A program made the translations under genes and the position numbers. Source: an uncultured bacterium (GTDB lineage Bacteria; Omnitrophota; Omnitrophia; Omnitrophales; Abzuiibacteriaceae). From it: a DNA stretch of 64,000 bases. Shown here one piece after another: positions 1 to 64,000 of the stretch (position 1 is the first letter of the stretch; each line of letters starts with the position of its first letter). The DNA lies in contig CAYLXA010000005.1 in the NCBI GenBank assembly GCA_964387845.1, positions 96,001-160,000 on the forward strand, in the 5' to 3' direction. The notes beneath the pieces were generated by a model. It did not search any database. It saw nothing but the letters and a program-made list of their open reading frames with translations, and was not told where the DNA came from.

Positions 1-749
1 TTGTTTCGAAAAATGAAGTCATCAGCATCATGGTCTTGGAAGAAGACCATCTACGGATTCAATCTTTCCAATCAGGGTTCAATTTAATGGAAGCCTGGCG
101 CGTGATCGATAAAATCGATTCCGAGCTTGAAGCCCAGCTTGGTTTCGCGTTTGATGCTTCGCTCGGTTATTTGACGGCATGCCCGACAAACGTTGGAACG
201 GGCCTCCGAGCCTCTTGTATGCTGCATCTGCCGTGCCTGGTGACGACAAAACAAATCACGAAAGTCCTGCAGGCAGTCGCAAAATTGGGAATGGCCGTGC
301 GCGGGCTTTACGGGGAAGGCACCCAGGCGGTCGGAAACTTTTTTCAATTTTCAAATCAAATCACGCTCGGGCAAAACGAGGAAGATATCATCGATAATTT
401 GGAGCGCGTGATCAAACAAGTTATCGGGCATGAAAAGGAATCGCGAGAATATTTGGTTTCGAAAAAGCGCGACAAATTGGAAGACCAAATTTGGCGCTCG
501 CTCGGCACCTTGAAATCCGCACGGCTTCTTTCAAGCAATGAAGCGATCTCGCTTTTGTCGCTTTTACGGCTTGGCCTTGATATTAAGTTTCTCGCAGGGC
601 TTACGGAAGCCGAGCTAAATTCGCTTTTCCTGATTACACAGCCGGCGCATTTGCAGAAAATGTTTGGGTCGGAGCTGAGTAGTGCCGAAAGAGATTATAA
701 GCGGGCCGAGCTGTTCCGGAACAGATTAAAAGACGTCCGCTTGATCTAG
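1..749 (+). CDS. mcsB: Protein arginine kinase McsB, C-terminal part (5' end lies outside the window)
   Basis: The frame stays open to the window start. The ATP:guanido phosphotransferase active-site region 'CPTNVGTGLRASCMLHLP' is present and the gene sits directly upstream of clpC, as in the ctsR-mcsA-mcsB-clpC operon. Confidence 0.85.
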   Translation, partial: VSKNEVISIMVLEEDHLRIQSFQSGFNLMEAWRVIDKIDSELEAQLGFAFDASLGYLTACPTNVGTGLRASCMLHLPCLVTTKQITKVLQAVAKLGMAVRGLYGEGTQAVGNFFQFSNQITLGQNEEDIIDNLERVIKQVIGHEKESREYLVSKKRDKLEDQIWRSLGTLKSARLLSSNEAISLLSLLRLGLDIKFLAGLTEAELNSLFLITQPAHLQKMFGSELSSAERDYKRAELFRNRLKDVRLI

Positions 750-760
750 TTGGTATAATA
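741..760 (+). promoter_or_regulatory. Putative extended -10 promoter (TGgTATAAT) in front of clpC
   Basis: 'ttggtataatat' lies ~45 nt upstream of the clpC ATG, and an 'aaggag' RBS precedes the start codon. Confidence 0.35.
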
Positions 761-806
761 TATACACGGTTTAATTGTTTTTATCCTAAGTTGCTTAAAA
801 TAAGGA

Positions 807-3305
807 GTGCACATGTTTGATCGGTTTACAGAAAGAGCGCGTAAAGTCATTATCTTGGCAAAGGAAGAGGCCAAGCGTTTTAATCACGACTACATCGGCA
901 CCGAACACATCCTGCTTGGCCTTATTAAAGAAGGTGAGAGCGTCGCTGCGGCCGTGCTGCAAAATCTCGGCCTTTCATTAGATACCATCCGCCTTGAAGT
1001 CGAAAAACTGGTGCAATTCGGGCCCAGCACGATCGTTTCCGGCGATATCCCATTTACACCCAAAGCCAAAAAAGTAATTGAGCTGGCGATGGATGAAGCC
1101 CGCCGCTTGGGACACAATTATATCGGTACGGAGCACTTACTGCTTGGCCTCATCAAGGAAGGCGAGGGTGTTGCGAGCCACGTATTAATGAATATCGGGC
1201 TCGACCTCAATAAAGTCCGTTCAGAAGTGATCAAATTACTCGGGTCATCCGCGCCTTCACAAGGCGCGGGAGGCGGTGCGCCGCCGGCAGGCGGACAAGG
1301 CGGAGGTTCCGGCTCCGGTGCAAAATCAGCAAAAACCAAAACACCTGCACTCGATGCTTTCGGCCGCGATTTATCGCAGCTTGCGCGCGATGGCAAGTTA
1401 GATCCGGTCGTCAATCGTGTGGATGAGATTGAGCGCGTGATCCAAATTTTGGCACGCCGTACGAAAAATAATCCTGTTCTGCTCGGTGAAGCCGGCGTCG
1501 GCAAAACCGCCATTGTGGAAGGCCTCGCGCAGCGAATCATTTCCAGCGATGTGCCCGAAGTTCTAATCGATAAACGGATCGTGGTGCTTGATCTTGCTTT
1601 GATGGTGGCCGGTACCAAATACCGCGGACAATTTGAAGAGCGTATCAAGGCGGTCATGGATGAAATCCGCCGCTCTGAGAATGTCATTATCTTTATTGAT
1701 GAGCTGCACACGCTTGTCGGTGCAGGCGGCGCGGAAGGCGCTATCGATGCGTCGAACATTCTGAAGCCTGCGCTTTCACGCGGTGAAATTCAGTGTATTG
1801 GCGCCACAACGCTCGATGAATACCGCAAATATATCGAAAAGGATGCAGCTCTCGCACGCCGTTTCCAAACAATCAACGTGGATCCGCCGACGGTCGAGGA
1901 AACCATCGCGATTTTGAAGGGGTTGCGCGATAAATATGAAGCGCACCACCGCGTGAAAATTACGGATGAAGCCATCGAATTTGCCGCAAAGCTGTCGGAT
2001 CGCTACATCACCGGCCGTTTTCTGCCGGATAAAGCCATTGATTTGATCGATGAGGCCGGCTCGCGCGCGCGGCTGTCGGTAACGACCTTGCCGAAAGACC
2101 TGAAGAAACTGGAAGCCGATATTGAACAGTTTAAAAACGAAAAAGAAGCCTCGATCAAGGGACAGGATTTCGAGCGTGCCGCGAAATTGCGTGACAAAGA
2201 ACGCCAGGCGCGCGAAGAATTAAACCGGATCAAGCGCAGCTGGAAAGAATCAAAATCAGAAGTCGAAATTCAAGTCACCGGCGAAGACATCGCCGTGATC
2301 GTATCCAAGTGGACCGGCGTTCCGCTTCAGCGTCTTGAAGAAAAAGAAACCACGCGGCTCCTGCGCACGGAAGATGAATTGCACAAGCGTGTGATCGGCC
2401 AGGAAGAGGCGATTAAGGCAACGGCAAACGCAATTCGCCGTTCCCGGAGCGGCCTCCGGAATCCGCGCCGCCCGATTGCGAATTTTATTTTCTTAGGGCC
2501 GACTGGTGTCGGTAAAACGCTTTTGGCGCGCGCGCTCGCAGAATTTATGTTCGGCGACCAGGAAGCGGTCATTCAAATTGATATGTCTGAGTACGGTGAA
2601 AAATTCAACGTATCTCGGCTTGTCGGAGCGCCTCCCGGATATGTGGGCTACGAAGAAGGCGGGCAGCTGACGGAGAAAATCCGCCGCCGTCCGTATTCTG
2701 TTGTGCTGTTGGATGAAATCGAGAAAGCGCATCCGGATGTGTTCAATATTCTATTGCAAGTCATGGAAGACGGCCGCCTAACCGATTCTTACGGGCGCCG
2801 GGTTGACTTCAGAAATACTATTATCATCATGACCTCGAACGTCGGCGCAGACCTTATCAAGCGCCAGGGCGACATCGGATTTCGTCCGCAGAATGAAGCG
2901 GAGACGCATGATGCGATGAAAATGAAGCTCTTGGATGAAGCCAAAAAAGTGTTCCGTCCGGAATTCCTGAACCGTGTGGACGACATCATTGTTTTCCATC
3001 AATTGACGCGTTCCGATCTCGAAAAAGTTATCGAAATCGAACTCAAAGAAGTAAAAGACCGTTTGAAAGAACAGCGGATGGAGCTTGTCTTATCGCCCGA
3101 AGTCGTGAAGTTTTTGATTGATAAAGGCTATGACCCGACTTACGGGGCACGTCCTTTAAAGCGGACGATTCAGCGCTATATCGAAAACGTGCTTGCCGAA
3201 GATATTTTGACCGGCAAGTTTCACGAAGGGGATACTGTGAAAGCCGAAGTCCGCGGCGAGTTTATCGTTTTCGAGAAAGTGTCGTCGCCGACATCCGTTA
3301 GTTAA
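807..3305 (+). CDS. clpC: ATP-dependent Clp protease ATP-binding subunit ClpC
   Basis: Duplicated Clp-N repeats are present, with Walker A motifs 'GEAGVGKT' and 'GPTGVGKT'. A UVR-like linker and the standard ClpC architecture follow in an 832 aa protein. Confidence 0.95.
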
Positions 3306-3353
3306 TCCGGAACCCGTTCTGTATTTTTGAGAATCGCACCAGGCCAGGCTGTT

Positions 3354-5288
3354 ATGCGAAAATGGACTTTCATTGCAATTATTTCCGGCATTTTACTGGC
3401 TTCGGCTTTTTTGTATGCATATGGCGCTCTCAGTAAGCAGGTCACTTCCGCCGAATTTAAATCTTTTACCGAAGAAAAGGTGGGCGAATTCCTGCGCTCG
3501 AGAGTAAAAATCGGCAAAATTCAGTTCCGCTTTCTCAAAAAAATCTCACTCTCAGGGCTTGAAATCAAACAGACCGGTTCGCGAGAACCTATCCTGGTCG
3601 GTGTTAAAAATATCGTGATCCGCTACAATCTGTGGAATTTTATAAGCCGCCAGCTGAAAGCGCCCGTTTCGATTTTGCTCGAATCCCCGAAATTTCAATT
3701 AAAATCCAGTCAGCCGTTTTGGACATCTCTGATGCCGTCTATGGTAAAGCCCGAAAGCGGCCTGTTTCGCCGCGTAGAATTGGATGGGGGAGAGGTTGAA
3801 ATACCGATTCCGCTCGCCGATCAAAAGTTGAGACTCACCGATATTAAGGGAAAAACATCGTGGGCAGGCGACCGGCTTTCAGTTGATTTTATTGCCGAAG
3901 CGGACGGTTTCTTGGAAGGTAGTTTTGATGCCGAGGGCTCTCTTCAATCAGGTTTTGAATCCGGCGATCTAAAGGTACGGCTCCGGAATATCCGGTGGAG
4001 TGAGTCGACCGGGATTCCGATCAAGAATTTAAATGGCGAGATCGAGTTAAAAGGCTCGACTCTTGTTATCCGCCAAGTCAGCTTTGATTTTAAGGGAATC
4101 CCGTGCAGTTTGAGCGGCACGGTTGAGAATATTTTTTCTGCTTCTCCGGTTTACCGCCTTTCTTGGCAATTGATCGATAACGGTAAAGAATTTGTTTTTG
4201 AAACTGTGTTGGATTTGCGCGATCAATCAGTATCGGGAAATTTCTCCGCTTTTCAGAAGCAGCATTCTTTTAAAGGAAAATTGGTATATAACGAAAATGC
4301 GATTTTGCTCAGCGACTTGGTTTTTAAAAGCGGTTATAAGGCAAACGGAGAGCTTAACTTCAAAGAAAGCCGTTTTCGCCTTTCTGCGGAACGCGATGAG
4401 CAGCGGTATTCGGTTGATATGAGCTTCAAAGATTTTAGGATTAACTTGGATTTAAACGTAACACATTTAAAAATTGCAGGACATGATATTGCAACGCTTG
4501 CAAAATTAAAATTACAGCCGGTTGAAGAAGCCTGGTCGGGCGGCAAGCATCATTTTGACGGAACGGTAGAAACCGCATACTTGATTTTTAACTATCATCC
4601 GCTGCTTGATTTTAATGCCTCATTTCGGCTGTCGTCTTCCGGTCTGGAATCGCTTGCCGCACGCTGGGCCGGAATTTGCCAATTGACGGGTTCGGTTTCA
4701 TTTGCGCAGCCCGCGATTTCGGATCTCGTCCTTCAAATTAGCCGGGTGGATTTAAGCCATTTCAGGCGATTGGGCGTTCATGAATTTCCGGCATCGCTTG
4801 CAGGCGACTTAGAAGGGAAAATCAAAATATCGGGTTTGCTTGGGGCGCCTATGATGGATGGACAAATGCGGGTTCAAAACGGAAAGGTTGCCGAATTTGA
4901 TTATGAACTGGCAACGATCCAATTAAGCGGGCAATATCCCCGTTTAAACTTGACGGATTCCAAAATTACCAAAAAAGGCAAGACCTATTTAATTAAAGGC
5001 GATGTTGATTTTAAGTTGGACAATATCGTTCAAAATGTGAAAATAATGTCTTCCGACCAGATGATTATATGGAAGGGCTGGAATTTGAAGCGGGAAGTGG
5101 ATAATCAGGATGCGCTCGGATCGCCCGGAAGCGGCGCTGCTAAGGCAACGAAGCCGTTTCAACAGGCTAGTCATTCCGAGTTGCAGCTGGAATATTCAAT
5201 TAAAGACGGAAAAAGTTTAACACTGGTTGCCGAAGATGACGAAGACGGCAAACGTTTTGTCGGCGTCGGGCCGAAGTTAAAATTTTAA
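3354..5288 (+). CDS. Membrane-anchored hypothetical protein, beta-rich and possibly AsmA/TamB-like, sitting upstream of mlaEFD
   Basis: A long ORF with an N-terminal TM helix 'FIAIISGILLASAFLYAY'. No recognised catalytic motif. The ATG at 3354 is preferred over the TTG at 3327. Confidence 0.7.
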   Translation: MRKWTFIAIISGILLASAFLYAYGALSKQVTSAEFKSFTEEKVGEFLRSRVKIGKIQFRFLKKISLSGLEIKQTGSREPILVGVKNIVIRYNLWNFISRQLKAPVSILLESPKFQLKSSQPFWTSLMPSMVKPESGLFRRVELDGGEVEIPIPLADQKLRLTDIKGKTSWAGDRLSVDFIAEADGFLEGSFDAEGSLQSGFESGDLKVRLRNIRWSESTGIPIKNLNGEIELKGSTLVIRQVSFDFKGIPCSLSGTVENIFSASPVYRLSWQLIDNGKEFVFETVLDLRDQSVSGNFSAFQKQHSFKGKLVYNENAILLSDLVFKSGYKANGELNFKESRFRLSAERDEQRYSVDMSFKDFRINLDLNVTHLKIAGHDIATLAKLKLQPVEEAWSGGKHHFDGTVETAYLIFNYHPLLDFNASFRLSSSGLESLAARWAGICQLTGSVSFAQPAISDLVLQISRVDLSHFRRLGVHEFPASLAGDLEGKIKISGLLGAPMMDGQMRVQNGKVAEFDYELATIQLSGQYPRLNLTDSKITKKGKTYLIKGDVDFKLDNIVQNVKIMSSDQMIIWKGWNLKREVDNQDALGSPGSGAAKATKPFQQASHSELQLEYSIKDGKSLTLVAEDDEDGKRFVGVGPKLKF

Positions 5289-5293
5289 AGATT

Positions 5294-6136
5294 ATGGAAA
5301 ACGAAAAAGCAAAAGGCGCCATTTCAACGTTCTCGGCACTCCGAAAATGGGTAAGCGTCAAGAATTGGCTTGAGACAATCGGAGAGACGTGTATTCAATT
5401 TCTGACAGAGTCCGGCGCAATCGCTACCCTTTATTGGCGGGCGAACGTAGCGCTTTTTTCGAAATCGCTCAGAATCCGGGAAGTGTTTAATCAGATGTTC
5501 AAAATCGGCGTCGCCTCGCTGCCCCTTGTTTCGCTCACATCGCTTTTCACGGGCATGGTGCTCGCGCTTCAATCGGCCTATCAGCTGCAAAATTTCGGCG
5601 CGACTCAATTCACTGCCGATCTCGTTTCGCTTTCCACCGTTCGAGAACTGGGGCCGGTTCTCACGGCGCTCGTCGTTTCGGGCCGCGTCGGCGCATCCAT
5701 CGCGGCTGAGATCGGTACCATGAAAGTAACAGAGCAAGTCGACGCCTTACAGTCTCTCGCTGCGGATCCGATTGATTATTTGGTGGTGCCGCGCTACCTC
5801 GCTGCGGTTTTAATGCTCGTGGTTTTGACAATTTATGCGGACGTGGTCGGTGTTTTGGGGGGTTATGCGATTGCAATTTTTAAGCTCAAAATCAGCTCCT
5901 ATCAATATTTGCATCGAGCCATTGATATTTTGCAATTGAAAGACGTGTTTTCGGGGCTTGCGAAAGCATTTTTCTTCGGAATGATTATCTCAACCGTCGG
6001 ATGTTATTACGGATTTGTCGCCAAAGGCGGCGCGGAAGGTGTTGGCCAGGCAACCACAAAAGCGGTTGTGACGGCGCTTATTTCCGTTATCGCATTCGAC
6101 TGTTTTTTCACCGCATTGGTTCAATTCGCGTTTTAA
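5294..6136 (+). CDS. mlaE: Mla-type ABC transporter permease MlaE
   Basis: 'ELGPVLTALVVSGRVGASIAAEIGTMKVTEQVDAL' is the MlaE/YrbE signature. Confidence 0.9.
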   Translation: MENEKAKGAISTFSALRKWVSVKNWLETIGETCIQFLTESGAIATLYWRANVALFSKSLRIREVFNQMFKIGVASLPLVSLTSLFTGMVLALQSAYQLQNFGATQFTADLVSLSTVRELGPVLTALVVSGRVGASIAAEIGTMKVTEQVDALQSLAADPIDYLVVPRYLAAVLMLVVLTIYADVVGVLGGYAIAIFKLKISSYQYLHRAIDILQLKDVFSGLAKAFFFGMIISTVGCYYGFVAKGGAEGVGQATTKAVVTALISVIAFDCFFTALVQFAF

Positions 6137-6203
6137 GGGAGCAGAAATGAAATTTCTGCGACACTTATCCCGAGAGTAATCGAGGGATTACCTTAAGGAG
6201 TTT

Positions 6204-7019
6204 ATGGCACTCATTGAAATTTCGGATTTACATAAGTCTTTCGGCGGAAAGCAAGTGTTGAAAGGCGTGAATTTAAAAGTAAATTCCGGAGAAACGCTGG
6301 TCATTATCGGAACTTCGGGATGCGGCAAGAGTGTTTTATTGAAACACATCATGCGCCTTTTGGCGCCGGATCAGGGAAAAGTGCTCATTGAAGGGGTCGA
6401 TATTTTTTCGATCGGGCCGCAGCAGCTTAATCAGGTGCGGATGCAAATCGGCATGCTGTTCCAGAATTCGGCCCTGTTTGATTCGATGACGGTCGGCGAA
6501 AATGTCGGTTTCTCTTTGATTGAACACTACAAACTACCCAAGCACGAAATCGAAAAGCGCGTCAAAGAAAAGCTGCGCTTAGTCGGTTTGAGTGATATCG
6601 AAGACCTTTCGCCTTCGGACCTTTCGGGCGGCATGCGGAAACGGGTTGCCTTGGCGCGTGCGATTTGCACGGATCCGAAGATCGTGCTTTATGACGAACC
6701 GACGACCGGTTTGGACCCGATCATGTCGGATGCAATCAACGACTTGATTATCCGGCTTCAGAAGAAATTAGGAATTACGTCGATTGTGGTAACCCATGAT
6801 ATGAAAAGCGCTTATAAGGTAGGCGATCGGATGGCGATGTTGTATAATGGCGCCATCGTTGCCGAGGGAACACCGGATGAAATTAAAAATTCCGACAATC
6901 CGCTTGTGAAACAATTTATCACAGGCTCTTTTAAGGGCCCAATTGTGGTGGAGCCGACACATTATTTGGCACAGGCAGAGAACGGCAACGGGGATCAGGG
7001 AGACAGGCGACATGCTTAA
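6204..7019 (+). CDS. mlaF: Mla-type ABC transporter ATP-binding protein MlaF
   Basis: Walker A 'GTSGCGKS', the ABC signature 'LSGGMRKRVALAR', and Walker B 'LYDEPTTGLD'. Confidence 0.9.
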   Translation: MALIEISDLHKSFGGKQVLKGVNLKVNSGETLVIIGTSGCGKSVLLKHIMRLLAPDQGKVLIEGVDIFSIGPQQLNQVRMQIGMLFQNSALFDSMTVGENVGFSLIEHYKLPKHEIEKRVKEKLRLVGLSDIEDLSPSDLSGGMRKRVALARAICTDPKIVLYDEPTTGLDPIMSDAINDLIIRLQKKLGITSIVVTHDMKSAYKVGDRMAMLYNGAIVAEGTPDEIKNSDNPLVKQFITGSFKGPIVVEPTHYLAQAENGNGDQGDRRHA

Positions 7020-7791
7020 ATTAAAATCAGAACTCGCAGTCGGTATTTTTGTTGTAGTCGGTTTCATTTTGCTGACGGTTGTTGTGTTTGGCGTAAGCGG
7101 TATTTATTTATTCCGGCCGGGCTATCAGCTGAAAGCCGATTTCGATTATGTCAGCATCATCGATCGCGGCGCACCGGTGCGCTATGCGGGCGTCAAAATC
7201 GGCGAAATCAAGAAAGTCGACATTAACGAATCCATCGACGGAAGCGAAAAAGGGTCTGTGCGGCTCACGCTTTTTATTGTGAAGGGCGTTAAAATTTACG
7301 AGAACGACCTATTCAGCGTGCAGGGTACGCACATTATGGCGGAACCGCATGTTGAGGTTGAGCCTGCCAAGTCCGAGCGCGGCCGGCTTCTGAAGCACGG
7401 CGATCAGATTCGAGGCGCATCACCGGTTTCGATGGATGAATTGATTGTGCAGGGTAAGGAAATTGCCGGGAAGATCAATTCGTTTTTGACAACTGTTCAA
7501 AACAGCGTCAAAGATCCGAACAGCAAGGAGGCGCTGAGTAATGCGCTTGTCAATTTAAGTGAACTAACGGCTTCATTAAATACCATTATAAAAGGGCAGG
7601 AGCAGGAAGTTAGGGTAGGTCTTGCGAATCTCAATAAATCCGCAAATCAGCTCAATATATTATTGGAAAAAATGAATAAAGGTGAGGGCATGATGGGGCG
7701 CTTGATAGCCGATGACCAGCTCTACGATGAGCTTTTGGAGCTTGTCCGCGACATCAAGAAACACCCGTGGCGCCTTCTGAAGAAGGGGTAG
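7012..7791 (+). CDS. mlaD: MCE-domain protein MlaD
   Basis: An N-terminal TM helix followed by an MCE domain ('GAPVRYAGVKIGEIKKVD'). Start chosen at 'MLKLKSELAVGIF', overlapping the mlaF stop. Confidence 0.85.
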   Translation: MLKLKSELAVGIFVVVGFILLTVVVFGVSGIYLFRPGYQLKADFDYVSIIDRGAPVRYAGVKIGEIKKVDINESIDGSEKGSVRLTLFIVKGVKIYENDLFSVQGTHIMAEPHVEVEPAKSERGRLLKHGDQIRGASPVSMDELIVQGKEIAGKINSFLTTVQNSVKDPNSKEALSNALVNLSELTASLNTIIKGQEQEVRVGLANLNKSANQLNILLEKMNKGEGMMGRLIADDQLYDELLELVRDIKKHPWRLLKKG

Positions 7792-7872
7792 TTGAATTAT
7801 TATTGATTATTTTTATGATCCATTTCATTCAACCTTATAATTTTATTATTCAGAAAGGCAGGAACAATTCAT

Positions 7873-8889
7873 ATGGTTATCGCGTTAAGGCTTTTTATTC
7901 TCGTCATAGCAGGTTTGCTGGGCCATTACATGGGCAGTCATGCCAAAACAGGTTATCTGGCGGCGTATCCGTGGATGGGCTTGGCGCTCGGAATCGCGTC
8001 GGGGTTTTTGGTGATTTTGATCGATCTTTTTTTCAAGAAAGTCACCGTCCGCAACATTTTGTCGCTTTTGCTCGGAATCGCGCTCGGGCTTTTGATTCAC
8101 AAGCTGTTGATGGAGCTGATCGGCTACGCTGATTTCGACGAAAACTTCAAAAATCAATTTGCCATTATTTCGGCCGTCGTTTTTGCTTACTTAGGCGGCG
8201 TTACCATTCTCCGCGGCCAGGATGAATTTTCCCTGGTCCTTCCGTTTATTCAGCTCGAATCGAAAGACAGCGGCGAAGATATTATTCTGCTTGATACGAG
8301 TGTCATTATCGACGGCCGCATCGCCGATATCTGCGAAACCGCATTTCTAGGCGGCAAGCTCTACGTTCCGCGTTTTGTTTTAAAGGAGCTTCAGCTGATT
8401 GCGGATTCTTCGGATCCTTTGAAGCGTAACCGCGGCCGCCGCGGGCTTGAAATTTTAAATCGCATGAAACAAAATCCGATGGTGCAGATCCGGATTCACG
8501 AAACCGATTTTCCGGAAGTCCCGACGGTAGATGCGAAGCTCGTCAAACTCGGCCAAATGCTAAGCGGCAAAGTGTTTACGAATGATTACAATTTAAACAA
8601 AGTTGCGGAACTGCAAGGCGTGCGCGTACTCAATATCAATGAGCTTGCCAACGCTTTGAAGCCCATCGTGATGCCGGGTGAAGGCATGCAGGTGAAAGTC
8701 CTCAAGGAAGGCAAAGAATCCGATCAGGGTGTTGCTTATTTGGATGACGGCACGATGGTGGTTGTCGATGGCGGCAGAAAACGCATCGGCCAAACGATTC
8801 ACGTGACAATTACGAGCGTTCTCCAAACACAGGCAGGACGCATGATTTTTGCAAAGCCTTCGGATGAAGCGGCGCACAATCACCATTAA
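7873..8889 (+). CDS. yacL: YacL-like membrane protein with PIN and TRAM domains
   Basis: About four N-terminal TM helices, a PIN-like core ('IILLDTSVIIDGRI...'), and a C-terminal TRAM-like beta barrel ('GEGMQVKVLKEG...IGQTIHVTITSV'). It sits immediately upstream of ispDF as in Bacillus. Confidence 0.7.
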   Translation: MVIALRLFILVIAGLLGHYMGSHAKTGYLAAYPWMGLALGIASGFLVILIDLFFKKVTVRNILSLLLGIALGLLIHKLLMELIGYADFDENFKNQFAIISAVVFAYLGGVTILRGQDEFSLVLPFIQLESKDSGEDIILLDTSVIIDGRIADICETAFLGGKLYVPRFVLKELQLIADSSDPLKRNRGRRGLEILNRMKQNPMVQIRIHETDFPEVPTVDAKLVKLGQMLSGKVFTNDYNLNKVAELQGVRVLNINELANALKPIVMPGEGMQVKVLKEGKESDQGVAYLDDGTMVVVDGGRKRIGQTIHVTITSVLQTQAGRMIFAKPSDEAAHNHH

Positions 8890-8891
8890 TT

Positions 8892-10070
8892 TTGATGAAG
8901 ATCAGCGTTCTCATTCCGGCAGCCGGCTCCGGTTCCCGGTTTAAACAAAAGACATCCAAGCTTGAAGCGCTGTTGGGCGGCAAGTCCGTCATCAGCCATT
9001 CGCTTGAGGCTTTCCGCAGCGTGCGCGGTGTCCGGGAAATTGTGATTGCGACACGGCCGAGCTTTAAACCATTTTTGATGGCGCAGGCGAAGCTCTTGAA
9101 GCTCCCGTTTCCGGTCAGAGTCGTCAAAGGCGGAAAAACCAGAGCCGAATCGGTTCACAGAGCGCTTCAAGCCGCATCCAAGCAGTCGGATCATGTTTTG
9201 GTTCACGACGGGGCGCGTCCGCTGGTGAGGCCCGAATGGATTCAAAAGCTCATTCGAAGCATGAACGGTTCTGATGGCGCTGTTTTGGGCCGCGCGGCGG
9301 TTCCCACGATCAAACGGTTTGATCCCAAAAGCGGAGAAATTTTGGAAACGGTGAATCGTGCGACACTTTTTGAAGCCGAAACACCGCAATTTTTTAGAAA
9401 ATCAGCCCTCGAGCAAGCTTATAAAGCCTTGGGTGTTCGGGCCTATCACGCAACCGACGATGCGTCTCTCGTGGAGTTTGCAGGCGGCAGCGTAAAAGCC
9501 TTTTGCCATGAAGGTTCTAATTTAAAAATTACAACAACCGATGATTTGAAACTAGCGCACCACATGATGCCTCAGTCACAAGATTTATTCCGGTTCGGGC
9601 TCGGGTTTGATCGTCACCGCTTGGCGGCGGGGCGCCCGTTTTATTTAGGCGGCATAAGGCTCAAAGCCGATTTTGGCCCTGTCGGTCATTCGGACGGCGA
9701 TCCGCTTCTGCATGCCATTATTGACGGTATGCTGGGCGCGCTTGGCCTGGGTGATATCGGCGACTTTTTTCCGGATTCAAGCGCGCGCTTCAAAAATATC
9801 AAAAGCGTTGTCCTGGCGAAAAAGGCTCTCAAATTGATCCGATCGAAAGGCTTCGACGTTTATCAAATCGACGGAACCGTGATTTTGGACCGTCCCAAAT
9901 TAGGCGCGCATAAGAAAAAAATCTGTATGAATTTATCGAAGATTTTCAATCTTCCGGTCTCGAAAGTAAGCTGCAAGGCCAAAACTTCGGAAGGCGTGGG
10001 CCCCGAGAAAATGAACCAGGCCGTTTCTGCCGAAGCGCTGGTGGTGCTTTGCGCGCGAGGCGAGTCATGA
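8892..10070 (+). CDS. ispDF: Bifunctional IspD/IspF (MEP cytidylyltransferase / MEcPP synthase)
   Basis: The N-terminus 'ISVLIPAAGSGSRF' matches IspD. The C-terminal half 'FRFGLGFDRHRL...GHSDGDPLLHAIIDGMLGA' matches IspF. Confidence 0.9.
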   Translation: MMKISVLIPAAGSGSRFKQKTSKLEALLGGKSVISHSLEAFRSVRGVREIVIATRPSFKPFLMAQAKLLKLPFPVRVVKGGKTRAESVHRALQAASKQSDHVLVHDGARPLVRPEWIQKLIRSMNGSDGAVLGRAAVPTIKRFDPKSGEILETVNRATLFEAETPQFFRKSALEQAYKALGVRAYHATDDASLVEFAGGSVKAFCHEGSNLKITTTDDLKLAHHMMPQSQDLFRFGLGFDRHRLAAGRPFYLGGIRLKADFGPVGHSDGDPLLHAIIDGMLGALGLGDIGDFFPDSSARFKNIKSVVLAKKALKLIRSKGFDVYQIDGTVILDRPKLGAHKKKICMNLSKIFNLPVSKVSCKAKTSEGVGPEKMNQAVSAEALVVLCARGES

Positions 10071-11515
10071 GCGGCGCACGTGTCCGGTTTGCGCCGTCTC
10101 CGACGGGCATGCTCCACATAGGCAATATCCGCACGGCGCTTTTCAATTTTCTTTATGCGCGCCATACGAGCGGCAAATTTATTTTAAGAATCGAAGACAC
10201 TGACCCCGAGCGTTCGAAACAGGAATTTGCCGACGCGATCATGAAAGACCTCGAAAAGTTGGGGCTTCAGTGGGACGAAGGCCCGGTTTATCAGTCGAAG
10301 CGCTTCGATATTTATTCGGAGCATTTGAAAAAACTCCGCGAGCAGGGAAAAGTGTACGAATGTTACTGCTCGGAGCAGGAACTCGCCGCGCGGCGAAAAG
10401 AAGCGATGATCGCCAAGCGCGCCCCGCGCTACGACAGCCGGTGCCGGACGATTTCAAAAGCAGAAATTGATAAAAAGAAAGCGGAAGGCATTAAACCCAC
10501 GATCCGGTTTAAAGTTGAGGAAACAAAACCGATTTTGGTTCAGGATTTAATCCGCGGTGATGTGCATTTTCCGCCGGAGGAAATCGGCGACTTTGTTATT
10601 ATGCGCACGAATCCGGACAAGCCGGGCGAATTTATCCCGACTTTCCATATGTCGGTCTGTGTTGATGACGGTTTGATGAAGGTGTCGCACATCATCCGCG
10701 GGGAAGATCATCTGTCCAATTCGCCGCGCCATATCCTTCTTTTTCAGGCGTTTGGCTTTGAGGTGCCGAAATTTGCGCATTTGTCGCTTATTCACGGCCC
10801 GGGCGGCGAGCCTTTGTCGAAACGGCTGACGTCTGTGAGCGTCCGGGATTTTGTTGATGTTCAAGGATATCTCAAGGACGCGCTCTTGAATTATTTGGCG
10901 CTTCTCGGCTGGTCGCCGAAGGATAACCGAGAAATTTTGAACCTTCCGGAGCTGATTCGCGAGTTTGAAGTCGCCAATTGCATCAAGCATCCGGCGATTT
11001 TTAATCCCGAAAAGCTGGATTGGGTGAACGCCGAACATCTTCGGAAAATTCCTGAAAATGATTACATTGAACACGCCGCCGCATTTTTAAAGGCCGGCGG
11101 TGATCGTGCAAAACCGTTTTTCACAAACGCGGTGTTTCTCGACAAAAGCCTTCTGCTGGTCCGTAACGACATTCACAAGTTTGAAGATTTGTGGGAACGG
11201 CTCAGTTTCCTGAAAGAACCCGACCTGAAAGGGATGCCCGATGACGCCAAAGCAATTTGGAGCCAGCCGGAAACCAAAACGGTTCTTCAGTGCGCGGTTT
11301 CCGGGTTTTCGGACGTGAAATCACAGGGCGAAATTTTCTTTGATGATTTGACGAAATTTGTAAAAGACAAAACACAGGTCAAAGGAAAGTCGCTTTTTAT
11401 GCCGATCCGGATTGCGATGACCGGCCAGATTCACGGCCCCGAGATGAAAAAAGTGTTCGGTATTTTTGACCGCGCGACCATTCAAAAACGTTTCGAAACC
11501 GCACTCAAATCCTAA
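10067..11515 (+). CDS. gltX: Glutamyl-tRNA synthetase
   Basis: The class I HIGH region 'SPTGMLHIGNIRTA' and a KMSKS-like 'LSKR' are present. Start taken at the ATG that overlaps the ispDF stop (ATGA). Confidence 0.9.
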   Translation: MSGARVRFAPSPTGMLHIGNIRTALFNFLYARHTSGKFILRIEDTDPERSKQEFADAIMKDLEKLGLQWDEGPVYQSKRFDIYSEHLKKLREQGKVYECYCSEQELAARRKEAMIAKRAPRYDSRCRTISKAEIDKKKAEGIKPTIRFKVEETKPILVQDLIRGDVHFPPEEIGDFVIMRTNPDKPGEFIPTFHMSVCVDDGLMKVSHIIRGEDHLSNSPRHILLFQAFGFEVPKFAHLSLIHGPGGEPLSKRLTSVSVRDFVDVQGYLKDALLNYLALLGWSPKDNREILNLPELIREFEVANCIKHPAIFNPEKLDWVNAEHLRKIPENDYIEHAAAFLKAGGDRAKPFFTNAVFLDKSLLLVRNDIHKFEDLWERLSFLKEPDLKGMPDDAKAIWSQPETKTVLQCAVSGFSDVKSQGEIFFDDLTKFVKDKTQVKGKSLFMPIRIAMTGQIHGPEMKKVFGIFDRATIQKRFETALKS

Positions 11516-11516
11516 A

Positions 11517-12914
11517 ATGGCGCTTCAATTATTCAACACCTTGAGCGGCAAGAAGGAAGAGTTCAGGCCGCTCAATCCGCCCGAAGTCCGGATGTATACC
11601 TGCGGGCCCACCGTTTACGACTTTGCGCACATCGGGAATTTCAGGACATACGTTTTTCAGGATGTGCTCAAGCGCTACCTTGATTTCAGCGGTTTTAAAG
11701 TCCGGCATGTGATGAATATTACGGATGTGGATGACAAAACCATCGCGGGCGCTAATCAGAAGAAGGTTCCGCTTGAGGAATTTACCAAAGTATTTACGCA
11801 AGCGTTTCACGATGACCTCAAAACGCTCGAAATCCTGCCGCCTGATGAAGAGCTGTTTGCCACAAAAACCATTCCGCAAATGCTTCAAATGATTGCGGAA
11901 CTTGTGAAGAAAAACCATGCTTATGAAAAAGACGGTTCGGTATATTTCCGCGTGGCCAGTTTCGCGAATTACGGAAAATTATCGAAGAAAAATCTGGAGA
12001 AAAATATTGCCGGTGCCCGCGTCGATGTGGATGAATACGAAAAAGAAGAAGCGACCGATTTTGTGCTGTGGAAAAAAGCAAAAGAAAATGAACCTTCCTG
12101 GGATTCGCCTTGGGGAAAGGGGCGGCCCGGCTGGCACATTGAATGTTCGGCGATGAGTTTGTCAGCTTTTCAGAATGAAACACTCGACATCCACACGGGC
12201 GGTGAAGATCTCGTATTTCCGCATCATGAAAATGAAATCGCGCAGTCGGAATCGACGACCGGAAAAAAGTTCGTTCATTACTGGCTTCATGCCAAACATT
12301 TATTGGTAGACGGCGAAAAAATGTCGAAATCAAAAGGTAATTTTTTTACCTTGCGTGATCTTCTGAAAAAAAATCTCGATGCGGCTGCTATTCGCTACGC
12401 ACTTTTATCAACCCATTACCGCAAGCAGCTCAATTTCACAGTTGACGGCGTCCAAGCGGCGCGGCAAGCCTTAAACCGCGTGCGCGATTTTCACACCAAT
12501 ATCGATGTCCTGGAGGTCGACAACGCAAAATCGGGCGGTGCGGTGTCTGATTTGGTGCGCGGTGCCCAAAAGGCCGTCCAGGCGGCCATGGACGATGATT
12601 TAAACGTGTCTGAAGCGCTTGGTGCAATTTTTGAGATGGTCAAGCGCTTGAATGCGCTTTCCTTGAAGAAAATCGGCCGGCAGGAAAAAACCGAGCTGGA
12701 TGTTTTCTTTCAAAACATGAACCAGATTTTCGGCGTGTTTCATTTTGAAGAAGAAATCCCGGCCGACATTCATGAGCTGGTCGAAAAACGCCAGGAAGCC
12801 AGGACAAAAAAGGATTTTAAAGAATCCGATAAAATCCGCGATTTGCTCAAGCAAAAAGGTTTCGTCGTTGAAGACACGGCCGGTTCTGCCGTCAAGATTA
12901 AAAGAATCAAATGA
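11517..12914 (+). CDS. cysS: Cysteinyl-tRNA synthetase
   Basis: '[17 protein letters not shown]' and the 'KMSKSKGN' motif. Start at '[11 protein letters not shown]', directly after the gltX stop. Confidence 0.9.
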
Positions 12915-13900
12915 AAAAGCACCAAACGCTTCTTTTAACCTCCCGCGACATTCAAAAGATTCTCAACATGCGGAAAGCCGTTCCGATCGTCGAGCGCGCT
13001 TTTCGTTCCTATGGCCTGGGCCGCGCGCAAATGCCGGCCAAATCCTATCTTTTCCTGCGCAAGTTCAACGGCGACTTCCGCTCCATGCCGGCTTACCTGG
13101 AAGATTTAAACGCAGTCGGTATTAAATGGGTGAATGCACATCCCGGCAACCACAAATTCGGCCTGCCGCCCGTGATGGCGCTTATGATTTTGGGCGATGT
13201 CAAGACCGGATACCCTTTAGCGGTGATGGATGCGACTTACTTGACCAATTTACGGACCGGCGCGGGTGGAGCGGTGGCGGCGAAACATTTGGCGCGTAAA
13301 AATTCGAAAGTAGCGGCATTTGTCGGAACGGGCAATCAGGCGCGCACGCAGCTTTTGGGTTTGCTTGAGGTTTTCCGGATCAAAACCGTGAAAGCTTTCA
13401 GCAATGATTCTGAAAGCCGGAAATCGTTTCTCGAATTTTGCAGGAAATTGAAGTTAAAAATCGAAGCTTCCCGCAATATCCGGGAATGTGTTCAGCATTC
13501 CGACATCGTGGTGACGACAACGCCTTCGAGAAAGCCGATCGTGAAAAGGGAATGGGTATCAAAAGGAACGCACATCAACGCAATCGGCGCCGATGCGCCG
13601 GGAAAGGAAGAGTTGGATCCGGCAGTTTTAAACGCCGCCAAAGTCGTGATTGATGATTGGGAGCAGGCGATTCACAGCGGGGAAGTCAATGTTCCGATCG
13701 CAAAGGGGAGTTTTAAGAAGAGCAAAATCTACGCCTCACTCGGTGAAATTGTGGCCCGAAAACGAAAAGGGCGCACCAACTTTTCTGAAATCACCGTTTT
13801 TGATTCGACAGGGCTTTCCATCCAGGACATTGCGACGGCGGATTATGTTCTAAAAATGGCCAAATCAAAGCGGCTCGGCAGGACAATTTCGTTTTTTTAG
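12911..13900 (+). CDS. Ornithine cyclodeaminase / mu-crystallin family protein
   Basis: A Rossmann 'VGTGNQARTQL' and overall OCD/mu-crystallin-like sequence. The family also includes archaeal-type alanine dehydrogenases. Confidence 0.75.
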   Translation: MKKHQTLLLTSRDIQKILNMRKAVPIVERAFRSYGLGRAQMPAKSYLFLRKFNGDFRSMPAYLEDLNAVGIKWVNAHPGNHKFGLPPVMALMILGDVKTGYPLAVMDATYLTNLRTGAGGAVAAKHLARKNSKVAAFVGTGNQARTQLLGLLEVFRIKTVKAFSNDSESRKSFLEFCRKLKLKIEASRNIRECVQHSDIVVTTTPSRKPIVKREWVSKGTHINAIGADAPGKEELDPAVLNAAKVVIDDWEQAIHSGEVNVPIAKGSFKKSKIYASLGEIVARKRKGRTNFSEITVFDSTGLSIQDIATADYVLKMAKSKRLGRTISFF

Positions 13901-13904
13901 AGGA

Positions 13905-15200
13905 TTACTTGCGGTTGACGGCTTCGGCGAACTGTGCGTCTATGCGCTTTGCGATTTTTGAAATGGCTTCTTCAAAAACGGAAGGTTCCGGCAGTAAGCT
14001 CACGACGGCGTAAGGCTCGCTCTGGAAATCATAAAAGTAGCCCGGATGTATGAGTACATGGTCTTTCTCGAGAAGTTCAAGCGCCCATTCTTCTTCGGTT
14101 TTGCTTTTCGGCAGTCTGAACACCGCGTACCATCCGCCTTCACCATTTAAAAGTTCAAACTGCCCGTTTTTCTCCAGCATTGCGCGATTGGCCGTCACGC
14201 GTTTTAAGATTTGTTTCTGCATTTTATCCTTTAATTTCATCCAATGATGAAGCGCGTTTTGAACCGGCGTGTTGACCGACAAGTAAGTGTCCGAAATGAT
14301 TTCAAGCCGCTCCATGGCTTGTTTCACCAGGTCTTTGGGGCCGTTCACTGCGATCCACGACAGCTTCATTTGCGGAAGCCCGAGGATTTTCGAAATGCCG
14401 CTCAAGGTGAATGTCAGCGATTTTTGGTTTCCGGCAAGCGACGGAATGCCTTCGATTTTTTTCTCCCACTGAAAATCCGAAAATACCTCATCGGAAATAA
14501 TGCAAAGCTGATTGCCTTCTGCGAATTGATTGAGTTTCGTGAGTTCGTCTTTCCGGATGTAAGACCCCGTCGGGTTGTTGGGATTGACCAAAACAATCCC
14601 CCGTGTCTTTTTTGGTTTAAATGATTTCCGGATATCTTCAAAATCGATTCGCCAAGACTCATTTTCATTAATAGAATCAGTCGTTTTATAGGAAATGAGT
14701 CTAGCCCCAACACCCTCATTGGTATTCTTTTTCTGTTGTTTTATGGAAGTGCTGGGGCAACCTTTTTGATACATCAACGCATAAGGCGCCAGCTCCACGT
14801 CGTTTAATTCAGCCAGGAAATGAAACAGCGGGTAGCTCGGCCGCGGCATTAGAATGTGGTCGCCGATGTTTGCGATCAGCCGGAACACCATCGAATAAGC
14901 TTCGCTCGTGCTGGCAGTCACGAGGATTTGGTTTGAATTGACATAAATGCCTTTCGAGTCATAATATTCGGCAATGGTTTCCCGGGCTTCCTGAAGGCCT
15001 AAAGGCGAGGGTTGATAGTCCAGGTTTTTGGAGTCCGTGAGGCTGGATAAAACGATGTCGGATGAATATTGCAGGCCGACTTGTGTGGGGTTCGATTCGG
15101 TCAAATCCAAAATTTCAGCGCCGCTTGCTTCAAGTTCCGACAAACGTGCCGTTAATTGATTGGGTGTTAAGGTCCAGTCTGTACGAGATGAAAATTGCAT
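13905..15200 (-). CDS. PLP-dependent aminotransferase, class I/II
   Basis: 'VNPNNPTGSYI...LCIISDEVF' are aminotransferase motifs. It is convergent with the OCD-family gene. Confidence 0.8.
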   Translation of the reverse strand: MQFSSRTDWTLTPNQLTARLSELEASGAEILDLTESNPTQVGLQYSSDIVLSSLTDSKNLDYQPSPLGLQEARETIAEYYDSKGIYVNSNQILVTASTSEAYSMVFRLIANIGDHILMPRPSYPLFHFLAELNDVELAPYALMYQKGCPSTSIKQQKKNTNEGVGARLISYKTTDSINENESWRIDFEDIRKSFKPKKTRGIVLVNPNNPTGSYIRKDELTKLNQFAEGNQLCIISDEVFSDFQWEKKIEGIPSLAGNQKSLTFTLSGISKILGLPQMKLSWIAVNGPKDLVKQAMERLEIISDTYLSVNTPVQNALHHWMKLKDKMQKQILKRVTANRAMLEKNGQFELLNGEGGWYAVFRLPKSKTEEEWALELLEKDHVLIHPGYFYDFQSEPYAVVSLLPEPSVFEEAISKIAKRIDAQFAEAVNRK

Positions 15201-15267
15201 GATGTACCCTATATCGGCGTGATTGGCCGGAATATAAAGGGTTAATCGCTAGACAAGGGAGATAAAA

Positions 15268-15555
15268 ATGATCACGGTTGTTGCCAAAATTGAAGCCAAA
15301 GCCGGAAGAGAAAAGGAAGTGAAAGAAGTTTTGATGGCACTTGTGCCAATTACGCGCAAAGAAGACGGTTGCATGAATTATGACCTCCATCAGTATAACC
15401 AGCATCCCGGCCAATTCCTATTTTACGAAAACTGGCGCGATCAAGCCTCGCTCGATAAACATCTGGCATCGGCGCATGTGCAGGACTTGGTGAAGCGGTC
15501 AGGCGTGCTGCTCTCAAAACCCGCCGAAATCAAACTCTACCAACAAATCTCTTAA
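15268..15555 (+). CDS. Antibiotic-biosynthesis-monooxygenase (ABM) domain protein
   Basis: A 95 aa protein, 'MITVVAKIEAKAGREKEVKEVLMALVPITRKEDGCMNYDLHQ', consistent with a YgiN-like ABM fold. Confidence 0.7.
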   Translation: MITVVAKIEAKAGREKEVKEVLMALVPITRKEDGCMNYDLHQYNQHPGQFLFYENWRDQASLDKHLASAHVQDLVKRSGVLLSKPAEIKLYQQIS

Positions 15556-15615
15556 CCTCATTTCAAATTCCCAACATTTTTAACTGCGCTTCCCTCGGCT
15601 CTTTTTGTCCCCCGA

Positions 15616-15958
15616 GACCGGCAAGAATGGCTTGCCTTCAAGCACCGGCGGTCTTGACGCTCCAGCGGCGTCAAGCCGCCTGCCACTCACCACTCGGACC
15701 CGCTGCTTCACTTCGCGAAGCAAAGCGGCGGGACCAAGCTCCTCGTGGTTCCGTGAGCTGCCTTTCGGCAACCATTCTTGCCGGTCTTGATCAAAGCCTG
15801 ACAGTAAGGGATGTCTGGAGGCAGCTCGCGGAGCTCGTTGAAGCTTGGTTCTCCACCTTTTTGATGGGTGGAGATTCAACGAGTGAGCGCGCAGGCAGGC
15901 GCAAGCCGCAGGAGCTTGCGAACTGCCGGTGCCGGAAGACATTCCTTACTGTCAGGCT
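15616..15958. other. GC-rich non-coding block with nested long-range inverted repeats. Candidate structured ncRNA or a pair of MITE-like elements, unclassified.
   Basis: About 60% GC against ~48% nearby. 15618-15636 is complementary to 15767-15784. 15795-15814 is complementary to 15938-15957 (19 of 20 nt). There are internal hairpins at 15653-15675 and 15836-15880. The only ORFs are Arg/Ser/Pro-rich spurious frames. Confidence 0.45.
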
Positions 15959-16029
15959 AATATCATGGTGATGTCCCCGCTTGTGTTTCGGCTTTTAAAA
16001 TTTCAAAACTTCCTATACAATAACGACTT

Positions 16030-16644
16030 ATGGCGAAGGGCATTTTCATCACATTTGAAGGCGGAGAGGGGACCGGGAAAAGTACGCACATTCGTGCCGC
16101 TGCTCACTATTTCCGAAAAAAAGGGCGGACGGTTTTACTCGTCCGCGAACCGGGCAGTACGGCGGTTTCCGAAGATATCCGCAGAGTCCTTCTGGATTCG
16201 AAGCACAAAGGCATGAGCAAGCAGGCCGAGCTCTTGCTGTATCTTGCGGCGCGTGCCGAGCTGGTCCGCAAAAGAATCATGCCGGCCTTGCAGGCAGGCA
16301 AAGTCGTGATTTCGGACCGTTATGAAGACTCCACATTTGCTTATCAAGGATTTGGGGACGGAATTCCGCTGAAGACCATCGAAGCGATTTCACAATTTGT
16401 CCGCGGCAAATTAAGGCCGGACCTCACTTTTATCCTGGATGTCCATCCGAAAGTTGGATTGAAGCGCGCAGGGCGCCGCGACCGGGTCGAAAAAAAATCG
16501 GATGCGTTTCACATGCGTGTGCGCGAAGGATTTAAAACTCTCGCGAAAAGAAATTTCAACCGGGTTGTGTTTGTCCGCTCCGGCCTTGCGATTCCGGAAG
16601 TGCGTGATGTGATCTTGAGGAACCTGCGTGAAGTCTACCATTGA
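16030..16644 (+). CDS. tmk: Thymidylate kinase
   Basis: 'ITFEGGEGTGKST' P-loop. It overlaps the holB start. Confidence 0.9.
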   Translation: MAKGIFITFEGGEGTGKSTHIRAAAHYFRKKGRTVLLVREPGSTAVSEDIRRVLLDSKHKGMSKQAELLLYLAARAELVRKRIMPALQAGKVVISDRYEDSTFAYQGFGDGIPLKTIEAISQFVRGKLRPDLTFILDVHPKVGLKRAGRRDRVEKKSDAFHMRVREGFKTLAKRNFNRVVFVRSGLAIPEVRDVILRNLREVYH

Positions 16645-17593
16645 TTCGGCCGAAATTTTTGACCGCTACCTGACCCAGTATCAAACCAGCCGCGTTTTTT
16701 CAAGTTTCCTGCTCACCGGCGATGAAAACGAAAAGAAAAAGCAGCTCGCTTGTTTTATTGCCAAGAAATTAAATTGCGAAGAAAAAAAATTCAAAGAAGA
16801 TTGCGATTGCGGAAGCTGCCGCCGCATTGACTCGGATTCGCATCCGGACGTGAAATGGTTTGGTCTCGATGAGGACCGTGCCTCGATCAAAATCGAAGAA
16901 GTCCGGGAGCTCCAAAATTGGCTCAATTTGAAGTCTTACGAAGGGAAGGTCAAGGTTTTCATCCTGATCGATGCCGGCCGCCTGACAACAGAAGCGCAGA
17001 ATGCGCTCTTGAAGAGCCTCGAAGAGCCGCCGCCTCAGAGTTTGATCATTTTGATGACGGAACGGCGCGGCGATTTGCTCGATACGATCGTCTCACGGTG
17101 CCGTGAAATCAAGGTTCCGCCGTTTTCGGAGAAGGAAACCGCCGCAATTCTTAAAAAAGAAGGCGCCGGGTCGGAAGAGGCGCTCTATTTGACGCGTCAT
17201 TCATACGGAAATCTGGCAGAGGCGAAGGTGAAGCTTGCGAAAAAATGGTTTCAGGAAAAAAATAAAATCTTAAACCAGGTTTTACGCGATCCGGTGGTCG
17301 GATTTGATGCTTTCGCGACCGGAAAACGCGATGAATCACTCGAAACACTCAAACTTCTTTCCGAATGGCTGCGCGATGCAAGTGTTTTGGCGGCATCCGG
17401 CGATCCGTCACTCTTAATTCATGAAGACCGCGAAAATGATTTGTCGGATTTTGTGAAAAATAAGCCGCTCGATTCCGTTTTGCGCCTTTTTGATGAAGTT
17501 TCGGAAACCGAAAAAGCGGTTTCCGAGAACGCAAATCAGAAATTAGCTTTTCAAAGACTCCAGGTTGCGTGGAATACGTTTATCAAACAATGA
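16628..17593 (+). CDS. holB: DNA polymerase III delta' subunit
   Basis: 'ILIDAGRLTTEAQNALLKSLEEPP' and a zinc module 'CDCGSCRR'. It follows tmk, the conserved tmk-holB pair. Confidence 0.85.
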   Translation: MKSTIDSAEIFDRYLTQYQTSRVFSSFLLTGDENEKKKQLACFIAKKLNCEEKKFKEDCDCGSCRRIDSDSHPDVKWFGLDEDRASIKIEEVRELQNWLNLKSYEGKVKVFILIDAGRLTTEAQNALLKSLEEPPPQSLIILMTERRGDLLDTIVSRCREIKVPPFSEKETAAILKKEGAGSEEALYLTRHSYGNLAEAKVKLAKKWFQEKNKILNQVLRDPVVGFDAFATGKRDESLETLKLLSEWLRDASVLAASGDPSLLIHEDRENDLSDFVKNKPLDSVLRLFDEVSETEKAVSENANQKLAFQRLQVAWNTFIKQ

Positions 17594-17667
17594 GCTTCAA
17601 GCTGCAGGCTGCAAGCCACAAGCTTAAAGCTTTTAGCCTGGAGCCTGAGGCTTGTAGCTTGTAGCAA
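17593..17667. repeat. REP-like GC-rich palindromic repeat, copy A
   Basis: 'gagcttcaagctgcaggctgcaagcc...gcctgaggcttgtagcttgtagc' is built from gcttg(a/t)agc / ctgcagc units. Related copies occur at 35.6, 37.6 and 45.5 kb. Confidence 0.6.
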
Positions 17668-17675
17668 CTTTAATT

Positions 17676-19184
17676 ATGAATAAACCTTACTACATTACGA
17701 CCCCGCTTTATTACGTGAATGCCAAGCCGCACATCGGCCACGCGTACACGGAAATTCTCTGCGACACGTTCGCGCGCTTTCACCGCCTAAACGGCGAAAA
17801 AGTATTTTTTCTAACCGGCACGGATGAACACGGCACGAAAATTGACAAAGCCGCGAAAGAAGCCAAAAAAGAACCGAAAGCGTTTGTCGATTCTATCGTT
17901 CCTGAATTTGAGTCGCTCTGGAAAACGCTCGGAATCGAATATGACCATTTTATCCGCACAACGGACGCCGAACACAAAGCGTTTGTCCAAAAAACCCTGC
18001 AGGATTTGGAAAAGAAAGGCGAGATTTACAAAAGCAAATACAAAGGCTGGTATTGCACGCCGTGCGAATCGTTCTGGACCAAGCTTCAATTAAAAGAAGG
18101 AAAGTGCCCTGATTGCGGCCGCGAGGTTCAGGAGCTCGAAGAAGAAAATTACTTTTTTAAGCTCGCGGATAAAAAAGATTGGCTCATTCAATATATTGAA
18201 AAAAACCCTGATTGGATTCAGCCGGATTACCGCCGGAATGAAGTATTGGGATTTTTAAAAAATACCGAACTGGAAGACCTTTCCATTACGCGGCCCAAAA
18301 ACAGGCTTTCATGGGGCATTCCGTATCCCGGTTCCGATACTCACGTGGTGTACGTATGGTTTGACGCTTTGATCAATTATGCTTCCATCGAGGCCTATCC
18401 AAAAGTCGGCAAAATTTGGCCGGCAGATGTGCATGTAATCGGAAAAGATATTCTGCGCCAGCATGCGATTTACTGGCCGATCATGCTCAAAGCGATGGGT
18501 TACGAACAGCCGAAAAAGATCCTGGCGCACGGCTGGTGGACGGTTGGCGGCGACAAAATGTCCAAATCGAAGGGCAATGCGCTCGATCCCGTGGAGCTGG
18601 TCAAAAAATACACGGTTGACGGATTCCGCTATTATTTGCTCAAAGAAGTGACGCTCGGCCAGGACGGCACGTATTCCGAAGAACTTATGACCGAACGCTA
18701 CAACACCGATTTGGCGAATGATTTGGGTAATTTAGTGTCACGCTCCATCGCGATGTTAGAGAAGTATTTTGCAAGCAATTTGCCGGATGTTAAAAAGGAA
18801 CTCTCGGATTCTGATTTGTATCAGGGGGTTTTGAATTCCATGCTGGATTACGATCCGCGCGCGGCGCTTGGCAAGATTTGGAATTTGGTGAAATCGCTCA
18901 ACCAATATATCGATGAGAAAAAACCGTGGGTACTTGCCAAAGAAAACAAAACAAAGGAATTGGAAAAAGCAATCGGTTCATTAATGGAGCACATTGTTTT
19001 GGTTGCTATCATGCTTCAACCTTTTTTTCCACAGACCGCTAAAAAGATTTTGCATTGCTTCGGAATTGTTAAGGAATTACCTTTGTTGGAAGCAAAGGCA
19101 TTCAAAGTGTTAAAACCCGGACAAAAAATCACAAAGCCGGAAATTTTGTTTCCGAAATCCGATCCCAAAGCTGAGGCGAAATGA
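17676..19184 (+). CDS. metG: Methionyl-tRNA synthetase (short form)
   Basis: 'YYVNAKPHIGHAYT', a 'KMSKSKGN' motif and a zinc knuckle 'CTPCESF...CPDCG'. Confidence 0.9.
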   Translation: MNKPYYITTPLYYVNAKPHIGHAYTEILCDTFARFHRLNGEKVFFLTGTDEHGTKIDKAAKEAKKEPKAFVDSIVPEFESLWKTLGIEYDHFIRTTDAEHKAFVQKTLQDLEKKGEIYKSKYKGWYCTPCESFWTKLQLKEGKCPDCGREVQELEEENYFFKLADKKDWLIQYIEKNPDWIQPDYRRNEVLGFLKNTELEDLSITRPKNRLSWGIPYPGSDTHVVYVWFDALINYASIEAYPKVGKIWPADVHVIGKDILRQHAIYWPIMLKAMGYEQPKKILAHGWWTVGGDKMSKSKGNALDPVELVKKYTVDGFRYYLLKEVTLGQDGTYSEELMTERYNTDLANDLGNLVSRSIAMLEKYFASNLPDVKKELSDSDLYQGVLNSMLDYDPRAALGKIWNLVKSLNQYIDEKKPWVLAKENKTKELEKAIGSLMEHIVLVAIMLQPFFPQTAKKILHCFGIVKELPLLEAKAFKVLKPGQKITKPEILFPKSDPKAEAK

Positions 19185-19948
19185 AACTCATCGATTCACA
19201 CGCCCATTTGCAGTTTCCGGAATTCAAAGACGACCGCGAAGAGGTTTTGAAACGTGCGCAGGAAGCGGGTATTGAGTATTTTTTAATTCCCGGAACGAAT
19301 AATGATACGTCGTGGCAGGCGATTGAGTTCGCGAAAAAGTATGATTTTTGCTATGCGGCGGTCGGAATTCATCCTCATGAAGCGCGCCGGATTCCCGATA
19401 AAGAAATGATGGAGTTCGAGGGCTGGCTCAAGGACCCAAAAGTAGTCGCAGTCGGTGAGATCGGGCTCGATTATTACCGGAATTTGGCATCGCCGGTCGA
19501 ACAGCGCCAGACGCTCATCAATTTTTTTAAAATCGCGATGCGGACTCAAAAACCCGTCATTCTGCATGTGCGCGAAGCATATCCCGATATGATTCAAATT
19601 TTAAAGGACTACATGCGCCAACCCGTAAAAGGCCTGATTCATTGCTTTTCCGGAACCTCGCAGGATTTAGAGCAGCTCGTCGTGCTCGGGCTTTCGATTT
19701 CGTTTTCGGCAACCGTCACTTATCCGAAAACAGCCGAGCTCCGGGAGGCCGTTAAGATTTGCCCGCTGGACCGGATTTTAATTGAAACCGATTCGCCTTA
19801 TTTGCCGCCGCAGTCAAAACGCGGCAAGCGCAACGAGCCGGCGTATGTGGCGGAGACAGCCAGTGCGATTGCCGAAATTAAAGGAATGAGCGTAGAAGAG
19901 TTGGGAAGCCGGACCGTTCAGAATTTTCGTTCACTGTTTGGGATTTGA
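19181..19948 (+). CDS. tatD: TatD-family metal-dependent DNase/hydrolase
   Basis: 'LIDSHAHL' and 'ILIETDSPYL' are TatD motifs. It follows metG as in Bacillus (metS-yabD). Confidence 0.85.
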   Translation: MKLIDSHAHLQFPEFKDDREEVLKRAQEAGIEYFLIPGTNNDTSWQAIEFAKKYDFCYAAVGIHPHEARRIPDKEMMEFEGWLKDPKVVAVGEIGLDYYRNLASPVEQRQTLINFFKIAMRTQKPVILHVREAYPDMIQILKDYMRQPVKGLIHCFSGTSQDLEQLVVLGLSISFSATVTYPKTAELREAVKICPLDRILIETDSPYLPPQSKRGKRNEPAYVAETASAIAEIKGMSVEELGSRTVQNFRSLFGI

Positions 19949-21029
19949 TATGTACATCATTGCCAACATTTTAGAATTTCTGACCCGCGAGAAACTTTAT
20001 ACCGCACTTCTTTTCATTGCGATCGGCTTTTTCTCGTTTGTTCATTTTTATCACGACGGCGAACTGGCGCATCCGGATGAATTTTCCGAGCAGCAGCTCA
20101 AAGAAGTCGAAGCCACCATCCAAAAAAACAGCCGCGACCCGGAATTCCTCAAAAAGCGTTTTTCCGAAGAACCGCGGCTCAAATGGTACCTGCAAGTCTT
20201 CACGATGGGCGCTTTCGCATCGCTTTTGATCGGAATTTTGATTAACGCGCAGCTTTTCCAGAAATGGCTCCGGAAAGAGCCGTGGCTTCCGCCGCGTGTC
20301 TTTGGTTCTCACGCGAAATGGGGATTTACCGAGGTTGCGAAGGCATCGATTCTGGTAGTTTTTATCGGAATTGTTTTAAACGGCGCCGGATTTGTGCTTC
20401 ACCGCATTCTGCAGGTCAAAATCAACGCCAATTTCTTCATGGTTTTTCATACAACCGTTTTAGACCTGGCTGCACTGTACTTTATGATTCATTTCGTCAG
20501 GCAAAAAGAGGGCATGGGCCGCTTGGTTTTCGGCGTCCGCGCGCCCGAGGGTTGGTTCCGCGAAATTTTCATGGGCATTAAGTCTTATTTTGCCGTCATT
20601 CCGTATTTTTTACTGGCACTCGTCTTGCTTTTATTATTCATCAGCCGATGGGCTTATGAGCCGCCGCCGCATCCGCTCGTGGGTGTGTTTGTGCAGGAAG
20701 CAGAGCGCGCGCCGTGGATTGTGATCTATTCACTGGCGCTGGCATGTTTTGTGGGGCCTGTTGTGGAAGAAGTATTTTTTCGCGGATTTTTGTACCCCGT
20801 TGTGCGCAAGCAAATCGGTATTCAATGGGCCATGGTCGTCACGGCTGTTTTATTCGCGCTGATTCACGAAAATTTATTCTCATTCCTGCCGATTTTTATT
20901 CTGGGGCTTGCGCTTGCCTATCTTTATGAAAAGCGCGGCAATCTTCTGGCCTGCATTGCGCTCCATATTTTCCACAACACGATTTTCATTACTTATTTCT
21001 TCCTGATCAAAGAAGCCTTCCTCAATTAA
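19938..21029 (+). CDS. CPBP-family (CAAX/Abi) intramembrane metalloprotease
   Basis: A multi-TM protein carrying 'EEVFFRGFLY', 'FALIHE' and 'HIFHN'. Confidence 0.75.
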   Translation: MGFDMYIIANILEFLTREKLYTALLFIAIGFFSFVHFYHDGELAHPDEFSEQQLKEVEATIQKNSRDPEFLKKRFSEEPRLKWYLQVFTMGAFASLLIGILINAQLFQKWLRKEPWLPPRVFGSHAKWGFTEVAKASILVVFIGIVLNGAGFVLHRILQVKINANFFMVFHTTVLDLAALYFMIHFVRQKEGMGRLVFGVRAPEGWFREIFMGIKSYFAVIPYFLLALVLLLLFISRWAYEPPPHPLVGVFVQEAERAPWIVIYSLALACFVGPVVEEVFFRGFLYPVVRKQIGIQWAMVVTAVLFALIHENLFSFLPIFILGLALAYLYEKRGNLLACIALHIFHNTIFITYFFLIKEAFLN

Positions 21030-21126
21030 TGGCATTTTGGATTTCGGAATGCGGAGTGCGGATTGGTCAATCCGAGATCCGAAATCCGAATTCCGCAATG
21101 TCAGTTTATCTGTTAAAATACGCTTC

Positions 21127-21729
21127 ATGATTTCGACGCTATTGATTATTTTCATCCTCCTCATGACCGTGACGATTCACGAAGTTTCGCACGGCGTGGT
21201 GGCGTATTATCTGGGCGACAAAACCGCGTATTATCAAAAACGCCTGACGCTCAATCCTTTGCGCCACATTGATTTCTTTTGGACCATACTTTTTCCGGCC
21301 ATGCTTTTGTTCGCCACCGGCGGGCGGTTTGCACTCGGAATGGCAAAGCCCGTTCCGGTCAATGCCTTGAATTTTAAAAACCCAAGGCGCGGCATGATGA
21401 TCGTAGGCGCCGCCGGTCCGCTGTCGAATTTAATCATGGCGATGGCGTTTGCGAAACTCTTTCATTGGCAGCCGTATGATTTTTTTCTGTTCGGTGTTTA
21501 CATCAATTTAGGCCTCGGGCTATTCAACTTAATTCCGATTCCGCCCTTGGACGGCTCGCGGGTTGTCTCGGGGCTTTTGCCGGCTGAACAGGCCAAAATT
21601 TACGACAGCATCGAATCCATCGGCTTTTGGATCATCCTGATTCTCTACATGACCGGCGTCTTGTTTGCATTTTTGCGCCCGTTCTTACGTTTTTTCACTG
21701 ACTGGCTTCTTGTGCCGAGCGTATTTTGA
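21127..21729 (+). CDS. M50-family (site-2-protease-like) membrane metallopeptidase, small form
   Basis: 'HEVSHG' (HExxH) sits within a TM helix, and 'NLIPIPPLDGSRV' is the LDG motif. Start at 'MISTLLIIF'. Confidence 0.7.
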   Translation: MISTLLIIFILLMTVTIHEVSHGVVAYYLGDKTAYYQKRLTLNPLRHIDFFWTILFPAMLLFATGGRFALGMAKPVPVNALNFKNPRRGMMIVGAAGPLSNLIMAMAFAKLFHWQPYDFFLFGVYINLGLGLFNLIPIPPLDGSRVVSGLLPAEQAKIYDSIESIGFWIILILYMTGVLFAFLRPFLRFFTDWLLVPSVF

Positions 21730-21730
21730 T

Positions 21731-22780
21731 ATGCCGAAACTTAAATTCGAACCCGTCACATTCAAAAACGGCGCACTCGTTTTAATCGACCAACGCAAGC
21801 TTCCCGGTCAAATGAAGCTGTTGCGCTATCACACGACGCGTGCGGCTTGGCATGCGATCCGCGACATGGTGGTGCGCGGCGCTCCGGCCATCGGCGTTGC
21901 GGCCGGATATGGTGTTTGTCTCGATATTTCGCGCGTACGATTAAAATCCCGCGAAGCGTTCTTGAAAGCGCTCCGAAAATCAGCCGATTACTTGAAAACC
22001 GCGCGCCCGACCGCCGTCAATTTGGCGTGGGCAGTGGATCGTATCTACGCGAAGGCGAAAAAATCTACGCTCAAATCTGTTCCGGATTTGAAGAAGCTGA
22101 TCTTGAGCGAAGCGCGCGCGATTCATTATGAGGATATCGACCTCTGTTTCCGGATTGGTGCGCACGGAAAGTCGCTGATCAAAAAAGGCAGCGTTGTGCT
22201 CACGTACTGCAACGCAGGCGGCCTGGCGACGACCGGCTACGGCACGGCACTTGCTCCGATCTTTGAAGCCAAAAAGCAGGGGAAACGTTTTTCCGTATTT
22301 TCCTGCGAAACACGCCCGCAGCTGCAAGGCGCGCGGCTCACGATGTGGGAGCTTCAAAAATACAAAGTCCCGTCGACTTTGATCTGCGACGGCATGGTTG
22401 GGACGCTTATGCAGAAAGGAAAAATTCAGCTTGTCATCACCGGTGCGGACCGGATTGTGGCAAACGGCGACACTGCGAATAAGATTGGCACTTACCAAGT
22501 CGCGACGCTTGCGAAAGCCCACGGCGTTCCGTTTTATATTGCAGCGCCCAGTTCCACATTTGATTTCAAACGCCAAAAGGGAAGCCAGATTCCGATTGAG
22601 GAAAGGTCTGGCACGGAAATTACGCAAATCCGGGGCGCTCAACTGGCGCCCAAAGGCATCAAAGTTTTTAATCCTGCATTTGACGTGACGCCGCATGAAC
22701 TCATTGCCGGATTTATCACGGAGAAGGGAATTTTAAAGCCGCCTTACCGAAAGAGCCTTCAATGCCTGCGCGCACGCTGA
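21731..22780 (+). CDS. mtnA: Methylthioribose-1-phosphate isomerase / eIF-2B-like
   Basis: 'GAPAIGVAAGYG' and 'CNAGGLATTGYGTAL'. Start at 'MPKLKFEP'. Confidence 0.8.
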   Translation: MPKLKFEPVTFKNGALVLIDQRKLPGQMKLLRYHTTRAAWHAIRDMVVRGAPAIGVAAGYGVCLDISRVRLKSREAFLKALRKSADYLKTARPTAVNLAWAVDRIYAKAKKSTLKSVPDLKKLILSEARAIHYEDIDLCFRIGAHGKSLIKKGSVVLTYCNAGGLATTGYGTALAPIFEAKKQGKRFSVFSCETRPQLQGARLTMWELQKYKVPSTLICDGMVGTLMQKGKIQLVITGADRIVANGDTANKIGTYQVATLAKAHGVPFYIAAPSSTFDFKRQKGSQIPIEERSGTEITQIRGAQLAPKGIKVFNPAFDVTPHELIAGFITEKGILKPPYRKSLQCLRAR

Positions 22781-23703
22781 AATCCGTCGGTGAATTCGGC
22801 CTCATTGAGCGAATCCGGAAATCCGCGCCGCTTTCCAAAAATATCGCGCTCGGAATAGGTGATGACGCTGCTATTTTGAAATCAGGCCCAGGTTTCCAGC
22901 TCATTAGCACGGACATGCTCGTCGAGAATGTTGATTTTTCGTTTAAATCGGCAAAGCCGAGACAAGTCGGCAGAAAAGCGCTCGCCGTCAATCTAAGCGA
23001 TATCGCGGCGATGGGCGGAGAGCCGGAGGCGGCGCTCGTGGCGCTTGCGTGCCCTAAGCACACGAAACTCAAGGCAATCGATGATTTTTATGCCGGAATC
23101 AAGGACCTAGCTCGGAAATACAGGGTTTCATTGATCGGCGGTGATCTCTCAAGTGCCCCGACTTGGATGATCACTGTCACGATTATCGGACGCTCGGATG
23201 AGAAGCCGGTTTTGCGCACCGGAGCAAGGCCGGGCGACCTCATTTGCGTGACAGGAACCCTTGGCGGCTCTATTTTGGGCAAACATCTTGCATTTACGCC
23301 CCGAATCGATGAGGGGAGATGGCTTCTAGATGCCGGAGCCAGTGCCATGATTGACGTTTCGGACGGTTTGGCGCAGGATTTGTCGCATATTCTCACGGAA
23401 TCAAAGGTTTCGGCTGATTTGGACCTGGGCGCAATCCCGATTTCACAGGATGCGAGCCGGCTTTCAAGGCAGTCAGGCCGCAAAGCGCTCCATCACGCGC
23501 TCTCGGACGGGGAAGATTTCGAGCTTTTGTTCACCATTTCGCCAGCGAAGTTCAAGAAAGTGCTTAATTCTTGGTCTAAGCGGTTCAAAACTTCGCTGTC
23601 TGTGATCGGAAAAATAAAATCCGGCCGTTCAGGTGTTGATTTTTGGCACAAAAACCGGAAAATTAATTTTAAAACAGCCAAACTTGGCTTCAAACATTTT
23701 TAA
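22762..23703 (+). CDS. thiL: Thiamine-monophosphate kinase
   Basis: 'GEFGLIERI' and 'GIGDDAAIL' indicate an AIR-synthase-related fold. Confidence 0.85.
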   Translation: MPARTLKSVGEFGLIERIRKSAPLSKNIALGIGDDAAILKSGPGFQLISTDMLVENVDFSFKSAKPRQVGRKALAVNLSDIAAMGGEPEAALVALACPKHTKLKAIDDFYAGIKDLARKYRVSLIGGDLSSAPTWMITVTIIGRSDEKPVLRTGARPGDLICVTGTLGGSILGKHLAFTPRIDEGRWLLDAGASAMIDVSDGLAQDLSHILTESKVSADLDLGAIPISQDASRLSRQSGRKALHHALSDGEDFELLFTISPAKFKKVLNSWSKRFKTSLSVIGKIKSGRSGVDFWHKNRKINFKTAKLGFKHF

Positions 23704-23711
23704 AGTCTTAA

Positions 23712-24182
23712 ATGAGTCAGCTGATTTTGAAATCAAACTCAAAAAACGAAACAATCCGCTTCGGAAAGCGGCTTGCGAAGTCTTTGAAGCCCGGATCGGT
23801 CGTTGCGTTTGTCGGAAATTTGGGTTCAGGCAAGACAACGTGGATTCAAGGACTCGCTTCCGGGCTTGGCGCGGAACAATCTGATGTAAAAAGTCCGACG
23901 TTTGTGCTTTTTCATATTTACAAAGCAGAATTTCCGGTTTATCATTTCGATTTATATCGCCTTGAACATCCGGGCGAACTTGACGCGATTGGTTTTGATG
24001 AGTTTGTGGGTGATAAAAATTCGGTTTCATTTGTAGAATGGGCTGATCGCGCAAAAAAAGAATTACCGAAGGATTGCTTGACGATCAAACTTGCGGACAA
24101 GGGCGGTGATAGACGCGAGTTTCATTTGAGTGCAGGCGGTCCCGAGTCAAAGAAAATTTTAGAACAATTTAAAAAATCTTGA
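23712..24182 (+). CDS. tsaE: tRNA t6A biosynthesis ATPase TsaE
   Basis: 'VAFVGNLGSGKTT', 'SPTFVLFHIY' and 'HFDLYRL'. Confidence 0.85.
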   Translation: MSQLILKSNSKNETIRFGKRLAKSLKPGSVVAFVGNLGSGKTTWIQGLASGLGAEQSDVKSPTFVLFHIYKAEFPVYHFDLYRLEHPGELDAIGFDEFVGDKNSVSFVEWADRAKKELPKDCLTIKLADKGGDRREFHLSAGGPESKKILEQFKKS

Positions 24183-24267
24183 CGTCATTCTGAGCGAAGC
24201 GAAGAATCTAAGTACAGAGATCCTTCACTTTGTTCAGGATGACAGAGCACTTATTCAGCCAGCCTTC

Positions 24268-24963
24268 ATGCGCAATATTCTTGCCGTTGATACGTCTTCC
24301 GGCATCCTCAGTGTCTCTGCGCAAAATTCCTCGGGCTCCAAGATTGAAATTAACCTCGACGCCGGCTTCCGCCATGGCGAGCGCCTCGTTCTCCTGATTA
24401 AGCAAGCTCTCGCGGATCTTCATATTAATAAGAAGGATTTGGATATCCTGGCCTGCGGCATCGGCCCGGGTTCTTTTACCGGCCTCAGGATCGGGCTTTC
24501 GGCGATGAAGGCCCTTGCGCTGGGGCTCAAGAAGAAAGTCTGCACATTTTCAAGCCTCGATTTGATAGCCGGCGGGATTTCTCTGGTATCAGGCAAGCTG
24601 GCCGTTGCGGTCAATGCCAAGCGTGAGCGCGTGTATGCGGCGATTTATGAATTCAAAAACGGCGTGTCGAAAAAAATCTTAAAAGATTCGTCTTTAGGGC
24701 TTAATGAACTTCTCGACTATGCCGAAGAAGATACTGTCTTTACCGGAGATGCAATTTCAGCCTATGGCGAAATTATCAAAAAAAGATTGGGCCGGAAGAT
24801 TGTTTTTTTGGAAAAGCAATTTTGGTTTCCAAAAGCATCGGCTGCGTTATCTATGGTCGAAGCAGCGGATGGCAAGATTCAGGCCTCTTCCTTGGTACGT
24901 TTAAAGCCGGCGTACTTGCGCCTCTCAGAAGCTGAAGAGCGCAGAAAAGGACTTTCTCTATGA
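24268..24963 (+). CDS. tsaB: tRNA t6A biosynthesis protein TsaB
   Basis: 'ILAVDTSSGILSVS' and 'GIGPGSFTGLRIG' are YeaZ-family signatures. Confidence 0.85.
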   Translation: MRNILAVDTSSGILSVSAQNSSGSKIEINLDAGFRHGERLVLLIKQALADLHINKKDLDILACGIGPGSFTGLRIGLSAMKALALGLKKKVCTFSSLDLIAGGISLVSGKLAVAVNAKRERVYAAIYEFKNGVSKKILKDSSLGLNELLDYAEEDTVFTGDAISAYGEIIKKRLGRKIVFLEKQFWFPKASAALSMVEAADGKIQASSLVRLKPAYLRLSEAEERRKGLSL

Positions 24964-26108
24964 ACGTTGCAACCGTGAGCCGCACCAAAACAGCCGCCGA
25001 GCTTCTCTCGTGGGTTGAAATCAGCCAAGCCGCACTCGACCACAATCTCGCACAAATTAAAAAAGCGCTTCTGCCGGCCGCCGAAATCCTTGCTGTCGTG
25101 AAAGCCAACGCTTACGGCCACGGGCTCATCGAAATCACAAAGCTCCTCGATAAAAAAGTCGCTTACTACGGCGTTGCGTCTGTGGATGAGGCCGTCAAGC
25201 TCCGTGAATTCAGCGCGCATGCGCCGATTCTTTTGTTCGGAATCCATTTTGAAGACCAAATCAAGCGCGCGATCGAAGCCAATATCATTATTTCGGTTTC
25301 GAGTCTCGAGCAAGCAGGTTTGATCGACGAAGCGGCGACTGAAATGAGCCGCCCGGTTCCGGTTCATATTAAGGTCGATACCGGCATGGGCCGTCTCGGG
25401 ATTCCGCTGAAAGAAGCGGCGCAGACGATCCAGAAAATCCACGCCTCTTACCAGCATCTAAAGCTCGAAGGCATTTACACACATTTTCCGATTTCGGAGA
25501 AAAAGAACGATTCTTTTACGAGCCAGCAAATCCGGAAGTTTCACTCCTTGGTCAATTCGCTCGATAAAAAAGGGATTCACTTCGCGATCCGCCATGCGGC
25601 GAATTCCGGCGCCATCGTCAATTACCGCGATTCTCATCTGAACCTCGTGCGCCCCGGGCTTTCGCTCTATGGGATTTATACGGACGAAATACTGAGTGAA
25701 AAAATCGATTTAAGGCCTGTCCTCAGCTGGCGTACACGCGTGGTGATGGTGAAAGAAATCGCCGAAGGCGAAACGGTCGGATATGCGCAGGCTTACAAAG
25801 CCAAAGAAAAAACCAATATCGCCATATTGCCGATCGGCTACGGCCAAGGTTATCCGTTTTCTTTGAGCGGCAAAGGTTCGGTGTTGATTCATGGCAAGTC
25901 TTATTTCCTCGCCGGGCGTGTTTCGATGGATTATGCTGCGGTGGAAATCGGCAATGATCCTGTCCATGTCGGCGATGCCGTCACACTGCTCGGGCAAGAC
26001 GGCGAGCGCGCGATTTCAGCCGAGCTTCTCGCGAACTTGGCGAATACCATTCCTTACGAAATCGTGACGCAGATCGGCCCGCAAGTCCCGCGCATAGTCG
26101 TTTCCTGA
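24960..26108 (+). CDS. alr: Alanine racemase
   Basis: 'AVVKANAYGHG' contains the PLP lysine motif. Confidence 0.9.
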   Translation: MNVATVSRTKTAAELLSWVEISQAALDHNLAQIKKALLPAAEILAVVKANAYGHGLIEITKLLDKKVAYYGVASVDEAVKLREFSAHAPILLFGIHFEDQIKRAIEANIIISVSSLEQAGLIDEAATEMSRPVPVHIKVDTGMGRLGIPLKEAAQTIQKIHASYQHLKLEGIYTHFPISEKKNDSFTSQQIRKFHSLVNSLDKKGIHFAIRHAANSGAIVNYRDSHLNLVRPGLSLYGIYTDEILSEKIDLRPVLSWRTRVVMVKEIAEGETVGYAQAYKAKEKTNIAILPIGYGQGYPFSLSGKGSVLIHGKSYFLAGRVSMDYAAVEIGNDPVHVGDAVTLLGQDGERAISAELLANLANTIPYEIVTQIGPQVPRIVVS

Positions 26109-26150
26109 AACACTTCTTTTTGTTATACTTTTCCGCAATAAACCAATCAC

Positions 26151-26687
26151 ATGACCTACAAAATTCTCCATTACAAAAAAGTGACTTCGACCAACGATCT
26201 GCTCAAGGAACTTGCCCGGGAAGGCGCCAGGGAAGGCCTCGTGGTGTGGGCGGATTATCAATCGAAGGGACGGGGAAGATTTAAACGCAAATGGCGATCA
26301 CCGAAGGGCAAAGACCTCCTTTTCTCGGTCCTGCTCAAACCCAATGTCCGGAACTCGCAAGCTTCTTTGGTCACAATCCTCGCCGGACAAGCAGTCCGCG
26401 ATGTTGTGAAGAAGAGAAGTGCATTACCGGTGACCTTGAAGCGTCCCAACGACGTCCTGGTGAACGGCAAGAAAATCTGTGGTATATTGACCGAGGCCGA
26501 AGGCTCACCCAGCAAGTTAGATTTCATAGTCGTGGGAATAGGGCTCAATGTGAACAGCAAAAAGAAGGAGCTCTTGGCCCGGGCAACCTCGATCAGGGAA
26601 TTGACCGGCAAAGAAACGCCGAGGGAAGCGCTTCTCGAGGAAGTTCTGGGCGAATTTAAGAAGCAGTACCGAACCTTTCAAAAATAA
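26151..26687 (+). CDS. birA: Biotin-protein ligase, catalytic core only
   Basis: 'GRGRFKRKW' is a GRGRxGRxW motif, with 'NDVLVNGKKICGIL'. The protein is 178 aa, with no HTH and a short C-terminus. Confidence 0.75.
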   Translation: MTYKILHYKKVTSTNDLLKELAREGAREGLVVWADYQSKGRGRFKRKWRSPKGKDLLFSVLLKPNVRNSQASLVTILAGQAVRDVVKKRSALPVTLKRPNDVLVNGKKICGILTEAEGSPSKLDFIVVGIGLNVNSKKKELLARATSIRELTGKETPREALLEEVLGEFKKQYRTFQK

Positions 26688-26689
26688 AG

Positions 26690-27457
26690 ATGAAATCAAA
26701 ACACACACTCGCAATTGACATCGGAAACAGTTCTATCAGCTTCGGACTTTTCAAAAGTGCCCGACTTTTGCGCTGTTGGCATGGCAGTTTTGACAATATC
26801 CCAAAAATAAAGCATTTTTGTGTATCAAGTGGGATAGATATAAAAGAACTACAGATAATAATAGATAGCGTCAGCCCACAAAAGATGTCAAAATTGAGGG
26901 TTTCACTTAAGCGAAGTTTTGGTCAAAAGAATCTCCTAATAACAGGTAAAAATGTTCAGATCAAAATCAATCATAAGTACCGTAATTTCAATAAGTTAGG
27001 ACAGGATCGGGTGGTCAATCTAGTTGGGGCCCTCGAATTTTACAAGTTCCCAGTTTTGGTCATTGATTTCGGTACCGCGATCACGTTTGACGTCATTTCG
27101 AAGAAGGGAATCTTCGAAGGCGGCCTGATTGTTCCCGGTGTCGAGACGGCTTGGACTGGCTTGCAAGATAGGGCGGCCTTGCTTCCCAAGTTTGACCTAA
27201 AAGCCGAGATTATAAAGAGGAAAAGGCTGGTTGGGAATGACACCAAGAGCTGCATGACGAGCGGAATCGGGCACAGCTACGGGGCCATGACGGATGGCCT
27301 CATCGACCGGTTTAAGGCGATTTATGGTAAAAACCTCACTGTTCTTGTGACCGGCGGCTTTTCAAGGTTTGTCCAGTCCCATATTACTCACCGGGTTAAA
27401 GTAGACCCCCATCACACCTTAAAATCACTGGCCTTAATTGCCAATAGAGTCGGATAA
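26690..27457 (+). CDS. coaX: Type III pantothenate kinase
   Basis: 'LAIDIGNSSISFGLF' and 'IDFGTAITFDV'. An AT-rich, Lys/Ile/Asn-rich insertion is encoded around 26790-27000. Confidence 0.8.
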   Translation: MKSKHTLAIDIGNSSISFGLFKSARLLRCWHGSFDNIPKIKHFCVSSGIDIKELQIIIDSVSPQKMSKLRVSLKRSFGQKNLLITGKNVQIKINHKYRNFNKLGQDRVVNLVGALEFYKFPVLVIDFGTAITFDVISKKGIFEGGLIVPGVETAWTGLQDRAALLPKFDLKAEIIKRKRLVGNDTKSCMTSGIGHSYGAMTDGLIDRFKAIYGKNLTVLVTGGFSRFVQSHITHRVKVDPHHTLKSLALIANRVG

Positions 27458-27460
27458 AGC

Positions 27461-27488
27461 TTGACAAATTTTTAAATTTAAATATTAT
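27461..27488 (+). promoter_or_regulatory. Sigma-A type promoter of groEL1
   Basis: TTGACA at 27461-27466 and TATTAT at 27483-27488, with a 16 nt spacer. Confidence 0.6.
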
Positions 27489-27497
27489 ACCTTCACG

Positions 27498-27524
27498 TTA
27501 GCACTCAACCCAAATGAGTGCTAA
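27498..27524 (+). promoter_or_regulatory. CIRCE operator (HrcA binding site)
   Basis: A perfect consensus, TTAGCACTC-aacccaaat-GAGTGCTAA. Confidence 0.9.
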
Positions 27525-27592
27525 GTTGATTTTCAACTCCGGATTAAACTCCAGTTTGAATTATCGAGTAGGGAACGTTTCACTATTTTTAA

Positions 27593-29251
<1,659 letters not shown>

Positions 29252-29264
29252 TCATTAATGTAGT

Positions 29265-29292
29265 AAGGGCGAGGCATGCCTCGCCCTTACAA
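29265..29292 (+). terminator. Perfect GC palindrome between groEL1 and groES. Terminator or attenuator-like, with no T-tract.
   Basis: 'gtaagggcgaggcatgcctcgcccttac'. Confidence 0.35.
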
Positions 29293-29330
29293 ACGAAATC
29301 ATAATCAATCAATTACAGAGGAGCGTTACC

Positions 29331-29621
29331 ATGAAGATAAAACCATTAGGCGATAAAATTCTCGTTGAATTATTGGAAGCCGAAGAGAAAACAAAGGGCG
29401 GAATCATTCTTCCCGATTCGGCAAAAGAAGAAAAGAGCGAAGGCAAAGTCATTTCGGTCGGTCCCGGAAAAGTCCTCGAAAGCGGAAAAGTTCAGCCGCT
29501 CGAGATCAAGAAGGGCGACAAAGTGATTTTCGGCAAATACACCGGCGATGAGTTTGTGATCGACGGCCGCAAGCACAAAATTTTGCGCGAAAGCGAAGTT
29601 TTAGCGGTTTTTGAAGATTAA
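29331..29621 (+). CDS. groES: Co-chaperonin GroES
   Basis: 'MKIKPLGDKILV...GGIILPDSAKEK'. Confidence 0.95.
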   Translation: MKIKPLGDKILVELLEAEEKTKGGIILPDSAKEEKSEGKVISVGPGKVLESGKVQPLEIKKGDKVIFGKYTGDEFVIDGRKHKILRESEVLAVFED

Positions 29622-29629
29622 CCTTCATA

Positions 29630-29700
29630 AATTCAAAATATAAATATCAAAATTCAAAACATCGAACTTTTGATATTTGAAATTTGATATTTGAATTTAA
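29630..29700. repeat. AT-rich palindromic element in the groES-groEL2 spacer
   Basis: 'ttcaaaatataaatatcaaaattcaaaaca' and its inverted partner 'ttttgatatttgaaatttgatatttgaa'. The 27-mer recurs at 44163-44192. Confidence 0.55.
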
Positions 29701-29715
29701 ACTTTGAGGTGTGAT

Positions 29716-31350
29716 ATGCCCGCAAAAGAATTAACTTATTCAGAGGAAGTACGCGCCAAGATTAAAAAAGGCGTCGATATCCTCGCCAAGACCGTCAGTG
29801 TCACCTTGGGGCCGCGCGGCCGCAATGTGGTGCTTGACCGCAAGTTCGGTTCTCCCTTAATCACCAAAGACGGCGTCACCGTCGCGAAAGAAATTGACCT
29901 TGAGGATCCGTATGAAAATATGGGTGCTCAGATGGTCCGCGAAGTGGCTGAGAAAACATCAGATGAAGCCGGTGACGGAACCACCACCGCGACGGTTCTC
30001 GCGCAAGCGATCGTCTCGGAAGGTGTCAAGAATGTCACAGCCGGCGCCAATCCGATGGCCCTTAAGCGCGGAATCGATAAAGCCGCGGCGGCCGTCATTG
30101 AATCCATCAAGAAATTAGCGTCTCCGATTAAAGGCAAAGAAGAAATCAAGGCCATCGCTACGATCAGTGCCAACAACGACAGCGTGATCGGCCAGCTTTT
30201 GTCGGATGCGATGGAAAAAGTCGGCAAAGACGGCGTCATCACGGTCGAAGAATCCAGCACCACCAAGACGGAGCTCGAAGTCGTCGAAGGTATGCAGTTT
30301 GACCGCGGTTACATTTCGCCTTATTTCATCACCGACGCGGACCGGATGGAAGTCGTCCTCAAGGATCCCTTGATTCTCATTTACGAAAAGAAGATTTCTT
30401 CCGTAAAAGAAGTCGCCCCGCTCCTCGAGCAGGTAGTCGGCATTGGAGCGCCGCTTCTATTAATCTGCGAAGAAGTCGAAGGCGAAGCGCTTGCCGTTCT
30501 CGTCGTGAATAAAATCCGCGGAACGTTCCAGGCAGCAGCCATCAAGGCGCCCGGATTCGGCGACCGCAGGAAAGCCATGCTCGAAGACATCGCGATTTTA
30601 ACGGGCGGCAAATTCATTTCCGAAGACATCGGTGTGAAGCTCGAAAATGTGGATCTTTCGATGCTCGGAAAAGCCAAGCGTGTTGTGATCGATAAAGACA
30701 ACACCACGATCATTGACGGCGCCGGTAAAAAAGCGGCCGTGAAAGAGCGTTGTGAACTTATTAAGAAACAAATCGATAAATCAGATTCCAGCTACGACAA
30801 AGAAAAACTCCAGGAACGCCTCGCGAAGCTTTCAGGCGGTGTGGCGTTGATTAAAGTCGGTGCTACGACTGAAACCGAAATGAAAGAGAAAAAAGCGCGC
30901 GTGGAAGATGCGTTTCATGCCACAAAAGCATCCGTCGAAGAAGGTGTGGTCGCGGGAGGCGGTGTGGCGCTCGTTCGTTCATTGAAAGCGCTTGATTCTC
31001 TGAAGCTGGAAGGCGACGAGAAGGTGGGTGCCGAAATCATCCGCCGCGCGATCCAAGAACCGCTCCGTAAGATCGCGTCCAACGCGGGTTTCGATGCGTC
31101 TGTCGTGATCGGCAAGGTTCTGGAAGAGAAGGGCAACTTCGGCTTTAACGCTTATTCAGGCGAATACGGCGACTTAGTGGAGCAGGGAATTATTGATCCT
31201 GCAAAAGTGGTCCGCAAAGCGCTCGAGAATGCGTCAAGCATCGCGGGTTTGATTCTCACCACCGAAACCGGCATCGTCGAAAAGCCGAAAGACAAGGACG
31301 AAGAAAAGTCGAAGAAGAAAAATTCTTCACACGCTGGGCATTCTCATTAA
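29716..31350 (+). CDS. groEL: Chaperonin GroEL, copy 2 (with His-rich tail)
   Basis: A full Cpn60 paralogue. Its C-terminus is '[18 protein letters not shown]' instead of GGM repeats. Start taken at 'MPAKELTY'. Confidence 0.9.
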
Positions 31351-31359
31351 GTTTGATCA

Positions 31360-31392
31360 AGGGACAGTCCCATTTGGGACTGTCCCTTTTTA
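31360..31392 (+). terminator. Rho-independent terminator of groEL2
   Basis: Stem 'agggacagtccca/tgggactgtccct' followed by TTTTT. Confidence 0.8.
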
Positions 31393-31394
31393 CT

Positions 31395-31434
31395 AATGTA
31401 ATAAATTACATTAAATAATGTAATTTATTACATT
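31395..31434. repeat. Perfect 18 nt inverted repeat at the left island boundary
   Basis: 'aatgtaataaattacatt' - 'aaat' - 'aatgtaatttattacatt'. Confidence 0.7.
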
Positions 31435-31453
31435 GATATAATCAGCCTTATTT

Positions 31454-32485
31454 TCAGCTCAAGCCCGCTTCGAACGACAACGTTTCTCGCTTCAATTCCT
31501 TTCGCAATTCTTTTTCCGTAGGCAGGTATAACTTATACTTTGACGCAAAGATTTGCTTACTTCCTTTCGGAAGCGTGTAGCGTACGACCGCTTCCTTCTT
31601 ATCCTCGCACAAAATAAGGCCCACTGTCGGCTGGTCGGTTTTTTGTTTCAACTCGCGGTCATAGTAATTCACATACATTTGCATTTGACCGATGTCTTGA
31701 TGAGTTAGTTTTCCGATTTTCAAATCAATCAGCACAAAGCACCTGAGCAGCGTGTTATAGAAAACCAGATCGATATAGAAATGATCCCCATCAAGTGTGA
31801 TCCTTTTCTGCCGGGCGACAAACGTAAATCCTTTTCCCAGCTCGAGCAAGAACTTGGAAAGATTATCAATCAGCGCTTGCTCCAGTTTGCTTTCATACAG
31901 CTTCGGGTTGGATTCAAGGCCGGTAAATTCCAGAACGTACGGATCTTTAATCATGTCCGTGTAAGTTCGAAGGTCCTGGCCTTTCTTGGCTAATTTGAAG
32001 AGCCCTTTCTTATCTTTGCTTAAAGAAAGCCGTTCAAAAAGCAGGGAACCCTTTTGACGCTCCAATTCCCGGACTGACCAATTGTTTTTGACACATTCAA
32101 TTTCATAAAAGGAGCGTGCCTCCGGTCGTTCGACGCGCATTAAAATCCGGTAATGTGTCCAGCTCAATTCGTGACGCAGTGCGTCACGAATTGGGAAGGT
32201 AAGATAAAACTGACGAATATATCGCAAATTCGAATCATCAAAGCCTCTCCCAAAATCTCTTGTTAGTTTTTCCGAAAGCGACTTCAATAACGTCTCACCG
32301 TAAGTGGCACGTTTTTGGCCTTTTTGTTCTTCTTCCACAATTTCACGGCCGATTAACCAATAGGCCTGCACCATTTCGGTGTTGACGGTACGCGCAATGT
32401 TGGAACGTGCCGATTCTATGATCTGACGGATTTTGGAATAGACTTGGTCTTGCTTTGAGTTTTTCTTTTGAACTTCTTGCGGCAT
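31454..32485 (-). CDS. DUF1016 / YhcG-like PDDEXK nuclease-domain protein
   Basis: '...ARTVNTEMVQAYWLIGREIVEEEQ...' has the YhcG/DUF1016 architecture, with an N-terminal helical part and a C-terminal PD-(D/E)xK-like part. Confidence 0.7.
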   Translation of the reverse strand: MPQEVQKKNSKQDQVYSKIRQIIESARSNIARTVNTEMVQAYWLIGREIVEEEQKGQKRATYGETLLKSLSEKLTRDFGRGFDDSNLRYIRQFYLTFPIRDALRHELSWTHYRILMRVERPEARSFYEIECVKNNWSVRELERQKGSLLFERLSLSKDKKGLFKLAKKGQDLRTYTDMIKDPYVLEFTGLESNPKLYESKLEQALIDNLSKFLLELGKGFTFVARQKRITLDGDHFYIDLVFYNTLLRCFVLIDLKIGKLTHQDIGQMQMYVNYYDRELKQKTDQPTVGLILCEDKKEAVVRYTLPKGSKQIFASKYKLYLPTEKELRKELKRETLSFEAGLS

Positions 32486-32814
32486 GAGTAATTTGCCCTC
32501 CCTTTTTTGGTAGCCCTTCCGCCTTTTGGCTTCAGGACGATGCTTCTAACTGCGTGAAGCATCGGGCAAATCACTTAATGTGGTGTCTTTATGCGATGAT
32601 CGCAACCCTGTCCCAGCGCCACTTTGAAACAAAAACTTGTTTCTAATCAAAGCGCTGGACTGGACTCATTTCCTATAGACCGAACGGTTCCATTAATGAA
32701 AATGAGTCCTGGTACTGCTTGATGCGAGAGTGAAGGATATCATATGTCCGGTCCGTATCAAAATGATTTTTTTCAGTTAAATTAATCCCGAAAGGGTATA
32801 TTTTATTAATTCGA

Positions 32815-32918
32815 GTTAAATATTATACCTTATAAGGTATAATATTTTTAAATTATACCAAAAAAGGTATAATATTTTACTAAAGTAGTTGATATTATAC
32901 CCTTAATGGTATACTATT
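32815..32918 (+). promoter_or_regulatory. Three TATACC-N5/6-GGTATA operator palindromes upstream of hipB
   Basis: 'tataccttataaggtata', 'tataccaaaaaaggtata' and 'tatacccttaatggtata'. The third overlaps the first in-frame ATG. Confidence 0.6.
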
Positions 32919-32923
32919 CTGCC

Positions 32924-33145
32924 ATGGATTACATTGGAGAAGAAATTCAAAATTTGCGTAAAAGAGCAGGGCTCACTCAACGAGAATTCGCGAAGCGAGT
33001 GGGTGTGGGGCTTAGATTTATTCGTGATCTTGAACAAGGAAAATCTACCGTACGGCTTGATAAGGTAAATCAGGTGCTTGAATTTTTAGGGCATCATTTG
33101 GAGATTGTTGCCAACCGTGAACGAAAAAATATTCAGAAAAGCTAG
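32924..33145 (+). CDS. hipB: XRE-family HTH protein, HipB-like
   Basis: 'LRKRAGLTQREFAKRVGVGLRFIRDLEQGK' is a Cro/C1-type HTH. It is the first gene of a three-gene hip operon. Confidence 0.75.
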   Translation: MDYIGEEIQNLRKRAGLTQREFAKRVGVGLRFIRDLEQGKSTVRLDKVNQVLEFLGHHLEIVANRERKNIQKS

Positions 33146-33461
33146 AGTTAACTACAAAGATGAACTTGCCGGTTATTTACAAGAAACCGAGAATGGTTTT
33201 CAATTTCTGTATGATGAAAATTATTTGCGTTCCGGCGGACAGCCAATTTCTGTGTCACTTCCTTTAACGAATGAGCCTTACGAATCAAAAGAGCTTTTTA
33301 GTTTCTTCCGCGGACTTTTGCCGGAAGGTTGGTACCTCGATATCGTGAGTGCGGCTAAGAAAATCGATACCAATGATTCTTTCGGCCTGCTTCTGGCTAC
33401 CACAGGCGACACGATCGGCGCAGTGACCGTATATCCAATCCGGGAAAGCGATGAGTCCTAA
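33117..33461 (+). CDS. hipS: HipS-like protein (stand-alone HipA N-terminal subdomain)
   Basis: About 115 aa, similar to HipA N-terminal subdomain 1. The start is uncertain (GTG at 33117 or TTG at 33105). It overlaps the next gene by 11 nt. Confidence 0.6.
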   Translation: MNEKIFRKARVNYKDELAGYLQETENGFQFLYDENYLRSGGQPISVSLPLTNEPYESKELFSFFRGLLPEGWYLDIVSAAKKIDTNDSFGLLLATTGDTIGAVTVYPIRESDES

Positions 33462-34311
33462 TCTGTTTGAAGAAATGTTTGGCACGAGCGAAGCTCCTAC
33501 AATCCCACTTTCGTTGAAGGATGTTCCTCTTCAAGCGCAAGTGATGGCGGGGTATATGTCCATTTCAGGGGTGCAGCCAAAATTGGTGCTGAAATTGGAT
33601 AAGCGTAAAAATGAGCTGACGGTGGCTCAGACGGATGGTGAATATATTTTAAAACCGCAAATCCCGCATTTCCCCCAGACGCCCGAAAATGAAAACTGCT
33701 GTATGGATATCGCTCAGGCGTTTGAGATTGAGGTGCCGCCCCATTGCCTTCTTCCACTGAAAGACGGAAGCCTGGCTTATGCGGTGAAGCGTTTCGATCG
33801 TGTGAGCGGCGAAAAAATCAATCAAGAAAGCTTTTATCAAATTCTTGAAAAAAGAGACAAATATATGGGCTCTCTGGAACAAATCGGTAACAGCCTGAAA
33901 CAAATTTCCGTAGTGCCGGGCCTGGATGTTCAGCTTTTCTTTGAATTAGTCGTTTTCAATTTTCTGATCGGCAATGGTGACGCGCATTTTAAAAATTACT
34001 CCATTTCTTATTTAAAGGATGGCATCCGGCTTTCTCCGGCCTATGATCTGGTTTGTTCCAAGCTGGTGATTCCGGGCGATTCGGATTCCGCACTCACGAT
34101 CAATGGCAAGAAGAATAATCTTAGGCGGGGCGATTTTGATGTGTTGGCTGCTTATTTAAAAATTCCGGAAAAGGTTCGTTACGATAAGTTTGCAGGTCAG
34201 CTTGGAAAAATGGAGCAATTGATTCGAGCCAGCCAACTCTCGGCAGATTTTAAAAAGACGTTTATTCAAATAGTTTCTTCACGTTTTGATCGGCTTAAAT
34301 TGGTGAATTAA
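33451..34311 (+). CDS. hipT: HipT-like Ser/Thr kinase toxin (HipA C-terminal kinase domain)
   Basis: 'LIGNGDAHFKNYSI' is the catalytic motif and 'SPAYDLVCS' is also present. At 286 aa it lacks the HipA N-terminal subdomain, which is supplied separately. Confidence 0.7.
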   Translation: MSPNLFEEMFGTSEAPTIPLSLKDVPLQAQVMAGYMSISGVQPKLVLKLDKRKNELTVAQTDGEYILKPQIPHFPQTPENENCCMDIAQAFEIEVPPHCLLPLKDGSLAYAVKRFDRVSGEKINQESFYQILEKRDKYMGSLEQIGNSLKQISVVPGLDVQLFFELVVFNFLIGNGDAHFKNYSISYLKDGIRLSPAYDLVCSKLVIPGDSDSALTINGKKNNLRRGDFDVLAAYLKIPEKVRYDKFAGQLGKMEQLIRASQLSADFKKTFIQIVSSRFDRLKLVN

Positions 34312-34480
34312 GCGCGCTGAGCCCGGCACGATTAGAACAGGTACCAAAACATTACAAAGTAGTTAATCTAATTTCCTTATATTCACAGTTAAAATATGTA
34401 TATTTATATACATATATATGTATTGAATAGTACATTTATATGTATATAATAATACATATTATATTTGACATTAACACTTT

Positions 34481-34909
34481 TTGAGGGTAGATTTTCTCGT
34501 ACCGGAGGAAGCTGAATATACTAGATTAGTCAAATTTATGACCGCGGCCGGCTATAAACAAGTGACAGGCTATGGTTGGCAGAAAAAAGGAGAGGCAATC
34601 ATTTTTGATCTTTATGTCGGTAATTCGGTTTATTCAACGGAATTATTGTCATCGCCGCTTGAAAAAGGCGGCCATCAGAAATTGAAGGAATGGAATAAAA
34701 TTTATTTAGGTGCTTTAAATCCGGTAGATCTGATTATTTCAAAAATGTTTCGCGGCAGCGAAGTGGATGTCCAGGACAGTTTAGCGTTACTCAAGCATGA
34801 GAAAATTAGTATTGAGGAATTAAAGAAACGATACATCAAAACAGCCAAATATGATGTAAGCGAAGACAGGGTATTGAAAAATTTAGATACATTACTCAGG
34901 AGGCTTTAA
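34481..34909 (+). CDS. Hypothetical protein, first gene of an uncharacterised two-gene module
   Basis: The ORF begins at a TTG, with an alternative ATG at 34538. An AT-rich palindromic promoter region lies upstream. No confident family was assigned. Confidence 0.5.
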   Translation: MRVDFLVPEEAEYTRLVKFMTAAGYKQVTGYGWQKKGEAIIFDLYVGNSVYSTELLSSPLEKGGHQKLKEWNKIYLGALNPVDLIISKMFRGSEVDVQDSLALLKHEKISIEELKKRYIKTAKYDVSEDRVLKNLDTLLRRL

Positions 34910-34911
34910 TC

Positions 34912-35583
34912 ATGGATAAAAGTGATTTGTTGGACCAATTGGCTCAGCATGGCTATTCATTGATGAAGCCAAAATCAGCCGAGCCGGCCGAAAAACTGCT
35001 GGAGGCATTGCTGAAGCAGGATGATGCGCGTCTTTTGGAGGGCTTTCCGGTGGTGTTGGCCAACGCGTTTGACCAAAAAGACGGCTTGACGTGGGAAAAT
35101 CCTAAATGGAATGCTGAGGAATGGCAGGGAAAAAACAGAAGAAAATTGGTGGCCATGCTGTCTTTTAGTTATTATTTGTTTCGTTTATTTGGATTGGCGG
35201 AGTCTGAAAAGAAAGTTTTAGATTTGGTCAAGAAATTAAAAGGGGATAAAACGCTTCTTCATTTAACCGAATCTTTTGCGGAGTCCAAAGAAGTAGACTT
35301 GGACGGTGTCTCGCTATCAACGGAAAGATTAAAAAGCGCTTTCCGCCAATATGTATTAACGTCGGATCAAGGCGACGAAGTCGAAAAAAAGAAACGCGCG
35401 TTGGAATTAGAGCTGCTGCTTTCCGAACTGTTCAGCACGCGGCAAAAAGAACTGCTTGAGAAGCGGCTTGGTGGGGAGGAATTCACCAAAACAGAGCGTG
35501 AATACTATTACCGCGTCGTCAAAAAACGCTTGAAAGCGCTCGCGAGTGACGAACTTCACCAGATGGCCCGTTCGTTGGTTTAG
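34912..35583 (+). CDS. Hypothetical protein, second gene of the two-gene module
   Basis: It starts 3 nt after the upstream gene. The C-terminal 'RQKELLEKRLGGEEFTKTEREYYYRVVKKRLKAL' looks helix-turn-helix-like. Confidence 0.55.
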   Translation: MDKSDLLDQLAQHGYSLMKPKSAEPAEKLLEALLKQDDARLLEGFPVVLANAFDQKDGLTWENPKWNAEEWQGKNRRKLVAMLSFSYYLFRLFGLAESEKKVLDLVKKLKGDKTLLHLTESFAESKEVDLDGVSLSTERLKSAFRQYVLTSDQGDEVEKKKRALELELLLSELFSTRQKELLEKRLGGEEFTKTEREYYYRVVKKRLKALASDELHQMARSLV

Positions 35584-35595
35584 GGCGGGGGGTGT

Positions 35596-35633
35596 GGCTT
35601 GAAGCTTGAAGCTTGTAGCCTGCAGCCCACAAT
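35596..35633. repeat. REP-like repeat, copy B
   Basis: 'ggcttgaagcttgaagcttgtagcctgcagcc'. Confidence 0.6.
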
Positions 35634-36020
35634 CCTATCCGCCGAGCCTTACCCCTTACCCCTAAGTTTCAATCTGGACACAAAGCTTTTTGAGGCATAA
35701 ATCCTACTTAAATTGTGCCTGTACCTGTCCACCAAAATGATGCCTGGCACCTTTCTGTTAAGGATTCATATGCAACTCCTTTTTCCTGTAACATCAGGAT
35801 ATCAGGTGTTGCACTAGTAACTTGAACTCAAGCAGGTACCGAAGTAGAAATCCACTTCCTATCCGCTATACGTTGTTCGCGAACCAATAAAATAGTTGTT
35901 GAAATATAATATAAAGATTGTAAAATAATTACCTCACGCAAACAGTAAACCCCTCTCACGCCTTCACGCGCAAAATCAAACTAATTTCGTAATGCGTTCA
36001 CAAGAAAGGCGGATTTGCCA

Positions 36021-36809
36021 ATGAAAAAAGAAAAACTCATTTCTCAGAGGGATGGTTTACCAATTCGTTCAAGCGGTCCTTGGATCCGCAAAAAACATCA
36101 CTATTTAATCAGATATGCTGACATATTTACCCGAGGGATGAAGAACAAATGGGAATTGACGTACCTTGATCTTTTTGCCGGGCCCGGATGCTGCTTAATT
36201 GAGAAAGAGATGATCGAATTAGCCGGATCTCCGTTACTTGCATTAGGTTTTGATTTTAGGAAATACATTTTTATTGAACAGGATCATGATGACCTTGAAG
36301 CATTGAAACAGCGGTGCTCAAAATCACCAAAACTAAGCCAGATTCAATTCATAGAAGGGGATTGTAATAAGAATATTGATCAAATTCGATTGACGGGATT
36401 AACGCTGGCTTTTATCGATCCAACTGGTATTGACGTTCATTTTGAAACGATTAAACGACTCACCTCTTTAGGGCCGGTGGACCTGCTAATAAACATACCA
36501 TTTCACATTGATATCAAGCGCAACTTCACGAAGTATATAAAAACCCAACATAAAAAATTGGATCTCTTTCTTGGCGGTAAGGTACCGTGGGATAAATTGC
36601 ATCAAGAAAGGGATGTTTTAGAGTTATACAAAAAGCGAATAAAGGATTTGGGGTATCAAACCGTAGAATACAGCGACATAGTTGTCAGTAATACAAACAA
36701 AGTTCCTATGTACTTTCTTTTCTTTGCGTCCAAGCATTCGCGTGGTGTAGAATTCTGGAAGAAAATTACCAAGAAAGACGAAACCGGACAACTGGAGTTA
36801 GAACTCTAA
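36021..36809 (+). CDS. Three-Cys-motif partner protein TcmP family (MTase-like fold)
   Basis: '[11 protein letters not shown]' resembles SAM-binding motif I. 'FIDPTG' sits in the place of a DPPY-like motif. The gene is adjacent to a Gp37/Gp68 (DUF5131) gene, which is the defining context of TcmP. Confidence 0.6.
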
Positions 36810-36811
36810 GA

Positions 36812-37570
36812 ATGAGCGATAAATCAAATATCGAATGGACCGACGCGACATGGAATCCGGTAACGGGATGCAATAAAATCAGCCCCGGATGTAAAAACTG
36901 CTACGCCGAAACTTTCGCTGAGCGCTGGCGGGGAATTCCGGGCCATCCCTACGAACAGGGTTTTGACCTCAGATTATGGCCTGAGCGTGTCGGCTTGCCA
37001 TTATCGTGGAAAGAGCCGCGGATGATTTTTGTCAATTCCATGTCTGATCTTTTTCATAAAGATGTTCCGGATGACTTTATAGGGAAAGTATTTGAAACGA
37101 TGCTCAAAGCTAATCAGCATACTTTCCAGGTTCTGACCAAGCGGCCTGAGCGCATGGTTGAATGGACCAAGAAAACATTCGGCAATCAAAAATTACCGCG
37201 TCATATCTGGCTTGGTGTTTCGGTTGAAAACCAGGATTACGTATGGCGAATCATGTATCTTCAGCAAACACCGGCTCAAATCCGTTTTCTTTCGGTTGAG
37301 CCTCTTTTGGGGCCTGTTGTTTTAAAATCTTCAAATTTAAAAGGCATTCATTGGGTGATCGTGGGTGGCGAGAGCGGACACAGAGCCCGTCCTATGAATC
37401 CCGACTGGGCGCGTGATATCCGCAATCAATGCGAAAAATATGGCGTCGCTTTTTTCTTCAAACAATGGGGCGCTTTTAACGCGAAAGGCGAACGCGTTGG
37501 TAAAAAAGCCGCCGGCCGGGTTCTCGACCGCAGAACCTGGAACGAAATGCCAATTACAATCCCCGCCTAG
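36812..37570 (+). CDS. Phage Gp37/Gp68 family protein (DUF5131), three-Cys motif
   Basis: The N-terminus '[27 protein letters not shown]' is the family signature and includes a CX6CX2C motif. Confidence 0.7.
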
Positions 37571-37596
37571 AATCCATCTCTCGTGGTTTAAACGAG

Positions 37597-37625
37597 AAGC
37601 TTGTAGCCTGTAGCTTGCAGCTTAT
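37597..37625. repeat. REP-like repeat, copy C
   Basis: 'gaagcttgtagcctgtagcttgcagc'. Confidence 0.55.
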
Positions 37626-37744
37626 CATCATGATATAATTCCTATCGCGACGGCGCCCACATTGACCGCCGCGTGATGGCACTTGCGCCAGCGTTACCGC
37701 AGGTGCCTGCGAACGAAGTGACGCAGAATAAAGCGCAAGTGTCT

Positions 37745-38092
37745 ATGTCCGACATCAAGAAACTCACCGAAAAGATCAAGCAATTCCGCGACGAACGGGA
37801 TTGGAAGCAATTCCACAACCACAAAGATATGGCACTTTCACTTGTTCTTGAAGCCGCTGAACTTTTAGAACATTTCCAGTGGAAAACATTGGATGAAGTT
37901 GAAAAGCACGTGAAAACCTCAAAAGAGGATGTTTCAGATGAGCTTGGCGATGTCGCGATCTATCTTTTCGAGCTCGCCGATAACTTAGGGATAGACCTAT
38001 CAGAAGCGGTAGAAAGCAAGCTTCTTAAGAATGCCAGAAAATATCCTATACAAAAATCTAAAGGCACCATAACCAAGTACAATCAATTGTAA
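37745..38092 (+). CDS. MazG-like nucleotide pyrophosphohydrolase (all-alpha NTP-PPase)
   Basis: 'ERDWKQFHNHKDMALSLVLEAAELLEHFQWK...ELGDVAIYLFELAD' is the MazG/dCTPase-like EExxE/D signature. Confidence 0.7.
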   Translation: MSDIKKLTEKIKQFRDERDWKQFHNHKDMALSLVLEAAELLEHFQWKTLDEVEKHVKTSKEDVSDELGDVAIYLFELADNLGIDLSEAVESKLLKNARKYPIQKSKGTITKYNQL

Positions 38093-38099
38093 AGATTAA

Positions 38100-38876
38100 A
38101 TGCCCGGCAATGAATCTGCAGTAATAAAGTATTTGTTCAGAAATAAGAATCGTCTCGAGTTACCTCATTTAGGTTTAATAAAATCAATTGGGTTTCCAAA
38201 TGGACTCACAAATAACTACAAAGAAATAAAAAATGAAAATGAAATTTTAGAATGTTGCTCAGACAATGCTCGAAAAAAAGCAGATGTCTATATTAATGGG
38301 CAAGGCGTATCAATAAAACAATCAGGAGGAAGTTTTTCTTTTAATCGTTTGCAGCGTGCCGAGTTAATAGAAGTTTTTGCTAGTTTAATTTTTGATGCCC
38401 CTCATAATGTTTTAACTCAATTAGATAAAGAAGTTGAAAAATTTCATTTTGGAAAATTATCAGGACGTGGTAGGCCGTGGAAAGATTTTTTCTCAAATAA
38501 AGAATTTTATGCTTTAACAAATGCTCTTATGATGTTGCAATCTCCAAATTATGGACTTTCTCTTCATCCCGCTAAATTTATTCTGGAGGCTTCAAAAAAT
38601 TTAACAACCAATCCGAGTTTAAAAGTTTATACTTTTGATGAATATTTTGAACGTTATAACGAGTTTTTCAGGATTGCTATAAGACGTGTTTGGTTGGGGC
38701 AGAATAGTAAATCTGAGCATGGCCGTGCAAAAAGTCTAATAGCAAAACCTGAGAATGCAACCTGGGTCTTTAATACAATTTCCGGAACGCCAAGAAGTGG
38801 TTGGAAAGTTGATTTTCCAAAGTCGGAAAGAAGAACTGTGTATTATTTGATGATAGAAAAAGTAAATTCAAAATGA
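38100..38876 (+). CDS. Hypothetical protein, putative type II restriction endonuclease by context
   Basis: Very AT-rich, with no family recognised. It directly precedes vsr and overlaps it by 4 nt, upstream of the dcm-type methyltransferase. Confidence 0.4.
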   Translation: MPGNESAVIKYLFRNKNRLELPHLGLIKSIGFPNGLTNNYKEIKNENEILECCSDNARKKADVYINGQGVSIKQSGGSFSFNRLQRAELIEVFASLIFDAPHNVLTQLDKEVEKFHFGKLSGRGRPWKDFFSNKEFYALTNALMMLQSPNYGLSLHPAKFILEASKNLTTNPSLKVYTFDEYFERYNEFFRIAIRRVWLGQNSKSEHGRAKSLIAKPENATWVFNTISGTPRSGWKVDFPKSERRTVYYLMIEKVNSK

Positions 38877-39301
38877 CATTTGTATTTCAAACGACAAGTC
38901 AACGCTCCGAGTTAATGAAAAAGATTAAAGGAGTTAACACTAAGCCAGAAATTGCTTTTGCAAAGAAACTTGAATTATACAAAGTCAAGTTTAGAAAACA
39001 TTTTAAAAAACTCCCTGGAGTACCGGATTTTGCTATTTTGAGAGGTAGAGTAGCGGTGTTTATCGATGGGGAGTTTTGGCATGGATACAATTGGGTTAAT
39101 AAAAAGAAAAGGATAAGATCCAACCGACAATACTGGATTAAAAAAATAGAAAGAAATATACTAAGAGATTCGATAAATATGAGAGAATTAAAGAAAATAG
39201 GTTGGTATCCTTTAAGATTTTGGCAGCATGAAGTTGTTGCTGAGGGTGATAAATGTATAAAGAAAATCGAAAAAATAATGCAGCGACGAAGTTCAAAATA
39301 G
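38873..39301 (+). CDS. vsr: Very-short-patch-repair endonuclease
   Basis: 'KPEIAFAKKL...PGVPDFAILRGRVAVFIDGEFWHG'. Confidence 0.85.
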   Translation: MTFVFQTTSQRSELMKKIKGVNTKPEIAFAKKLELYKVKFRKHFKKLPGVPDFAILRGRVAVFIDGEFWHGYNWVNKKKRIRSNRQYWIKKIERNILRDSINMRELKKIGWYPLRFWQHEVVAEGDKCIKKIEKIMQRRSSK

Positions 39302-40383
39302 CATCTTTTTTTGCTGGCTGTGGCGGCCTAGATTTAGGTTTCCAGCAAGCGGGCTTTGATGTTGTTTGGGCAAATGAATACGATAAAACAATTTGGGCTA
39401 CCTACGAACACAACCATCCTCATACGTTTTTATGCAAGAAATCTATTATCGATGTCAAATCAGATGAAATTCCAACTGTTGTTGGCATGATAGGTGGCCC
39501 GCCATGCCAAAGCTGGAGTTTAGCCGGAGCCATGAGGGGAGTAAAAGACCCGCGAGGTAAACTTTTTTATGAATACATAAGAATCTTGGCCGATAAACAA
39601 CCATCATTTTTCTTAGCCGAAAATGTTGCGGGCATTGTTTCTAGCACTCATGTGAATTCATTTGAAAATATCCTTAAAAAATTCGAAGAAATTGGTTACG
39701 TTACTTCATATAAATTGCTTGATGCAAAATCCTACGGCGTTCCTCAGGATCGGAAAAGAGTTATCATTGTAGGGTATTCTAAAGGTTTACATAAGAAATT
39801 TGAATTCCCGCAAGAAACTCATGGTGTAAATTCAGCGAATGGCGACTTATTCAAGCCACATTTAAAACCCTATGAAACTTTACGCTCTGCAATTGACGAT
39901 TTGCCTAATCCGGTGCCTGCTAGTTTGAAAAATAAGTCGAACAGCAGAATTCGTATTCCAAATCACGAATATATGACAGGAGGTTTTTCTACCATTTACA
40001 TGTCACGAAATAGGAGAAGAAATTGGAATGAGCCTTCATTTACAATTCAGGCGGGAGGCCGGCATGCACCGCTACATCCATCAAGCACTGAAATGATTAA
40101 AAAAGAGCCAGATTGGTGGGTATTTAAAAAGAAAGACAAAAAGGCTTATCGGCGAATGTCGGTAAGAGAATGCGCACGAGTTCAAACCTTCCCTGATAAA
40201 TTCATATTCAAATATGATTCAATTGCGGATGGTTATAAAATGGTTGGTAATGCAGTTCCCGTCGAGTTGGCGCGTGTTATAGCATTAAGAATAAAGTCAG
40301 ATTTGATACCAGAGAAAAATAATCTTAAAAGATCATCCCTTCGCAAAACACCCTATTCCGAATTGGTGTTAGCTTCCTCATAA
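39253..40383 (+). CDS. dcm: DNA (cytosine-5)-methyltransferase
   Basis: Motif I 'FAGCGGLDLGF', motif IV 'GGPPCQSWS' and 'ENV'. The start is uncertain and overlaps the vsr 3' end. Confidence 0.9.
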   Translation: MYKENRKNNAATKFKIASFFAGCGGLDLGFQQAGFDVVWANEYDKTIWATYEHNHPHTFLCKKSIIDVKSDEIPTVVGMIGGPPCQSWSLAGAMRGVKDPRGKLFYEYIRILADKQPSFFLAENVAGIVSSTHVNSFENILKKFEEIGYVTSYKLLDAKSYGVPQDRKRVIIVGYSKGLHKKFEFPQETHGVNSANGDLFKPHLKPYETLRSAIDDLPNPVPASLKNKSNSRIRIPNHEYMTGGFSTIYMSRNRRRNWNEPSFTIQAGGRHAPLHPSSTEMIKKEPDWWVFKKKDKKAYRRMSVRECARVQTFPDKFIFKYDSIADGYKMVGNAVPVELARVIALRIKSDLIPEKNNLKRSSLRKTPYSELVLASS

Positions 40384-40424
40384 ACCGTAAACTGGACACC
40401 GTCCGGCAGAAAAAAGGTTGTTGA

Positions 40425-41540
40425 ATGAGGCAAATATTCATAGTAGTGGCAGGAGGCAATGCTGCTGCTGATCGTCACTTCGAAGATACAATCCAACGTA
40501 AACGTACCTTAGATGAAGTGCGGCAATTTCTATCTTCCCAAGAAATTCATGAGATCGAATCAGTTTATCATACAGCACCTTTTATTGTCTGGGGCGCTAT
40601 TCCCGGCCCAATGAATATTCCGCGTTGGCAAAGTATGCGTGTTGGCGATATTGTTTTGATTTACACAAGAGGACATATCCGATTAATTGGCGAAGTGGCA
40701 TCAAAAGTAAGAAGTAATTCGTTGGCTCGCTATTTTTGGAAAGAAACACCCGAAAACAAAACCTGGGAATTGATTTATTTTATTGTAAATGAACAAAGGG
40801 TAAATATACCGATGCCTTTATTAAATGAAGCGCTTGGTTATAGCGCAAGTTACTCTCCGAGGGGATTTAGTTCTGTCGATTCTGATAAGGTCAAATCATT
40901 CGTTAATCGTTATGGCGATATATTCGAAGGGCTTAAAACACTCAGTAAAGGCGAGAAACTAATCGAAATTTCGCCAGCGAAAAAGTTAGAAGTCCAACAG
41001 GTTGAAGAAAAGATTGAACAATCATCGAATGAGCATGACGAAATGCAATGGCGGTTAATTAGATTGGGCAAATTGTCAAGGTACGATGTTTGGGTTCCCA
41101 GAAATGATCAAGGGCACAGCTTTGGAGGTCAACGATTTCGGGATTTTGTGTTGCCGGAATTCCACGAGAGTTTAGATGTTCCACCCAGTATTAAAAATAT
41201 CGATGTCGTGTGGAAATTTGGTCCTTATTCGATCACATCTGCATTTGAAGTCGAACATTCAACATCCGTTTATTCAGGAATTTTAAGGCTTTCGGATCTG
41301 AGAACCGAAACACCGAATTCACAATACCCACTTTTTATTGTTGCTGACGAAGCAAGAAAGCGGAAGGTATTTTCGGAACTTGCGCGCCCCACTTTCTCAA
41401 ATCCCTTTTTGCGACTTCACGAAGTAATACGATTTTTGAGTTACGAAAGAATCAGGGACATTGATGAAAAGTATAAGCAAGAACCTGAATTTGAACCGCA
41501 AATACTCTTTACTGCCGGAGAAACTTTCGAGAAAAATTAA
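40425..41540 (+). CDS. PUA/EVE-like N-terminal domain fused to a putative PD-(D/E)xK nuclease. Candidate modification-dependent (type IV-like) restriction enzyme.
   Basis: The N-terminus 'VGDIVLIYTRGHIRLIGEV' is EVE/PUA-like. The C-terminus 'IDVVWKFGP...AFEVEHS' is (D/E)xK-like. Confidence 0.5.
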   Translation: MRQIFIVVAGGNAAADRHFEDTIQRKRTLDEVRQFLSSQEIHEIESVYHTAPFIVWGAIPGPMNIPRWQSMRVGDIVLIYTRGHIRLIGEVASKVRSNSLARYFWKETPENKTWELIYFIVNEQRVNIPMPLLNEALGYSASYSPRGFSSVDSDKVKSFVNRYGDIFEGLKTLSKGEKLIEISPAKKLEVQQVEEKIEQSSNEHDEMQWRLIRLGKLSRYDVWVPRNDQGHSFGGQRFRDFVLPEFHESLDVPPSIKNIDVVWKFGPYSITSAFEVEHSTSVYSGILRLSDLRTETPNSQYPLFIVADEARKRKVFSELARPTFSNPFLRLHEVIRFLSYERIRDIDEKYKQEPEFEPQILFTAGETFEKN

Positions 41541-41558
41541 CAAATCGAGGATCTTATC

Positions 41559-41711
41559 ATGATTAAATCAAGAAAATTGAAGGCTGATCTAACCCAGTTA
41601 TTAAATTATCTTTGGCATGACGAGAGAAAACATTATTTGGAGCGGCGAAACAAGAATCATATTTATTTAACAATTCGCAGATTGGCAAAAGAAATTAGTT
41701 ATAAGCCGTAA
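41559..41711 (+). CDS. Small ORF (50 aa), hypothetical
   Basis: 'MIKSRKLKADLTQLLNYLWHDERKHYLERRNKNHIYLTIRRLAKEISYKP'. It is too short for the ORF track and has no family assignment. Confidence 0.2.
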   Translation: MIKSRKLKADLTQLLNYLWHDERKHYLERRNKNHIYLTIRRLAKEISYKP

Positions 41712-41745
41712 ATCGAACGCGTCTCGACGATGTGCGGAAGATATT

Positions 41746-41822
41746 CATTAACCCTCGATAAAAAGAAACTCCTCGCGGAATTCGCGCCCGAGCCCCGCGC
41801 CCACAAATTTCTTGATTTCCAT
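41746..41822. repeat. ~77 bp direct repeat, copy 1 (upstream of the NTase-HEPN pair)
   Basis: 'cattaaccctcgataaaaagaaactcctcgcggaattcgcgcccgagccccgcgcccacaaatttcttgatttccat' is ~90% identical to 43032-43106. Confidence 0.8.
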
Positions 41823-41936
41823 TATAGGGGTAAGGATTAAGGGGTAAGTCGTAAGTTTTAAGTAGAATTATGCTGATAGTCATACCCCATCCCTCCTAAA
41901 CATTCCCCTTGAACATGTTGTAGTTATGTACTACAA

Positions 41937-42533
41937 TTGTTGTACATCATGACAACAAGTTTAATCTTTCAGCTCCAGCAAACCAAGTCGCCGCTCAGGA
42001 AGAAGCTTTTATCGTACTTCTTCACGAATCCCGGGGCGAAGCTCTATCTCAGAGATATCGCGCTCAAACTCCATGTCGATCCCGCGAATCTTTCGCGCGA
42101 GCTCAAGCGGCTCACCGATGAAAGTGTTTTTGTTGCCCAGAAGCAGGGTAATCTCAAATATTTCTCTTTGAATCCAAAGCACGCCTTATATGAAGAATTT
42201 AAGTCCATGATTTTTAAGACCATCGGCGCTCAAGGCGCGATTGAAAACCTGTTAAGTAAAATCCCGGGAATTAAACGCGCTTTTATTTATGGTTCGTTTG
42301 CCAAAAATACGGAGCGTGCGGATTCCGATATCGACCTTTGTATGATCATCCAAAAAAAAGAATTCAAAGAAAATCCTTTCCTTGAGGGAATTCATAAACT
42401 CGAAGGTGAACTTGGCAGGGAAATCAATTATACTTTCTTTACCGACGAAGAATGGCAGTCCAAGCAGCGATCTAAAGATAGCTTTGTCACCGGAATTCTT
42501 AAGAATAAAAAAATCGATCTCATGCATATATGA
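41937..42533 (+). CDS. wHTH-fused minimal nucleotidyltransferase (MNT-like)
   Basis: The N-terminal HTH 'LYLRDIALKLHVDPANLSRELKRL' and the NTase motif 'IYGSFAKN...DSDIDLCMI'. Confidence 0.7.
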   Translation: MLYIMTTSLIFQLQQTKSPLRKKLLSYFFTNPGAKLYLRDIALKLHVDPANLSRELKRLTDESVFVAQKQGNLKYFSLNPKHALYEEFKSMIFKTIGAQGAIENLLSKIPGIKRAFIYGSFAKNTERADSDIDLCMIIQKKEFKENPFLEGIHKLEGELGREINYTFFTDEEWQSKQRSKDSFVTGILKNKKIDLMHI

Positions 42534-42994
42534 AAAAAATTGATCTTCAAGATTTAATTCAAGAAGGGCAGCTTCAAGAAGAGCCAGGTATCGGCTGGGA
42601 CCAGGTGGAGCGTTTAATTAAACGGGCATTTGAAGATTTGAAATCAGCCGACCGGAACATGTCCTTTGATGAGCCGGGCGCGATGGATTTTATCTATAAG
42701 GCGATGTTTCATGCTGGGAACGCTTTGATTCGTTCATATGGGTTTAGGCCGGGCGCTACCAGACAGCATCAAGGTGTGATTACGGCAGTTGGGCGGATCT
42801 TGGGCGTTGAATCAAAGGCGCTGATTCTGAAATTTGATAAACTCAGGAAACGCCGCAATGAGTTTGAATATCAGGGCATTTTTGCGATGGGAAGAGAAGA
42901 GTTGAAAGATTCCATCGAACAAGCCAAACAATTGGTTGGCGTGATACGAAAAGCACTCGAAGATTCTCATCCACAAAAGCAGTTTAAATGGTAA
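42530..42994 (+). CDS. HEPN-like protein partnered with the NTase
   Basis: An all-alpha ~150 aa protein overlapping the NTase gene by 4 nt. It carries 'RKRRNEFEY' where the Rx4-6H motif would sit, but the His is not evident. Confidence 0.5.
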   Translation: MKKIDLQDLIQEGQLQEEPGIGWDQVERLIKRAFEDLKSADRNMSFDEPGAMDFIYKAMFHAGNALIRSYGFRPGATRQHQGVITAVGRILGVESKALILKFDKLRKRRNEFEYQGIFAMGREELKDSIEQAKQLVGVIRKALEDSHPQKQFKW

Positions 42995-43031
42995 GCGAAG
43001 ACCATAAAGACGGCGCCGGGCACCTGCTACT

Positions 43032-43106
43032 CATTAACACTCGATAAAAAGAAGCTCCTCGCGGAATTCGCGACGAACCCCGCGCCCACAAATTTCTTGA
43101 TCTCCA
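43032..43106. repeat. ~77 bp direct repeat, copy 2 (upstream of higBA)
   Basis: 'cattaacactcgataaaaagaagctcctcgcggaattcgcgacgaaccccgcgcccacaaatttcttgatctccat'. Confidence 0.8.
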
Positions 43107-43315
43107 TCAAAGTTATATATACTATTCACCATAGTAAATAAGCATTAACCCCCTCCTCGCTCAAAGTATTAAATTCTCCAAGCTTCCTCCACATAAAGTC
43201 TCTTTTTTCACTTGCGCTTTATGCGCAAGTACCATCTCTCGAGGCTCAAAGTTAGCCTCGTATTGCTAGGCCGCGTAAACTATGGTTGACACTGTGTAGC
43301 ATATAGGGTACACTT

Positions 43316-43645
43316 ATGATGACTTGGAAAATTTTGCATTACCGGAGGCGCGACGGAAGGATTCCTTTCCAAGAATGGTTTTCCGAATTTTACGATGCTC
43401 GGGTTTGCGCTAGAATTCAATCACGGATTCACAGGTTAGAGCGTGGTAACTTTGGAGATTCAAAGAGCGTAGGTGATGGGCTCTTCGAGTTACGATTTCA
43501 CTTTGGGCCCGGCTATCGCATTTATTATGGAATTCGTCACGGCCGGATTGTTATTTTGCTTTGCGGGGGCGACAAAAGTAGTCAGCAAAAAGATATTCAA
43601 ATAGCAAACGTATATTGGCAGGATTATTTGGAGAGTCAACTATGA
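43316..43645 (+). CDS. higB: RelE/ParE-superfamily toxin, HigB-like addiction-module killer protein
   Basis: 'WKILHYRRRDGRIPFQEWF...GDGLFELRFHFGPGYRIYYG'. Confidence 0.8.
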   Translation: MMTWKILHYRRRDGRIPFQEWFSEFYDARVCARIQSRIHRLERGNFGDSKSVGDGLFELRFHFGPGYRIYYGIRHGRIVILLCGGDKSSQQKDIQIANVYWQDYLESQL

Positions 43646-43953
43646 GACGATATAAACCGTATGTAGATCATCAGGAATGGTTGTTGAAATCATTAAAGGA
43701 TCCTGAGATGGCTTCTGAATATCTAAATGCCGTGCTAGAAGAGGGTGATAAGCAATTATTTTTGATGGCACTCAAAAATGTGGTGGACGCGCAAGGTGGG
43801 ATGACAAAGATGTCGGATAAATCTAAAATCAATCGTGTGAGCCTTTACAAAATGCTCTCAAAGAACGGAAACCCCGGCTTTGAAAATATTTTGAGATTAC
43901 TTCAAATTGCCGGCATTCGTTTTCGGGTGACACCGCAATCTCGTAGGAAATAA
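43642..43953 (+). CDS. higA: HigA-family addiction-module antidote protein (HTH)
   Basis: 'LNAVLEEGDKQLFLMALKNVVDAQGGMTKMSDKSKINRVSLYKMLS'. It overlaps the higB stop (ATGA). Confidence 0.8.
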   Translation: MRRYKPYVDHQEWLLKSLKDPEMASEYLNAVLEEGDKQLFLMALKNVVDAQGGMTKMSDKSKINRVSLYKMLSKNGNPGFENILRLLQIAGIRFRVTPQSRRK

Positions 43954-43965
43954 TTGCTGCACACT

Positions 43966-44046
43966 CACGCTTGATGCGTGAGTGCTAAATCCGTAGAGAA
44001 ACCACAAGTTTCTCACGGATAATACTTGCACATAGGTGCAAGTGCA
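43966..44046. repeat. Three consecutive hairpins at the right island boundary
   Basis: 'cactcacgc-ttgat-gcgtgagtg', 'atccgtagagaaac-cacaa-gtttctcacggat' and 'cttgcac-atag-gtgcaag'. Confidence 0.5.
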
Positions 44047-44060
44047 TCCGCGCGGCGTGG

Positions 44061-44089
44061 TTGACAATCCACACCTAATTCTGTATGAT
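44061..44089 (+). promoter_or_regulatory. Sigma-70-like promoter (TTGACA, 17 nt spacer, TATGAT)
   Basis: 'ttgacaatccacacctaattctgtatgat'. Confidence 0.4.
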
Positions 44090-44159
44090 ACTTCATCGGT
44101 GCACGAAGTATTGAATTACAGATGTAAAACCCACCGATTAGTTCAATTAATCCAAGTAA

Positions 44160-44285
44160 AAATTCAAAATCTAAATATCAAAATTCAAAACAATTATTAA
44201 ATTCCAAATTCAAAACGTTTTGAAATTTAATATTTGTAATTTGAATTTGTTTTATGTTTTGATATTTGAATTTTGAAATTATATT
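44160..44285. repeat. AT-rich palindromic element upstream of the guaB-like gene
   Basis: It contains 'ttcaaaatctaaatatcaaaattcaaaaca', which shares a 27-mer with 29632-29661, plus inverted copies. Confidence 0.55.
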
Positions 44286-44297
44286 TGAGGAGCAAAA

Positions 44298-45458
44298 ATG
44301 AGCGAGTGGATCGGACGAGATAGAAAAGCAAGGCGTGCATACGGTTTTGATGAAATTGCGTTGTCCCCCGGAAATCTGACCATTAATCCCGACGAAGTTG
44401 ACATCAGTTTTTATATCGATAAAAAGAAATTCGAAATTCCGTTTATTGCCTCCGCGATGGACGGTGTGGTGGATCCTAAGTTCGCGGTCGCGATGGGCAA
44501 AATGGGCGGCCTCGCGGTGCTTAATCTCGAAGGCATCTACACCCGCTACGACAATTATCAAGAAATCTTAGACGATATTGCCAAAGCCACGCCTGAAAAA
44601 GCCACTGAGCTGGTTCAGAAACTCTACGTGGAACCGGTCAAAGAAAAACTAATCTCAAAACGCATTCAGGAAATCAAGAAAGCCAAAGTACCTGCCGCTG
44701 TGAGTTCCATTCCGCAAAAAGCGGAGAAGTACGGCAAAATCGCCGAAGAAGCCGGCTGTGATGTGTTTGTGGTTCAATCGACCGTCACCACGGTTCGCCA
44801 CATCGCGAAAGCGTACAAAACCCTCGAATTCGAAAAGTTCTGCAAAGCGATGAAGATTCCCGTCATTCTCGGAAATTCCGTGACGTATCAAGTGGCGGTT
44901 GAACTCATGACGGCCGGCGCGGACGGACTCTTAGTCGGCATCGGTCCGGGATCGGCTTGCACGACCCGCGGCGTGTTGGGCCTCGGTGTTCCGCAGGTGA
45001 CCGCGATTTGTGATTCCGCAGCCGCGCGCGAATTTTATTACAAAAAGTCAGGACGCTACGTTCCGATCATCGCAGACGGCGGTATGTCCACGGGCGGCGA
45101 TATTTGCAAAGCATTCGCTTGCGGATCTGATGCCGTGATGGTGGGTTCCGCTTTTGCCCGCGCCAAGGAAGCGCCGGGGAAGGGATTCCATTGGGGCATG
45201 GCCACACCGCACGCCAATTTGCCGCGCGGCACACGCATTCGCGTCGGCACGACGGGAACTTTGCAGGAAATTATGTTCGGCCCCGCGAAATTGGATGACG
45301 GCACGCAAAATTTAGTCGGCGCACTTAAAACCTGCATGGGCAACATCGGCGCCCGCACGGTCAAGGAAATGCAAATGGCCGAAATCGTGATTGCGCCTGC
45401 GATTAAAACGGAAGGAAAGCTCTTTCAAGCGGCTCAAAAAGTTGGAATGATGAAATAA
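44298..45458 (+). CDS. IMP dehydrogenase / GMP reductase family protein without a CBS subdomain (GuaB3-like)
   Basis: '[15 protein letters not shown]' is the catalytic Cys loop, and the TIM barrel is of IMPDH type. The gene is immediately upstream of guaA. Confidence 0.8.
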
Positions 45459-45469
45459 CTTAATATTCG

Positions 45470-45540
45470 GGCTTCATGCTGCATGCTACAAGTTACAAGC
45501 TGCAGGTTTGAAGCTTGGAGCCTGAAGCCTGTAGCTTTGA
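45470..45540. repeat. REP-like repeat, copy D
   Basis: 'gcttcatgctgcatgctacaagttacaagctgcaggtttgaagcttggagcctgaagcctgtagc'. Confidence 0.55.
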
Positions 45541-45544
45541 AACT

Positions 45545-47101
45545 ATGAACCAAGACGTCTGTTTAATTCTCGATTTTGGCTCGCAATACACCCAATTGAT
45601 TGCACGCCGCGTCCGCGAGAAAAAAGTTTTTTCGGCCATTCATCCTTACCACATTCCGTTCAGTAAAATCCTGGAAATCAATCCCAAAGCCATTATCCTC
45701 TCCGGTTCGCCGTCCAATGTCTACGCCAAACACGCACCGATTTCGGATAAACGGATTTTCTCACTCGGTGTTCCGATCCTGGGGATTTGTTACGGCCTGC
45801 AGCTCACCGCGCACGTCCTTAAAGGGCGCGTCAAGAAAGTTAAGCACCGCGAATATGGTTACGCCGATCTCGTGATCAACAAGCCGGGTGAATTGTTTGC
45901 GGGGCTTCCCAAAAAGTTTCACTGCTGGATGAGCCACGGCGATCAAGTCACCAAACTTCCGCAAGGATTTGAACGGCTCGCGCACACACGAACTTCAAGT
46001 GTCGCGAGTTTTGGAAACACAAAAGCCAAAATTTACGGCGTTCAGTTTCACCCGGAAGTCGTTCACACGCCGCTCGGCCACAAAATCATCGCGAACTTCC
46101 TATTCAAAGTCGCAAAATTCCGCGGCAATTGGTCGCCCAAGTCATTTATTAATGAAACCATCAAAGATATCCGCCGCAAAGTCGGAAAGGACAAAGTCGT
46201 TCTCGGGCTTTCGGGCGGCGTGGATTCATCCGTGGCCGGTGTGTTGATTCACAAAGCGATCAAGCATCAGCTGACCTGTATTTTCGTGGACAACGGTTTG
46301 CTCAGAAGAGGCGAGCGACGGCAAGTCGAAGAAGAATTCCGGAAACATTTTCATATGAACCTGCGTGTGATCGATGCGACGAATGAATTTCTGAATGCGC
46401 TGCGCGGCGTGACGGACCCCGAGAAAAAACGCAAAATCATCGGCGGACTCTTCATCAAGGTTTTCGAAAGGGAAGCCAAAAAACTCGGTAAAGTGAAGTT
46501 TCTGGCGCAAGGCACGCTTTATCCCGATGTGGTGGAATCGGTTTCGGCTCATGGCGGCCCGACGGCCGTGATCAAATCACATCACAACGTGGGTGGTCTT
46601 CCGAAGCGGATGAAATTTCAATTGCTCGAGCCCTTGCGTGATTTATTCAAAGACGAAGTCCGCGCGGTCGGCAGAACGCTTGGCATTAAATCGCAGTTTG
46701 TGGATCGCCACCCGTTTCCGGGCCCGGGTCTTGCGGTCAGGATTCTAGGCGAAATCACGCGCGAGCGGCTTTATTTGGTGCGCGAAGCCAATTGGATCAT
46801 GCTCGAAGAATTGATGAAGAATAAAGACAAAAACGGCAGATATTACGACCAGGTTTGGCAGGCCTTTGCAGTTTTGCTGCCGGTTAAAAGTGTCGGCGTT
46901 ATGGGCGATGAGAGAACGTATCAATACGTGACTTCTTTACGCGCGGTGGTCTCGGAAGACGGCATGACGGCCGACTGGGCGCGGCTTCCGGATTGGCTCC
47001 TCGCCAAGATTTCAAGCCGCATCATAAATGAGGTGAACGGCATCAACCGCGTGTGCTACGATATCAGCTCGAAGCCGCCCGCTACCATCGAATGGGAATA
47101 A
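45545..47101 (+). CDS. guaA: GMP synthase (glutamine-hydrolysing)
   Basis: GATase 'GICYGLQL', the PP-loop 'GLSGGVDSSV', and the C-terminus 'KPPATIEWE'. Confidence 0.95.
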   Translation: MNQDVCLILDFGSQYTQLIARRVREKKVFSAIHPYHIPFSKILEINPKAIILSGSPSNVYAKHAPISDKRIFSLGVPILGICYGLQLTAHVLKGRVKKVKHREYGYADLVINKPGELFAGLPKKFHCWMSHGDQVTKLPQGFERLAHTRTSSVASFGNTKAKIYGVQFHPEVVHTPLGHKIIANFLFKVAKFRGNWSPKSFINETIKDIRRKVGKDKVVLGLSGGVDSSVAGVLIHKAIKHQLTCIFVDNGLLRRGERRQVEEEFRKHFHMNLRVIDATNEFLNALRGVTDPEKKRKIIGGLFIKVFEREAKKLGKVKFLAQGTLYPDVVESVSAHGGPTAVIKSHHNVGGLPKRMKFQLLEPLRDLFKDEVRAVGRTLGIKSQFVDRHPFPGPGLAVRILGEITRERLYLVREANWIMLEELMKNKDKNGRYYDQVWQAFAVLLPVKSVGVMGDERTYQYVTSLRAVVSEDGMTADWARLPDWLLAKISSRIINEVNGINRVCYDISSKPPATIEWE

Positions 47102-47235
47102 AGTTTAGCGGTTAGCGAATAGCGTTTAGCGCATAGAAAAACAAACGAGACCATTTTTGTGAGAACTCATTTTTATTCTTTTCATTTTGTTTTTTCAGTT
47201 ATACGCTATCCGCTAGACGCTATACGCTAATAGTT
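47102..47235. repeat. Inverted arrays of TAGCG-type units flanking an AT-rich core, upstream of dnaE
   Basis: 'ttagcggttagcgaatagcgtttagcgcatag' ... 'atacgctatccgctagacgctatacgctaa'. Confidence 0.5.
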
Positions 47236-50200
47236 ATGGATCATCATTCTGATTTTGTCCATCTGCATTGCCACACGCAGTATTCGCTTTTAGACGCTGC
47301 TTCCAAAGTCGAAGAGCTCGTGAAGCGCGCGGCCGACCTCAAATTTCCCGCGCTTGCGATGACCGATCACGGCAATTTGTTTGGCGCGATCGAATTTTAC
47401 GAAAAAGCCATGAAGGCGGGCGTCAAACCCATCATCGGCATGGAAGCCTACATCGCGCCGCGCTCACGCTTCGATAAATCCGCGCACGGCGTCAAAGAAG
47501 CATCGTTTCACATCACTCTGCTCGTTAAAAACGAAGTCGGCTACCGCAATCTTCTCAAATTATCTTCCGCGGCGTACCTCGAAGGTTTTTACTATCGCCC
47601 CCGGATCGATAAAGAAATTCTCAAGAAACACTCAGAAGGCCTGATCGCGCTTTCCGGATGCCTCAAAGGCGAAGTGCCGTACTATTTATGGAATGACCAG
47701 CCGCAGGAATCCAAACGCGCCATCAAGGAATTTATCGATATTTTCGGCCGTGACGATTTTTACTTGGAATGCATGAATCAGGGCATTGAGCAGCAGCGCC
47801 GCGTGGTGAATGAATACCTGAAACTCTCCAAAGAATTCAAGCTCAAGATGGTGGCGACGAATGATTGCCATTACATTTATCAGAAAGATGCGCAATCGCA
47901 CGACGCCTTGATTTGTATCGGTACGGGGTCGCTTATTTCCGATGAGGACCGTATGCGTTATCACGGCGATAACTTTTATTTGAAATCCGCGGATGAAATG
48001 AAGGAGCTCTTCAAAGAGTTGCCGGAAGCTGTTTTGGAAACGCGCGCCATTGCGGATAAATGTAACTTGGAACTCGATTTCTCAAAAACGCACTTGCCGG
48101 CTTTTAAACCACCGGCAGGGCAATCGCAAAAGGAATATTTGCGTTCACTTTGCTTTAAATTGCTCGCTAACCGGTTTTCCGGCGAAATTCCGAAGCAATA
48201 CGACGAGCGGCTCCGTTTTGAGCTGGCGCTTATCGAAAAAATGGGGTTCGTCAGTTACTTTCTCGTCGTGTGGGATTTTATCCGCTTCGCGAAGGAAAAA
48301 AAGATTCCGGTCGGGCCGGGACGCGGTTCGGCGGCCGGCAGTTTGGTGGCTTACGCACTCGGCATCACGAATTTGGATCCCATCGAACACGGCCTCATTT
48401 TTGAACGTTTCCTCAATCCAGAACGTATTTCGATGCCGGATATCGATATCGACTTTTGTTATGAACGCCGCGACGAAGTGATTGCCTACGTGCGCGAAAA
48501 ATACGGCGAAGAGAGCGTTGCGCAAATCATCACGTTCGGAACGATGGCGGCACGCGCCGCACTGCGCGATGTGGGACGTGTGATGGGCCTCAGTTATCAA
48601 GATGTCGATAAAATCGCGAAAATGGTGCCGATACAGCTTGATATGACACTCGAAACCGCGCTTGAAGTCGAGCCGCGCATGAAGCAGCTTGCCAAATCCG
48701 ACCCGCAAGTCGGTCAACTTATCGAAACCTCGAAAGCCTTGGAAGGCCTTGCACGCCATGCTTCTACGCACGCGGCCGGTGTTGTGATCTCGGAAGGGCC
48801 TCTGTCGGATCATTGCCCGCTTTTTAAAGCGGATGATGTGATCACAACGCAATACGACATGAAAGCCGTCGAGAAAATCGGCCTTCTCAAAATGGACTTT
48901 TTGGGATTGCGCACGCTGACCGTGATTGACGAAGCAGTGCGGCTGATTGAAAAAACACGCGGCGTGAAAATCGAAATCGATTCACTCAAGCTCGAAGATA
49001 AAGCGACTTATGAATTGCTCGGCCACGGCGAATCCATCGGCGTGTTCCAGCTTGAAAGTTCGGGCATGCGCGACCTGCTGAAAAAAATGAAACCGAAAGT
49101 ATTTGGCGACATTGTGGCTTTGCTTGCGCTTTATCGTCCGGGGCCTTTGGGCAGCGGCATGGTCGATGATTTTATTCAGCGCATGCACAACCCCAAGCTC
49201 ATCAAGTATGACCACCCGGCCTTGGAGCCCATTTTGCGTGAAACGTACGGCATTATTTTGTATCAAGAGCAGGTCATGCAGATTGTGAGCACGCTCGCGG
49301 GATTCTCGATGGCAAAAGCCGATTCCTTAAGGCGCGCGATGGGTAAGAAAATCCCGGAAATCATGGAAAAGGAAAAAGAATCATTCCTGAAAGGCGCCGG
49401 CGACAACGGTATTCAGCCGCGCATTGCGGAAAAAATTTGGAACCTGATCGAATATTTCTCAGGGTACGGCTTCAATAAATCACATTCGACCGCCTACGCC
49501 TACATTTCCTATCAGACAGCTTATTTGAAAGCAAACTATACTGTCGAATTCATGACCGCGCTGCTCACGTCGGAAAAAGACAACACGGACAAAATCGTCC
49601 GCTACATTGACGAATCCAAGCGGCTCGGCCTTCAGGTGACGCCGCCTTCTATTAATGAAAGCTTCTCTGTCTTTACCTGTGTCGGAAATGTGATTTGCTT
49701 CGGGCTTTCGGCGGTGAAAAATGTGGGCACGACGGCGGTGGAGTCTATCATCGAAACCCGCAGCGAGAAGGGGAAGTTCAAGTCGCTTGTCGATTTTGTG
49801 GAACGCGTGGATCTGCGCGTCTGCAACCGGAAAGTGCTTGAAAGCTTGATTAAATGCGGCGCTTTTGACGGTTTCAAATTAAAACGCTCACAAATGATGG
49901 CGATGGTGGACCGTCTTTTGGAAATCGGTGCTAAAACGCAGAAGGACCGGTCAAAAGGTCAACTCTCACTTCTTGATCAGTTGGATTCAAGCGACGGTTT
50001 CAAAGAACATATGCATGACGCGCCCGACATTGAAGAATGGCCGGAAAATGAATTGCTCGCGCACGAACGTGAAATGCTCGGGTTTTTCGTGAGCACACAT
50101 CCTTTGGCACGTTTCGAGAATGTGTTGAAAACTTATGCGTCAACGACCACGGCGAACTTAAATGACTTGAGCGACCAAGCCGGTGTTTCAATGGGCGGCA

Positions 50201-50679
50201 TTGTGAATTCTGCGAAAGAAATCATTACCAAGCGCGGCGATAAAATGGCGTTTGTGAATTTTGAAGACCTGAACGGAAGCTGTGAAATCGTCGTGTTTCC
50301 CGATCTTTATAAGACCGCATATCAACTGCTCGGCAAGGATTCTATTATTTTTGTGCGGGGCCGGGCAAACGCCAGGGAAGATACCGTCAAAATTATTGCG
50401 GAAGAAATTATTCCGCTGGAAGATGTTAAAAAGAAAATGACCAAAGTTGTGTCGATCGATTTGATGACCGCGGGCCTTGATCCGGCGCTTTTGTCGCAGC
50501 TGAAATCGGTTTTTGCCGAGCACAAAGGCATGACGCCCGTTCATCTCAATTTTCGCGACTCAACCGGAAAGGCCACCACGCTGGATTCCGGTGACAATTG
50601 CCGTGTTGAGGTGACCGACGAATTTTTCGAGAAAATCGAGAAGATTGTCGGTTCCAACATGATTAAAATCCGCTGCTAA
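47236..50679 (+). CDS. dnaE: DNA polymerase III alpha subunit
   Basis: The PHP domain 'FVHLHCHTQYSLLD', the polymerase core and an OB domain in an 1147 aa protein. Confidence 0.95.
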   Translation: MDHHSDFVHLHCHTQYSLLDAASKVEELVKRAADLKFPALAMTDHGNLFGAIEFYEKAMKAGVKPIIGMEAYIAPRSRFDKSAHGVKEASFHITLLVKNEVGYRNLLKLSSAAYLEGFYYRPRIDKEILKKHSEGLIALSGCLKGEVPYYLWNDQPQESKRAIKEFIDIFGRDDFYLECMNQGIEQQRRVVNEYLKLSKEFKLKMVATNDCHYIYQKDAQSHDALICIGTGSLISDEDRMRYHGDNFYLKSADEMKELFKELPEAVLETRAIADKCNLELDFSKTHLPAFKPPAGQSQKEYLRSLCFKLLANRFSGEIPKQYDERLRFELALIEKMGFVSYFLVVWDFIRFAKEKKIPVGPGRGSAAGSLVAYALGITNLDPIEHGLIFERFLNPERISMPDIDIDFCYERRDEVIAYVREKYGEESVAQIITFGTMAARAALRDVGRVMGLSYQDVDKIAKMVPIQLDMTLETALEVEPRMKQLAKSDPQVGQLIETSKALEGLARHASTHAAGVVISEGPLSDHCPLFKADDVITTQYDMKAVEKIGLLKMDFLGLRTLTVIDEAVRLIEKTRGVKIEIDSLKLEDKATYELLGHGESIGVFQLESSGMRDLLKKMKPKVFGDIVALLALYRPGPLGSGMVDDFIQRMHNPKLIKYDHPALEPILRETYGIILYQEQVMQIVSTLAGFSMAKADSLRRAMGKKIPEIMEKEKESFLKGAGDNGIQPRIAEKIWNLIEYFSGYGFNKSHSTAYAYISYQTAYLKANYTVEFMTALLTSEKDNTDKIVRYIDESKRLGLQVTPPSINESFSVFTCVGNVICFGLSAVKNVGTTAVESIIETRSEKGKFKSLVDFVERVDLRVCNRKVLESLIKCGAFDGFKLKRSQMMAMVDRLLEIGAKTQKDRSKGQLSLLDQLDSSDGFKEHMHDAPDIEEWPENELLAHEREMLGFFVSTHPLARFENVLKTYASTTTANLNDLSDQAGVSMGGIVNSAKEIITKRGDKMAFVNFEDLNGSCEIVVFPDLYKTAYQLLGKDSIIFVRGRANAREDTVKIIAEEIIPLEDVKKKMTKVVSIDLMTAGLDPALLSQLKSVFAEHKGMTPVHLNFRDSTGKATTLDSGDNCRVEVTDEFFEKIEKIVGSNMIKIRC

Positions 50680-50688
50680 AATCTCTCT

Positions 50689-50716
50689 GGTTTTACCTGT
50701 AAAAACCGGCTTTTCT
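50689..50716 (+). terminator. Weak terminator-like hairpin after dnaE
   Basis: 'ggtttt-acctgt-aaaacc' followed by 'ggcttttctc'. Confidence 0.35.
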
Positions 50717-50759
50717 CTCGTTAAGTGTAGCTCATTCAATGAGTTAGAATAAAAAGATG

Positions 50760-50788
50760 CTTGACAATAGAAGCCAAAGTTTGTATTT
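50760..50788 (+). promoter_or_regulatory. Putative promoter of hup (TTGACA, 17 nt spacer, TATTTT)
   Basis: 'ttgacaatagaagccaaagtttgtatttt'. Confidence 0.4.
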
Positions 50789-50844
50789 TCTTATCCTGTA
50801 ATCACTTACAGAGTTTTAGTCCCCTGACAGAGGAGGCAGCCCGA

Positions 50845-51117
50845 ATGACAAAAAAAGACATTGTCATGAAAATTTCAAACGAGACAAATCTGACGCAGAT
50901 CGACGTCAAAAAAATCGTTCAACGTACGCTGGATGCCGTTGCGGAAAGCCTGGAGCGCGGCGAAACCGTCGAGCTTCGCAATTTCGGCGTTTTCAAAGTG
51001 AAAAGCCGCCGCGGCAGGCTGGGACGCAATCCCAGAACCGGCCAAGAAGTCCAAGTTCCGGAAAAGAAAGTAGTCGTTTTCAAGCCGGGACTTATTTTGA
51101 AACATAAAGTTAAGTAG
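50845..51117 (+). CDS. hup: HU/IHF-family nucleoid protein
   Basis: 'MTKKDIV...GFGVFKVKSRRGRLGRNPRTGQEVQVP'. A 'gaggagg' RBS precedes the ATG. Confidence 0.9.
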   Translation: MTKKDIVMKISNETNLTQIDVKKIVQRTLDAVAESLERGETVELRNFGVFKVKSRRGRLGRNPRTGQEVQVPEKKVVVFKPGLILKHKVK

Positions 51118-51144
51118 TCGTTTTCGTTTGAAGGAGAAATAGAA

Positions 51145-51369
51145 ATGGCAGAGAAGGGCAAAGTGAAGTGGTTTTCGAATGTAAAGGGTTATGGCTTTCT
51201 TGAAAAAGACGGCGGTGACAAAGATATCTTCGTTCATTATTCCGCGATCCAAAAGCAAGGCTACAAGCGTTTAAAAGGCGGCGATGCAGTTTCGTTCGAT
51301 GTTGTGGATGGCGCCAAGGGCCCTCAGGCATCTAACGTTGTAATCGAAAAGAAAGAAGAAAAGAAGTAA
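51145..51369 (+). CDS. csp: Cold-shock protein (CspA family)
   Basis: '[15 protein letters not shown]' with the RNP1 motif. Confidence 0.9.
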
Positions 51370-51417
51370 CCGTTTTTTTGATTCAAATCCCGTATTTCTT
51401 CCGAAACGGATTATTCC

Positions 51418-52188
51418 GTGCCAGCTGAGCGATCCAAAAAACGCTTTTTTTCATCCGAAATTTTAAGCTCCCGCCCGAAAACTATCCTTCTAGATCCGGA
51501 TGAGTCGCATCATCTGCGGCACGTCCTCAGGCTCGAAACGCGCGACCATTGCCTGGTCTTCGACCGGGAAGGAAATGAATGGTCCGGCAAAGTTTCGGGT
51601 TTTTCAAAAAGCGGCCAAGCCGAAATCGAATTGCTCAATCCAATGAAACGCGCATCGGCGAGCCCGATTGAGCTTGTGATCGCGCAGGCAATCCCGCAGC
51701 GTTCAAAAATGGATGAGATTGTTGAAAAGGCGGCCGAGCTTGGGGTTCATCAGGTGGTTCCGCTTGTAACGGAACGGACGATTGTCCGCATTAAAAAGGA
51801 AGACGAAGCGAAAGTAATGGCGCGATGGTCTAAAATTGTGCAGATTGCGCAAAAACAATGCCATTCGCACGTGCCGACCGAAGTCGTGAAACCCGTTTCT
51901 TTCGAAAAATTTTTAGATTCAATCGAAGACCGCTCGCTTGCGTTTATTTTTGACCCCATCGCCGAAAATGGCCTCCGCGAAACGCTTGAAAATTTACGGC
52001 AAAAAATAAAAAACAAAACTTCCGTCACAATCACGGCTTTAATCGGGCCTGAAGGCGGATTTTCGGAGAAAGAATTTAAATCAGCTGTCTCGAAAGGCAT
52101 TCAGCCTGTGTTATTGGGAGAAACCTTGCTTAAAACCGATACGGCGTTTGTAACGATTGCAAGCGCTTTTCAGTATGGTGTTTTATGA
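51418..52188 (+). CDS. rsmE: 16S rRNA (uracil1498-N3)-methyltransferase
   Basis: 'ALIGPEGGFSEKE' and overall RsmE-like sequence. Confidence 0.8.
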   Translation: MPAERSKKRFFSSEILSSRPKTILLDPDESHHLRHVLRLETRDHCLVFDREGNEWSGKVSGFSKSGQAEIELLNPMKRASASPIELVIAQAIPQRSKMDEIVEKAAELGVHQVVPLVTERTIVRIKKEDEAKVMARWSKIVQIAQKQCHSHVPTEVVKPVSFEKFLDSIEDRSLAFIFDPIAENGLRETLENLRQKIKNKTSVTITALIGPEGGFSEKEFKSAVSKGIQPVLLGETLLKTDTAFVTIASAFQYGVL

Positions 52189-53519
52189 GTGAAAATTTAA
52201 AAAAAGAAACCGTCAAATACGTGACGCTCGGCTGCCGGCTCAATCAATATGAAACGCAGGCGATGCGCGAAAGCCTCGAGTCGCGCGGATTTTGCGAAGC
52301 AGCCGGCGATCAAAGGGCGGATGTTTATGTTTTAAATACCTGCACGGTGACGAATGACAGTGACCGCACGAGCCGCTACTTGATCCGCAAATTTCACCGG
52401 GAAAATCCGAACGCCAAAATCATCGTGACGGGCTGTTACGTGGAGCGCAACCGGAATGAAGTGGCGAGTCTGCCCGGCGTGACGCATGTGCTTCTCAACC
52501 GTCAGAAATCCGACATCGCCGATCTGCTTGATAGCTGCACGGGCCTTGCGCTTCGGGCTTCGGAATTGCCGCTCCGGTCAAAATCAGAATTTACACCGCT
52601 TTCTATTTCGGAATTTGCCGGCAAAACGCGCGCCCACATCAAAGTTCAGGACGGCTGCAATCACGCCTGCTCATTTTGCAAAGTCGTGCTTGTGCGCGGA
52701 AAATCCCGGAGCAGGCCGCTTCAAGACATTATCGAAGAAGCGAAGCGTCTTTCTGAAAACGGATATTCGGAAGTTGTGCTGACCGGCATTCAGCTCGGCG
52801 CTTACGGCCTTGACCTTGCTTCAAAAATTTCTTTGGTTGAAGTGATTCGCGAATTGGAATCAATTGAGAAAATCAAACGGATTCGTTTGAGTTCGATTGA
52901 ACCGATTGACGTTACGGACGAGTTGATTCAGGCGATGAAAGAGTCAAAGAAAGCGTGCCCGCATCTCCATATTCCGCTTCAAAGCGGTTCCGATGAAGTT
53001 CTAAAGGCAATGAACCGTCGGTATGGGCGCGAATTTTATATCGACCTCATTCAAAAATTAAAATCCAAAATCCCGGACTTTGTTTTAACGGCGGATGTGA
53101 TGGTGGGTTTTCCGGCAGAGACCGACTTTGAATTCGAAGAAACCGTGCAGCTGCTTGAGCAAGTGAAGCCTTTTAAGTTGCACGTGTTTCCGTATAGTGC
53201 CCGCGAAGGGACGCGCGCGTTTGCATTGGGCGTTTTGGATCCGAAGGTGATCCGGAGGCGTCAAACTGTTTTGAATCAGCTGGATGCCAAATTGCGCGCG
53301 GAAGTGTTAAAATCCTACGTTAGCCGCACCCTTGAAATTTTGATTGAAAACGAAACCGAAGGCGCAGATTATATAGAAGGCAGGGCGGTTAACTATTTGC
53401 CGGCCCGTTTCGATTTATCAGAAGGTTTAAAAGCCGGCGATATAGTCAGCGCTGTCATGCAATCGTCAAGCATTGATGCTCTATCCGGAAAATTAGAAAA
53501 GGAACTCATTCGTGACTGA
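52185..53519 (+). CDS. MiaB-family radical-SAM methylthiotransferase (MtaB-like)
   Basis: The MTTase N-terminus 'TLGCRLNQYETQAM', the radical-SAM 'CNHACSFC' and a TRAM-like C-terminus. Confidence 0.75.
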   Translation: MSENLKKETVKYVTLGCRLNQYETQAMRESLESRGFCEAAGDQRADVYVLNTCTVTNDSDRTSRYLIRKFHRENPNAKIIVTGCYVERNRNEVASLPGVTHVLLNRQKSDIADLLDSCTGLALRASELPLRSKSEFTPLSISEFAGKTRAHIKVQDGCNHACSFCKVVLVRGKSRSRPLQDIIEEAKRLSENGYSEVVLTGIQLGAYGLDLASKISLVEVIRELESIEKIKRIRLSSIEPIDVTDELIQAMKESKKACPHLHIPLQSGSDEVLKAMNRRYGREFYIDLIQKLKSKIPDFVLTADVMVGFPAETDFEFEETVQLLEQVKPFKLHVFPYSAREGTRAFALGVLDPKVIRRRQTVLNQLDAKLRAEVLKSYVSRTLEILIENETEGADYIEGRAVNYLPARFDLSEGLKAGDIVSAVMQSSSIDALSGKLEKELIRD

Positions 53520-54093
53520 TCCGACCCATACACCGTGGTTTCATGCGCTTGCCCGGCTGCCGTCCCAATTCAGCTCGCTGACGTGGCTGGACTATACATT
53601 TTTGATTGTTATCCTGGTCGGGCTTTTGATCGGTAACCGGAAGGGCTTTGCGGCATTCCTGGGGCATTTGATTGTGCTTGTGTTTTCAGTCACCATCACG
53701 CATCAATTTGCGGCACCCATCGCGCAGTCATTTCCGTTTGAGTCGCCGATCGCTAGAATGCTGATGAGCGCGCTGACGTTTGCTTCGATGGCGATTGTGA
53801 GCATGTTTTGCGTCGGAATCGTGTTTAAAGTGATCGGGAAGGTGCTCCAATTTAAATTCTCGGAATTTGTCGACCGTTTAACCGGCGCCATTTTGGGAAG
53901 CCTGTATTTTGTGCTGCTGCTTTCTTTTATTTCGAATTTTGCACTTATTTTTCCGGGCGAGTGGCTTCAGAAAACTTACCGAGAGCAGGCATTGGTCGGC
54001 AAGTTTTTAATTACGCTTTCGCCGAAAATTCATAATGGCATTATTCAGTTCGTTCCGCCGGAATGGCGCGGGCTTAAAGCCGAGTTAAAATGA
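53512..54093 (+). CDS. cvpA: CvpA-family membrane protein
   Basis: Four TM helices with the CvpA-like pattern. Confidence 0.65.
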   Translation: MTDPTHTPWFHALARLPSQFSSLTWLDYTFLIVILVGLLIGNRKGFAAFLGHLIVLVFSVTITHQFAAPIAQSFPFESPIARMLMSALTFASMAIVSMFCVGIVFKVIGKVLQFKFSEFVDRLTGAILGSLYFVLLLSFISNFALIFPGEWLQKTYREQALVGKFLITLSPKIHNGIIQFVPPEWRGLKAELK

Positions 54094-54749
54094 AGTTGGT
54101 TGAAGCAGCTCAAAATTCCGGAGCCGGTTTAATATCGCGGAAGCTGGCGCGCGAATTTTACGCCCGCCCGGCTCGTGTTGTTGCGATTGAATTAATCGGA
54201 AAAGTTTTGGTGTATCGCAGCTCTCAAGATGAATTTCGCGGCCGCATTGTAGAAACTGAGGCTTATCAAGGCGCCGATGATCCCGCAAGCCACGCTTACC
54301 GCGGCCCGACGCCGCGCAATCAGGTGATGTTTGGAAAACCGGGCGTCAGTTATGTGTATTTCACTTACGGGAATCACCATTGCATGAATGTTGTCACGGA
54401 TTCTGACGGTGTTGCGGGCGCTGTTTTGATCCGGGCGCTCGAACCTCTGACCGGCACCCAATCCATGAAGGAAAACCGCGGTGTTTCAAGTCTCGAACAG
54501 CTTGCAAGCGGCCCGGGGAAACTGACCCAAGCATTTGGCATTACGCGCGCGCAGAACGGCATCGATTTGACGGAAGATGTCTTATATATAGAAGGCGAAA
54601 CCCATGATTTTTGCAGGATCGGCGCCTCGGCCAGGATCGGCATTTCGGCTGCCGCGGACCGACTGCTCCGGTTTTACGAAGAAAATAATCCGCATGTGTC
54701 TACCTATCGAAAGAAAGCGTTAAATGGCTTACGATCAGCGAATCATTGA
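54090..54749 (+). CDS. mpg: DNA-3-methyladenine glycosylase (Mpg/AAG family)
   Basis: 'RIVETEAYQG...DPASHAYRG.TPRN..MFG.PG..YVYFTYG.HHC.N'. Confidence 0.85.
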   Translation: MKLVEAAQNSGAGLISRKLAREFYARPARVVAIELIGKVLVYRSSQDEFRGRIVETEAYQGADDPASHAYRGPTPRNQVMFGKPGVSYVYFTYGNHHCMNVVTDSDGVAGAVLIRALEPLTGTQSMKENRGVSSLEQLASGPGKLTQAFGITRAQNGIDLTEDVLYIEGETHDFCRIGASARIGISAAADRLLRFYEENNPHVSTYRKKALNGLRSANH

Positions 54750-56559
54750 ACAGGTCCAGTCTCTGAACGATATTGTGGAGGTGCTTTCCAATTATATCGT
54801 TCTGAAACGCGCAGGACGCGGCTTCAAGGCGGTTTGCCCGTTTCACGGCGAAAAGACGCCCTCTTTTCACGTGAATCCCGAAAGGCAGATCTTTCATTGT
54901 TTCGGCTGCGGCGAAGGCGGCGATGTGTTTGCGTTTTTGATGAAGCACGAGCAGATGAGCTTTCCGGAAGCGCTCAAGATGCTTGCCGAGCGCGTTCATG
55001 TGACGCTGCCCGAAACTAGTTTTCAGAAGCAGGAAAAAAGCCAAAGCGATGTTCTGTATCAGATTTATGAACAGGCGCAAAATTTCTACCGCGCTCAATT
55101 TTTGGAGACACAGGCGGCCGCAAAAGCACGCGACTACTGGAAAGCGCGCGGATTTGGTTCTGAAGAAGCAAAAACTTACGGCATCGGCTACGCGCCGGAC
55201 GATTGGCGGCAGCTTTTTGAATTCTTGAGCAAAAAGGGTTTTAAACAGGACCTGCTTTTAAAAAGCGGCCTCTTCGGCCGTTCCGGACAGGGAAATCCGT
55301 ATGACCTTTTCCGCTCGCGGCTCATGTTTCCGATTCATAATCTGCAGAACAAAGTGATGGCCTTTGGCGGCCGTATTCTCGAATCCGGAGCAAAAACAGA
55401 CTCAAAATCCACGGAAAAGCAAGGCCCCAAATATTTGAATTCGCCCGAAACAGACATATTTAAGAAGCGGCGCGAATTTTACGGGCTTCCGGCCGCGCGC
55501 AAATCGCTTCTTTCGCAGGGCGATATCCGCCGGTTTTTGATTGTCGAAGGTTATATGGATTGCATCCAGCTGCAGGTCCACGGATTTCAAAATACGGTCG
55601 CGACACTCGGAACGGCGCTCACGCCCGAGCATGTCCGGATCCTGAAACGCTACATCGATGAAGCGATTATGGTTTATGACGGCGACAAAGCAGGCGAAGA
55701 GGCCGCGCTGCGCGGTTTGGATGTATTTTTGGAAGAAGGTTTGAGTGTCCGCGCACTCAGTCTGCCGAAAGGAATGGACCCAGATGACTTTATCCGCTCA
55801 AAAGGCGAAGCGGCTTTGCGCGAAATGGTTGAGAACGCGCAGGATTTCTTCGATTTTAAATTGCGGGCACTGCTTTCAAAATACAACAAGACGGATTCGA
55901 TCGGGCTTCTTAAAATTACAAACGAATTTTTTGATACTTTTCTCAAAATTCAAAGCTCCGTGCTGCTGGACCGCTACCTGAAACGGCTTGCGTCTTCGCT
56001 CGGCGTCGACGAACGGTCTATCCGCCAGGAATTTTCGAAACTCCAGTCAAAAGGCAAAATGATGCGCCAAGGAGAGCCCGCTCAACCCGCTCAGCCCGCG
56101 CAACCAAAAGTCACGACCAGCGAGCTTGCATATGAAAAAGTGATGCTGGCGATTTTATTGCAGTATCCGCAGCTTTTGGAGTCATTCCGGTATGAGCTTC
56201 CGGATTATGAATTTCAGGGAAGGCAGTCGCGCGAACTTTTTCAGCTGCTTGGCCATCAAATTTCGAAAAATCCGGAGCAGTTTTCGTCCGTCAAATTTTT
56301 GGGGCAGGTGACCGATGCCGTACTCAGGCGTTTTGTGAGCGAACTAGCCGTATCGGAATGGAGCGAGAGCGAAGCCGAGCGCGCTTTTCGCGATTGCCTG
56401 CAGAAAATGAAGCATGTCACCAAAGAAACCCAGCTCAAAGAACTCCGCAACAAAATCAGCCGAGCCGAAGAAATCCGGGATCACAAGGCGGTCGATCAAC
56501 TGATGCAGGAATATAAGCAGCTTCTCGGTTCGTCCGGTTCTAAGGCTTCTTTCGATTAA
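54724..56559 (+). CDS. dnaG: DNA primase
   Basis: The zinc ribbon 'CPFHGEKTPSFHVNPERQIFHCFGCGEGGDV' and the TOPRIM 'EGYMD'. Confidence 0.95.
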   Translation: MAYDQRIIEQVQSLNDIVEVLSNYIVLKRAGRGFKAVCPFHGEKTPSFHVNPERQIFHCFGCGEGGDVFAFLMKHEQMSFPEALKMLAERVHVTLPETSFQKQEKSQSDVLYQIYEQAQNFYRAQFLETQAAAKARDYWKARGFGSEEAKTYGIGYAPDDWRQLFEFLSKKGFKQDLLLKSGLFGRSGQGNPYDLFRSRLMFPIHNLQNKVMAFGGRILESGAKTDSKSTEKQGPKYLNSPETDIFKKRREFYGLPAARKSLLSQGDIRRFLIVEGYMDCIQLQVHGFQNTVATLGTALTPEHVRILKRYIDEAIMVYDGDKAGEEAALRGLDVFLEEGLSVRALSLPKGMDPDDFIRSKGEAALREMVENAQDFFDFKLRALLSKYNKTDSIGLLKITNEFFDTFLKIQSSVLLDRYLKRLASSLGVDERSIRQEFSKLQSKGKMMRQGEPAQPAQPAQPKVTTSELAYEKVMLAILLQYPQLLESFRYELPDYEFQGRQSRELFQLLGHQISKNPEQFSSVKFLGQVTDAVLRRFVSELAVSEWSESEAERAFRDCLQKMKHVTKETQLKELRNKISRAEEIRDHKAVDQLMQEYKQLLGSSGSKASFD

Positions 56560-56691
56560 AAATCACTTCCTTGGAATCACCTTAAATTTTCTGTAAGTTA
56601 TTTTAAATAAACAACTTACGTCAATTTAACGCCTCACTTCTATTTCCAGTCGGTTTAATAATTTGCAAAACAGGTGTGCAAAAGATACAAT

Positions 56692-58575
56692 ATGCGCTTT
56701 TCACGAGAATCGCTGGCAAACCCGCTAACCCCATTGGCAGAAATGAATAAGCGCAAAAAGAAAACTTTGGCTCAAAAGAAAAAGAACAACAAGAAGTCAA
56801 AGCACGCTTTTAGCCATACACCTAAACGTCCAGCCAAGGCGAAATCGCGCCCTGCGGAAAAATCTAAAACAAAAGTTAAGGCACAGAAAACCCAAATTGC
56901 CGCCAAATCCCTTACCCGTGAAGCCGTTCACAAATTAGCCAAACTGGCACAGCAGGCAACCGCTGCCATCGGCAAGCTCAAGAACAATAAAGATGAGAAG
57001 GGTAAAACGTCTGCCGGAAAACCGAAGAGTTATCAGGACGCGCTCAATAAACTAATTGCGCTTGGCAAAAAGCAGGGCTATTTAACCTACGAACAGATCA
57101 ACAACGCCATTCCGTCCGAAATCATGGAATCGGATAAGATCGAAGAAGTTATTACGGCGCTTTCCGAGAAAAATATCGAAATTACCACCAGCGCGGTCCA
57201 GCGCGAAAAAGGCGCGCCCGCTGCGGATGATAAAGATTCCGACAAAGATTCCAGCGATGAAAAGGAAGGCGAGGAGTTTGAGCGCGTCCGCATGGACGAT
57301 CCTGTCCGGATGTATTTGCGGCAGATGGGCCAAATTCCGCTTTTAAAACGCGAAGAGGAAATCGCGCTCGCCAAACGCATCGAAGCAGCAGAAGCCGATT
57401 TGAAACGCGCCGTCTATGAAATCCGTGCGGCCCGCGGCGAAGTTCTTAACCTGGTCAATCAAATCCTTCGCGGTGAAGTCAGCCTCGAAGCGATTATAGA
57501 AGAAGACGAGCAGGACAAAATTATGGTTACGAAGCGTGCGCTGCAGAAGCTCACGCGCAAGCTCCGGTCTTCGCGGAAGGGTTCGGACAATGTGCAGCTT
57601 TTGATGCAATTTAATCTGCATCCTGCCATCGTCGAGAAAATTTTGGCGAATTTGCGTTCCAAATTGCGGGAACTCGACCGTAACCGCCGCGATATCAAGC
57701 GTTACAAAAAATCACATGTTCGCGGAAAAGTAACAAACCTGATTTTACGAAACCGTGAAATCAATCGTGAATTCGGCGAAACGGAAGCTAAAATTTATGA
57801 CCATATGAAAGTGGTGGTCGAAAAAGAGCGGGAATTGGCGCGCGCCAAAAAAGCGCTGACTGCCGCCAATTTGAGGCTTGTGGTCAGTATTGCAAAAAAA
57901 TATACAAACCGCGGGCTTTCATTTCTGGATTTAATTCAGGAAGGCAATATCGGCCTCATGAAAGCGGTCGACAAATTCGAATACAAACGCGGTTATAAAT
58001 TTTCGACCTACGCAACTTGGTGGATCCGGCAGGCCATCACGCGTTCGATTGCCGATCAAGCGCGCACGATCAGGATTCCCGTCCACATGATCGAAACCAT
58101 TAATAAGTTTTTCCGCGCTTCGCGGCATTTGGTCCAGGAAACCGGCCGCGAGCCGACGCCGGAAGAAGTTGCGCGCGTGATGAAAATGCCGCTCGATAAA
58201 GTAAAAGGCATTTTGAAAATCGCACAGGAACCGATTTCACTTCAAACACCGATCGGAGATGAAGGGGATACGCAATTCGGCGATTTTATCGAAGACAAAT
58301 CTGCCGTGTCGCCCGCAAACGCAACGGCGTATTCAATGCTCAAAGAGCAGATGAATGATGTTCTAGATACTTTGACGGAGCGCGAAGAAAAAGTGTTGCG
58401 CCTGCGCTTCGGGATCGGCGACGGCTATCCGCGCACGCTCGAAGAAGTCGGCCAGATTTTTAACGTGACGCGCGAACGTGTCCGTCAGATTGAAGCCAAA
58501 GCGCTGCGGAAACTCCGCCATCCAACCCGTTCGCGCAAACTCAAGAATTTCCTCGATATCAAGTTAAGCGATTAA
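56692..58575 (+). CDS. rpoD: RNA polymerase primary sigma factor with a Lys-rich N-terminal extension
   Basis: Regions 1.2 to 4 are present, including '[19 protein letters not shown]' and '[20 protein letters not shown]'. The start is uncertain, with a GTG at 56674 and ATGs at 56692 and 56746. Confidence 0.9.
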
Positions 58576-58693
58576 ATCAGTTTTTCGCGAATTTCCTCTT
58601 TGCAGGGCTTTTATTTGTCCGCATAAAGGCTCTGTACATCCGAAGTTTTAAGCGTATAATTGCCCACATCGCCTTTCAACACAGGAGTTTGTC

Positions 58694-59287
58694 ATGAAAA
58701 GTGCTGCTTTTAAGTCATTTCTCCTTTTATCCCTATCTTTCTTTGCCGTTCAACCCGCTTTTGCCGCTCAATATAAAATTGATCCCGATCACACGACGGT
58801 ACAATTCGAAATCAAACATCTGCTCACCAACGTGCGCGGCCGGTTCAATCATTTCAGCGGAAGTTTCACTTATGAAGCCGGTAAGCCTGAAACCTGGAAT
58901 GCCAATGTTAACATTCAGGCCGAAAGCATCGATACGAACGTTTCGGCGCGCGACAAGCATTTGCGGTCCGAAGACTTCGTCGATGTTGAAAAATTTCCGA
59001 TATTGAAATTTGAAAGCACAGGTGTTTCGGATGCGGGTGAATCGAGTTTTAAGCTGCAGGGCAATTTAACGATTCATGGCGTGACGAAACCCGTGACATT
59101 TGATGCCGAAATTTTAGGGACCGCAAAAGATCCTTGGGGTAATACATTTGCAAGTTTTACGGCTACGGCCAAGATTAACCGCAAAGATTTCGGGTTGACT
59201 TGGAATCAGGCCGTGGAAACAGGCGGATTCCTGGTTGGGGACGAAGTGACCATCATGCTGGAAGTGGCGGGATTACTTCAAGCGTAA
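58694..59287 (+). CDS. YceI-family periplasmic protein
   Basis: A signal peptide followed by 'YKIDPDHTTVQFEIKHL...VRGRFNHFSGSF'. Confidence 0.8.
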   Translation: MKSAAFKSFLLLSLSFFAVQPAFAAQYKIDPDHTTVQFEIKHLLTNVRGRFNHFSGSFTYEAGKPETWNANVNIQAESIDTNVSARDKHLRSEDFVDVEKFPILKFESTGVSDAGESSFKLQGNLTIHGVTKPVTFDAEILGTAKDPWGNTFASFTATAKINRKDFGLTWNQAVETGGFLVGDEVTIMLEVAGLLQA

Positions 59288-59348
59288 TGGGAACTATTTC
59301 CGGCCGGAATGTGTTAAGTCAATAACATCAACAACAGGAGGAGTACAA

Positions 59349-59606
59349 GTGGAAAAGAAGAATAGCAAAAAGAAAGCATTGTTGGCGGCGTCCATCGCAG
59401 GCTTAATTGCGGTTGCAGGCGCGGTGTTGCCGGCATCAGTTGCTTATGCGGAAGATGTAAAATGTTCAGGCGTCAATGCTTGCAAGGGCAATGGCGATTG
59501 CGGCGGCGCGGGAAGTTCTTGTGCTGGTTCTAATGCCTGCAAAGGCCAGGGCTGGATTTCGGTTTCTGAGAAGGCCTGCAAGCAGCTCGGCGGAACAGTG
59601 GCTTAA
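59349..59606 (+). CDS. Bufferin-like RiPP precursor (Sec signal peptide plus a 6-Cys core, DUF2282-like)
   Basis: GTG start with an 'aggagg' RBS. The signal peptide is 'KKALLAASIAGLIAVAGAVLPASVAYA'. The core is 'KCSGVNACKGNGDCGGAGSSCAGSNACKGQGW...KACKQLGG'. It is immediately upstream of the DUF692 gene. Confidence 0.7.
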   Translation: MEKKNSKKKALLAASIAGLIAVAGAVLPASVAYAEDVKCSGVNACKGNGDCGGAGSSCAGSNACKGQGWISVSEKACKQLGGTVA

Positions 59607-59662
59607 TAGCTGTGCCTTGAGTTGGTTTGTTGAAATACCGTGAAGCGTGACTGGAAAATGCA

Positions 59663-61381
59663 ATGAGCAAGATCACAAGCCGCGGCGTCGGAGTCGGTTT
59701 AAGAAAAGAGCACTACCCATCGATTCTTGAAAAATGGCCGCCCATGGATTGGTTTGAGGCCATTTCCGAGAATTACATGGATACGGGCGGCCGGCCGCTT
59801 GCTGCTTTGGAAAAAGTTCGTGCGCATTATCCCGTCGCGCTTCACGGTACTTCGATGTCGCTTGGCTCTACCGATCCTTTCCATCCCGATTATTTGCCCC
59901 GTCTGAAAAAATTAATCGATCGCATCGATCCTTTTATTGTTTCGGACCACCTTTGCTGGTCCGGCGTCGACAAAAACCACCTTTACGACTTACTGCCGCT
60001 TCCGTTTACCGAAGAGGCCATCCGGCACTTGGTTTCGCGCATTCAGCAGGTCCAGGAATATTTGGGGCGCTCCATCCTGATTGAAAATGTTTCGACTTAC
60101 ATCACTTTCAAGAACTCCGAAATCAGCGAATGGGAATTTATTTCCGAAATTTCAAAGCGTTCAGGATGCGGCATTCTGCTTGATCTCAACAACATTTATG
60201 TCAATTCCGTTAATCACCATTTTGACCCTTTCGACTATATTCAAAACATTCCAACCGAAGCCGTCGGTCAGTTTCATTTGGCGGGGCACACGGATATGGG
60301 AAAATATTTATTTGATACACACAGCGGTGCCGTGATTGACCGGGTTTGGGATCTGTACCGGAAAGCACTTGAGCGATTCGGACAAGTTTCAACCTTAATC
60401 GAGTGGGACGCCGAAATCCCGAGTTTCGAGAAGTTATCCGAAGAAGCCGCGAAAGCGCGGAATGTTTACAAAGAGTTTCCAGCCGTTGTTGCGAGGCATG
60501 AACCAAGCGGCGCCGAAGCAATCTCTGAATCGCAGATTGCTTCGACATCAACTTTGGAAACATCTCGCAATGACCGCAAAATTTTACTTTCCGAAATTCA
60601 AAAAAAATTCAGGCCCCGAATCCAGCCAAAGCGCCAGGCATTTGATCCTGCCGGCGAAGTTTTGAATCCCCAGGGCGGCGATCCGGGCGAAGTGCGCCTT
60701 GATGTTTACTCAAACGGTTATGTTGCGAGGTTCCAGGAGTCGCTCTCAGAAGTGTTCGAAGCTGTACACGCAGTCTTGGGCGATAGCGCATTCTATGATT
60801 TGGCGAGCGAATACACATTTCATTATCCGTCGATGCATTACAATTTAAATTTAGTCGGCTGTCATTTTCCGGATTTTTTAAAAACGCACCCGCTTTCAAA
60901 AAAAGTTCCTTTTTTGGCTGATTTGGCGCAGCTCGAGTGGCAAATTTCAGCGGCTTTTCATGCCTACGATATCGAGCCGATCAATCCGGCGCAGCTTGCG
61001 TCGATTCCGGCGGAGGAGTGGGAAGATCTGAGGGTGACTTTTCAGCCGTCGGTTTCGCTGCTTTCGTCGACATGGCCCGTGCTCGATATTTGGCTGAAAC
61101 GGCATGAGCGCGCAGAGCGAGTCAATATCGACTTAGAAAACAGGCCTCAACATGTATTAATCGGGCGCCGCGAACTTCAAGTCCGGTGCGAATTTTTGGA
61201 TTCACTCCAGTTTCACTTAATCAAAGGACTTTTAAACGGCCAAACGCTGGGCGAGGTATGCGGTGAGTTGGCGGATTTGGTTGAGGATGAAACCGAAATT
61301 CCCATAACCGATTGGTTTCAGCGCTGGGTCCGGGATCAAATGATTGTTCGCTGCGAATCTGCACGTCAAGCATCTTTGTAA
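59663..61381 (+). CDS. Fused DUF692 (MNIO, MbnB/BufB-like) and DUF2063 (BufC/MbnC-like) protein
   Basis: The N-terminus 'GVGVGLRKEHY...WFEAISENYMD...HGTSMSLGS' is the DUF692 TIM-barrel signature. The ~250 aa C-terminal half resembles the DUF2063 partner domain. Confidence 0.7.
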   Translation: MSKITSRGVGVGLRKEHYPSILEKWPPMDWFEAISENYMDTGGRPLAALEKVRAHYPVALHGTSMSLGSTDPFHPDYLPRLKKLIDRIDPFIVSDHLCWSGVDKNHLYDLLPLPFTEEAIRHLVSRIQQVQEYLGRSILIENVSTYITFKNSEISEWEFISEISKRSGCGILLDLNNIYVNSVNHHFDPFDYIQNIPTEAVGQFHLAGHTDMGKYLFDTHSGAVIDRVWDLYRKALERFGQVSTLIEWDAEIPSFEKLSEEAAKARNVYKEFPAVVARHEPSGAEAISESQIASTSTLETSRNDRKILLSEIQKKFRPRIQPKRQAFDPAGEVLNPQGGDPGEVRLDVYSNGYVARFQESLSEVFEAVHAVLGDSAFYDLASEYTFHYPSMHYNLNLVGCHFPDFLKTHPLSKKVPFLADLAQLEWQISAAFHAYDIEPINPAQLASIPAEEWEDLRVTFQPSVSLLSSTWPVLDIWLKRHERAERVNIDLENRPQHVLIGRRELQVRCEFLDSLQFHLIKGLLNGQTLGEVCGELADLVEDETEIPITDWFQRWVRDQMIVRCESARQASL

Positions 61382-61517
61382 GTTATTTTACCATAATAGT
61401 TTATATAAATTCCATTGGTCGCCCATTGACGGCACTGTTTTTACTGGTTATTATTATCAGGTCAGTTTCGGAATCAATCTTTGATTCAATTCGAGCGAGT
61501 TTATCAGGAGGAAAAAG

Positions 61518-61817
61518 ATGAAAAAGTTTTTTGCAGTGTTTGCAGTTTTGTTTTTGGCGGTTTTTGTGTTTTCAAGCCCGGCACTTCTTATTGCCGAGGA
61601 AGCAGCTCAACCGGCAGCTCCGGAAGAGCCTGTTGTTGAGCCTGCTGTAGCCGAACCCGCGGATGCATTGGTGGATGAAATGGATTCGGAAGAGTATTTT
61701 GATGAAGCCAAGGTTCTTCGTGATGCAGCGGCAAAGCTGAAAGGAATGGCGGGCGATGCGGAAGCTCAAAAGTTAGCCGGCCAGCTCGAAGAATTAGCGT
61801 CTGATTACGAATATTAA
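61518..61817 (+). CDS. Secreted acidic hypothetical protein
   Basis: A signal peptide 'FFAVFAVLFLAVFVFSSPALLIA' followed by a Glu/Ala/Pro-rich segment. Confidence 0.55.
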   Translation: MKKFFAVFAVLFLAVFVFSSPALLIAEEAAQPAAPEEPVVEPAVAEPADALVDEMDSEEYFDEAKVLRDAAAKLKGMAGDAEAQKLAGQLEELASDYEY

Positions 61818-61837
61818 TCGATTGTAGTTTGTTCACC

Positions 61838-61876
61838 AAAAAGGCCAGCAGCTGAACACTGCTGGCCTTTTTTTCT
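61838..61876 (+). terminator. Rho-independent terminator
   Basis: 'aaggccagcag-ctgaacact-gctggcctt' followed by a T-tract. Confidence 0.8.
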
Positions 61877-61887
61877 CAGGGAAGTTC

Positions 61888-64000
61888 ATGCCGTCTCACT
61901 CACAAAAGTCTCCCAATCATCTGATCCGGGAAAAAAGTCCCTATCTTTTGCAGCACGCCTATAATCCGGTCCATTGGTATCCGTGGGGCGGGGAAGCTTT
62001 TCAAAAATCCAAACTCGAAGACAAGCCCATCTTTCTTTCGATCGGATACTCAACCTGCCACTGGTGCCACGTAATGGAAGAAGAATCTTTCGAGAATCAA
62101 GCGGTCGCGGATATCCTGAACGAATATTTTGTATCGATCAAAGTGGACCGGGAAGAGCGGCCGGACGTGGACGGTATTTATATGAAAGCTGTCATGGCCA
62201 TGACCGGCTCAGGCGGTTGGCCGATGAGTGTTTTTCTGACACCGGATTTAGAACCTTTTTACGGCGGCACATATTTTCCGCCGGAAAGCCGCTACGGGCG
62301 TCCGGGATTCCTTACCATCTTGAATGCGATTGCGGATAAATGGAAAACCGAGAAAGGTTCTATGACAAGCGCCGGCAAAGAATTAGCCGGAGCGCTTCGG
62401 GCCGATTCGGAAAACGAGCCCGGTCAAAAAGCCGCATTGGATCAAAAGCTGCTTTCGGTTGCTTTTCATCAATTGGAATCCCAATATGACGGAGCCTTGG
62501 GCGGATTCGGCGGAGCACCGAAATTTCCGCGAAGCCACGTTATGTCTTACTTGTTCCGGTTTTGGAAACGCTCAGGGGAATCCGTGGCACTTGATATGTC
62601 GCTTCAAACGCTGCGTGAAATGGCGAAGGGCGGCATGTATGACCATGTGGGCGGCGGATTTCACCGATACTCCACCGATGCCAAATGGCACATCCCGCAT
62701 TTCGAAAAAATGCTTTACGACCAGGCGCTGATCGCCAAAACCTATCTCGAAGCATATCAGGCCACGCATGAGGAAAACTTTGCAAATGTAGCAGGGGAAA
62801 TATTTAATTATGTGCTCCATGATATGAAAGCCCCCGAGGGGGCATTCTATTCTGCCGAAGATGCCGATAGCTTGCCGGAGAAAGACTCAGCCAAAAAAAC
62901 AGAAGGCGCATTTTATATTTGGAGCGAGAAAGAAATTTTGGCGCTCTTGGGTGAAAAAAACGGAAAGTTTTTTAATTTCATCTTTGGTGTTGAACCGGAC
63001 GGCAATGCCGAAACCGATCCTCATGGTGAGTTTACCGGAAAGAATATTTTGTACTTAGCGCATTCGATTGATGAAGCGGCAAAAAATTTTAATAAAACCG
63101 AAGAAGAAATCAAAAAAATCGTCCGAGAATCAAAAACCATCTTACTAAAAGCGCGCGCAGAACGCCCAAAACCGCATCTGGATGACAAAATTTTGGCCGA
63201 CTGGAACGGCTTGATGATTTCAGCGCTCGCATCGGGTTCGCTCATTCTTCGAAATCCGTGCTATGCGGAGGTTGCTTGCAAAGCCGCCGATTTCATTATG
63301 GAGAAAATGACGATTCACGGGAAACTCATGCACCGTTACCGCGACGGAGAAGTGGCAATCGAAGGATTTCTGGATGATTATGCGTTTTTCTCGAACGCGC
63401 TTTTGGATCTTTATGAGGCGACTTTTCAGGTGCGGTATTTGAGTGAAGCGGCTCGGTTGGTTGAAAGAATGAATGCGCTTTTTTGGGATGGAAAAAGCGG
63501 AGGCTACTTTTTCTCAAGCTCTGGCGGCGAAAAATTGATTGCTCGAAGTAAGGAAATTTATGATGGCGCGATTCCTTCGGGGAATTCCGTAGCGGCAATG
63601 GTATTGGTTCGGCTTAACCGGATGACGGCAAAATCCGAATACGAAAAGCGTGCCGGTGAATTATTCGACGCGTTTTCTGTTCAGCTTGCGCAGTTTCCGG
63701 CCGGATATCCGCAGATGATGATGGCGTTTGATTTTTCGCAAGGCCCCTCGCGCGAAATCGTGATCGCGGGCAATCAAAAAGCCGAAGAGGTCCGGAAAAT
63801 AGCCGATATAATATTCAGCACATTTTCGCCGAACCAAGTAGTTCTGTTTCATCCTCAGGACGGAAGTGAGGCAGAAGCGGTTGAGCAGTTGGCACCGTTC
63901 GTGAAGAGCCAAGGACTTGTGAGCGGCAAACCGGCGGTTTATATTTGTGAGAATTACACATGTTCGCTTCCTGTGACGGATGTGTCAGATTTAAAAAAGA
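61888..64000 (+). CDS. Thioredoxin-domain protein of the YyaL/DUF255 family (3' end beyond the window)
   Basis: The frame is open from the ATG at 61888 to the window end. It encodes '[14 protein letters not shown]...[19 protein letters not shown]', with an (alpha/alpha)6-like remainder and '[14 protein letters not shown]' near the end. It is absent from the ORF track because there is no stop in the window. Confidence 0.85.

Follow-up and report, generated by a model that had tools for sequence, protein, structure and literature searches.

The window, a 64,000-nucleotide stretch of DNA from an uncultured bacterium, carries four open reading frames of note, all on the plus strand and found where an earlier, sequence-only reading had placed them. 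They encode a 258-aa candidate restriction endonuclease (REase; 38100..38876), a 142-aa Vsr very-short-patch T:G mismatch endonuclease (38873..39301), a 376-aa C5-cytosine DNA methyltransferase (Dcm; 39253..40383), and a 371-aa protein, here called p371 (40425..41540), which combines a reader domain with a nuclease-type domain. The 258-aa gene overlaps the Vsr gene by 4 nt, and the Vsr gene overlaps the Dcm gene by 49 nt. The p371 gene follows that of Dcm on the same strand after a 41-nt spacer, in which no terminator-like site was found. On the 5′ side, at 37673..38092 (plus strand), lies a gene for a MazG-like, DCTPP1-like all-alpha NTP pyrophosphatase, which matches PF12643 (E 7.5e-21) and, in the PDB, dCTP pyrophosphatase 1/RS21-C6 (E 1.4e-19); translation of this gene probably begins at M25 (37745). 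The 258-aa gene had been described as extremely AT-rich, and its GC content is indeed 0.329, with a GC3 of 0.22, compared with a GC of 0.473 for the whole window and a GC3 of about 0.60 for guaA.

The Vsr protein matches both curated Vsr models above their cutoffs (PF03852, E 9e-20 and 70.8 bits against a cutoff of 27; NCBIfam TIGR00632, 110 bits against 97.85) as well as the PADLOC Vsr model (E 1.7e-13), so that a Vsr upstream of the methyltransferase, as first proposed, is borne out. The same holds for the methyltransferase itself, which matches PF00145 (E 7.9e-90) and whose translation shows the key motifs FAGCGG, GPPCQ, and ENV. Its residues 16-350 align with residues 3-323 of M.HaeIII (PDB 1dct; E 1.5e-105), the variable region included, and the predicted target is GGCC.

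The 258-aa protein matches no Pfam or NCBIfam model at an E value of ≤0.1, in keeping with the earlier remark that it has no recognizable family, and no match was found among PDB sequences. However, its high-confidence structural model has the two-sheet, PD-(D/E)xK-derived fold of HinP1I/MspI/HhaI-type REases, with 9-16% identity in structural alignments with these three enzymes. The putative active site consists of E5, D62 (38283-38285), and S71-x-K73 (38310-38318), placed in the model on helix 5-14 and strands 63-65 and 68-74; all four residues are invariant across 35 homologs and present in the window's copy. The resulting motif, D62-X8-S71-x-K73, has S-x-K where (D/E)-x-K is usual. An orthologous C5-methyltransferase (54-66% identity) adjoins the 258-aa family in all 22 loci that have at least 1.5 kb of sequence on both sides and in 64 of 80 loci overall, the other 16 having their flanking DNA broken off on one side. 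Gene orientation varies among these loci, Vsr is present in only some of them, and none of the 80 holds a p371 homolog. The modeled REase fold and the linkage to Dcm thus uphold the suggestion that this protein is the cognate REase, and we regard it as a candidate type IIP enzyme of the HinP1I/MspI/HhaI structural class, probably a small monomeric endonuclease. R.HinP1I, R.MspI, and R.HhaI are themselves monomeric type IIP enzymes that recognize 4-bp GC palindromes; they share the fold of the 258-aa protein but no detectable sequence-family tie with it, and their targets are GCGC or CCGG rather than the GGCC predicted here.

Scarcity of recognition sites in a system's own R and M genes is a criterion that has been applied to BspRI-like systems (PMC2978348). 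Across 42 related cassettes, no other 4-bp palindrome is as depleted as GGCC, with 54 sites observed against 163 expected (O/E 0.33; 0.46 in the flanking DNA of the relatives). Given this family-wide depletion, the M.HaeIII-like methyltransferase, and the linkage between REase and Dcm, the three genes therefore form a REase-Vsr-Dcm system that is probably specific for GGCC. It resembles the HaeIII/BspRI/BsuRI-type GGCC systems in that its methyltransferase is M.HaeIII-like from end to end and GGCC is scarce in the R and M genes of the family. In contrast to these systems, the window's cassette contains a Vsr gene, and the 258-aa protein has no match at E ≤ 0.1 among the Pfam REase families, any for GGCC enzymes included. 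BspRI, BsuRI, and HaeIII are, however, mutually unrelated in sequence, and such divergence is normal for isoschizomers.

The window's own copy departs from the family pattern: it has six GGCC sites, located in the REase and methyltransferase genes, which is the maximum among the 42 cassettes (tied with that of locus L159), and the window as a whole shows no GGCC depletion (O/E 0.90). For these reasons, the window's REase may be a recent arrival, inactive, or altered in specificity. The cassette might accordingly be decaying or incomplete, with a working methyltransferase and Vsr but a 258-aa protein that no longer restricts, for example because of a degenerate motif or inactivating substitutions; the serine at the middle catalytic position, which is neither Asp nor Glu, would fit such a loss. 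We consider this distinctly unlikely, since the open reading frame is full length, every residue that is invariant in the 35 homologs has been kept, and S-x-K is the state of the whole family instead of a lesion of this copy. Moreover, HinP1I and MspI carry nonacidic residues (Q and N) at the position equivalent to S71. The contrast in GC3 fits a recent arrival, which would alone account for the missing GGCC avoidance.

The N-terminal domain of p371 (residues 1-185; 40425..40979) is modeled by AlphaFold with a pLDDT of about 80-90. [quoted passage not shown] A sequence profile of the domain likewise had 6p0f as its top PDB match (E 0.016), while the Pfam EVE and YTH models were not matched at E ≤ 0.1. 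As modeled, this domain is a PUA-like reader of the YTH/EVE class, in agreement with the EVE/PUA-like N terminus that had been read from VGDIVLIYTRGHIRLIGEV (residues 73-91). In other proteins, it is fused to HNH (a PADLOC type IV model among them), NucS_C, McrB-like AAA_5, EVE, and ParB_N domains, and homologs of the YTH-like domain fused to PD-(D/E)xK nucleases were already noted by Bell et al. in 2020 (PMC7641849).

The C-terminal domain (residues about 196-371; 41010..41540) carries the precomputed Pfam label PF27126, NmeDI_C, and the PADLOC model REase_II PDLC03534 aligns with residues 202-326 (E 8.4e-10) over positions 176-309 of its 351. Residues D260 (41202-41204), E275 (41247-41249), and E277 (41253-41255), the last two within the peptide AFEVEHS (residues 273-279) on which the earlier reading had drawn, are invariant in family and cross-subfamily alignments, giving a D...ExE motif where the canonical one is D...ExK. 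The proposed (D/E)xK nuclease thus gains support from the NmeDI_C label and the REase_II match but not from the predicted fold: in residues 241-301, which include the catalytic core, the pLDDT falls below 50 and the model is unreliable, and no solved structure matching the profile of this domain was found.

The reader fold, the NmeDI_C domain, the lack of a recurrent methyltransferase partner, and the fusion of the same reader to HNH, NucS, and McrB-like domains together point to a type IV nuclease, and the type IV architecture first suggested for the 371-aa protein is supported. We therefore predict that p371 is probably a single-chain, modification-dependent enzyme of this type. The type IV class that joins a PUA-superfamily reader to a nuclease has been described (PMC7897488). 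VcaM4I (EVE-HNH) and MspJI (SRA-like plus PD-(D/E)xK) are, like p371 as predicted here, single chains with an N-terminal sensor, a C-terminal nuclease, and no cognate methyltransferase; however, the nuclease module of p371 is of the NmeDI_C type, neither HNH nor MspJI type. The McrB of T. gammatolerans, whose YTH-like N-terminal domain is the nearest match to the p371 reader in both fold and profile, differs in that this domain is joined to a McrC-recruiting GTPase motor, whereas in p371 it is joined directly to the nuclease domain, although relatives of the p371 domain do occur fused to AAA_5.

The namesake of the C-terminal Pfam family, R.NmeDI from Neisseria meningitidis, recognizes RCCGGY, cuts 12/7 on both sides, and acts as a tetramer that needs two sites; its length equals the 351 positions of the REase_II model. 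The NmeDI system also has a Vsr. One could thus imagine p371 as a conventional type II enzyme like R.NmeDI and as the real or second partner of the adjacent C5-methyltransferase, from whose gene it is separated by only the short same-strand spacer, with the 258-aa protein being something else. The gene of R.NmeDI even overlaps that of its cognate methyltransferase (PMC2095814), but the p371 family has no such partner: at about 47 of 51 p371 loci, no C5-methyltransferase was found within 6 kb, and no methyltransferase family recurs among the 150 nearest p371 neighbors, with only one C5-methyltransferase in the listed families. Furthermore, only the C-terminal ∼125 residues match the REase model, the C-terminal domain being all that p371 has in common with R.NmeDI, while the N-terminal domains are unrelated. 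It is the 258-aa family, not p371, that tracks Dcm, and at the three other Dcm-linked p371 loci Dcm has its own effector. Taken with the absence of the cassette from the closest relative, these observations make a type II role for p371 highly improbable.

That closest relative, L167, shares 79% identity in p371 and 68% in MazG. There, the p371 homolog follows the end of the MazG gene after 2 nt, whereas the window has the cassette at precisely this point, between the two genes. The REase-Vsr-Dcm cassette was therefore inserted between MazG and p371, into a gap of 2-9 nt, as a block of ∼2.33 kb (38093..40424, plus strand) that comprises the whole cassette and short spacers; no flanking repeats were found around it. 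GC3 ranges from 0.22 to 0.33 within the inserted block and is 0.49 in MazG. That of p371 (0.34) is close to that of the cassette (0.33), so that, judged by composition alone, p371 and the cassette, similarly AT-rich, could have arrived together. Because the cassette was inserted between MazG and p371, the adjacency of the two systems is historical, neither functional nor a conserved design. The sequence-only reading had called a 5mC writer beside a modified-base nuclease unusual; two units do lie side by side, but with p371 similarly adjacent to other 5mC systems at three other loci, the situation is less unusual than it appeared.

The p371 family is large: at 90% identity, it falls into more than 750 clusters, and its members come from Acidobacteriota, Patescibacteria, Omnitrophota, and an Asgard archaeon. 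No biochemically characterized member was found in the literature searched. MazG lies directly 5′ of the p371 homologs at loci L167, L030, L033, L034, and L042 and is present at about 6 of 52 p371 loci. This association, with a partner from a pool-sanitizing family, could be taken to mean that MazG and p371 form a housekeeping DNA hygiene pair, in which MazG clears noncanonical deoxynucleoside triphosphates (dNTPs) and p371 incises host DNA with misincorporated or damaged bases. That the repair enzyme Vsr is the second commonest neighbor of p371 and that the family is highly conserved (60-65% identity between phyla) would suit such a role. In contrast, the low frequency of MazG, the patchy distribution of the family, and the AT-richness of its genes relative to those of their own hosts argue against it, as do the settings of p371, which are defense and toxin-antitoxin islands with DISARM, Cas1, PIN, Fic, RhuM, and HEPN/MNT genes, and the joining of its reader domain to McrB-like GTPases and HNH type IV modules. 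We judge a hygiene function to be very unlikely. Vsr/C5-methyltransferase systems occur beside p371 more often than expected by chance, at 4 of ∼52 loci, which leaves room for a functional link outside the explanation that we favor. An undescribed two-gene defense module is conceivable, if unlikely, in which MazG would destroy a modified dNTP precursor of a phage and p371 would cut any DNA into which that base had nevertheless been built, the Vsr/C5-methyltransferase neighbors hinting at cross-talk with cytosine methylation.

The T. gammatolerans McrB N-terminal domain is reported to prefer 6mA DNA and to bind it better than 5mC DNA (PMC7544203, PMC7680126), and the base flipped in the crystal of this closest relative is adenine. 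By analogy, 6mA is the leading candidate for p371. The two readers share about 20% sequence identity. Alternatively, p371 could read 5mC, 5hmC, or glucosyl-hmC, but only in contexts or states that GGCC methylation does not create, with MazG hydrolyzing modified dCTP and the Vsr/C5-methyltransferase neighbors reflecting a shared theme of cytosine modification. The fold matches include EVE/THYN1 5mC readers and the 5mC/5hmC-dependent VcaM4I, the title of PDB entry 6p0g names an m5C-DNA complex, and the MazG is homologous to dCTP pyrophosphatase 1. On the other hand, the nearest structural relative favors 6mA, and the C5-methyltransferases near p371 are of four kinds (M.HaeIII-like, from an HpaII-like system, DISARM DrmMII-type, and one other), so that the family would have several 5mC contexts to avoid. 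Of the alternatives considered here, a modified-cytosine reader deserves the most weight, yet we still hold it to be less likely than a reader of another mark. The 6mA preference of the solved relative would explain how p371 coexists with a 5mC writer, and it backs the earlier proposal that the two systems differ in sequence or modification specificity; the analogy suggests that the difference lies in the kind of base modification, beyond sequence context alone.

Taken together, the locus probably holds two independent defense units side by side, a mobile GGCC restriction-modification cassette and a MazG/p371 type IV module. Both belong to known kinds of bacterial defense, as new members. The analysis shows which genes are present and how they are linked, the fold of the reader domain and that of the 258-aa protein, the insertion of the cassette, and the family-wide depletion of GGCC; for the scheme that follows, we infer catalysis, GGCC cleavage, modification dependence, the base read, and the cutting geometry. 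In the first unit, a mobile type II cassette (38100-40383), the 258-aa endonuclease would cut its unmethylated target, most likely GGCC, while the M.HaeIII-like methyltransferase would guard host sites as GG(5mC)C and Vsr would mend the T:G mismatches left by 5mC deamination. In the second, which consists of p371 and the DCTPP1-like MazG gene, the PUA-like domain of p371 would flip a modified base into its pocket, and the NmeDI-type domain (D260...E275-x-E277) would cut near the base thus read, maybe with a fixed spacing and in oligomeric form, by analogy with R.NmeDI. Since p371 has to leave the GG(5mC)C sites of its host uncut, it probably reads a mark other than this one.

If confirmed, the 258-aa family would be another unrelated sequence family of GGCC cutters, and the small HinP1I/MspI/HhaI structural class would gain a new specificity. 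A single-chain cutter with an NmeDI-type domain that depends on 6mA or another mark could serve as an epigenetic reagent and, if real, would help to account for defense in small-genome bacteria. The locus itself is a record of a mobile restriction cassette landing within another defense module.

The four genes of the locus lie on the plus strand at the positions that the sequence-only reading had assigned to them. They encode a 258-amino-acid (aa) protein (ORF call, 38100 to 38876), a Vsr of 142 aa (38873 to 39301; Pfam PF03852, E = 9e-20; NCBIfam TIGR00632, 110 bits against a cutoff of 97.85), a C5-cytosine methyltransferase (Dcm) of 376 aa (39253 to 40383; PF00145, E = 7.9e-90), whose translation shows the FxGxG, GPPCQ, and ENV motifs, and a 371-aa protein, here called p371 (ORF call, 40425 to 41540). 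Both the Vsr and the methyltransferase had been named as such in that reading. The 258-aa gene overlaps vsr by 4 nt and vsr overlaps dcm by 49 nt, while a 41-nt spacer without a terminator-like site separates dcm from the p371 gene; promoter and terminator scans gave matches no better than in shuffled sequence. The first ORF had also been described as extremely AT rich and without a recognizable family. Indeed, its GC content is 0.329 and its GC3 0.22, against a GC content of 0.473 for the window and a GC3 of about 0.60 for guaA, and it had no match in Pfam, NCBIfam, or the PDB sequences, where the search returned only noise.

The family of the 258-aa protein numbers at least 157 clusters, at 45 to 56% identity. 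In an alignment of 35 members, E5, D62, S71, and K73 are invariant, inside the pattern KKAD-x-Y-x-N...S-x-K-Q, and a second block, RR-x-W-x-GQ-x-S-x-SEH, is conserved. A Dcm is encoded in 64 of 80 metagenomic loci of this family, most of them 54 to 66% identical to the Dcm of the window; the remaining 16 loci are all incomplete on one side, and where at least 1.5 kb is available on both sides the methyltransferase is always present (22 of 22 loci). The two genes occur in tandem or convergently, with dcm upstream or downstream, Vsr accompanies them in only some of the 80 loci, and none of the 80 holds a relative of p371. This constant linkage to Dcm, together with the varying orientation and the optional Vsr, argues for a cognate restriction-modification pair rather than a fixed operon, in agreement with the pattern of conserved residues. 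The proposal that the ORF encodes the cognate type II endonuclease is therefore strengthened, and the data support a new sequence family of endonucleases with a predicted HinP1I/MspI fold.

The cassette formed by these three genes probably targets GGCC, as judged from sequence comparison. Dcm aligns with M.HaeIII (1dct) at an E value of 1.5e-105 (residues 16 to 350 against 3 to 323), i.e., over its full length, including the variable target-recognition region. Palindrome avoidance was uninformative in the window alone, and the signal appeared only when the endonuclease and methyltransferase genes from 42 cassettes were pooled (74.7 kb). In this pool, depletion among the 4-bp palindromes is by a wide margin strongest for GGCC, of which 54 sites were observed against 163 expected (observed/expected ratio [O/E], 0.33), and CGCG comes next (O/E, 0.66); the host DNA flanking the 42 cassettes is depleted in GGCC too (O/E, 0.46). 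The same argument from site scarcity in restriction-modification genes has been made for BspRI-like GGCC systems, in which the isoschizomeric endonucleases are unrelated in sequence and their methyltransferases are similar (PMC2978348). Among the 42 cassettes, the median number of GGCC sites is 1 and 15 cassettes have none. The endonuclease and methyltransferase genes of the window hold six, the maximum, tied with one other locus (L159), and the window overall shows no avoidance (O/E, 0.90). Combined with the strong compositional contrast, these two observations are best read as a sign that the cassette was acquired recently, although the candidate endonuclease may instead be inactive.

For p371, the sequence-only reading had suggested an EVE/PUA-like N terminus and a nuclease-like C terminus. 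[quoted passage not shown] The N-terminal sequence profile also placed 6p0f first among PDB entries, at a marginal E value of 0.016 over positions 3 to 145; the full-length sequence returned only noise against the PDB sequences, and the domain had no Pfam EVE or YTH match at an E value of ≤0.1. The predicted structure thus argues for the proposed reader-like N terminus. Searched with this domain, 1.84 billion cluster representatives yielded 1,335 proteins of very varied length (E ≤ 0.001). Sampled partners of the domain include HNH, NucS-type PD-(D/E)xK, McrB-like AAA_5, a second EVE, and ParB_N, with HNH being the largest class among proteins of 290 to 360 aa and one HNH partner matching the PADLOC type IV methyl-directed model. 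A domain that changes its effector partners in this way bears the hallmark of a modified-DNA sensor in type IV restriction.

The C-terminal half carries the precomputed Pfam label NmeDI_C (PF27126), and residues 202 to 326 match positions 176 to 309 of the 351 in the PADLOC model REase_II PDLC03534 (E = 8.4e-10), so that sequence similarity also points to the suggested nuclease. R.NmeDI is itself 351 aa long, and this agreement in length makes it a candidate source of the PADLOC model. In proteins from Flavobacterium, Clostridium, Neobacillus, and Solibacter, a homologous NmeDI_C-like domain (about 40% identity; FEVEKS...YSGILRLSDL) follows an unrelated N-terminal domain of about 230 aa that contains IKGLGPAVA..LYFLHP. 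These proteins, which are about 414 aa long and are encoded at L062:5275-6519, L068, L070, L082, L080, and other loci, have no Pfam hits and no C5-methyltransferase within 6 kb; they constitute another solitary-nuclease architecture. The residues invariant in both groups of C-terminal domains include D228, D260 (IDVVW), E275-x-E277 (FEVE[H/N/K]S), and those of the helix YSGILRLSDL, and we take the predicted order of secondary-structure elements and the D...ExE pattern to fit a BamHI-type variant of PD-(D/E)xK. The AlphaFold2 model gave no usable C-terminal core (pLDDT below 50 over residues 241 to 301), the domain profile found no solved relative among the PDB sequences, and hhalign of this profile against the reader's commonest C-terminal partner was negative, that partner being HNH and not PD-(D/E)xK. 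By analogy, the cutting geometry of p371 may resemble that of the characterized enzyme R.NmeDI, a tetramer that needs two sites and cleaves on either side of RCCGGY, at 12/7 nt (PMC2095814).

The p371 family comprises 753 clusters at an E value of ≤0.001, the best 120 of which are about 60 to 79% identical over the full length, with members in Acidobacteriota, Patescibacteria, Omnitrophota, Planctomycetia, Gammaproteobacteria, and one Asgard archaeon. A role of p371 as the cognate endonuclease of Dcm was rejected on the linkage evidence. Only 3 of about 51 loci with full-length homologs have a C5-methyltransferase or Vsr within 6 kb, and in these the methyltransferase either comes with a type II endonuclease of its own (L036, PADLOC REase_II, E = 1.4e-9; L040, REase_II, E = 1.2e-63, and Pfam RE_HpaII, E = 5e-85) or belongs to DISARM (L037; DrmB, E = 4e-77; DrmA, E = 4e-223). 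Likewise, when the 150 nearest neighbors of 39 p371 loci were scanned with Pfam, no methyltransferase family recurred; the commonest neighbors were MazG-like proteins (four), Vsr (three), and Fic (three), next to PIN, RhuM, NERD, integrase, and housekeeping genes. Being solitary, p371 cannot be a conventional type II enzyme. The presence of Vsr or a C5-methyltransferase beside p371 in 4 of about 52 loci, including the window, seems to be above chance. In the other three loci, Vsr lies directly 3′ of the p371 homolog (L036:7160-9958, L037:7199-13055, and L040:7122-9530), next to the REase_II, DISARM DrmA/DrmB, and HpaII-like systems, respectively. In L036, from a Promethearchaeota metagenome-assembled genome, a 523-aa frame on the minus strand (8387 to 9958) with LexA_DNA_bind, Peptidase_S24, and C5 DNA methylase domains either represents a fusion of LexA to a methyltransferase or results from overextension of the ORF call, with a GTG start.

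How p371 came to adjoin Dcm is suggested by the gene 5′ of the cassette (37673 to 38092), which encodes a MazG-like homolog of dCTP pyrophosphatase 1/RS21-C6 (DCTPP1; E = 1.4e-19). The closest relative, L167, encodes a protein 79% identical to p371, and only 2 nt separate the start of its gene from the end of a MazG-like gene (107 to 454) 68% identical to that of the window; comparison with L167 suggests M25 (37745) as the true start of the MazG of the window. At four other loci (L030, L033, L034, and L042), MazG also lies directly 5′ of the p371 homolog, immediately before position 6001 and with gaps of 9 to 31 nt. In the window, the 2,332 bp between the two genes (38093 to 40424) contain exactly the endonuclease, vsr, and dcm genes; this cassette is the stretch of the locus richest in AT and is widespread without p371. 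Given the contiguity of MazG and p371 in L167, insertion of the cassette into a MazG-p371 module is the parsimonious interpretation; neither direct nor inverted repeats were found bracketing the inserted block. Thus, the adjacency of Dcm and the reader-nuclease was described correctly in the sequence-only reading, but it does not reflect a design, since L167 lacks the cassette. The arrival of p371 itself (GC3, 0.34) is not datable by composition alone, because p371 and MazG are AT rich in other hosts as well.

The wider surroundings form an island of about 12.6 kb (31.4 to 44.0 kb) between groEL/groES/groEL and IMPDH-like/guaA, with two full-length GroEL (Cpn60) genes around GroES directly to its left (27611 to 31350). 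Its left part (31454 to 35583) holds a YhcG/DUF1016 PD-(D/E)xK nuclease on the minus strand, a HipA split into two ORFs (Couple_hipA, 33105 to 33461; HipA_C, 33451 to 34311), and a gene for a DUF6036 nucleotidyltransferase, after which comes an ORF of 223 aa without annotation. Directly 5′ of MazG, a TcmP-DUF5131 pair (36015 to 37570; three-Cys-motif partner TcmP, TIGR04474, E = 1e-39; DUF5131, E = 2e-104) corresponds to the PADLOC candidate defense systems PDC-M41 and PDC-M30. Directly 3′ of p371 are an MNT nucleotidyltransferase with HEPN (41937 to 42994) and a Gp49/HigB-like protein paired with an antidote of the HI1420 type (43316 to 43953), two toxin-antitoxin-like (addiction) pairs; an HI1420-type gene also adjoins the p371 homolog in L167.

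As to the mark read by p371, the N-terminal domain of T. gammatolerans McrB is reported to bind DNA containing 6mA more strongly than DNA that is unmodified or carries 5mC, with adenine as the flipped base in its crystal (PMC7544203; PMC7680126). Since p371 moreover coexists with four different 5mC-writing systems, context-free reading of 5mC appears unlikely, and 6mA is, by analogy, the leading candidate. It is also possible that p371 reads modified cytosine in other contexts, which would fit both its dCTPase-like MazG partner and the recurrent Vsr/C5-methyltransferase neighbors.

Taken together, what the sequence-only reading observed is confirmed and its interpretation is supported, with two refinements: the Dcm-p371 pairing is an accident of insertion, and the relative nearest to the reader domain by modeled fold is a 6mA reader. 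The cassette and p371 both belong to known kinds of system, with activities predicted from sequence and structural models. The MazG and reader-nuclease genes may form a two-gene module, and the modeled fold and its relatives support the prediction that p371 represents an uncharacterized family of type IV enzymes combining a PUA reader with an NmeDI-type nuclease.

Follow-up and report, generated by a model that had tools for sequence, protein, structure and literature searches.

Direct repeats around an HTH-NTase/HEPN module in an Omnitrophota island: probable diverged copies of a SRAP gene 5′ end

The DNA analysed here is a 64-kb stretch (the window) of a Candidatus Omnitrophota genome, in which a low-GC toxin-antitoxin/defence island of 12.6 kb (31355–43955) lies between groEL and guaB3. 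The island encodes YhcG, a split HipA, a DUF6036 NTase, DUF5131, a MazG-like gene product, Vsr, Dcm, and a 371-aa unknown protein, and it also contains a pair of direct repeats, an HTH-nucleotidyltransferase (NTase)/HEPN module, and a higBA cassette. The groEL-guaB3 interval is a hypervariable hot spot; each related strain carries different, unrelated toxin-antitoxin/defence cargo there, without any gene for SRAP (SOS-response-associated peptidase; YedK/HMCES-type). A Pfam search of the ORFs of the 12.6-kb island revealed no recombinase or transposase families. The right end of the island is marked by the native hairpins A, B, and C (43962–44045, + strand), which are conserved in relatives and lie upstream of the guaB3 promoter (44061–44089).

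The HTH-NTase gene (41949–42533, + strand) is MNT-type antitoxin-like, and its form in the protein collection has 194 aa from the ATG at 41949. It overlaps by 4 nt with the toxin-like HEPN-domain gene (42530–42994, + strand). Pfam places Polbeta/NTP_transf_2 at 41937–42533 and HEPN at 42530–42994, which is the layout of HEPN/MNT type II pairs, and the two genes are predicted to form a toxin-antitoxin module. Relatives of this module occur in other genomic contexts with 74–81% nucleotide identity, and their homology spans 41907/41916 to 42984/42994 only, a unit of 1.08 kb that begins at the promoter of the module and ends with the HEPN gene. This promoter (TTGAAC-17-TACAAT) overlaps a palindromic operator-like sequence, TTGTAG..TACAATTGTTGTACA (41907–41948, + strand). 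Because the homology to relatives is confined to these limits, the repeats lie outside the module. The module with its flanks gave no match in a plasmid collection, a phage collection, or viral contigs. Beyond the second repeat copy, a 96-nt spacer (43113–43208) without a match in the loci compared may be the remnant of a second inserted element. It is followed by a REP-like hairpin pair, A′-D′ (43209–43261, + strand), homologous to a unit that a related strain has in its guaB3 leader, and by the higBA-type cassette (43286–43953, + strand). The latter comprises a promoter (43286–43314), higB of the Gp49 family (43316–43645), and a higA-like antidote ORF (43615–43953); the Pfam matches to Gp49 (E=1.7e-7) and then dnstrm_HI1420 (E=3.7e-19) follow the HigBA-type order.

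Regarding the repeats themselves, the original prediction described two direct copies of 77 nt with about 90% identity, and a global alignment agrees with this, giving 77 identical positions of 86 (89.5%) on the + strand. The limits were refined to 41742–41827 for copy 1 (86 nt) and 43028–43112 for copy 2 (85 nt), and the copies differ by eight substitutions and one 1-nt indel at 41787. Alignment also confirmed that the flanking DNA is unrelated on both sides of both copies, and the predicted spacing holds: copy 1 ends about 115 nt upstream of the NTase ORF (TTG 41937; ATG 41949), and copy 2 ends about 209 nt upstream of higB (ATG 43316). The near-palindrome noted earlier, CGCGGAATTCGCG, is likewise present in both copies, and its coding-frame translation is Ala-Glu-Phe-Ala. 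A search of the 64 kb for two conserved blocks of the repeat (33 nt and 30 nt, at most three mismatches) matched these two sites only, and 100 shuffles gave no match. An independent Logan assembly (L016) is 100% identical to the window over 42700–43820; therefore, the junction of HEPN, copy 2, and higB is not an assembly artefact. Identical sequence occurs in sequencing run SRR15237815. No copy of the repeat occurs in eight loci of related strains. Degenerate-codon patterns were scanned as well: DKKKLLAEFA had no match in viral, genome, and metagenome collections, and NPAPTNFLI and MCGRYSLTxDK had none in viral contigs. Thus, these three scans yielded neither a third repeat copy nor an empty site in the public collections scanned. 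A 20-nt inverted repeat (41565–41584 against the right end of the repeat) was dropped, being estimated at chance level in AT-rich DNA.

The repeats are most likely diverged copies of the first ~33 codons of a SRAP gene on the + strand, an assignment predicted from sequence and supported by ~20 residues. The original prediction, which had checked only the minus strand, considered the repeats unlikely to be coding; this view is not supported, as the + strand reads as a SRAP 5′ end with substitutions in codon phase. Copy 1 forms a SRAP pseudo-5′ end (41730–41827, + strand), in which an ATG at 41730 and codons 1–4 (MCGR) precede the repeated unit at 41742–41827. It opens with ATG-TGC-GGA-AGA and reads MCGRYSLT..., so that the translation starts with Met-Cys-Gly-Arg and has the catalytic Cys as its second residue, as SRAP proteins do. 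Positions 1–21 of the Pfam SRAP model (PF02586) align with residues 1–21 of copy 1 (E=0.02–0.03), and a +1 frameshift at 41787 leads to a spurious 36-aa ORF (41730–41840). In copy 2 (43028–43112, + strand), SRAP codons 5 to ~32 form a single open frame (YSLTLDKKKLLAEFATNPAPTNFLISIK) that lacks a start codon, and the right-hand break falls on the same base as in copy 1. Because codons 1–4 are absent, copy 2 is unable to restore the gene. A scan of 185,579 genomes for MCGRYSLTxD returned 37 ORFs, 32 of which encode proteins of ~220 aa with the SRAP layout; the single Omnitrophica protein among them matches SRAP at E=4e-76 and is identical to the repeat fragment at 13 of 19 residues. No duplicated 5′ end was found within 8 kb of any of the 37 other SRAP genes.

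The second half of the repeat is not recognized by SRAP profiles (Pfam or home-built). The NPAPT of copy 2 was considered as the SRAP motif YNIAPT and rejected as a resemblance only, since neither the Pfam nor the home-built SRAP profile reaches it. A complete SRAP domain (~200–220 aa) is absent, with homology ending at about residue 20–33 in the copies, and tblastn with five full SRAPs found no remainder of the gene anywhere in the 64 kb. Both copies are therefore dead pseudogene fragments. Searches of PDB and NCBIfam with the fragment gave chance matches or none, and tblastn of the fragment against plasmids and phages was marginal, the sole plasmid match being a SRAP N-terminus at E=9. Two protein-representative matches to the 36-aa ORF (P0121 and P0122) were uninformative, as these proteins are internally repetitive and their scores are inflated by seven short-motif repeats. 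The idea that the 371-aa gene is naturally followed by SRAP was also rejected, because SRAP or the repeat occurs in none of 44 metagenome loci with relatives of the 371-aa protein.

The divergence pattern of the two copies points to their origin. Counted in the open frame of copy 2, with the 6-nt indel patch and the last three bases excluded, the point differences all fall at codon position 3 (5/5) and are all synonymous in a single continuous frame; the chance of such a phase is (1/3)^5 = 0.004. The copies thus diverged as coding alleles and not in place. In addition, both copies end at the same base with unrelated DNA beyond each, which points to a site-specific breakpoint. Two copies of AGGGGTAAG abut the right edge of copy 1 (41826–41848, + strand); the window contains four matches to this motif against 0.12 expected, it recurs at junctions in the window and in the loci L011–L014, and the copies at the edge of copy 1 could be arm-type recombinase sites.

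Comparison with module relatives elsewhere revealed that, in four of five independent contexts (the window included), direct repeats of a gene end flank the module. The relative in L009 is bracketed by fragments of a tRNA-Met 3′ end with CCA, that in L014 by the 67-nt 5′ end of a CPXCG gene, and that in L183 by the 61-nt 5′ end of a response-regulator gene, whereas the relative in L182 has no bracketing repeat. Repeat lengths across the contexts are 26, 61, 67, and 86 nt. Around the SRAP, CPXCG, and response-regulator genes, the layout consists of a pseudo-5′ fragment, a cassette of 1.3–2.3 kb, and a second 5′ copy, without a recombinase gene; an intact gene follows the second 5′ copy in L014 and in L183, unlike in the window. 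The contexts were gathered by searching for the module, and its presence in all of them is therefore a selection effect. The suggestion that the repeats are recombination-type sites marking a cassette-like insertion of the NTase/HEPN pair gains support from these data, as the module lies strictly between the repeats and similar bracketing occurs in three other contexts.

Our main reading, to which we assign a probability of roughly 55%, is that tandem integration into a SRAP gene, followed by decay like that of CIMEs (cis-mobilizable elements), left the repeats as attL-type junction scars. Circular DNA with the HTH-NTase/HEPN module would have recombined at a fixed point ~98 nt into the SRAP gene, and a second element, now a short remnant, would have recombined earlier at the same point. 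Each incoming element would have brought its own copy of the SRAP 5′ segment, in the manner of integrative elements that target gene ends, leading to the order SRAP 5′ segment (native, with ATG), cassette, SRAP 5′ segment (imported, without ATG), and next element. The recombinase genes, the SRAP remainder, and most of the cargo would later have been lost by deletion, while the self-stabilising toxin-antitoxin operons survived, an outcome resembling CIME-like tandem accretion. In this account, the involvement of a circular intermediate and of a recombinase, and the sequence in which events took place, are what we infer; the data show what the repeat is, how its copies diverged as coding DNA, the limits of the module and its own promoter, similar bracketing elsewhere, and that a recombinase gene (by Pfam, in the island) and the rest of SRAP (in the window) are missing. 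As expected of att-type sites, the direct repeats bracket horizontally acquired DNA in a low-GC region, and the repeat is the target gene's end (SRAP 5′) with divergence in coding phase. Against this expectation, Pfam analysis of the island ORFs identified no tyrosine or serine recombinase gene in the element beside the repeat, and no intact or reconstituted SRAP gene follows copy 2 or occurs elsewhere in the window. Because no recombinase, SRAP remainder, empty site, or third copy was found, the scar model needs at least two integrations and deletions that are not directly visible. The repeats are most likely an ordinary relic of mobile DNA and not a regulatory element. They would have no present regulatory role, and at most, homologous recombination between them could loop out the 1,286-bp cassette.

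Several other explanations share parts of this evidence. RecA, instead of an integrase, may have acted on circular or concatemeric DNA that carried a SRAP 5′ segment beside the module, so that a single homologous crossover produced a Campbell-type insertion-duplication. An island without a recombinase gene suits this explanation, as do repeat lengths that vary among contexts and all exceed the minimal homologous-pairing length, repeats that are diverged alleles as expected of donor and recipient copies, and the lack of conserved element termini beside the repeats in the four contexts. We nevertheless consider it unlikely, since the identical end base of both copies would have to be a coincidence or the re-use of a predefined unit, the L009 repeats are tRNA 3′ ends with CCA (a classical integrase signature), and the first joining of the gene fragment to the module is left unexplained. 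Alternatively, an undescribed mechanism in Omnitrophota and related uncultured bacteria might insert toxin-antitoxin cassettes into the first ~20–30 codons of genes, duplicating 60–90 bp of the target and keeping one intact gene. Such a mechanism would act in trans or via homology arms, leaving no recombinase gene behind; the SRAP repeats would be one decayed example of it, and its recognition site would include AGGGGTAAG. Three unrelated genes (SRAP, CPXCG, and response regulator) with the same picture around relatives of one module, together with the recurrence of AGGGGTAAG at junctions in the window and L011–L014, give this idea some appeal. It is nonetheless quite improbable in our view: the contexts were found via the module search; the termini are not conserved, the duplication length varies, and the duplicated targets have no sequence in common; among the contexts are a tRNA 3′ end and L182, which has no repeat at all. 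An addictive module that survives in decayed islands explains the data, with nothing new needed.

Four further explanations were weighed. A local segmental duplication of a SRAP pseudogene fragment, followed by drift in place, would account for there being just two copies, which share their orientation and right end and are separated by 1.29 kb. It is very unlikely, because five of five synonymous third-position differences are unexpected for non-functional copies drifting in place, and the DNA between them is an imported module that also occurs in other genomic contexts. It is still harder to accept that the repeat belongs to a genome-wide REP/MITE-like family that stands beside the operons by chance. 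REP-like families are indeed present in the genome (a heptad repeat at four sites and several hairpin units), but this repeat has two copies in the 64 kb, none in the eight related-strain loci, no palindromic structure in folding, and a SRAP start codon with codon-phase substitutions. Scarcely any weight can be given to integron attC sites in an integrase-less cassette array (CALIN), although repeats of ~85 bp do separate toxin-antitoxin cassettes that have their own promoters. The RYYYAAC/GTTRRRY pair is absent, the closest sequences being CATTAAC (+) and GTTAATG (−) without a complementary partner at the other end; no end-to-end hairpin forms, and single-stranded DNA folding of copy 1 is not better than that of shuffles; Pfam found no IntI-like gene in the island; and the repeat derives from coding DNA. 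The last of the explanations, in which the two toxin-antitoxin operons share a regulatory module (promoter, operator, or small RNA), had been put forward in the original prediction and is hardly tenable. One copy does stand upstream of each operon with a near-palindrome in each, but the repeat contains no promoter-like site and each operon has its own promoter downstream (41909–41937 and 43286–43314). Module relatives L009, L014, and L183 retain the promoter and operator box without the repeat, and the repeat-to-promoter distances differ between the two operons. Folding is unconvincing on either strand (z-scores of −0.3 and +1.0 for copy 1, about −2.4 for copy 2), with a different structure in each copy; no Rfam family was found at a meaningful score, and the substitutions follow codon phase.

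The reading as junction scars would turn an anonymous repeat into a readable history, in which mobile toxin-antitoxin cassettes landed in a DNA-repair (SRAP) gene that was later destroyed. It would also imply that addictive toxin-antitoxin modules can outlast the elements that deliver them, leaving gene-end duplications behind. A pseudo-5′ fragment, a small cassette, and a second 5′ copy may thereby provide a practical signature for decayed islands in streamlined uncultured genomes that have no integrase. If a dedicated mechanism, instead of survivorship, underlies the pattern, cassettes would have a new way of moving, although the present evidence does not require such a mechanism.

Several known systems can be compared with this locus. 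Hot spots between conserved core genes harbour strain-specific cassettes, as in the minimal mobile elements of Neisseria and in defence-island hot spots. The groEL-guaB3 interval is similar to these, a likeness that concerns the surroundings and not the 85-bp repeats. Campbell-type insertion-duplication proceeds by a single homologous crossover and gives the product A-H-insert-H-B with H in direct orientation. The layout here is the same, but by this route H must already be present on a circular donor, and the identical right breakpoint is unexplained. In the superintegron of Vibrio cholerae, near-identical attC repeats flank higBA, relBE, and parDE cassettes. The locus shares with integron arrays the repeats of ~80–120 bp and ~90% identity between small toxin-antitoxin cassettes with their own promoters, and it differs from them in having no attC consensus ends, hairpin, or IntI and in that the repeat is a gene fragment. 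Integration into a gene end with a substitute end carried by the element is known from islands that target tRNA or tmRNA genes and from the icd gene of E. coli (e14 or phage 21). As with the att repeats of such gene-end islands and prophages, the direct repeats derive from the end of a target gene and bracket imported DNA. In gene-end islands, most differences between the copies are synonymous, one copy having come with the element, and tandem arrays arise via repeated use of one site; both features have their likeness here. The tandem ssrA islands of Dehalococcoides are a further example of gene-end targeting (PMC3146451). Unlike in gene-end islands, the target here is the SRAP 5′ end, there is no recombinase, the imported copy is without a start codon, and the remainder of the target is gone. 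The review PMC5704250, which covers CIMEs and tandem accretion after Pavlovic 2004 and Bellanger 2011, describes a path of decay and accretion along which CIMEs retain attL and attR while their integration genes are lost. CIMEs were defined in streptococci, at gene 3′ ends with an intact target and a demonstrated helper ICE, whereas the window has no intact target, and any helper or mobility here is hypothetical. In its gene layout, the locus is like CIMEs in combining att-type repeats, whose att function here is putative, with cargo, in having no integration or transfer genes, and in its tandem arrangement with another remnant.

Regarding the extent of the repeat, a repeat search, pairwise MAFFT and global alignment confirmed the predicted pair, with copy 1 at 41742–41827 and copy 2 at 43028–43112, both on the + strand. 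In the global alignment, 77 of 86 aligned positions are identical, the remainder being eight substitutions and one 1-nt indel. Searches with two conserved blocks (≤3 mismatches) returned these two sites only within the 64 kb and none in shuffled sequence, and the sequence flanking copy 1 is unrelated to that flanking copy 2. The HEPN–copy 2–higB stretch recurs unchanged in a separate public assembly (L016); scans of large collections gave no second locus with this repeat, and no empty site was found.

The original prediction considered the repeats unlikely to be coding, but only the minus strand had been translated, and the + strand reads as the start of an SRAP-type gene. The ORF holding copy 1 (+ strand, ATG at 41730) reads MCGRYSLTLDKKKLLAEFA..., beginning with Met-Cys-Gly-Arg, which at the very N-terminus is the hallmark of SRAP (YedK/HMCES) proteins. 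Its residues 1–21 align to positions 1–21 of the SRAP Pfam model (E = 0.02–0.03). A scan for MCGRYSLTxD across 185,579 genomes, one per species, yielded 37 ORFs, 32 of which are proteins of ~220 aa with the SRAP layout; the one encoded in an Omnitrophica genome (L069) scores as SRAP at E = 4e-76 and agrees with the copy 1 fragment at 13 of the first 19 residues. As the scanned proteins were chosen via their first ten residues, the independent evidence consists of the Pfam result and residues 11–19 only. The copy 1 fragment bears the SRAP N-terminus but is not an SRAP gene, the family assignment being drawn from about 20 residues and the codon phase of the differences between the copies. Copy 2 forms a single open frame, YSLTLDKKKLLAEFATNPAPTNFLISIK, in which five point differences (41744, 41753, 41768, 41817 and 41823) lie outside a 6-nt indel patch, all of them synonymous and at codon position 3; the chance of five differences sharing that phase is 0.004. 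The remaining differences lie inside the patch (two) and at the very edge (one). This pattern is the strongest line of evidence and holds whatever the family name; it means that the copies separated as alleles while still constrained as coding sequence, to about the distance seen between species, and were joined only afterwards. Both copies are now dead as genes: copy 1 keeps its ATG but carries a +1 frameshift at 41787 that creates a spurious 36-aa ORF, and copy 2 is without codons 1–4; the right ends of the two fall on the same base. The window has no further SRAP-like sequence, and none of 37 other SRAP genes has a duplicated 5′ end, so that SRAP is not established as a general integration target. 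A Dehalococcoidia SRAP gene (L065, 6141–7930) is interrupted after 23 codons by an insertion sequence with a 504-aa transposase on the opposite strand and a 43-nt terminal inverted repeat, a disruption of the ordinary IS type and different from the case in the window. Two metagenome proteins, P0121 and P0122, surfaced as inflated matches to the 36-aa ORF. They are built of tandem units, with ..AFLDIHYHGKD.. present at least seven times and FLELHSGERRRGKVGPEPRCEQ some eight times, and may be translated tandem DNA repeats.

Between the copies, an HTH-nucleotidyltransferase (NTase) gene overlaps a HEPN gene, and copy 2 leads into 96 nt of spacer, followed by a pair of hairpins and then a higBA-type operon. 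The idea of a regulatory module shared by the two operons was not borne out, since no promoter-like site occurs inside the repeat and a separate promoter for each operon lies downstream of the adjacent copy, at 41909–41937 for NTase/HEPN (copy 1) and at 43286–43314 for higBA (copy 2). The hairpins belong to a REP-like family with units A, B, C and D, where A is CACTCACGC..GCGTGAGTG and also has a variant with compensatory stem changes. Such units lie at 43209–43261 and 43962–44045 of the window, at 4414–4470 of L002 and 9585–9710 of L004 (loci of related strains), and at 2514–2569 of the tRNA-associated locus L009, where a B-C unit adjoins a tRNA-Met 3′ fragment. Two A-type hairpins bracket the higBA cassette, and an inserted A-D unit occupies the guaB3 leader of a related strain but not that of the window. 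An AT-rich inverted repeat at 44153–44287 (62-nt arms, 71% complementary, AAATTCAAAA-like units) is located downstream of the guaB3 promoter and just upstream of the guaB3 start codon.

The groEL–guaB3 interval (29704–45458) of this Candidatus Omnitrophota genome contains a 12.6-kb toxin-antitoxin/defence island, with a GC content of 32–45% across 31355–43955 versus roughly 50% for the groEL and guaB3/guaA genes on either side. Its cargo includes YhcG, a split HipA, a DUF6036 nucleotidyltransferase, DUF5131, a MazG-like gene, Vsr, Dcm and family-less proteins, with no recombinase or tRNA gene in 31355–43955. The same interval carries Fic and a small ORF in L004, whose GuaB3 is 97% identical. 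In L001 and L002 it holds a 5′-nucleotidase, a 449-aa protein and a CopG-type pair, and the more distant relatives L007 and L008 have an ECF sigma cluster there. SRAP and the repeat are absent from the interval in all five, indicating that the repeats lie in a hypervariable hot spot to which SRAP is not native. Elsewhere in the island, the split HipA (33105–34311) consists of two overlapping ORFs for the N-terminal and C-terminal domains; ahead of them, at 32822–32920, a 27-nt palindromic box (ATTATACC..GGTATAAT), probably an operator, occurs three times. A 371-aa ORF (40425–41540) that comes after Vsr and Dcm could be placed in no Pfam or NCBIfam family; its relatives, 39 metagenome proteins at 51–69% identity and five at 22–28%, are almost all standalone rather than methylase-adjacent, so the protein may not be the cognate restriction enzyme. 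An intergenic repeat of 7-nt periodicity (AAGCTTG TAGCCTG CAGC...; 13 pattern matches versus 0.05 expected) occurs at 17601–17665, 35599–35626, 37587–37621 and 45478–45535, two of these sites bracketing a gene pair at 36015–37570.

Contexts of the module in other genomes were collected via the 90% cluster of the HEPN protein and relatives of the NTase. At the nucleotide level they match the window solely between 41907/41916 and 42984/42994, a span of promoter, operator and the two genes, which places the repeats outside the module. In L009 and L010, the module is located downstream of a tRNA-Met gene, and in L009 partial tRNA 3′ end copies including CCA bracket it (2568–2593 and 4101–4126). 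In L011–L015, it follows a BrnT/A pair between 67-nt direct repeats (678–744 and 2968–3034 in L014, 94% identical). These comprise the upstream region of a CPXCG zinc-ribbon gene together with its first ten codons; the right copy is the intact gene, and the left has ATC instead of ATG. In L183, an Omnitrophica MAG, the module lies between 61-nt repeats (725–785 and 2278–2338) that correspond to the first part of a response-regulator gene, the right copy once more being the intact gene; a GACAACA heptad array, comparable to the 7-nt periodic repeat of the window, follows the HEPN gene there (1972–2069). No repeat was found at the module in L182. Duplicated gene ends thus flank the module in four of five independent contexts, the window counted, enclosing an islet of 1.3–2.3 kb with no recombinase gene. 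The repeat-flanked contexts have no conserved termini next to the repeats, and the duplicated targets share no sequence. L012 has a further 21-nt repeat (2041–2061 and 2598–2618) around a neighbouring small gene pair. Across L009, L012, L014 and L183, small toxin-antitoxin-like cassettes are each bracketed by direct repeats of 21–67 nt with no recombinase gene nearby; in these other genomes the repeats correspond to the 5′ end of a gene, to an upstream region or to the 3′ end of a tRNA.

We favor, at a probability of about 0.55, the reading that the repeats are attL-type junction scars of site-specific integration into an SRAP gene end, followed by decay and accretion. A circular DNA carrying its own copy of the chromosomal site would have recombined there to give an A-H-cargo-H-... 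layout, which would account for the copies being diverged alleles. That the copies end on the same base before running into unrelated DNA points to a defined crossover and hence to a site-specific recombinase, and repeats of tRNA 3′ ends, as in L009, are the classical signature of such enzymes. As the recombinase, most cargo and the rest of SRAP are absent, the reading requires a decay step in which these were lost; toxin-antitoxin operons are expected to resist deletion. We infer this order of events. A known path leads from integration through decay to a cis-mobilizable element (CIME) keeping attL and attR, at which a further element accretes (PMC5704250).

RecA-dependent Campbell-type insertion would fit the missing recombinase and the variable repeat lengths but leaves the shared breakpoint of both copies unexplained, and we regard it as unlikely. 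Still less probable is a dedicated, undescribed cassette-insertion mechanism. It is suggested by the three 5′-end cases and by a recurring 9-mer, AGGGGTAAG, with four matches in the window versus 0.12 expected, arranged as two tandem pairs: one directly abuts copy 1 (41826–41848, + strand) and the other lies at 35648–35663 on the − strand. The 9-mer also occurs inside 21-nt direct repeats of L011–L014, which bracket the small gene pair in L011–L013. These contexts were, however, picked by way of the module itself, and beyond this motif nothing is conserved at the junctions. In-place duplication of the repeat is contradicted by the codon-phase divergence and is very improbable; hardly any weight is given to a regulatory role (no promoter in the repeat, no Rfam family), to an integron attC site (no attC ends, no hairpin) or to a REP element (just two copies in the window).

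In comparison with known systems, the repeats are members of neither the attC nor the REP family. The predicted cassette-like insertion by recombination is supported in so far as the module lies between the copies and gene-end repeats surround its relatives. The repeats cannot be classed as functional att sites: recombinase and intact target are both absent, and no empty site was found. Tests of three defining features came out negative. The repeats behave like attL-type junctions left by islands that target gene ends, now decayed and accreted. Scars of duplicated gene ends that surround a toxin-antitoxin cassette within a defence hot spot are already known as a kind, of which the SRAP 5′ target and the recurrent 5′-end pattern in Omnitrophota are new instances.

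Follow-up and report, generated by a model that had tools for sequence, protein, structure and literature searches.

Among RiPPs modified by MNIOs, bufferins form the largest group, and they have recently been recognized as a bacterial copper defence. The locus described here raises two questions: whether a single 572-aa protein carrying both the oxidase (BufB) and its partner (BufC) is a genuine enzyme, and what kind of bufferin it would make. The window (the whole stretch of DNA analyzed, 64,000 nucleotides from an uncultured Omnitrophota bacterium) contains the following features.

58633..58660, + strand: sigma-70-like promoter candidate, TGTACA-16-TATAAT, between rpoD and yceI
58694..59287, + strand: yceI, secreted YceI-family lipocalin, 197 aa (PF04264, E 8e-50)
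59349..59606, + strand: bufA2, Buf2-type bufferin precursor, 85 aa (NF050166 Cu_RiPP_BufA2)
59349-59450, + strand: Sec signal peptide of BufA2, residues 1-34
59451-59603, + strand: BufA2 core, EDVKC...GGTVA, 51 aa
59663..61381, + strand: bufBC, 572 aa, natural BufB-BufC fusion forming a single-chain bufferin maturase
59684..60466, + strand: MNIO (DUF692, BufB-type) TIM-barrel domain, residues 8-268
60470..60598, + strand: inter-domain linker, about residues 270-312, predicted disordered, variable in length
60599..61360, + strand: BufC-like partner domain (PME type 1), DUF2063 helical plus RRE-like winged-helix, residues 313-566
61518..61817, + strand: secreted, very acidic 99-aa protein without Cys or His, mature pI about 4
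61838..61874, + strand: intrinsic terminator, 9-bp GC stem GGCCAGCAG/CUGCUGGCC, 7-nt loop, U7
61888..64000, + strand: yyaL, Thioredox_DsbH/DUF255 thioredoxin-domain gene (PF03190, E 1e-77), running off the window end

Precursor, operon and neighbouring genes

The locus is very probably a Buf2-type bufferin operon, yceI - bufA2 - bufBC, of an uncultured Omnitrophota bacterium, operating by the mechanism proposed below. A first-pass annotation had already reported a bufferin-type RiPP locus here, and this is borne out by the BufA2 and BufB models, both of which pass their curated cut-offs. Its three open reading frames (59349-59606, 59663-61381, and 61518-61817) and the motifs it quoted ('WFEAISENY', 'HGTSMSLGS', and the six-Cys core) are all present.

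The precursor gene bufA2 has a GTG start with AGGAGG 6 nt upstream, and its product scores 72.2 bits against NF050166 Cu_RiPP_BufA2 (cut-off 60). By inspection, the signal peptide has an n-h-c structure (KKNSKKK, a hydrophobic core, and AYA|ED). Exactly six Cys are present (residues 39, 45, 51, 58, 64, and 77), and their spacing, C-x5-C-x5-C-x6-C-x5-C-x12-C, is judged from sequence to be canonical for Buf2; with a last gap of x12 or x13, it recurs in 56 of 77 MNIO-adjoining precursor ORFs from related loci. A DUF2282-type spacing had been proposed earlier, but the spacing is that of BufA2 (NF050166), and PF10048 gives no Pfam match at E<=0.1. DUF2282/BufA1 identity of the precursor, and with it a Buf1 system, was rejected on this result, on six Cys rather than four, and on the absence of a DoxX or sigma gene; Buf1 precursors carry four conserved Cys, and their clusters usually include DoxX (BufD) and often SigF/NrsF. 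Nor is the six-Cys count notable, as had been suggested: six Cys define the Buf2 family and occur in 90% of its members (PMC12452194).

Upstream of the bufferin locus are dnaG, rpoD, and yceI, and downstream of bufBC are the 99-aa ORF, yyaL, and a DsbD_TM-thioredoxin gene, the last seen after yyaL in an identical contig (L001) in which yyaL is complete (712 aa). The candidate promoter between rpoD and yceI matches the consensus at 10/12 positions; shuffled sequence would be expected to contain at least as many sites of this kind as the region does. The three spacers (yceI-bufA2, bufA2-bufBC, and bufBC to the 99-aa ORF) fold no better than shuffled controls, so no attenuator was found in them. 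The terminator (-24.1 kcal/mol, z = -3.05, equalled by 0/200 shuffles) ends the transcription unit that runs from yceI through the 99-aa ORF; the promoter/terminator scan missed it, probably because A/U tracts lengthen the stem. Rfam and tRNA searches of the whole window returned no matches. The earlier report that DoxX and sigma/anti-sigma genes are absent is correct, with no DoxX, ECF sigma, or anti-sigma gene at the locus within the window, but calling this notable is not, because it is ordinary for Buf2 (PMC11626156; PMC12452194). The buf2 cluster of Caulobacter vibrioides has no bufD/DoxX gene (PMC11626156), and sigma/anti-sigma genes were not found in Buf2 clusters (PMC12452194).

The small secreted acidic protein described earlier is present but not conserved as a component of the system. 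It has no family match among Pfam and NCBIfam-type profile models, and a homologue was found only in the closest relative (L006/L007, 61% identity). The ORF is preceded by an RBS of its own, and a promoter-like site is present at 61426-61454. It is probably a lineage-specific neighbour outside the bufferin system; a second substrate or conserved member was rejected on the lack of Cys, His, and family and on its occurrence in the nearest relative only.

YceI has a signal peptide (...AFA|AQ) and no Cys. Its conserved position upstream was overlooked in the first-pass annotation. Among related loci, yceI is directly upstream of bufA2 in 11 of the 13 fused loci with upstream sequence. It holds the same position in 11 loci with split bufB and bufC and is downstream in one more; the remaining split loci with upstream sequence have no yceI. 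Of 19 loci measured, 14 have 0-77 nt between yceI and bufA2, and in the window this spacer contains no stable hairpin. Nearly all yceI-bearing loci fall in one clade in a neighbour-joining tree without support values. We conclude that yceI is the first gene of a conserved yceI-bufA2-bufB(C) module.

The yyaL gene does lie beyond a terminator, as first described, starting at 61888 after the hairpin at 61838..61874. It forms a separate transcription unit in the window, yet clusters of this type repeatedly have it nearby, and in L094 and L015 the YyaL start overlaps the bufBC stop. The earlier remark on YyaL is supported to some extent, since unrelated loci also have YyaL directly after bufBC. 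Genes for YyaL, for a DsbA-like protein plus MauE/DoxX, for MsrB, and for DsbD-thioredoxin recur beside the module. The YceI lipocalin and these thiol-redox genes, whose attachment varies, probably serve as accessories in envelope stress.

The BufBC enzyme and its predicted product

BufBC is encoded by an uninterrupted 572-aa ORF. In the AF2 model (pLDDT 90.5, pTM 0.88), both domains and their relative placement are predicted with confidence, and only the linker appears disordered. Residues 8-268 match PF05114 at 363.9 bits (E 5.6e-109), and the protein scores 375.4 bits against NF050167 MNIO_BufB (cut-off 310). The metal-site residues H61, D95, H96, E141, D174, N177, H205, D218, H220, and E247 do not vary among 51 fused homologues, and the site is equivalent to MbnB H90, E133, D163, N166, H192, D208, and H210 in the 7TCR alignment. 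Foldseek matched this half to 3BWW (TM 0.87) and also to TglH and MbnB. The disordered linker comprises about 25-40 residues, with pLDDT <50 at residues 280-288 and 290-303.

The C-terminal half is DUF2063-like, a point raised for checking in the first-pass annotation. Residues 313-406 match PF09836/DUF2063 at 52.5 bits (cut-off 27.2), and residues 343-561 match the HvfC model with an E of 1.6e-9, under its cut-off. Modelled alone, this half was matched by Foldseek to TglI (8HCI_A, E 1e-6), to 8HI7_A, and to NGO1945 (3DEE, E 7.5e-6, TM 0.72). A sequence-profile search of PDB sequences returned only granulysin (E 0.79), which was rejected as a chance match; 3DEE and TglI were thus found by structure only. 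In BufBC, a BufB-type MNIO and a complete DUF2063+RRE partner are genuinely fused in frame, and the joining of DUF692 and DUF2063 reported at first holds, with PF05114, NF050167, and PF09836 all matching within one chain.

The locus has the components of the Buf2 type: a six-Cys Sec precursor, a BufB MNIO with an intact iron site, and a DUF2063+RRE partner. Two other classes were considered and rejected. An oxazolin system (HvfABC) disagrees with the model scores (HvfB, 268 bits against 360; HvfC, 38 against 142) and with a precursor lacking EGKCG repeats. A methanobactin system (MbnABC) disagrees with the TIGR04159 score (53.9 bits against 325), the DUF2063-type partner, and the Sec-signal precursor, MbnA being a leader/core peptide that has no signal peptide.

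The proposed mechanism follows from homology to Caulobacter Buf2 and HvfBC. In the cytoplasm, the C-terminal partner domain would dock on the N-terminal TIM barrel and present the BufA2 core, with the fusion fixing BufB:BufC stoichiometry at 1:1. MNIOs require O2, and the iron cluster with O2 would convert the four central Cys, II-V (45, 51, 58, and 64), to 5-thiooxazoles, each with a loss of 4 Da. The precursor would be exported by Sec and cut after AYA34, and Cys I and VI (39 and 77) would form a disulfide in the periplasm. The unmodified core has a computed monoisotopic mass of 4848.145 Da; the expected product would be a folded 51-residue peptide, 18 Da lighter in total, chelating periplasmic Cu(I)/Cu(II). 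By analogy, the product likely chelates copper in the periplasm and carries four thiooxazoles and one disulfide. For its chemistry, its specificity for copper, and its export we extrapolate from a distant homologue in the Alphaproteobacteria, and Buf2 of Caulobacter makes a role in periplasmic copper or redox biology a reasonable inference.

A Buf2-like thiooxazole peptide could also serve something other than copper buffering, either by binding another soft metal (Au, Hg, Ag, or Zn) or by protecting against periplasmic redox or oxidative stress together with YceI and the thiol-redox proteins. The conserved partner is a YceI lipocalin, and one report ties the YceI family to lipid-peroxyl-radical detoxification with cytochrome b561 (PMC9113575). 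Consistent with such a role, the DsbA-like, YyaL, MsrB, and DsbD-thioredoxin genes recur beside the module, no copper-responsive regulator or further copper gene adjoins the locus, and some bufferins, including MerC fusions and those in gig operons, have been suggested to respond to other metals (PMC12452194). We nevertheless consider a non-copper role unlikely: the only characterized Buf2 is induced by copper and gives protection against it (PMC11626156), and the precursor passes the equivalog cut-off of an NCBIfam BufA2 model that is named as a Cu metallophore.

Other MNIO chemistry, such as the oxazolone/thioamide of methanobactin or another Cys rearrangement in place of 5-thiooxazole formation, is quite improbable. 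In two preprints, either product is assigned to closely related MNIOs and the two are described as analytically hard to separate (bioRxiv 10.64898/2025.12.15.693703; 10.64898/2026.06.05.730506). Against this, the BufB equivalog was passed and those for MbnB (54 against 325), HvfB (268 against 360), ApyH, and ChrH failed; the substrate is a canonical BufA2; and recent work favours 5-thiooxazoles for bufferins and oxazolin.

Reality, frequency and origin of the fusion

That the fusion is an artefact, with bufB and bufC merged by a lost stop or a frameshift in sequencing or assembly, is effectively refuted. A single in-frame stop often parts these genes in split relatives, so one base error could mimic a fusion. 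However, no frameshift splitting the 572-aa protein was found, two independent assemblies (NCBI and Logan) carry it in identical form, and its architecture is shared by more than 120 distinct fused homologues of full length from many samples (48-73% identity) and by at least 115 fused clusters at 50% identity. The linker-equivalent segment is coding and stop-free (30-82 residues) in 51 fused homologues.

The same survey shows that the fusion, which had first been called notable, is not rare. The best 120 homologues are all 537-629 aa with both Pfam domains. Among the best 150 representatives at 50% identity, 115 are >=500 aa, and most match across both halves. Only 4 loci came from a scan of genome contigs in which the single protein was the query. 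In the nearest unfused relatives, bufB and bufC overlap (L004) or are one in-frame stop apart, as in L012, L017, L020, L021, and L023, where one in-frame stop plus an ATG parts them. The fusion arose most simply through loss of the stop codon separating bufB from bufC where the two genes were adjacent or translationally coupled.

More tentatively, and less likely than not, the yceI-bufA2-bufB(C) module could be a distinct Omnitrophota-centred bufferin subtype, with YceI and a variable DsbA-like/MauE-DoxX or YyaL protein as a functional component and with single-chain BufBC as the ancestral or selected holoenzyme form in this clade. If so, YceI might link the thiooxazole peptide in the periplasm to the redox chemistry of quinones and lipids, or might fill the place that DoxX has in Buf1 clusters. 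The yceI and thiol-redox neighbours are in any case candidates for accessory functions.

In the searchable literature (subscription-only papers being outside its scope), we found no description of a natural MNIO-DUF2063 fusion and nothing on Omnitrophota with DUF692/MNIO, and YceI occurred with an MNIO in one supplementary legend only, which gives YceI plus cytochrome b for a single bufferin BGC. The yceI and thiol-redox neighbours were probably missed because published neighbourhood rules wanted unrelated genes within 10 bp. The locus extends bufferins to Omnitrophota, a candidate phylum whose biology has hardly been studied by experiment. The assignment to this phylum comes from RpoD, whose homologues with a named organism are all Omnitrophota/Omnitrophica (68-76% identity). 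Enzymes that join an MNIO and its partner in one natural chain are abundant, diverse, and common in metagenomes. With their evolved linkers they offer structural and spectroscopic studies a ready-made holoenzyme of fixed stoichiometry, and they show that B-to-C order and a free linker are compatible with function.

Comparison with known systems

The MNIO systems closest in domain architecture differ from BufBC in origin, substrate, or chemistry. The HvfBC fusion of Haemophilus influenzae (oxazolin) was recently engineered to stabilize a weakly associating complex. It modified HvfA fully in vivo and gave markedly more product than the co-expressed HvfB-HvfC pair (bioRxiv 10.64898/2026.07.17.739211). 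Like BufBC, it has an N-terminal MNIO and a C-terminal DUF2063/RRE partner in one chain, but it is artificial and linkerless and acts on an EGKCG-repeat HvfA substrate, whereas BufBC is natural, has a linker of about 40 residues, and falls short of the HvfB cut-off (268 against 360). MovX, already recognized as an MNIO that escapes the usual need for a separate partner, is like BufBC a natural single-chain MNIO bearing its own substrate-recognition domain. Its fused C-terminal domain is winged-helix/RRE-like only, not a full DUF2063+RRE, and it belongs to another MNIO subfamily with another substrate.

In the structural models, the N-terminal half of BufBC resembles MbnB and TglH and the C-terminal half resembles TglI and NGO1945; the metal-site residues of MbnBC and TglHI are conserved in BufBC. 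Unlike BufBC, MbnBC (methanobactin) and TglHI (3-thiaglutamate) are two-chain systems with cytoplasmic leader-peptide substrates and different chemistry. To our knowledge, MbnC is not a DUF2063 protein.

The closest described system is Buf2 of C. vibrioides (CCNA_02999-03001, encoding BufA2/BufB2/BufC2, Buf_6/12Cys; PMC11626156; PMC12452194), for which chemistry and copper function have been reported (PMC11626156). The two systems share the Sec-signal precursor with its six identically spaced Cys, the BufB-type MNIO, and the DUF2063+RRE partner, and neither cluster has a DoxX or sigma/anti-sigma gene. By analogy, the predicted window product would also carry four thiooxazoles and one disulfide. 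In contrast to Caulobacter, the window locus joins BufB and BufC in one 572-aa chain with a disordered linker, has a conserved yceI just upstream, is in an Omnitrophota rather than a Pseudomonadota host, and has no SigF-type regulation in sight. The partner as a C-terminal half, with no separate gene, is a departure from the described Buf2 architecture. The BufBC locus is a modest architectural variant of a known system, and the basic picture of bufferins is unchanged.

Precursor class and gene layout

The Buf2 family (formerly Buf_6/12Cys) is the second bufferin family, and its hallmark is six conserved cysteines, or twelve in duplicated forms. The locus studied here is a member of this known family. 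The three ORFs named in the first-pass annotation, of 85, 572 and 99 aa, are present exactly as described, in the following layout.

58694-59287, + strand: yceI, a lipocalin gene (PF04264, E 8e-50)
59349-59606, + strand: bufA2, the 85-aa precursor; its start codon is GTG, 6 nt 3' of AGGAGG
59663-61381, + strand: bufBC, the fused 572-aa maturase
61518-61817, + strand: ORF for a 99-aa acidic protein
61838-61874, + strand: intrinsic terminator 3' of the 99-aa ORF (-24.1 kcal/mol; U7 tail)
from 61888, + strand: yyaL (PF03190, E 1e-77)

By inspection, the precursor has a classical Sec signal peptide (KKNSKKK n-region, hydrophobic core, AYA/ED) and a 51-residue core; its six cysteines are at precursor positions 39, 45, 51, 58, 64 and 77. 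It scores 72.2 bits against the BufA2 equivalog model NF050166 (cut-off 60) and has no match to PF10048/DUF2282 (BufA1) at E<=0.1. These results rule out a BufA1 identity, and the "DUF2282-type" label first given to the peptide was wrong. The six cysteines had also been singled out as notable, and the lack of DoxX and sigma/anti-sigma genes had been remarked on. Both are ordinary for Buf2, because six cysteines define the family, the C. vibrioides buf2 cluster has no bufD/DoxX gene (PMC11626156), sigma/anti-sigma genes are reported in Buf1 and not Buf2 clusters (PMC12452194), and the spacing C-x5-C-x5-C-x6-C-x5-C-x12/13-C, which the window peptide shares, occurs in 56 of 77 precursor-like ORFs adjoining an MNIO gene in 94 related loci. 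As early as 2021, a six-cysteine precursor beside DUF692 and DUF2063 genes had been reported from Antarctic soil metagenomes (PMC8692599). Three Buf2-type clusters among the related loci (L092 1557-2892, - strand; L063; L082) have a divergent or adjacent ECF sigma and RskA-type anti-sigma gene, whereas the published survey has these only for Buf1 clusters.

Upstream of bufA2 lie dnaG, rpoD and then yceI. A sigma-70-like site (TGTACA-16-TATAAT) is located 5' of yceI and a second 5' of the 99-aa ORF. In RNA folding against shuffled sequence, 0 of 200 shuffles folded as well as the terminator, and none of the spacers from yceI to the 99-aa ORF folded better than its shuffles. Given the promoter-like sites, the terminator and the unstructured internal spacers, the simplest transcription unit runs from yceI to the terminator. 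The yceI-bufA2 spacer carries, at 59291-59317, the motif GGAACTATTnnCnGCCGGAATGTGTT, which includes the 12-nt palindrome TTCCGGCCGGAA and forms no stable hairpin. The motif is also found in the closest relative (L006, about 4630-4655); it could be an operator or reflect mere shared ancestry. In an Omnitrophica RIFCSPHIGHO2 MAG (L010, 4415-4621) the same spacer is 205 nt long with three long GC-rich inverted repeats, so that in this lineage yceI may be set apart from bufA2 by a terminator or attenuator.

The fused maturase

The BufB-BufC fusion is real. The identical 572-aa protein is present on two independent assemblies. The best 120 homologues in a collection of 5.8 billion proteins are all 537-629 aa long with both Pfam domains (48-73% identity to the query). 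When 1.84 billion 50%-identity representatives were searched exhaustively, 115 of the best 150 matches had at least 500 aa, most of them aligning over both halves (31-44% identity). Among 51 aligned fused proteins, invariant residues occur in both halves, and the segment that joins the halves has 30-82 residues. A split or frameshifted gene pair is ruled out by the two assemblies, the 120 fused homologues and the stop-free linker. The observations of the first-pass annotation were confirmed, and its interpretation was partly right: the fusion held, the DUF2282 label did not, and the six-cysteine count is ordinary.

Residues 9-266 score 375.4 bits against the BufB model NF050167 (cut-off 310). 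Scores fall below cut-off for the HvfB (268 against 360) and MbnB (TIGR04159, 54 against 325) models, and the protein fails both the ApyH and ChrH models. The C-terminal half is DUF2063-like, with PF09836 at residues 313-406 (52.5 bits, cut-off 27.2) and a below-cut-off HvfC match at 343-561 (E 1.6e-9). AlphaFold2 on the 51-protein alignment gave pLDDT 90.5 and pTM 0.88, with disorder only at residues 280-303, and the N-terminal half matches the solved MNIOs 3BWW (TM 0.87), TglH and MbnB. Modelled alone (pLDDT 83), the C-terminal half has only three significant PDB matches, TglI (8HCI_A, E 1e-6; 8HI7_A) and NGO1945/3DEE (E 7.5e-6, TM 0.72). Both are known MNIO partners, NGO1945/3DEE being the archetypal DUF2063+RRE protein. 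A sequence profile of this half searched against the PDB found neither, so the likeness lies in the structure.

The invariant residues H96, E141, D174, N177, H205, D218 and H220 align with MbnB H90, E133, D163, N166, H192, D208 and H210 (7TCR alignment), which, from the MbnBC structures, we take to be iron ligands. E247 is consistent with MbnB E239 and its E-x-D motif. N177, D218 and H220 correspond, by place in the motif pattern only, to N175, D242 and H244 of HvfB site 3, which are essential for activity.

The fused gene occurs in 20 of the 94 loci, or 17 distinct places when identical loci are counted once; the remaining loci are split. Organism-named fused homologues are from Omnitrophota, plus one Eisenbacteria MAG, and every organism-named homologue of the window RpoD is "Candidatus Omnitrophota/Omnitrophica" (68-76% identity). 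The window is therefore from an uncultured member of the Omnitrophota. In a split Sulfuritalea locus (L004; Pseudomonadota MAGs) bufB and bufC overlap by ATGA. In several loci of the split subclade closest to the fused ones (L012, L017, L020, L021, L023) bufB and bufC share a reading frame with a single stop between them, and an ATG follows immediately or no more than a few codons later. One lost stop would therefore be enough, and the fusion probably arose by stop-codon loss. In a neighbour-joining tree built from MNIO domains, the fused loci all fall in one clade with a subclade of split loci; the tree carries no support values, so a single origin is not claimed.

Neighbouring genes

The upstream yceI gene, overlooked in the first-pass annotation, is conserved. 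It lies directly 5' of bufA2 in 11 of the 13 distinct fused loci whose upstream sequence extends to about 1 kb or more; the exceptions (L014, L016) are orphans that also have no precursor. It has the same position in 11 split loci, ten within the clade of the fused loci, is downstream of bufA2 in one (L059), and is absent from all other split loci with upstream sequence among the 94. In 14 of 19 measured loci, 0-77 nt separate yceI from bufA2. Equal contig size served as an independent proxy: for clusters of close YceI homologues on contigs no shorter than 3 kb, 22 of 58 had a contig size exactly equal to that of a fused BufBC match, among the matches listed. No paper in the searchable literature contained both "YceI" and "MNIO". 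One bufferin cluster with YceI and cytochrome b is mentioned in a supplementary legend of a survey that took unrelated genes into a cluster only if within 10 bp (PMC12452194), a rule that would leave out most of the yceI genes seen here. Just 5' of yceI, several of the fused loci (L006 3221-3856, L008 3233-3958, L010 1552-2277) have a gene for a TauE/SafE-family membrane transporter, which is absent from the window. The orphan maturases (L016 4959-6677, L014 1050-2888) have no precursor or yceI nearby, and that of L016 has an amino-acid permease/UspA-like gene on one side and a LacI-type regulator on the other.

Thiol-redox genes recur beside the module. A DsbA-like and MauE/DoxX pair flanks yceI-bufA2-bufBC in four loci (L092 1557-6770, L094 1869-6997, L015 2886-8533, L019 6577-7823), where stop/start codon overlap is frequent; L029 and L034 have only the DsbA-like gene, and L054 only MauE/DoxX. 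L092 also has a downstream msrB (SelR) gene. In L015 and L094 the YyaL start lies at the stop of bufBC; the window and L006 have YyaL behind the small acidic ORF. On the longer contig identical to the window, a DsbD_TM-thioredoxin gene lies 3' of yyaL. Because of this recurrence yyaL is probably not a random neighbour, though in the window it lies beyond the terminator as a separate transcription unit. The 99-aa protein has no Cys, no His and no family match, and was found only in the closest relative (61% identity). Having no Cys, it is ruled out as a Cys-directed MNIO substrate, and it does not belong to the conserved system.

Elsewhere, nearly all ORFs of at least 180 aa in 1-64000 are on the + strand, cumulative GC skew climbs monotonically, and scans of the 64 kb for tRNAs and Rfam families found none. 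Region 31454-43000 (GC 0.35-0.44, about 0.49 elsewhere) looks like a mobile/defence island. It encodes a YhcG/DUF1016 PD-(D/E)XK nuclease, HipA_C kinase, DUF5131 (phage Gp37/Gp68-like) protein, nucleotidyltransferase and C5 cytosine DNA methylase; after the methylase gene comes an unannotated 371-aa ORF, a candidate restriction enzyme.

Proposed maturation and known systems

In characterised Buf2 a disulfide joins the first and last cysteines (I and VI), the four between them (II-V) each lose 4.03 Da, and the overall change is -18 Da (PMC11626156). Modelled on that system, cytoplasmic BufBC would use O2 and a di- or tri-iron cofactor to oxidise Cys45, 51, 58 and 64 to 5-thiooxazoles. The peptide would then be exported by Sec and cut by signal peptidase after Ala34, a Cys39-Cys77 disulfide would form, and the 51-residue product would bind copper in the periplasm. 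YceI and the redox neighbours may also have a role. The observed part of this picture comprises domain identities, conservation, fold, synteny and the spread of the fusion; chemistry, export, copper specificity and any part played by YceI or the redox genes are inferred. The covalent link guarantees a 1:1 enzyme:partner stoichiometry, an important point given the weak association between HvfB and HvfC. In one study, an engineered HvfB-HvfC fusion gave full HvfA modification in vivo and markedly more product than the co-expressed pair; the same report names MovX and ChrH as exceptions to the separate-partner arrangement and leaves natural B-C fusions unmentioned (bioRxiv 10.64898/2026.07.17.739211). 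Natural BufB-BufC fusions are widespread in metagenomes, and no description was found in the searchable literature; the fused maturase is of practical interest to MNIO biochemists. Compared with the described Buf2 architecture, the window differs in its natural single-chain BufB-BufC maturase and its conserved upstream yceI gene.
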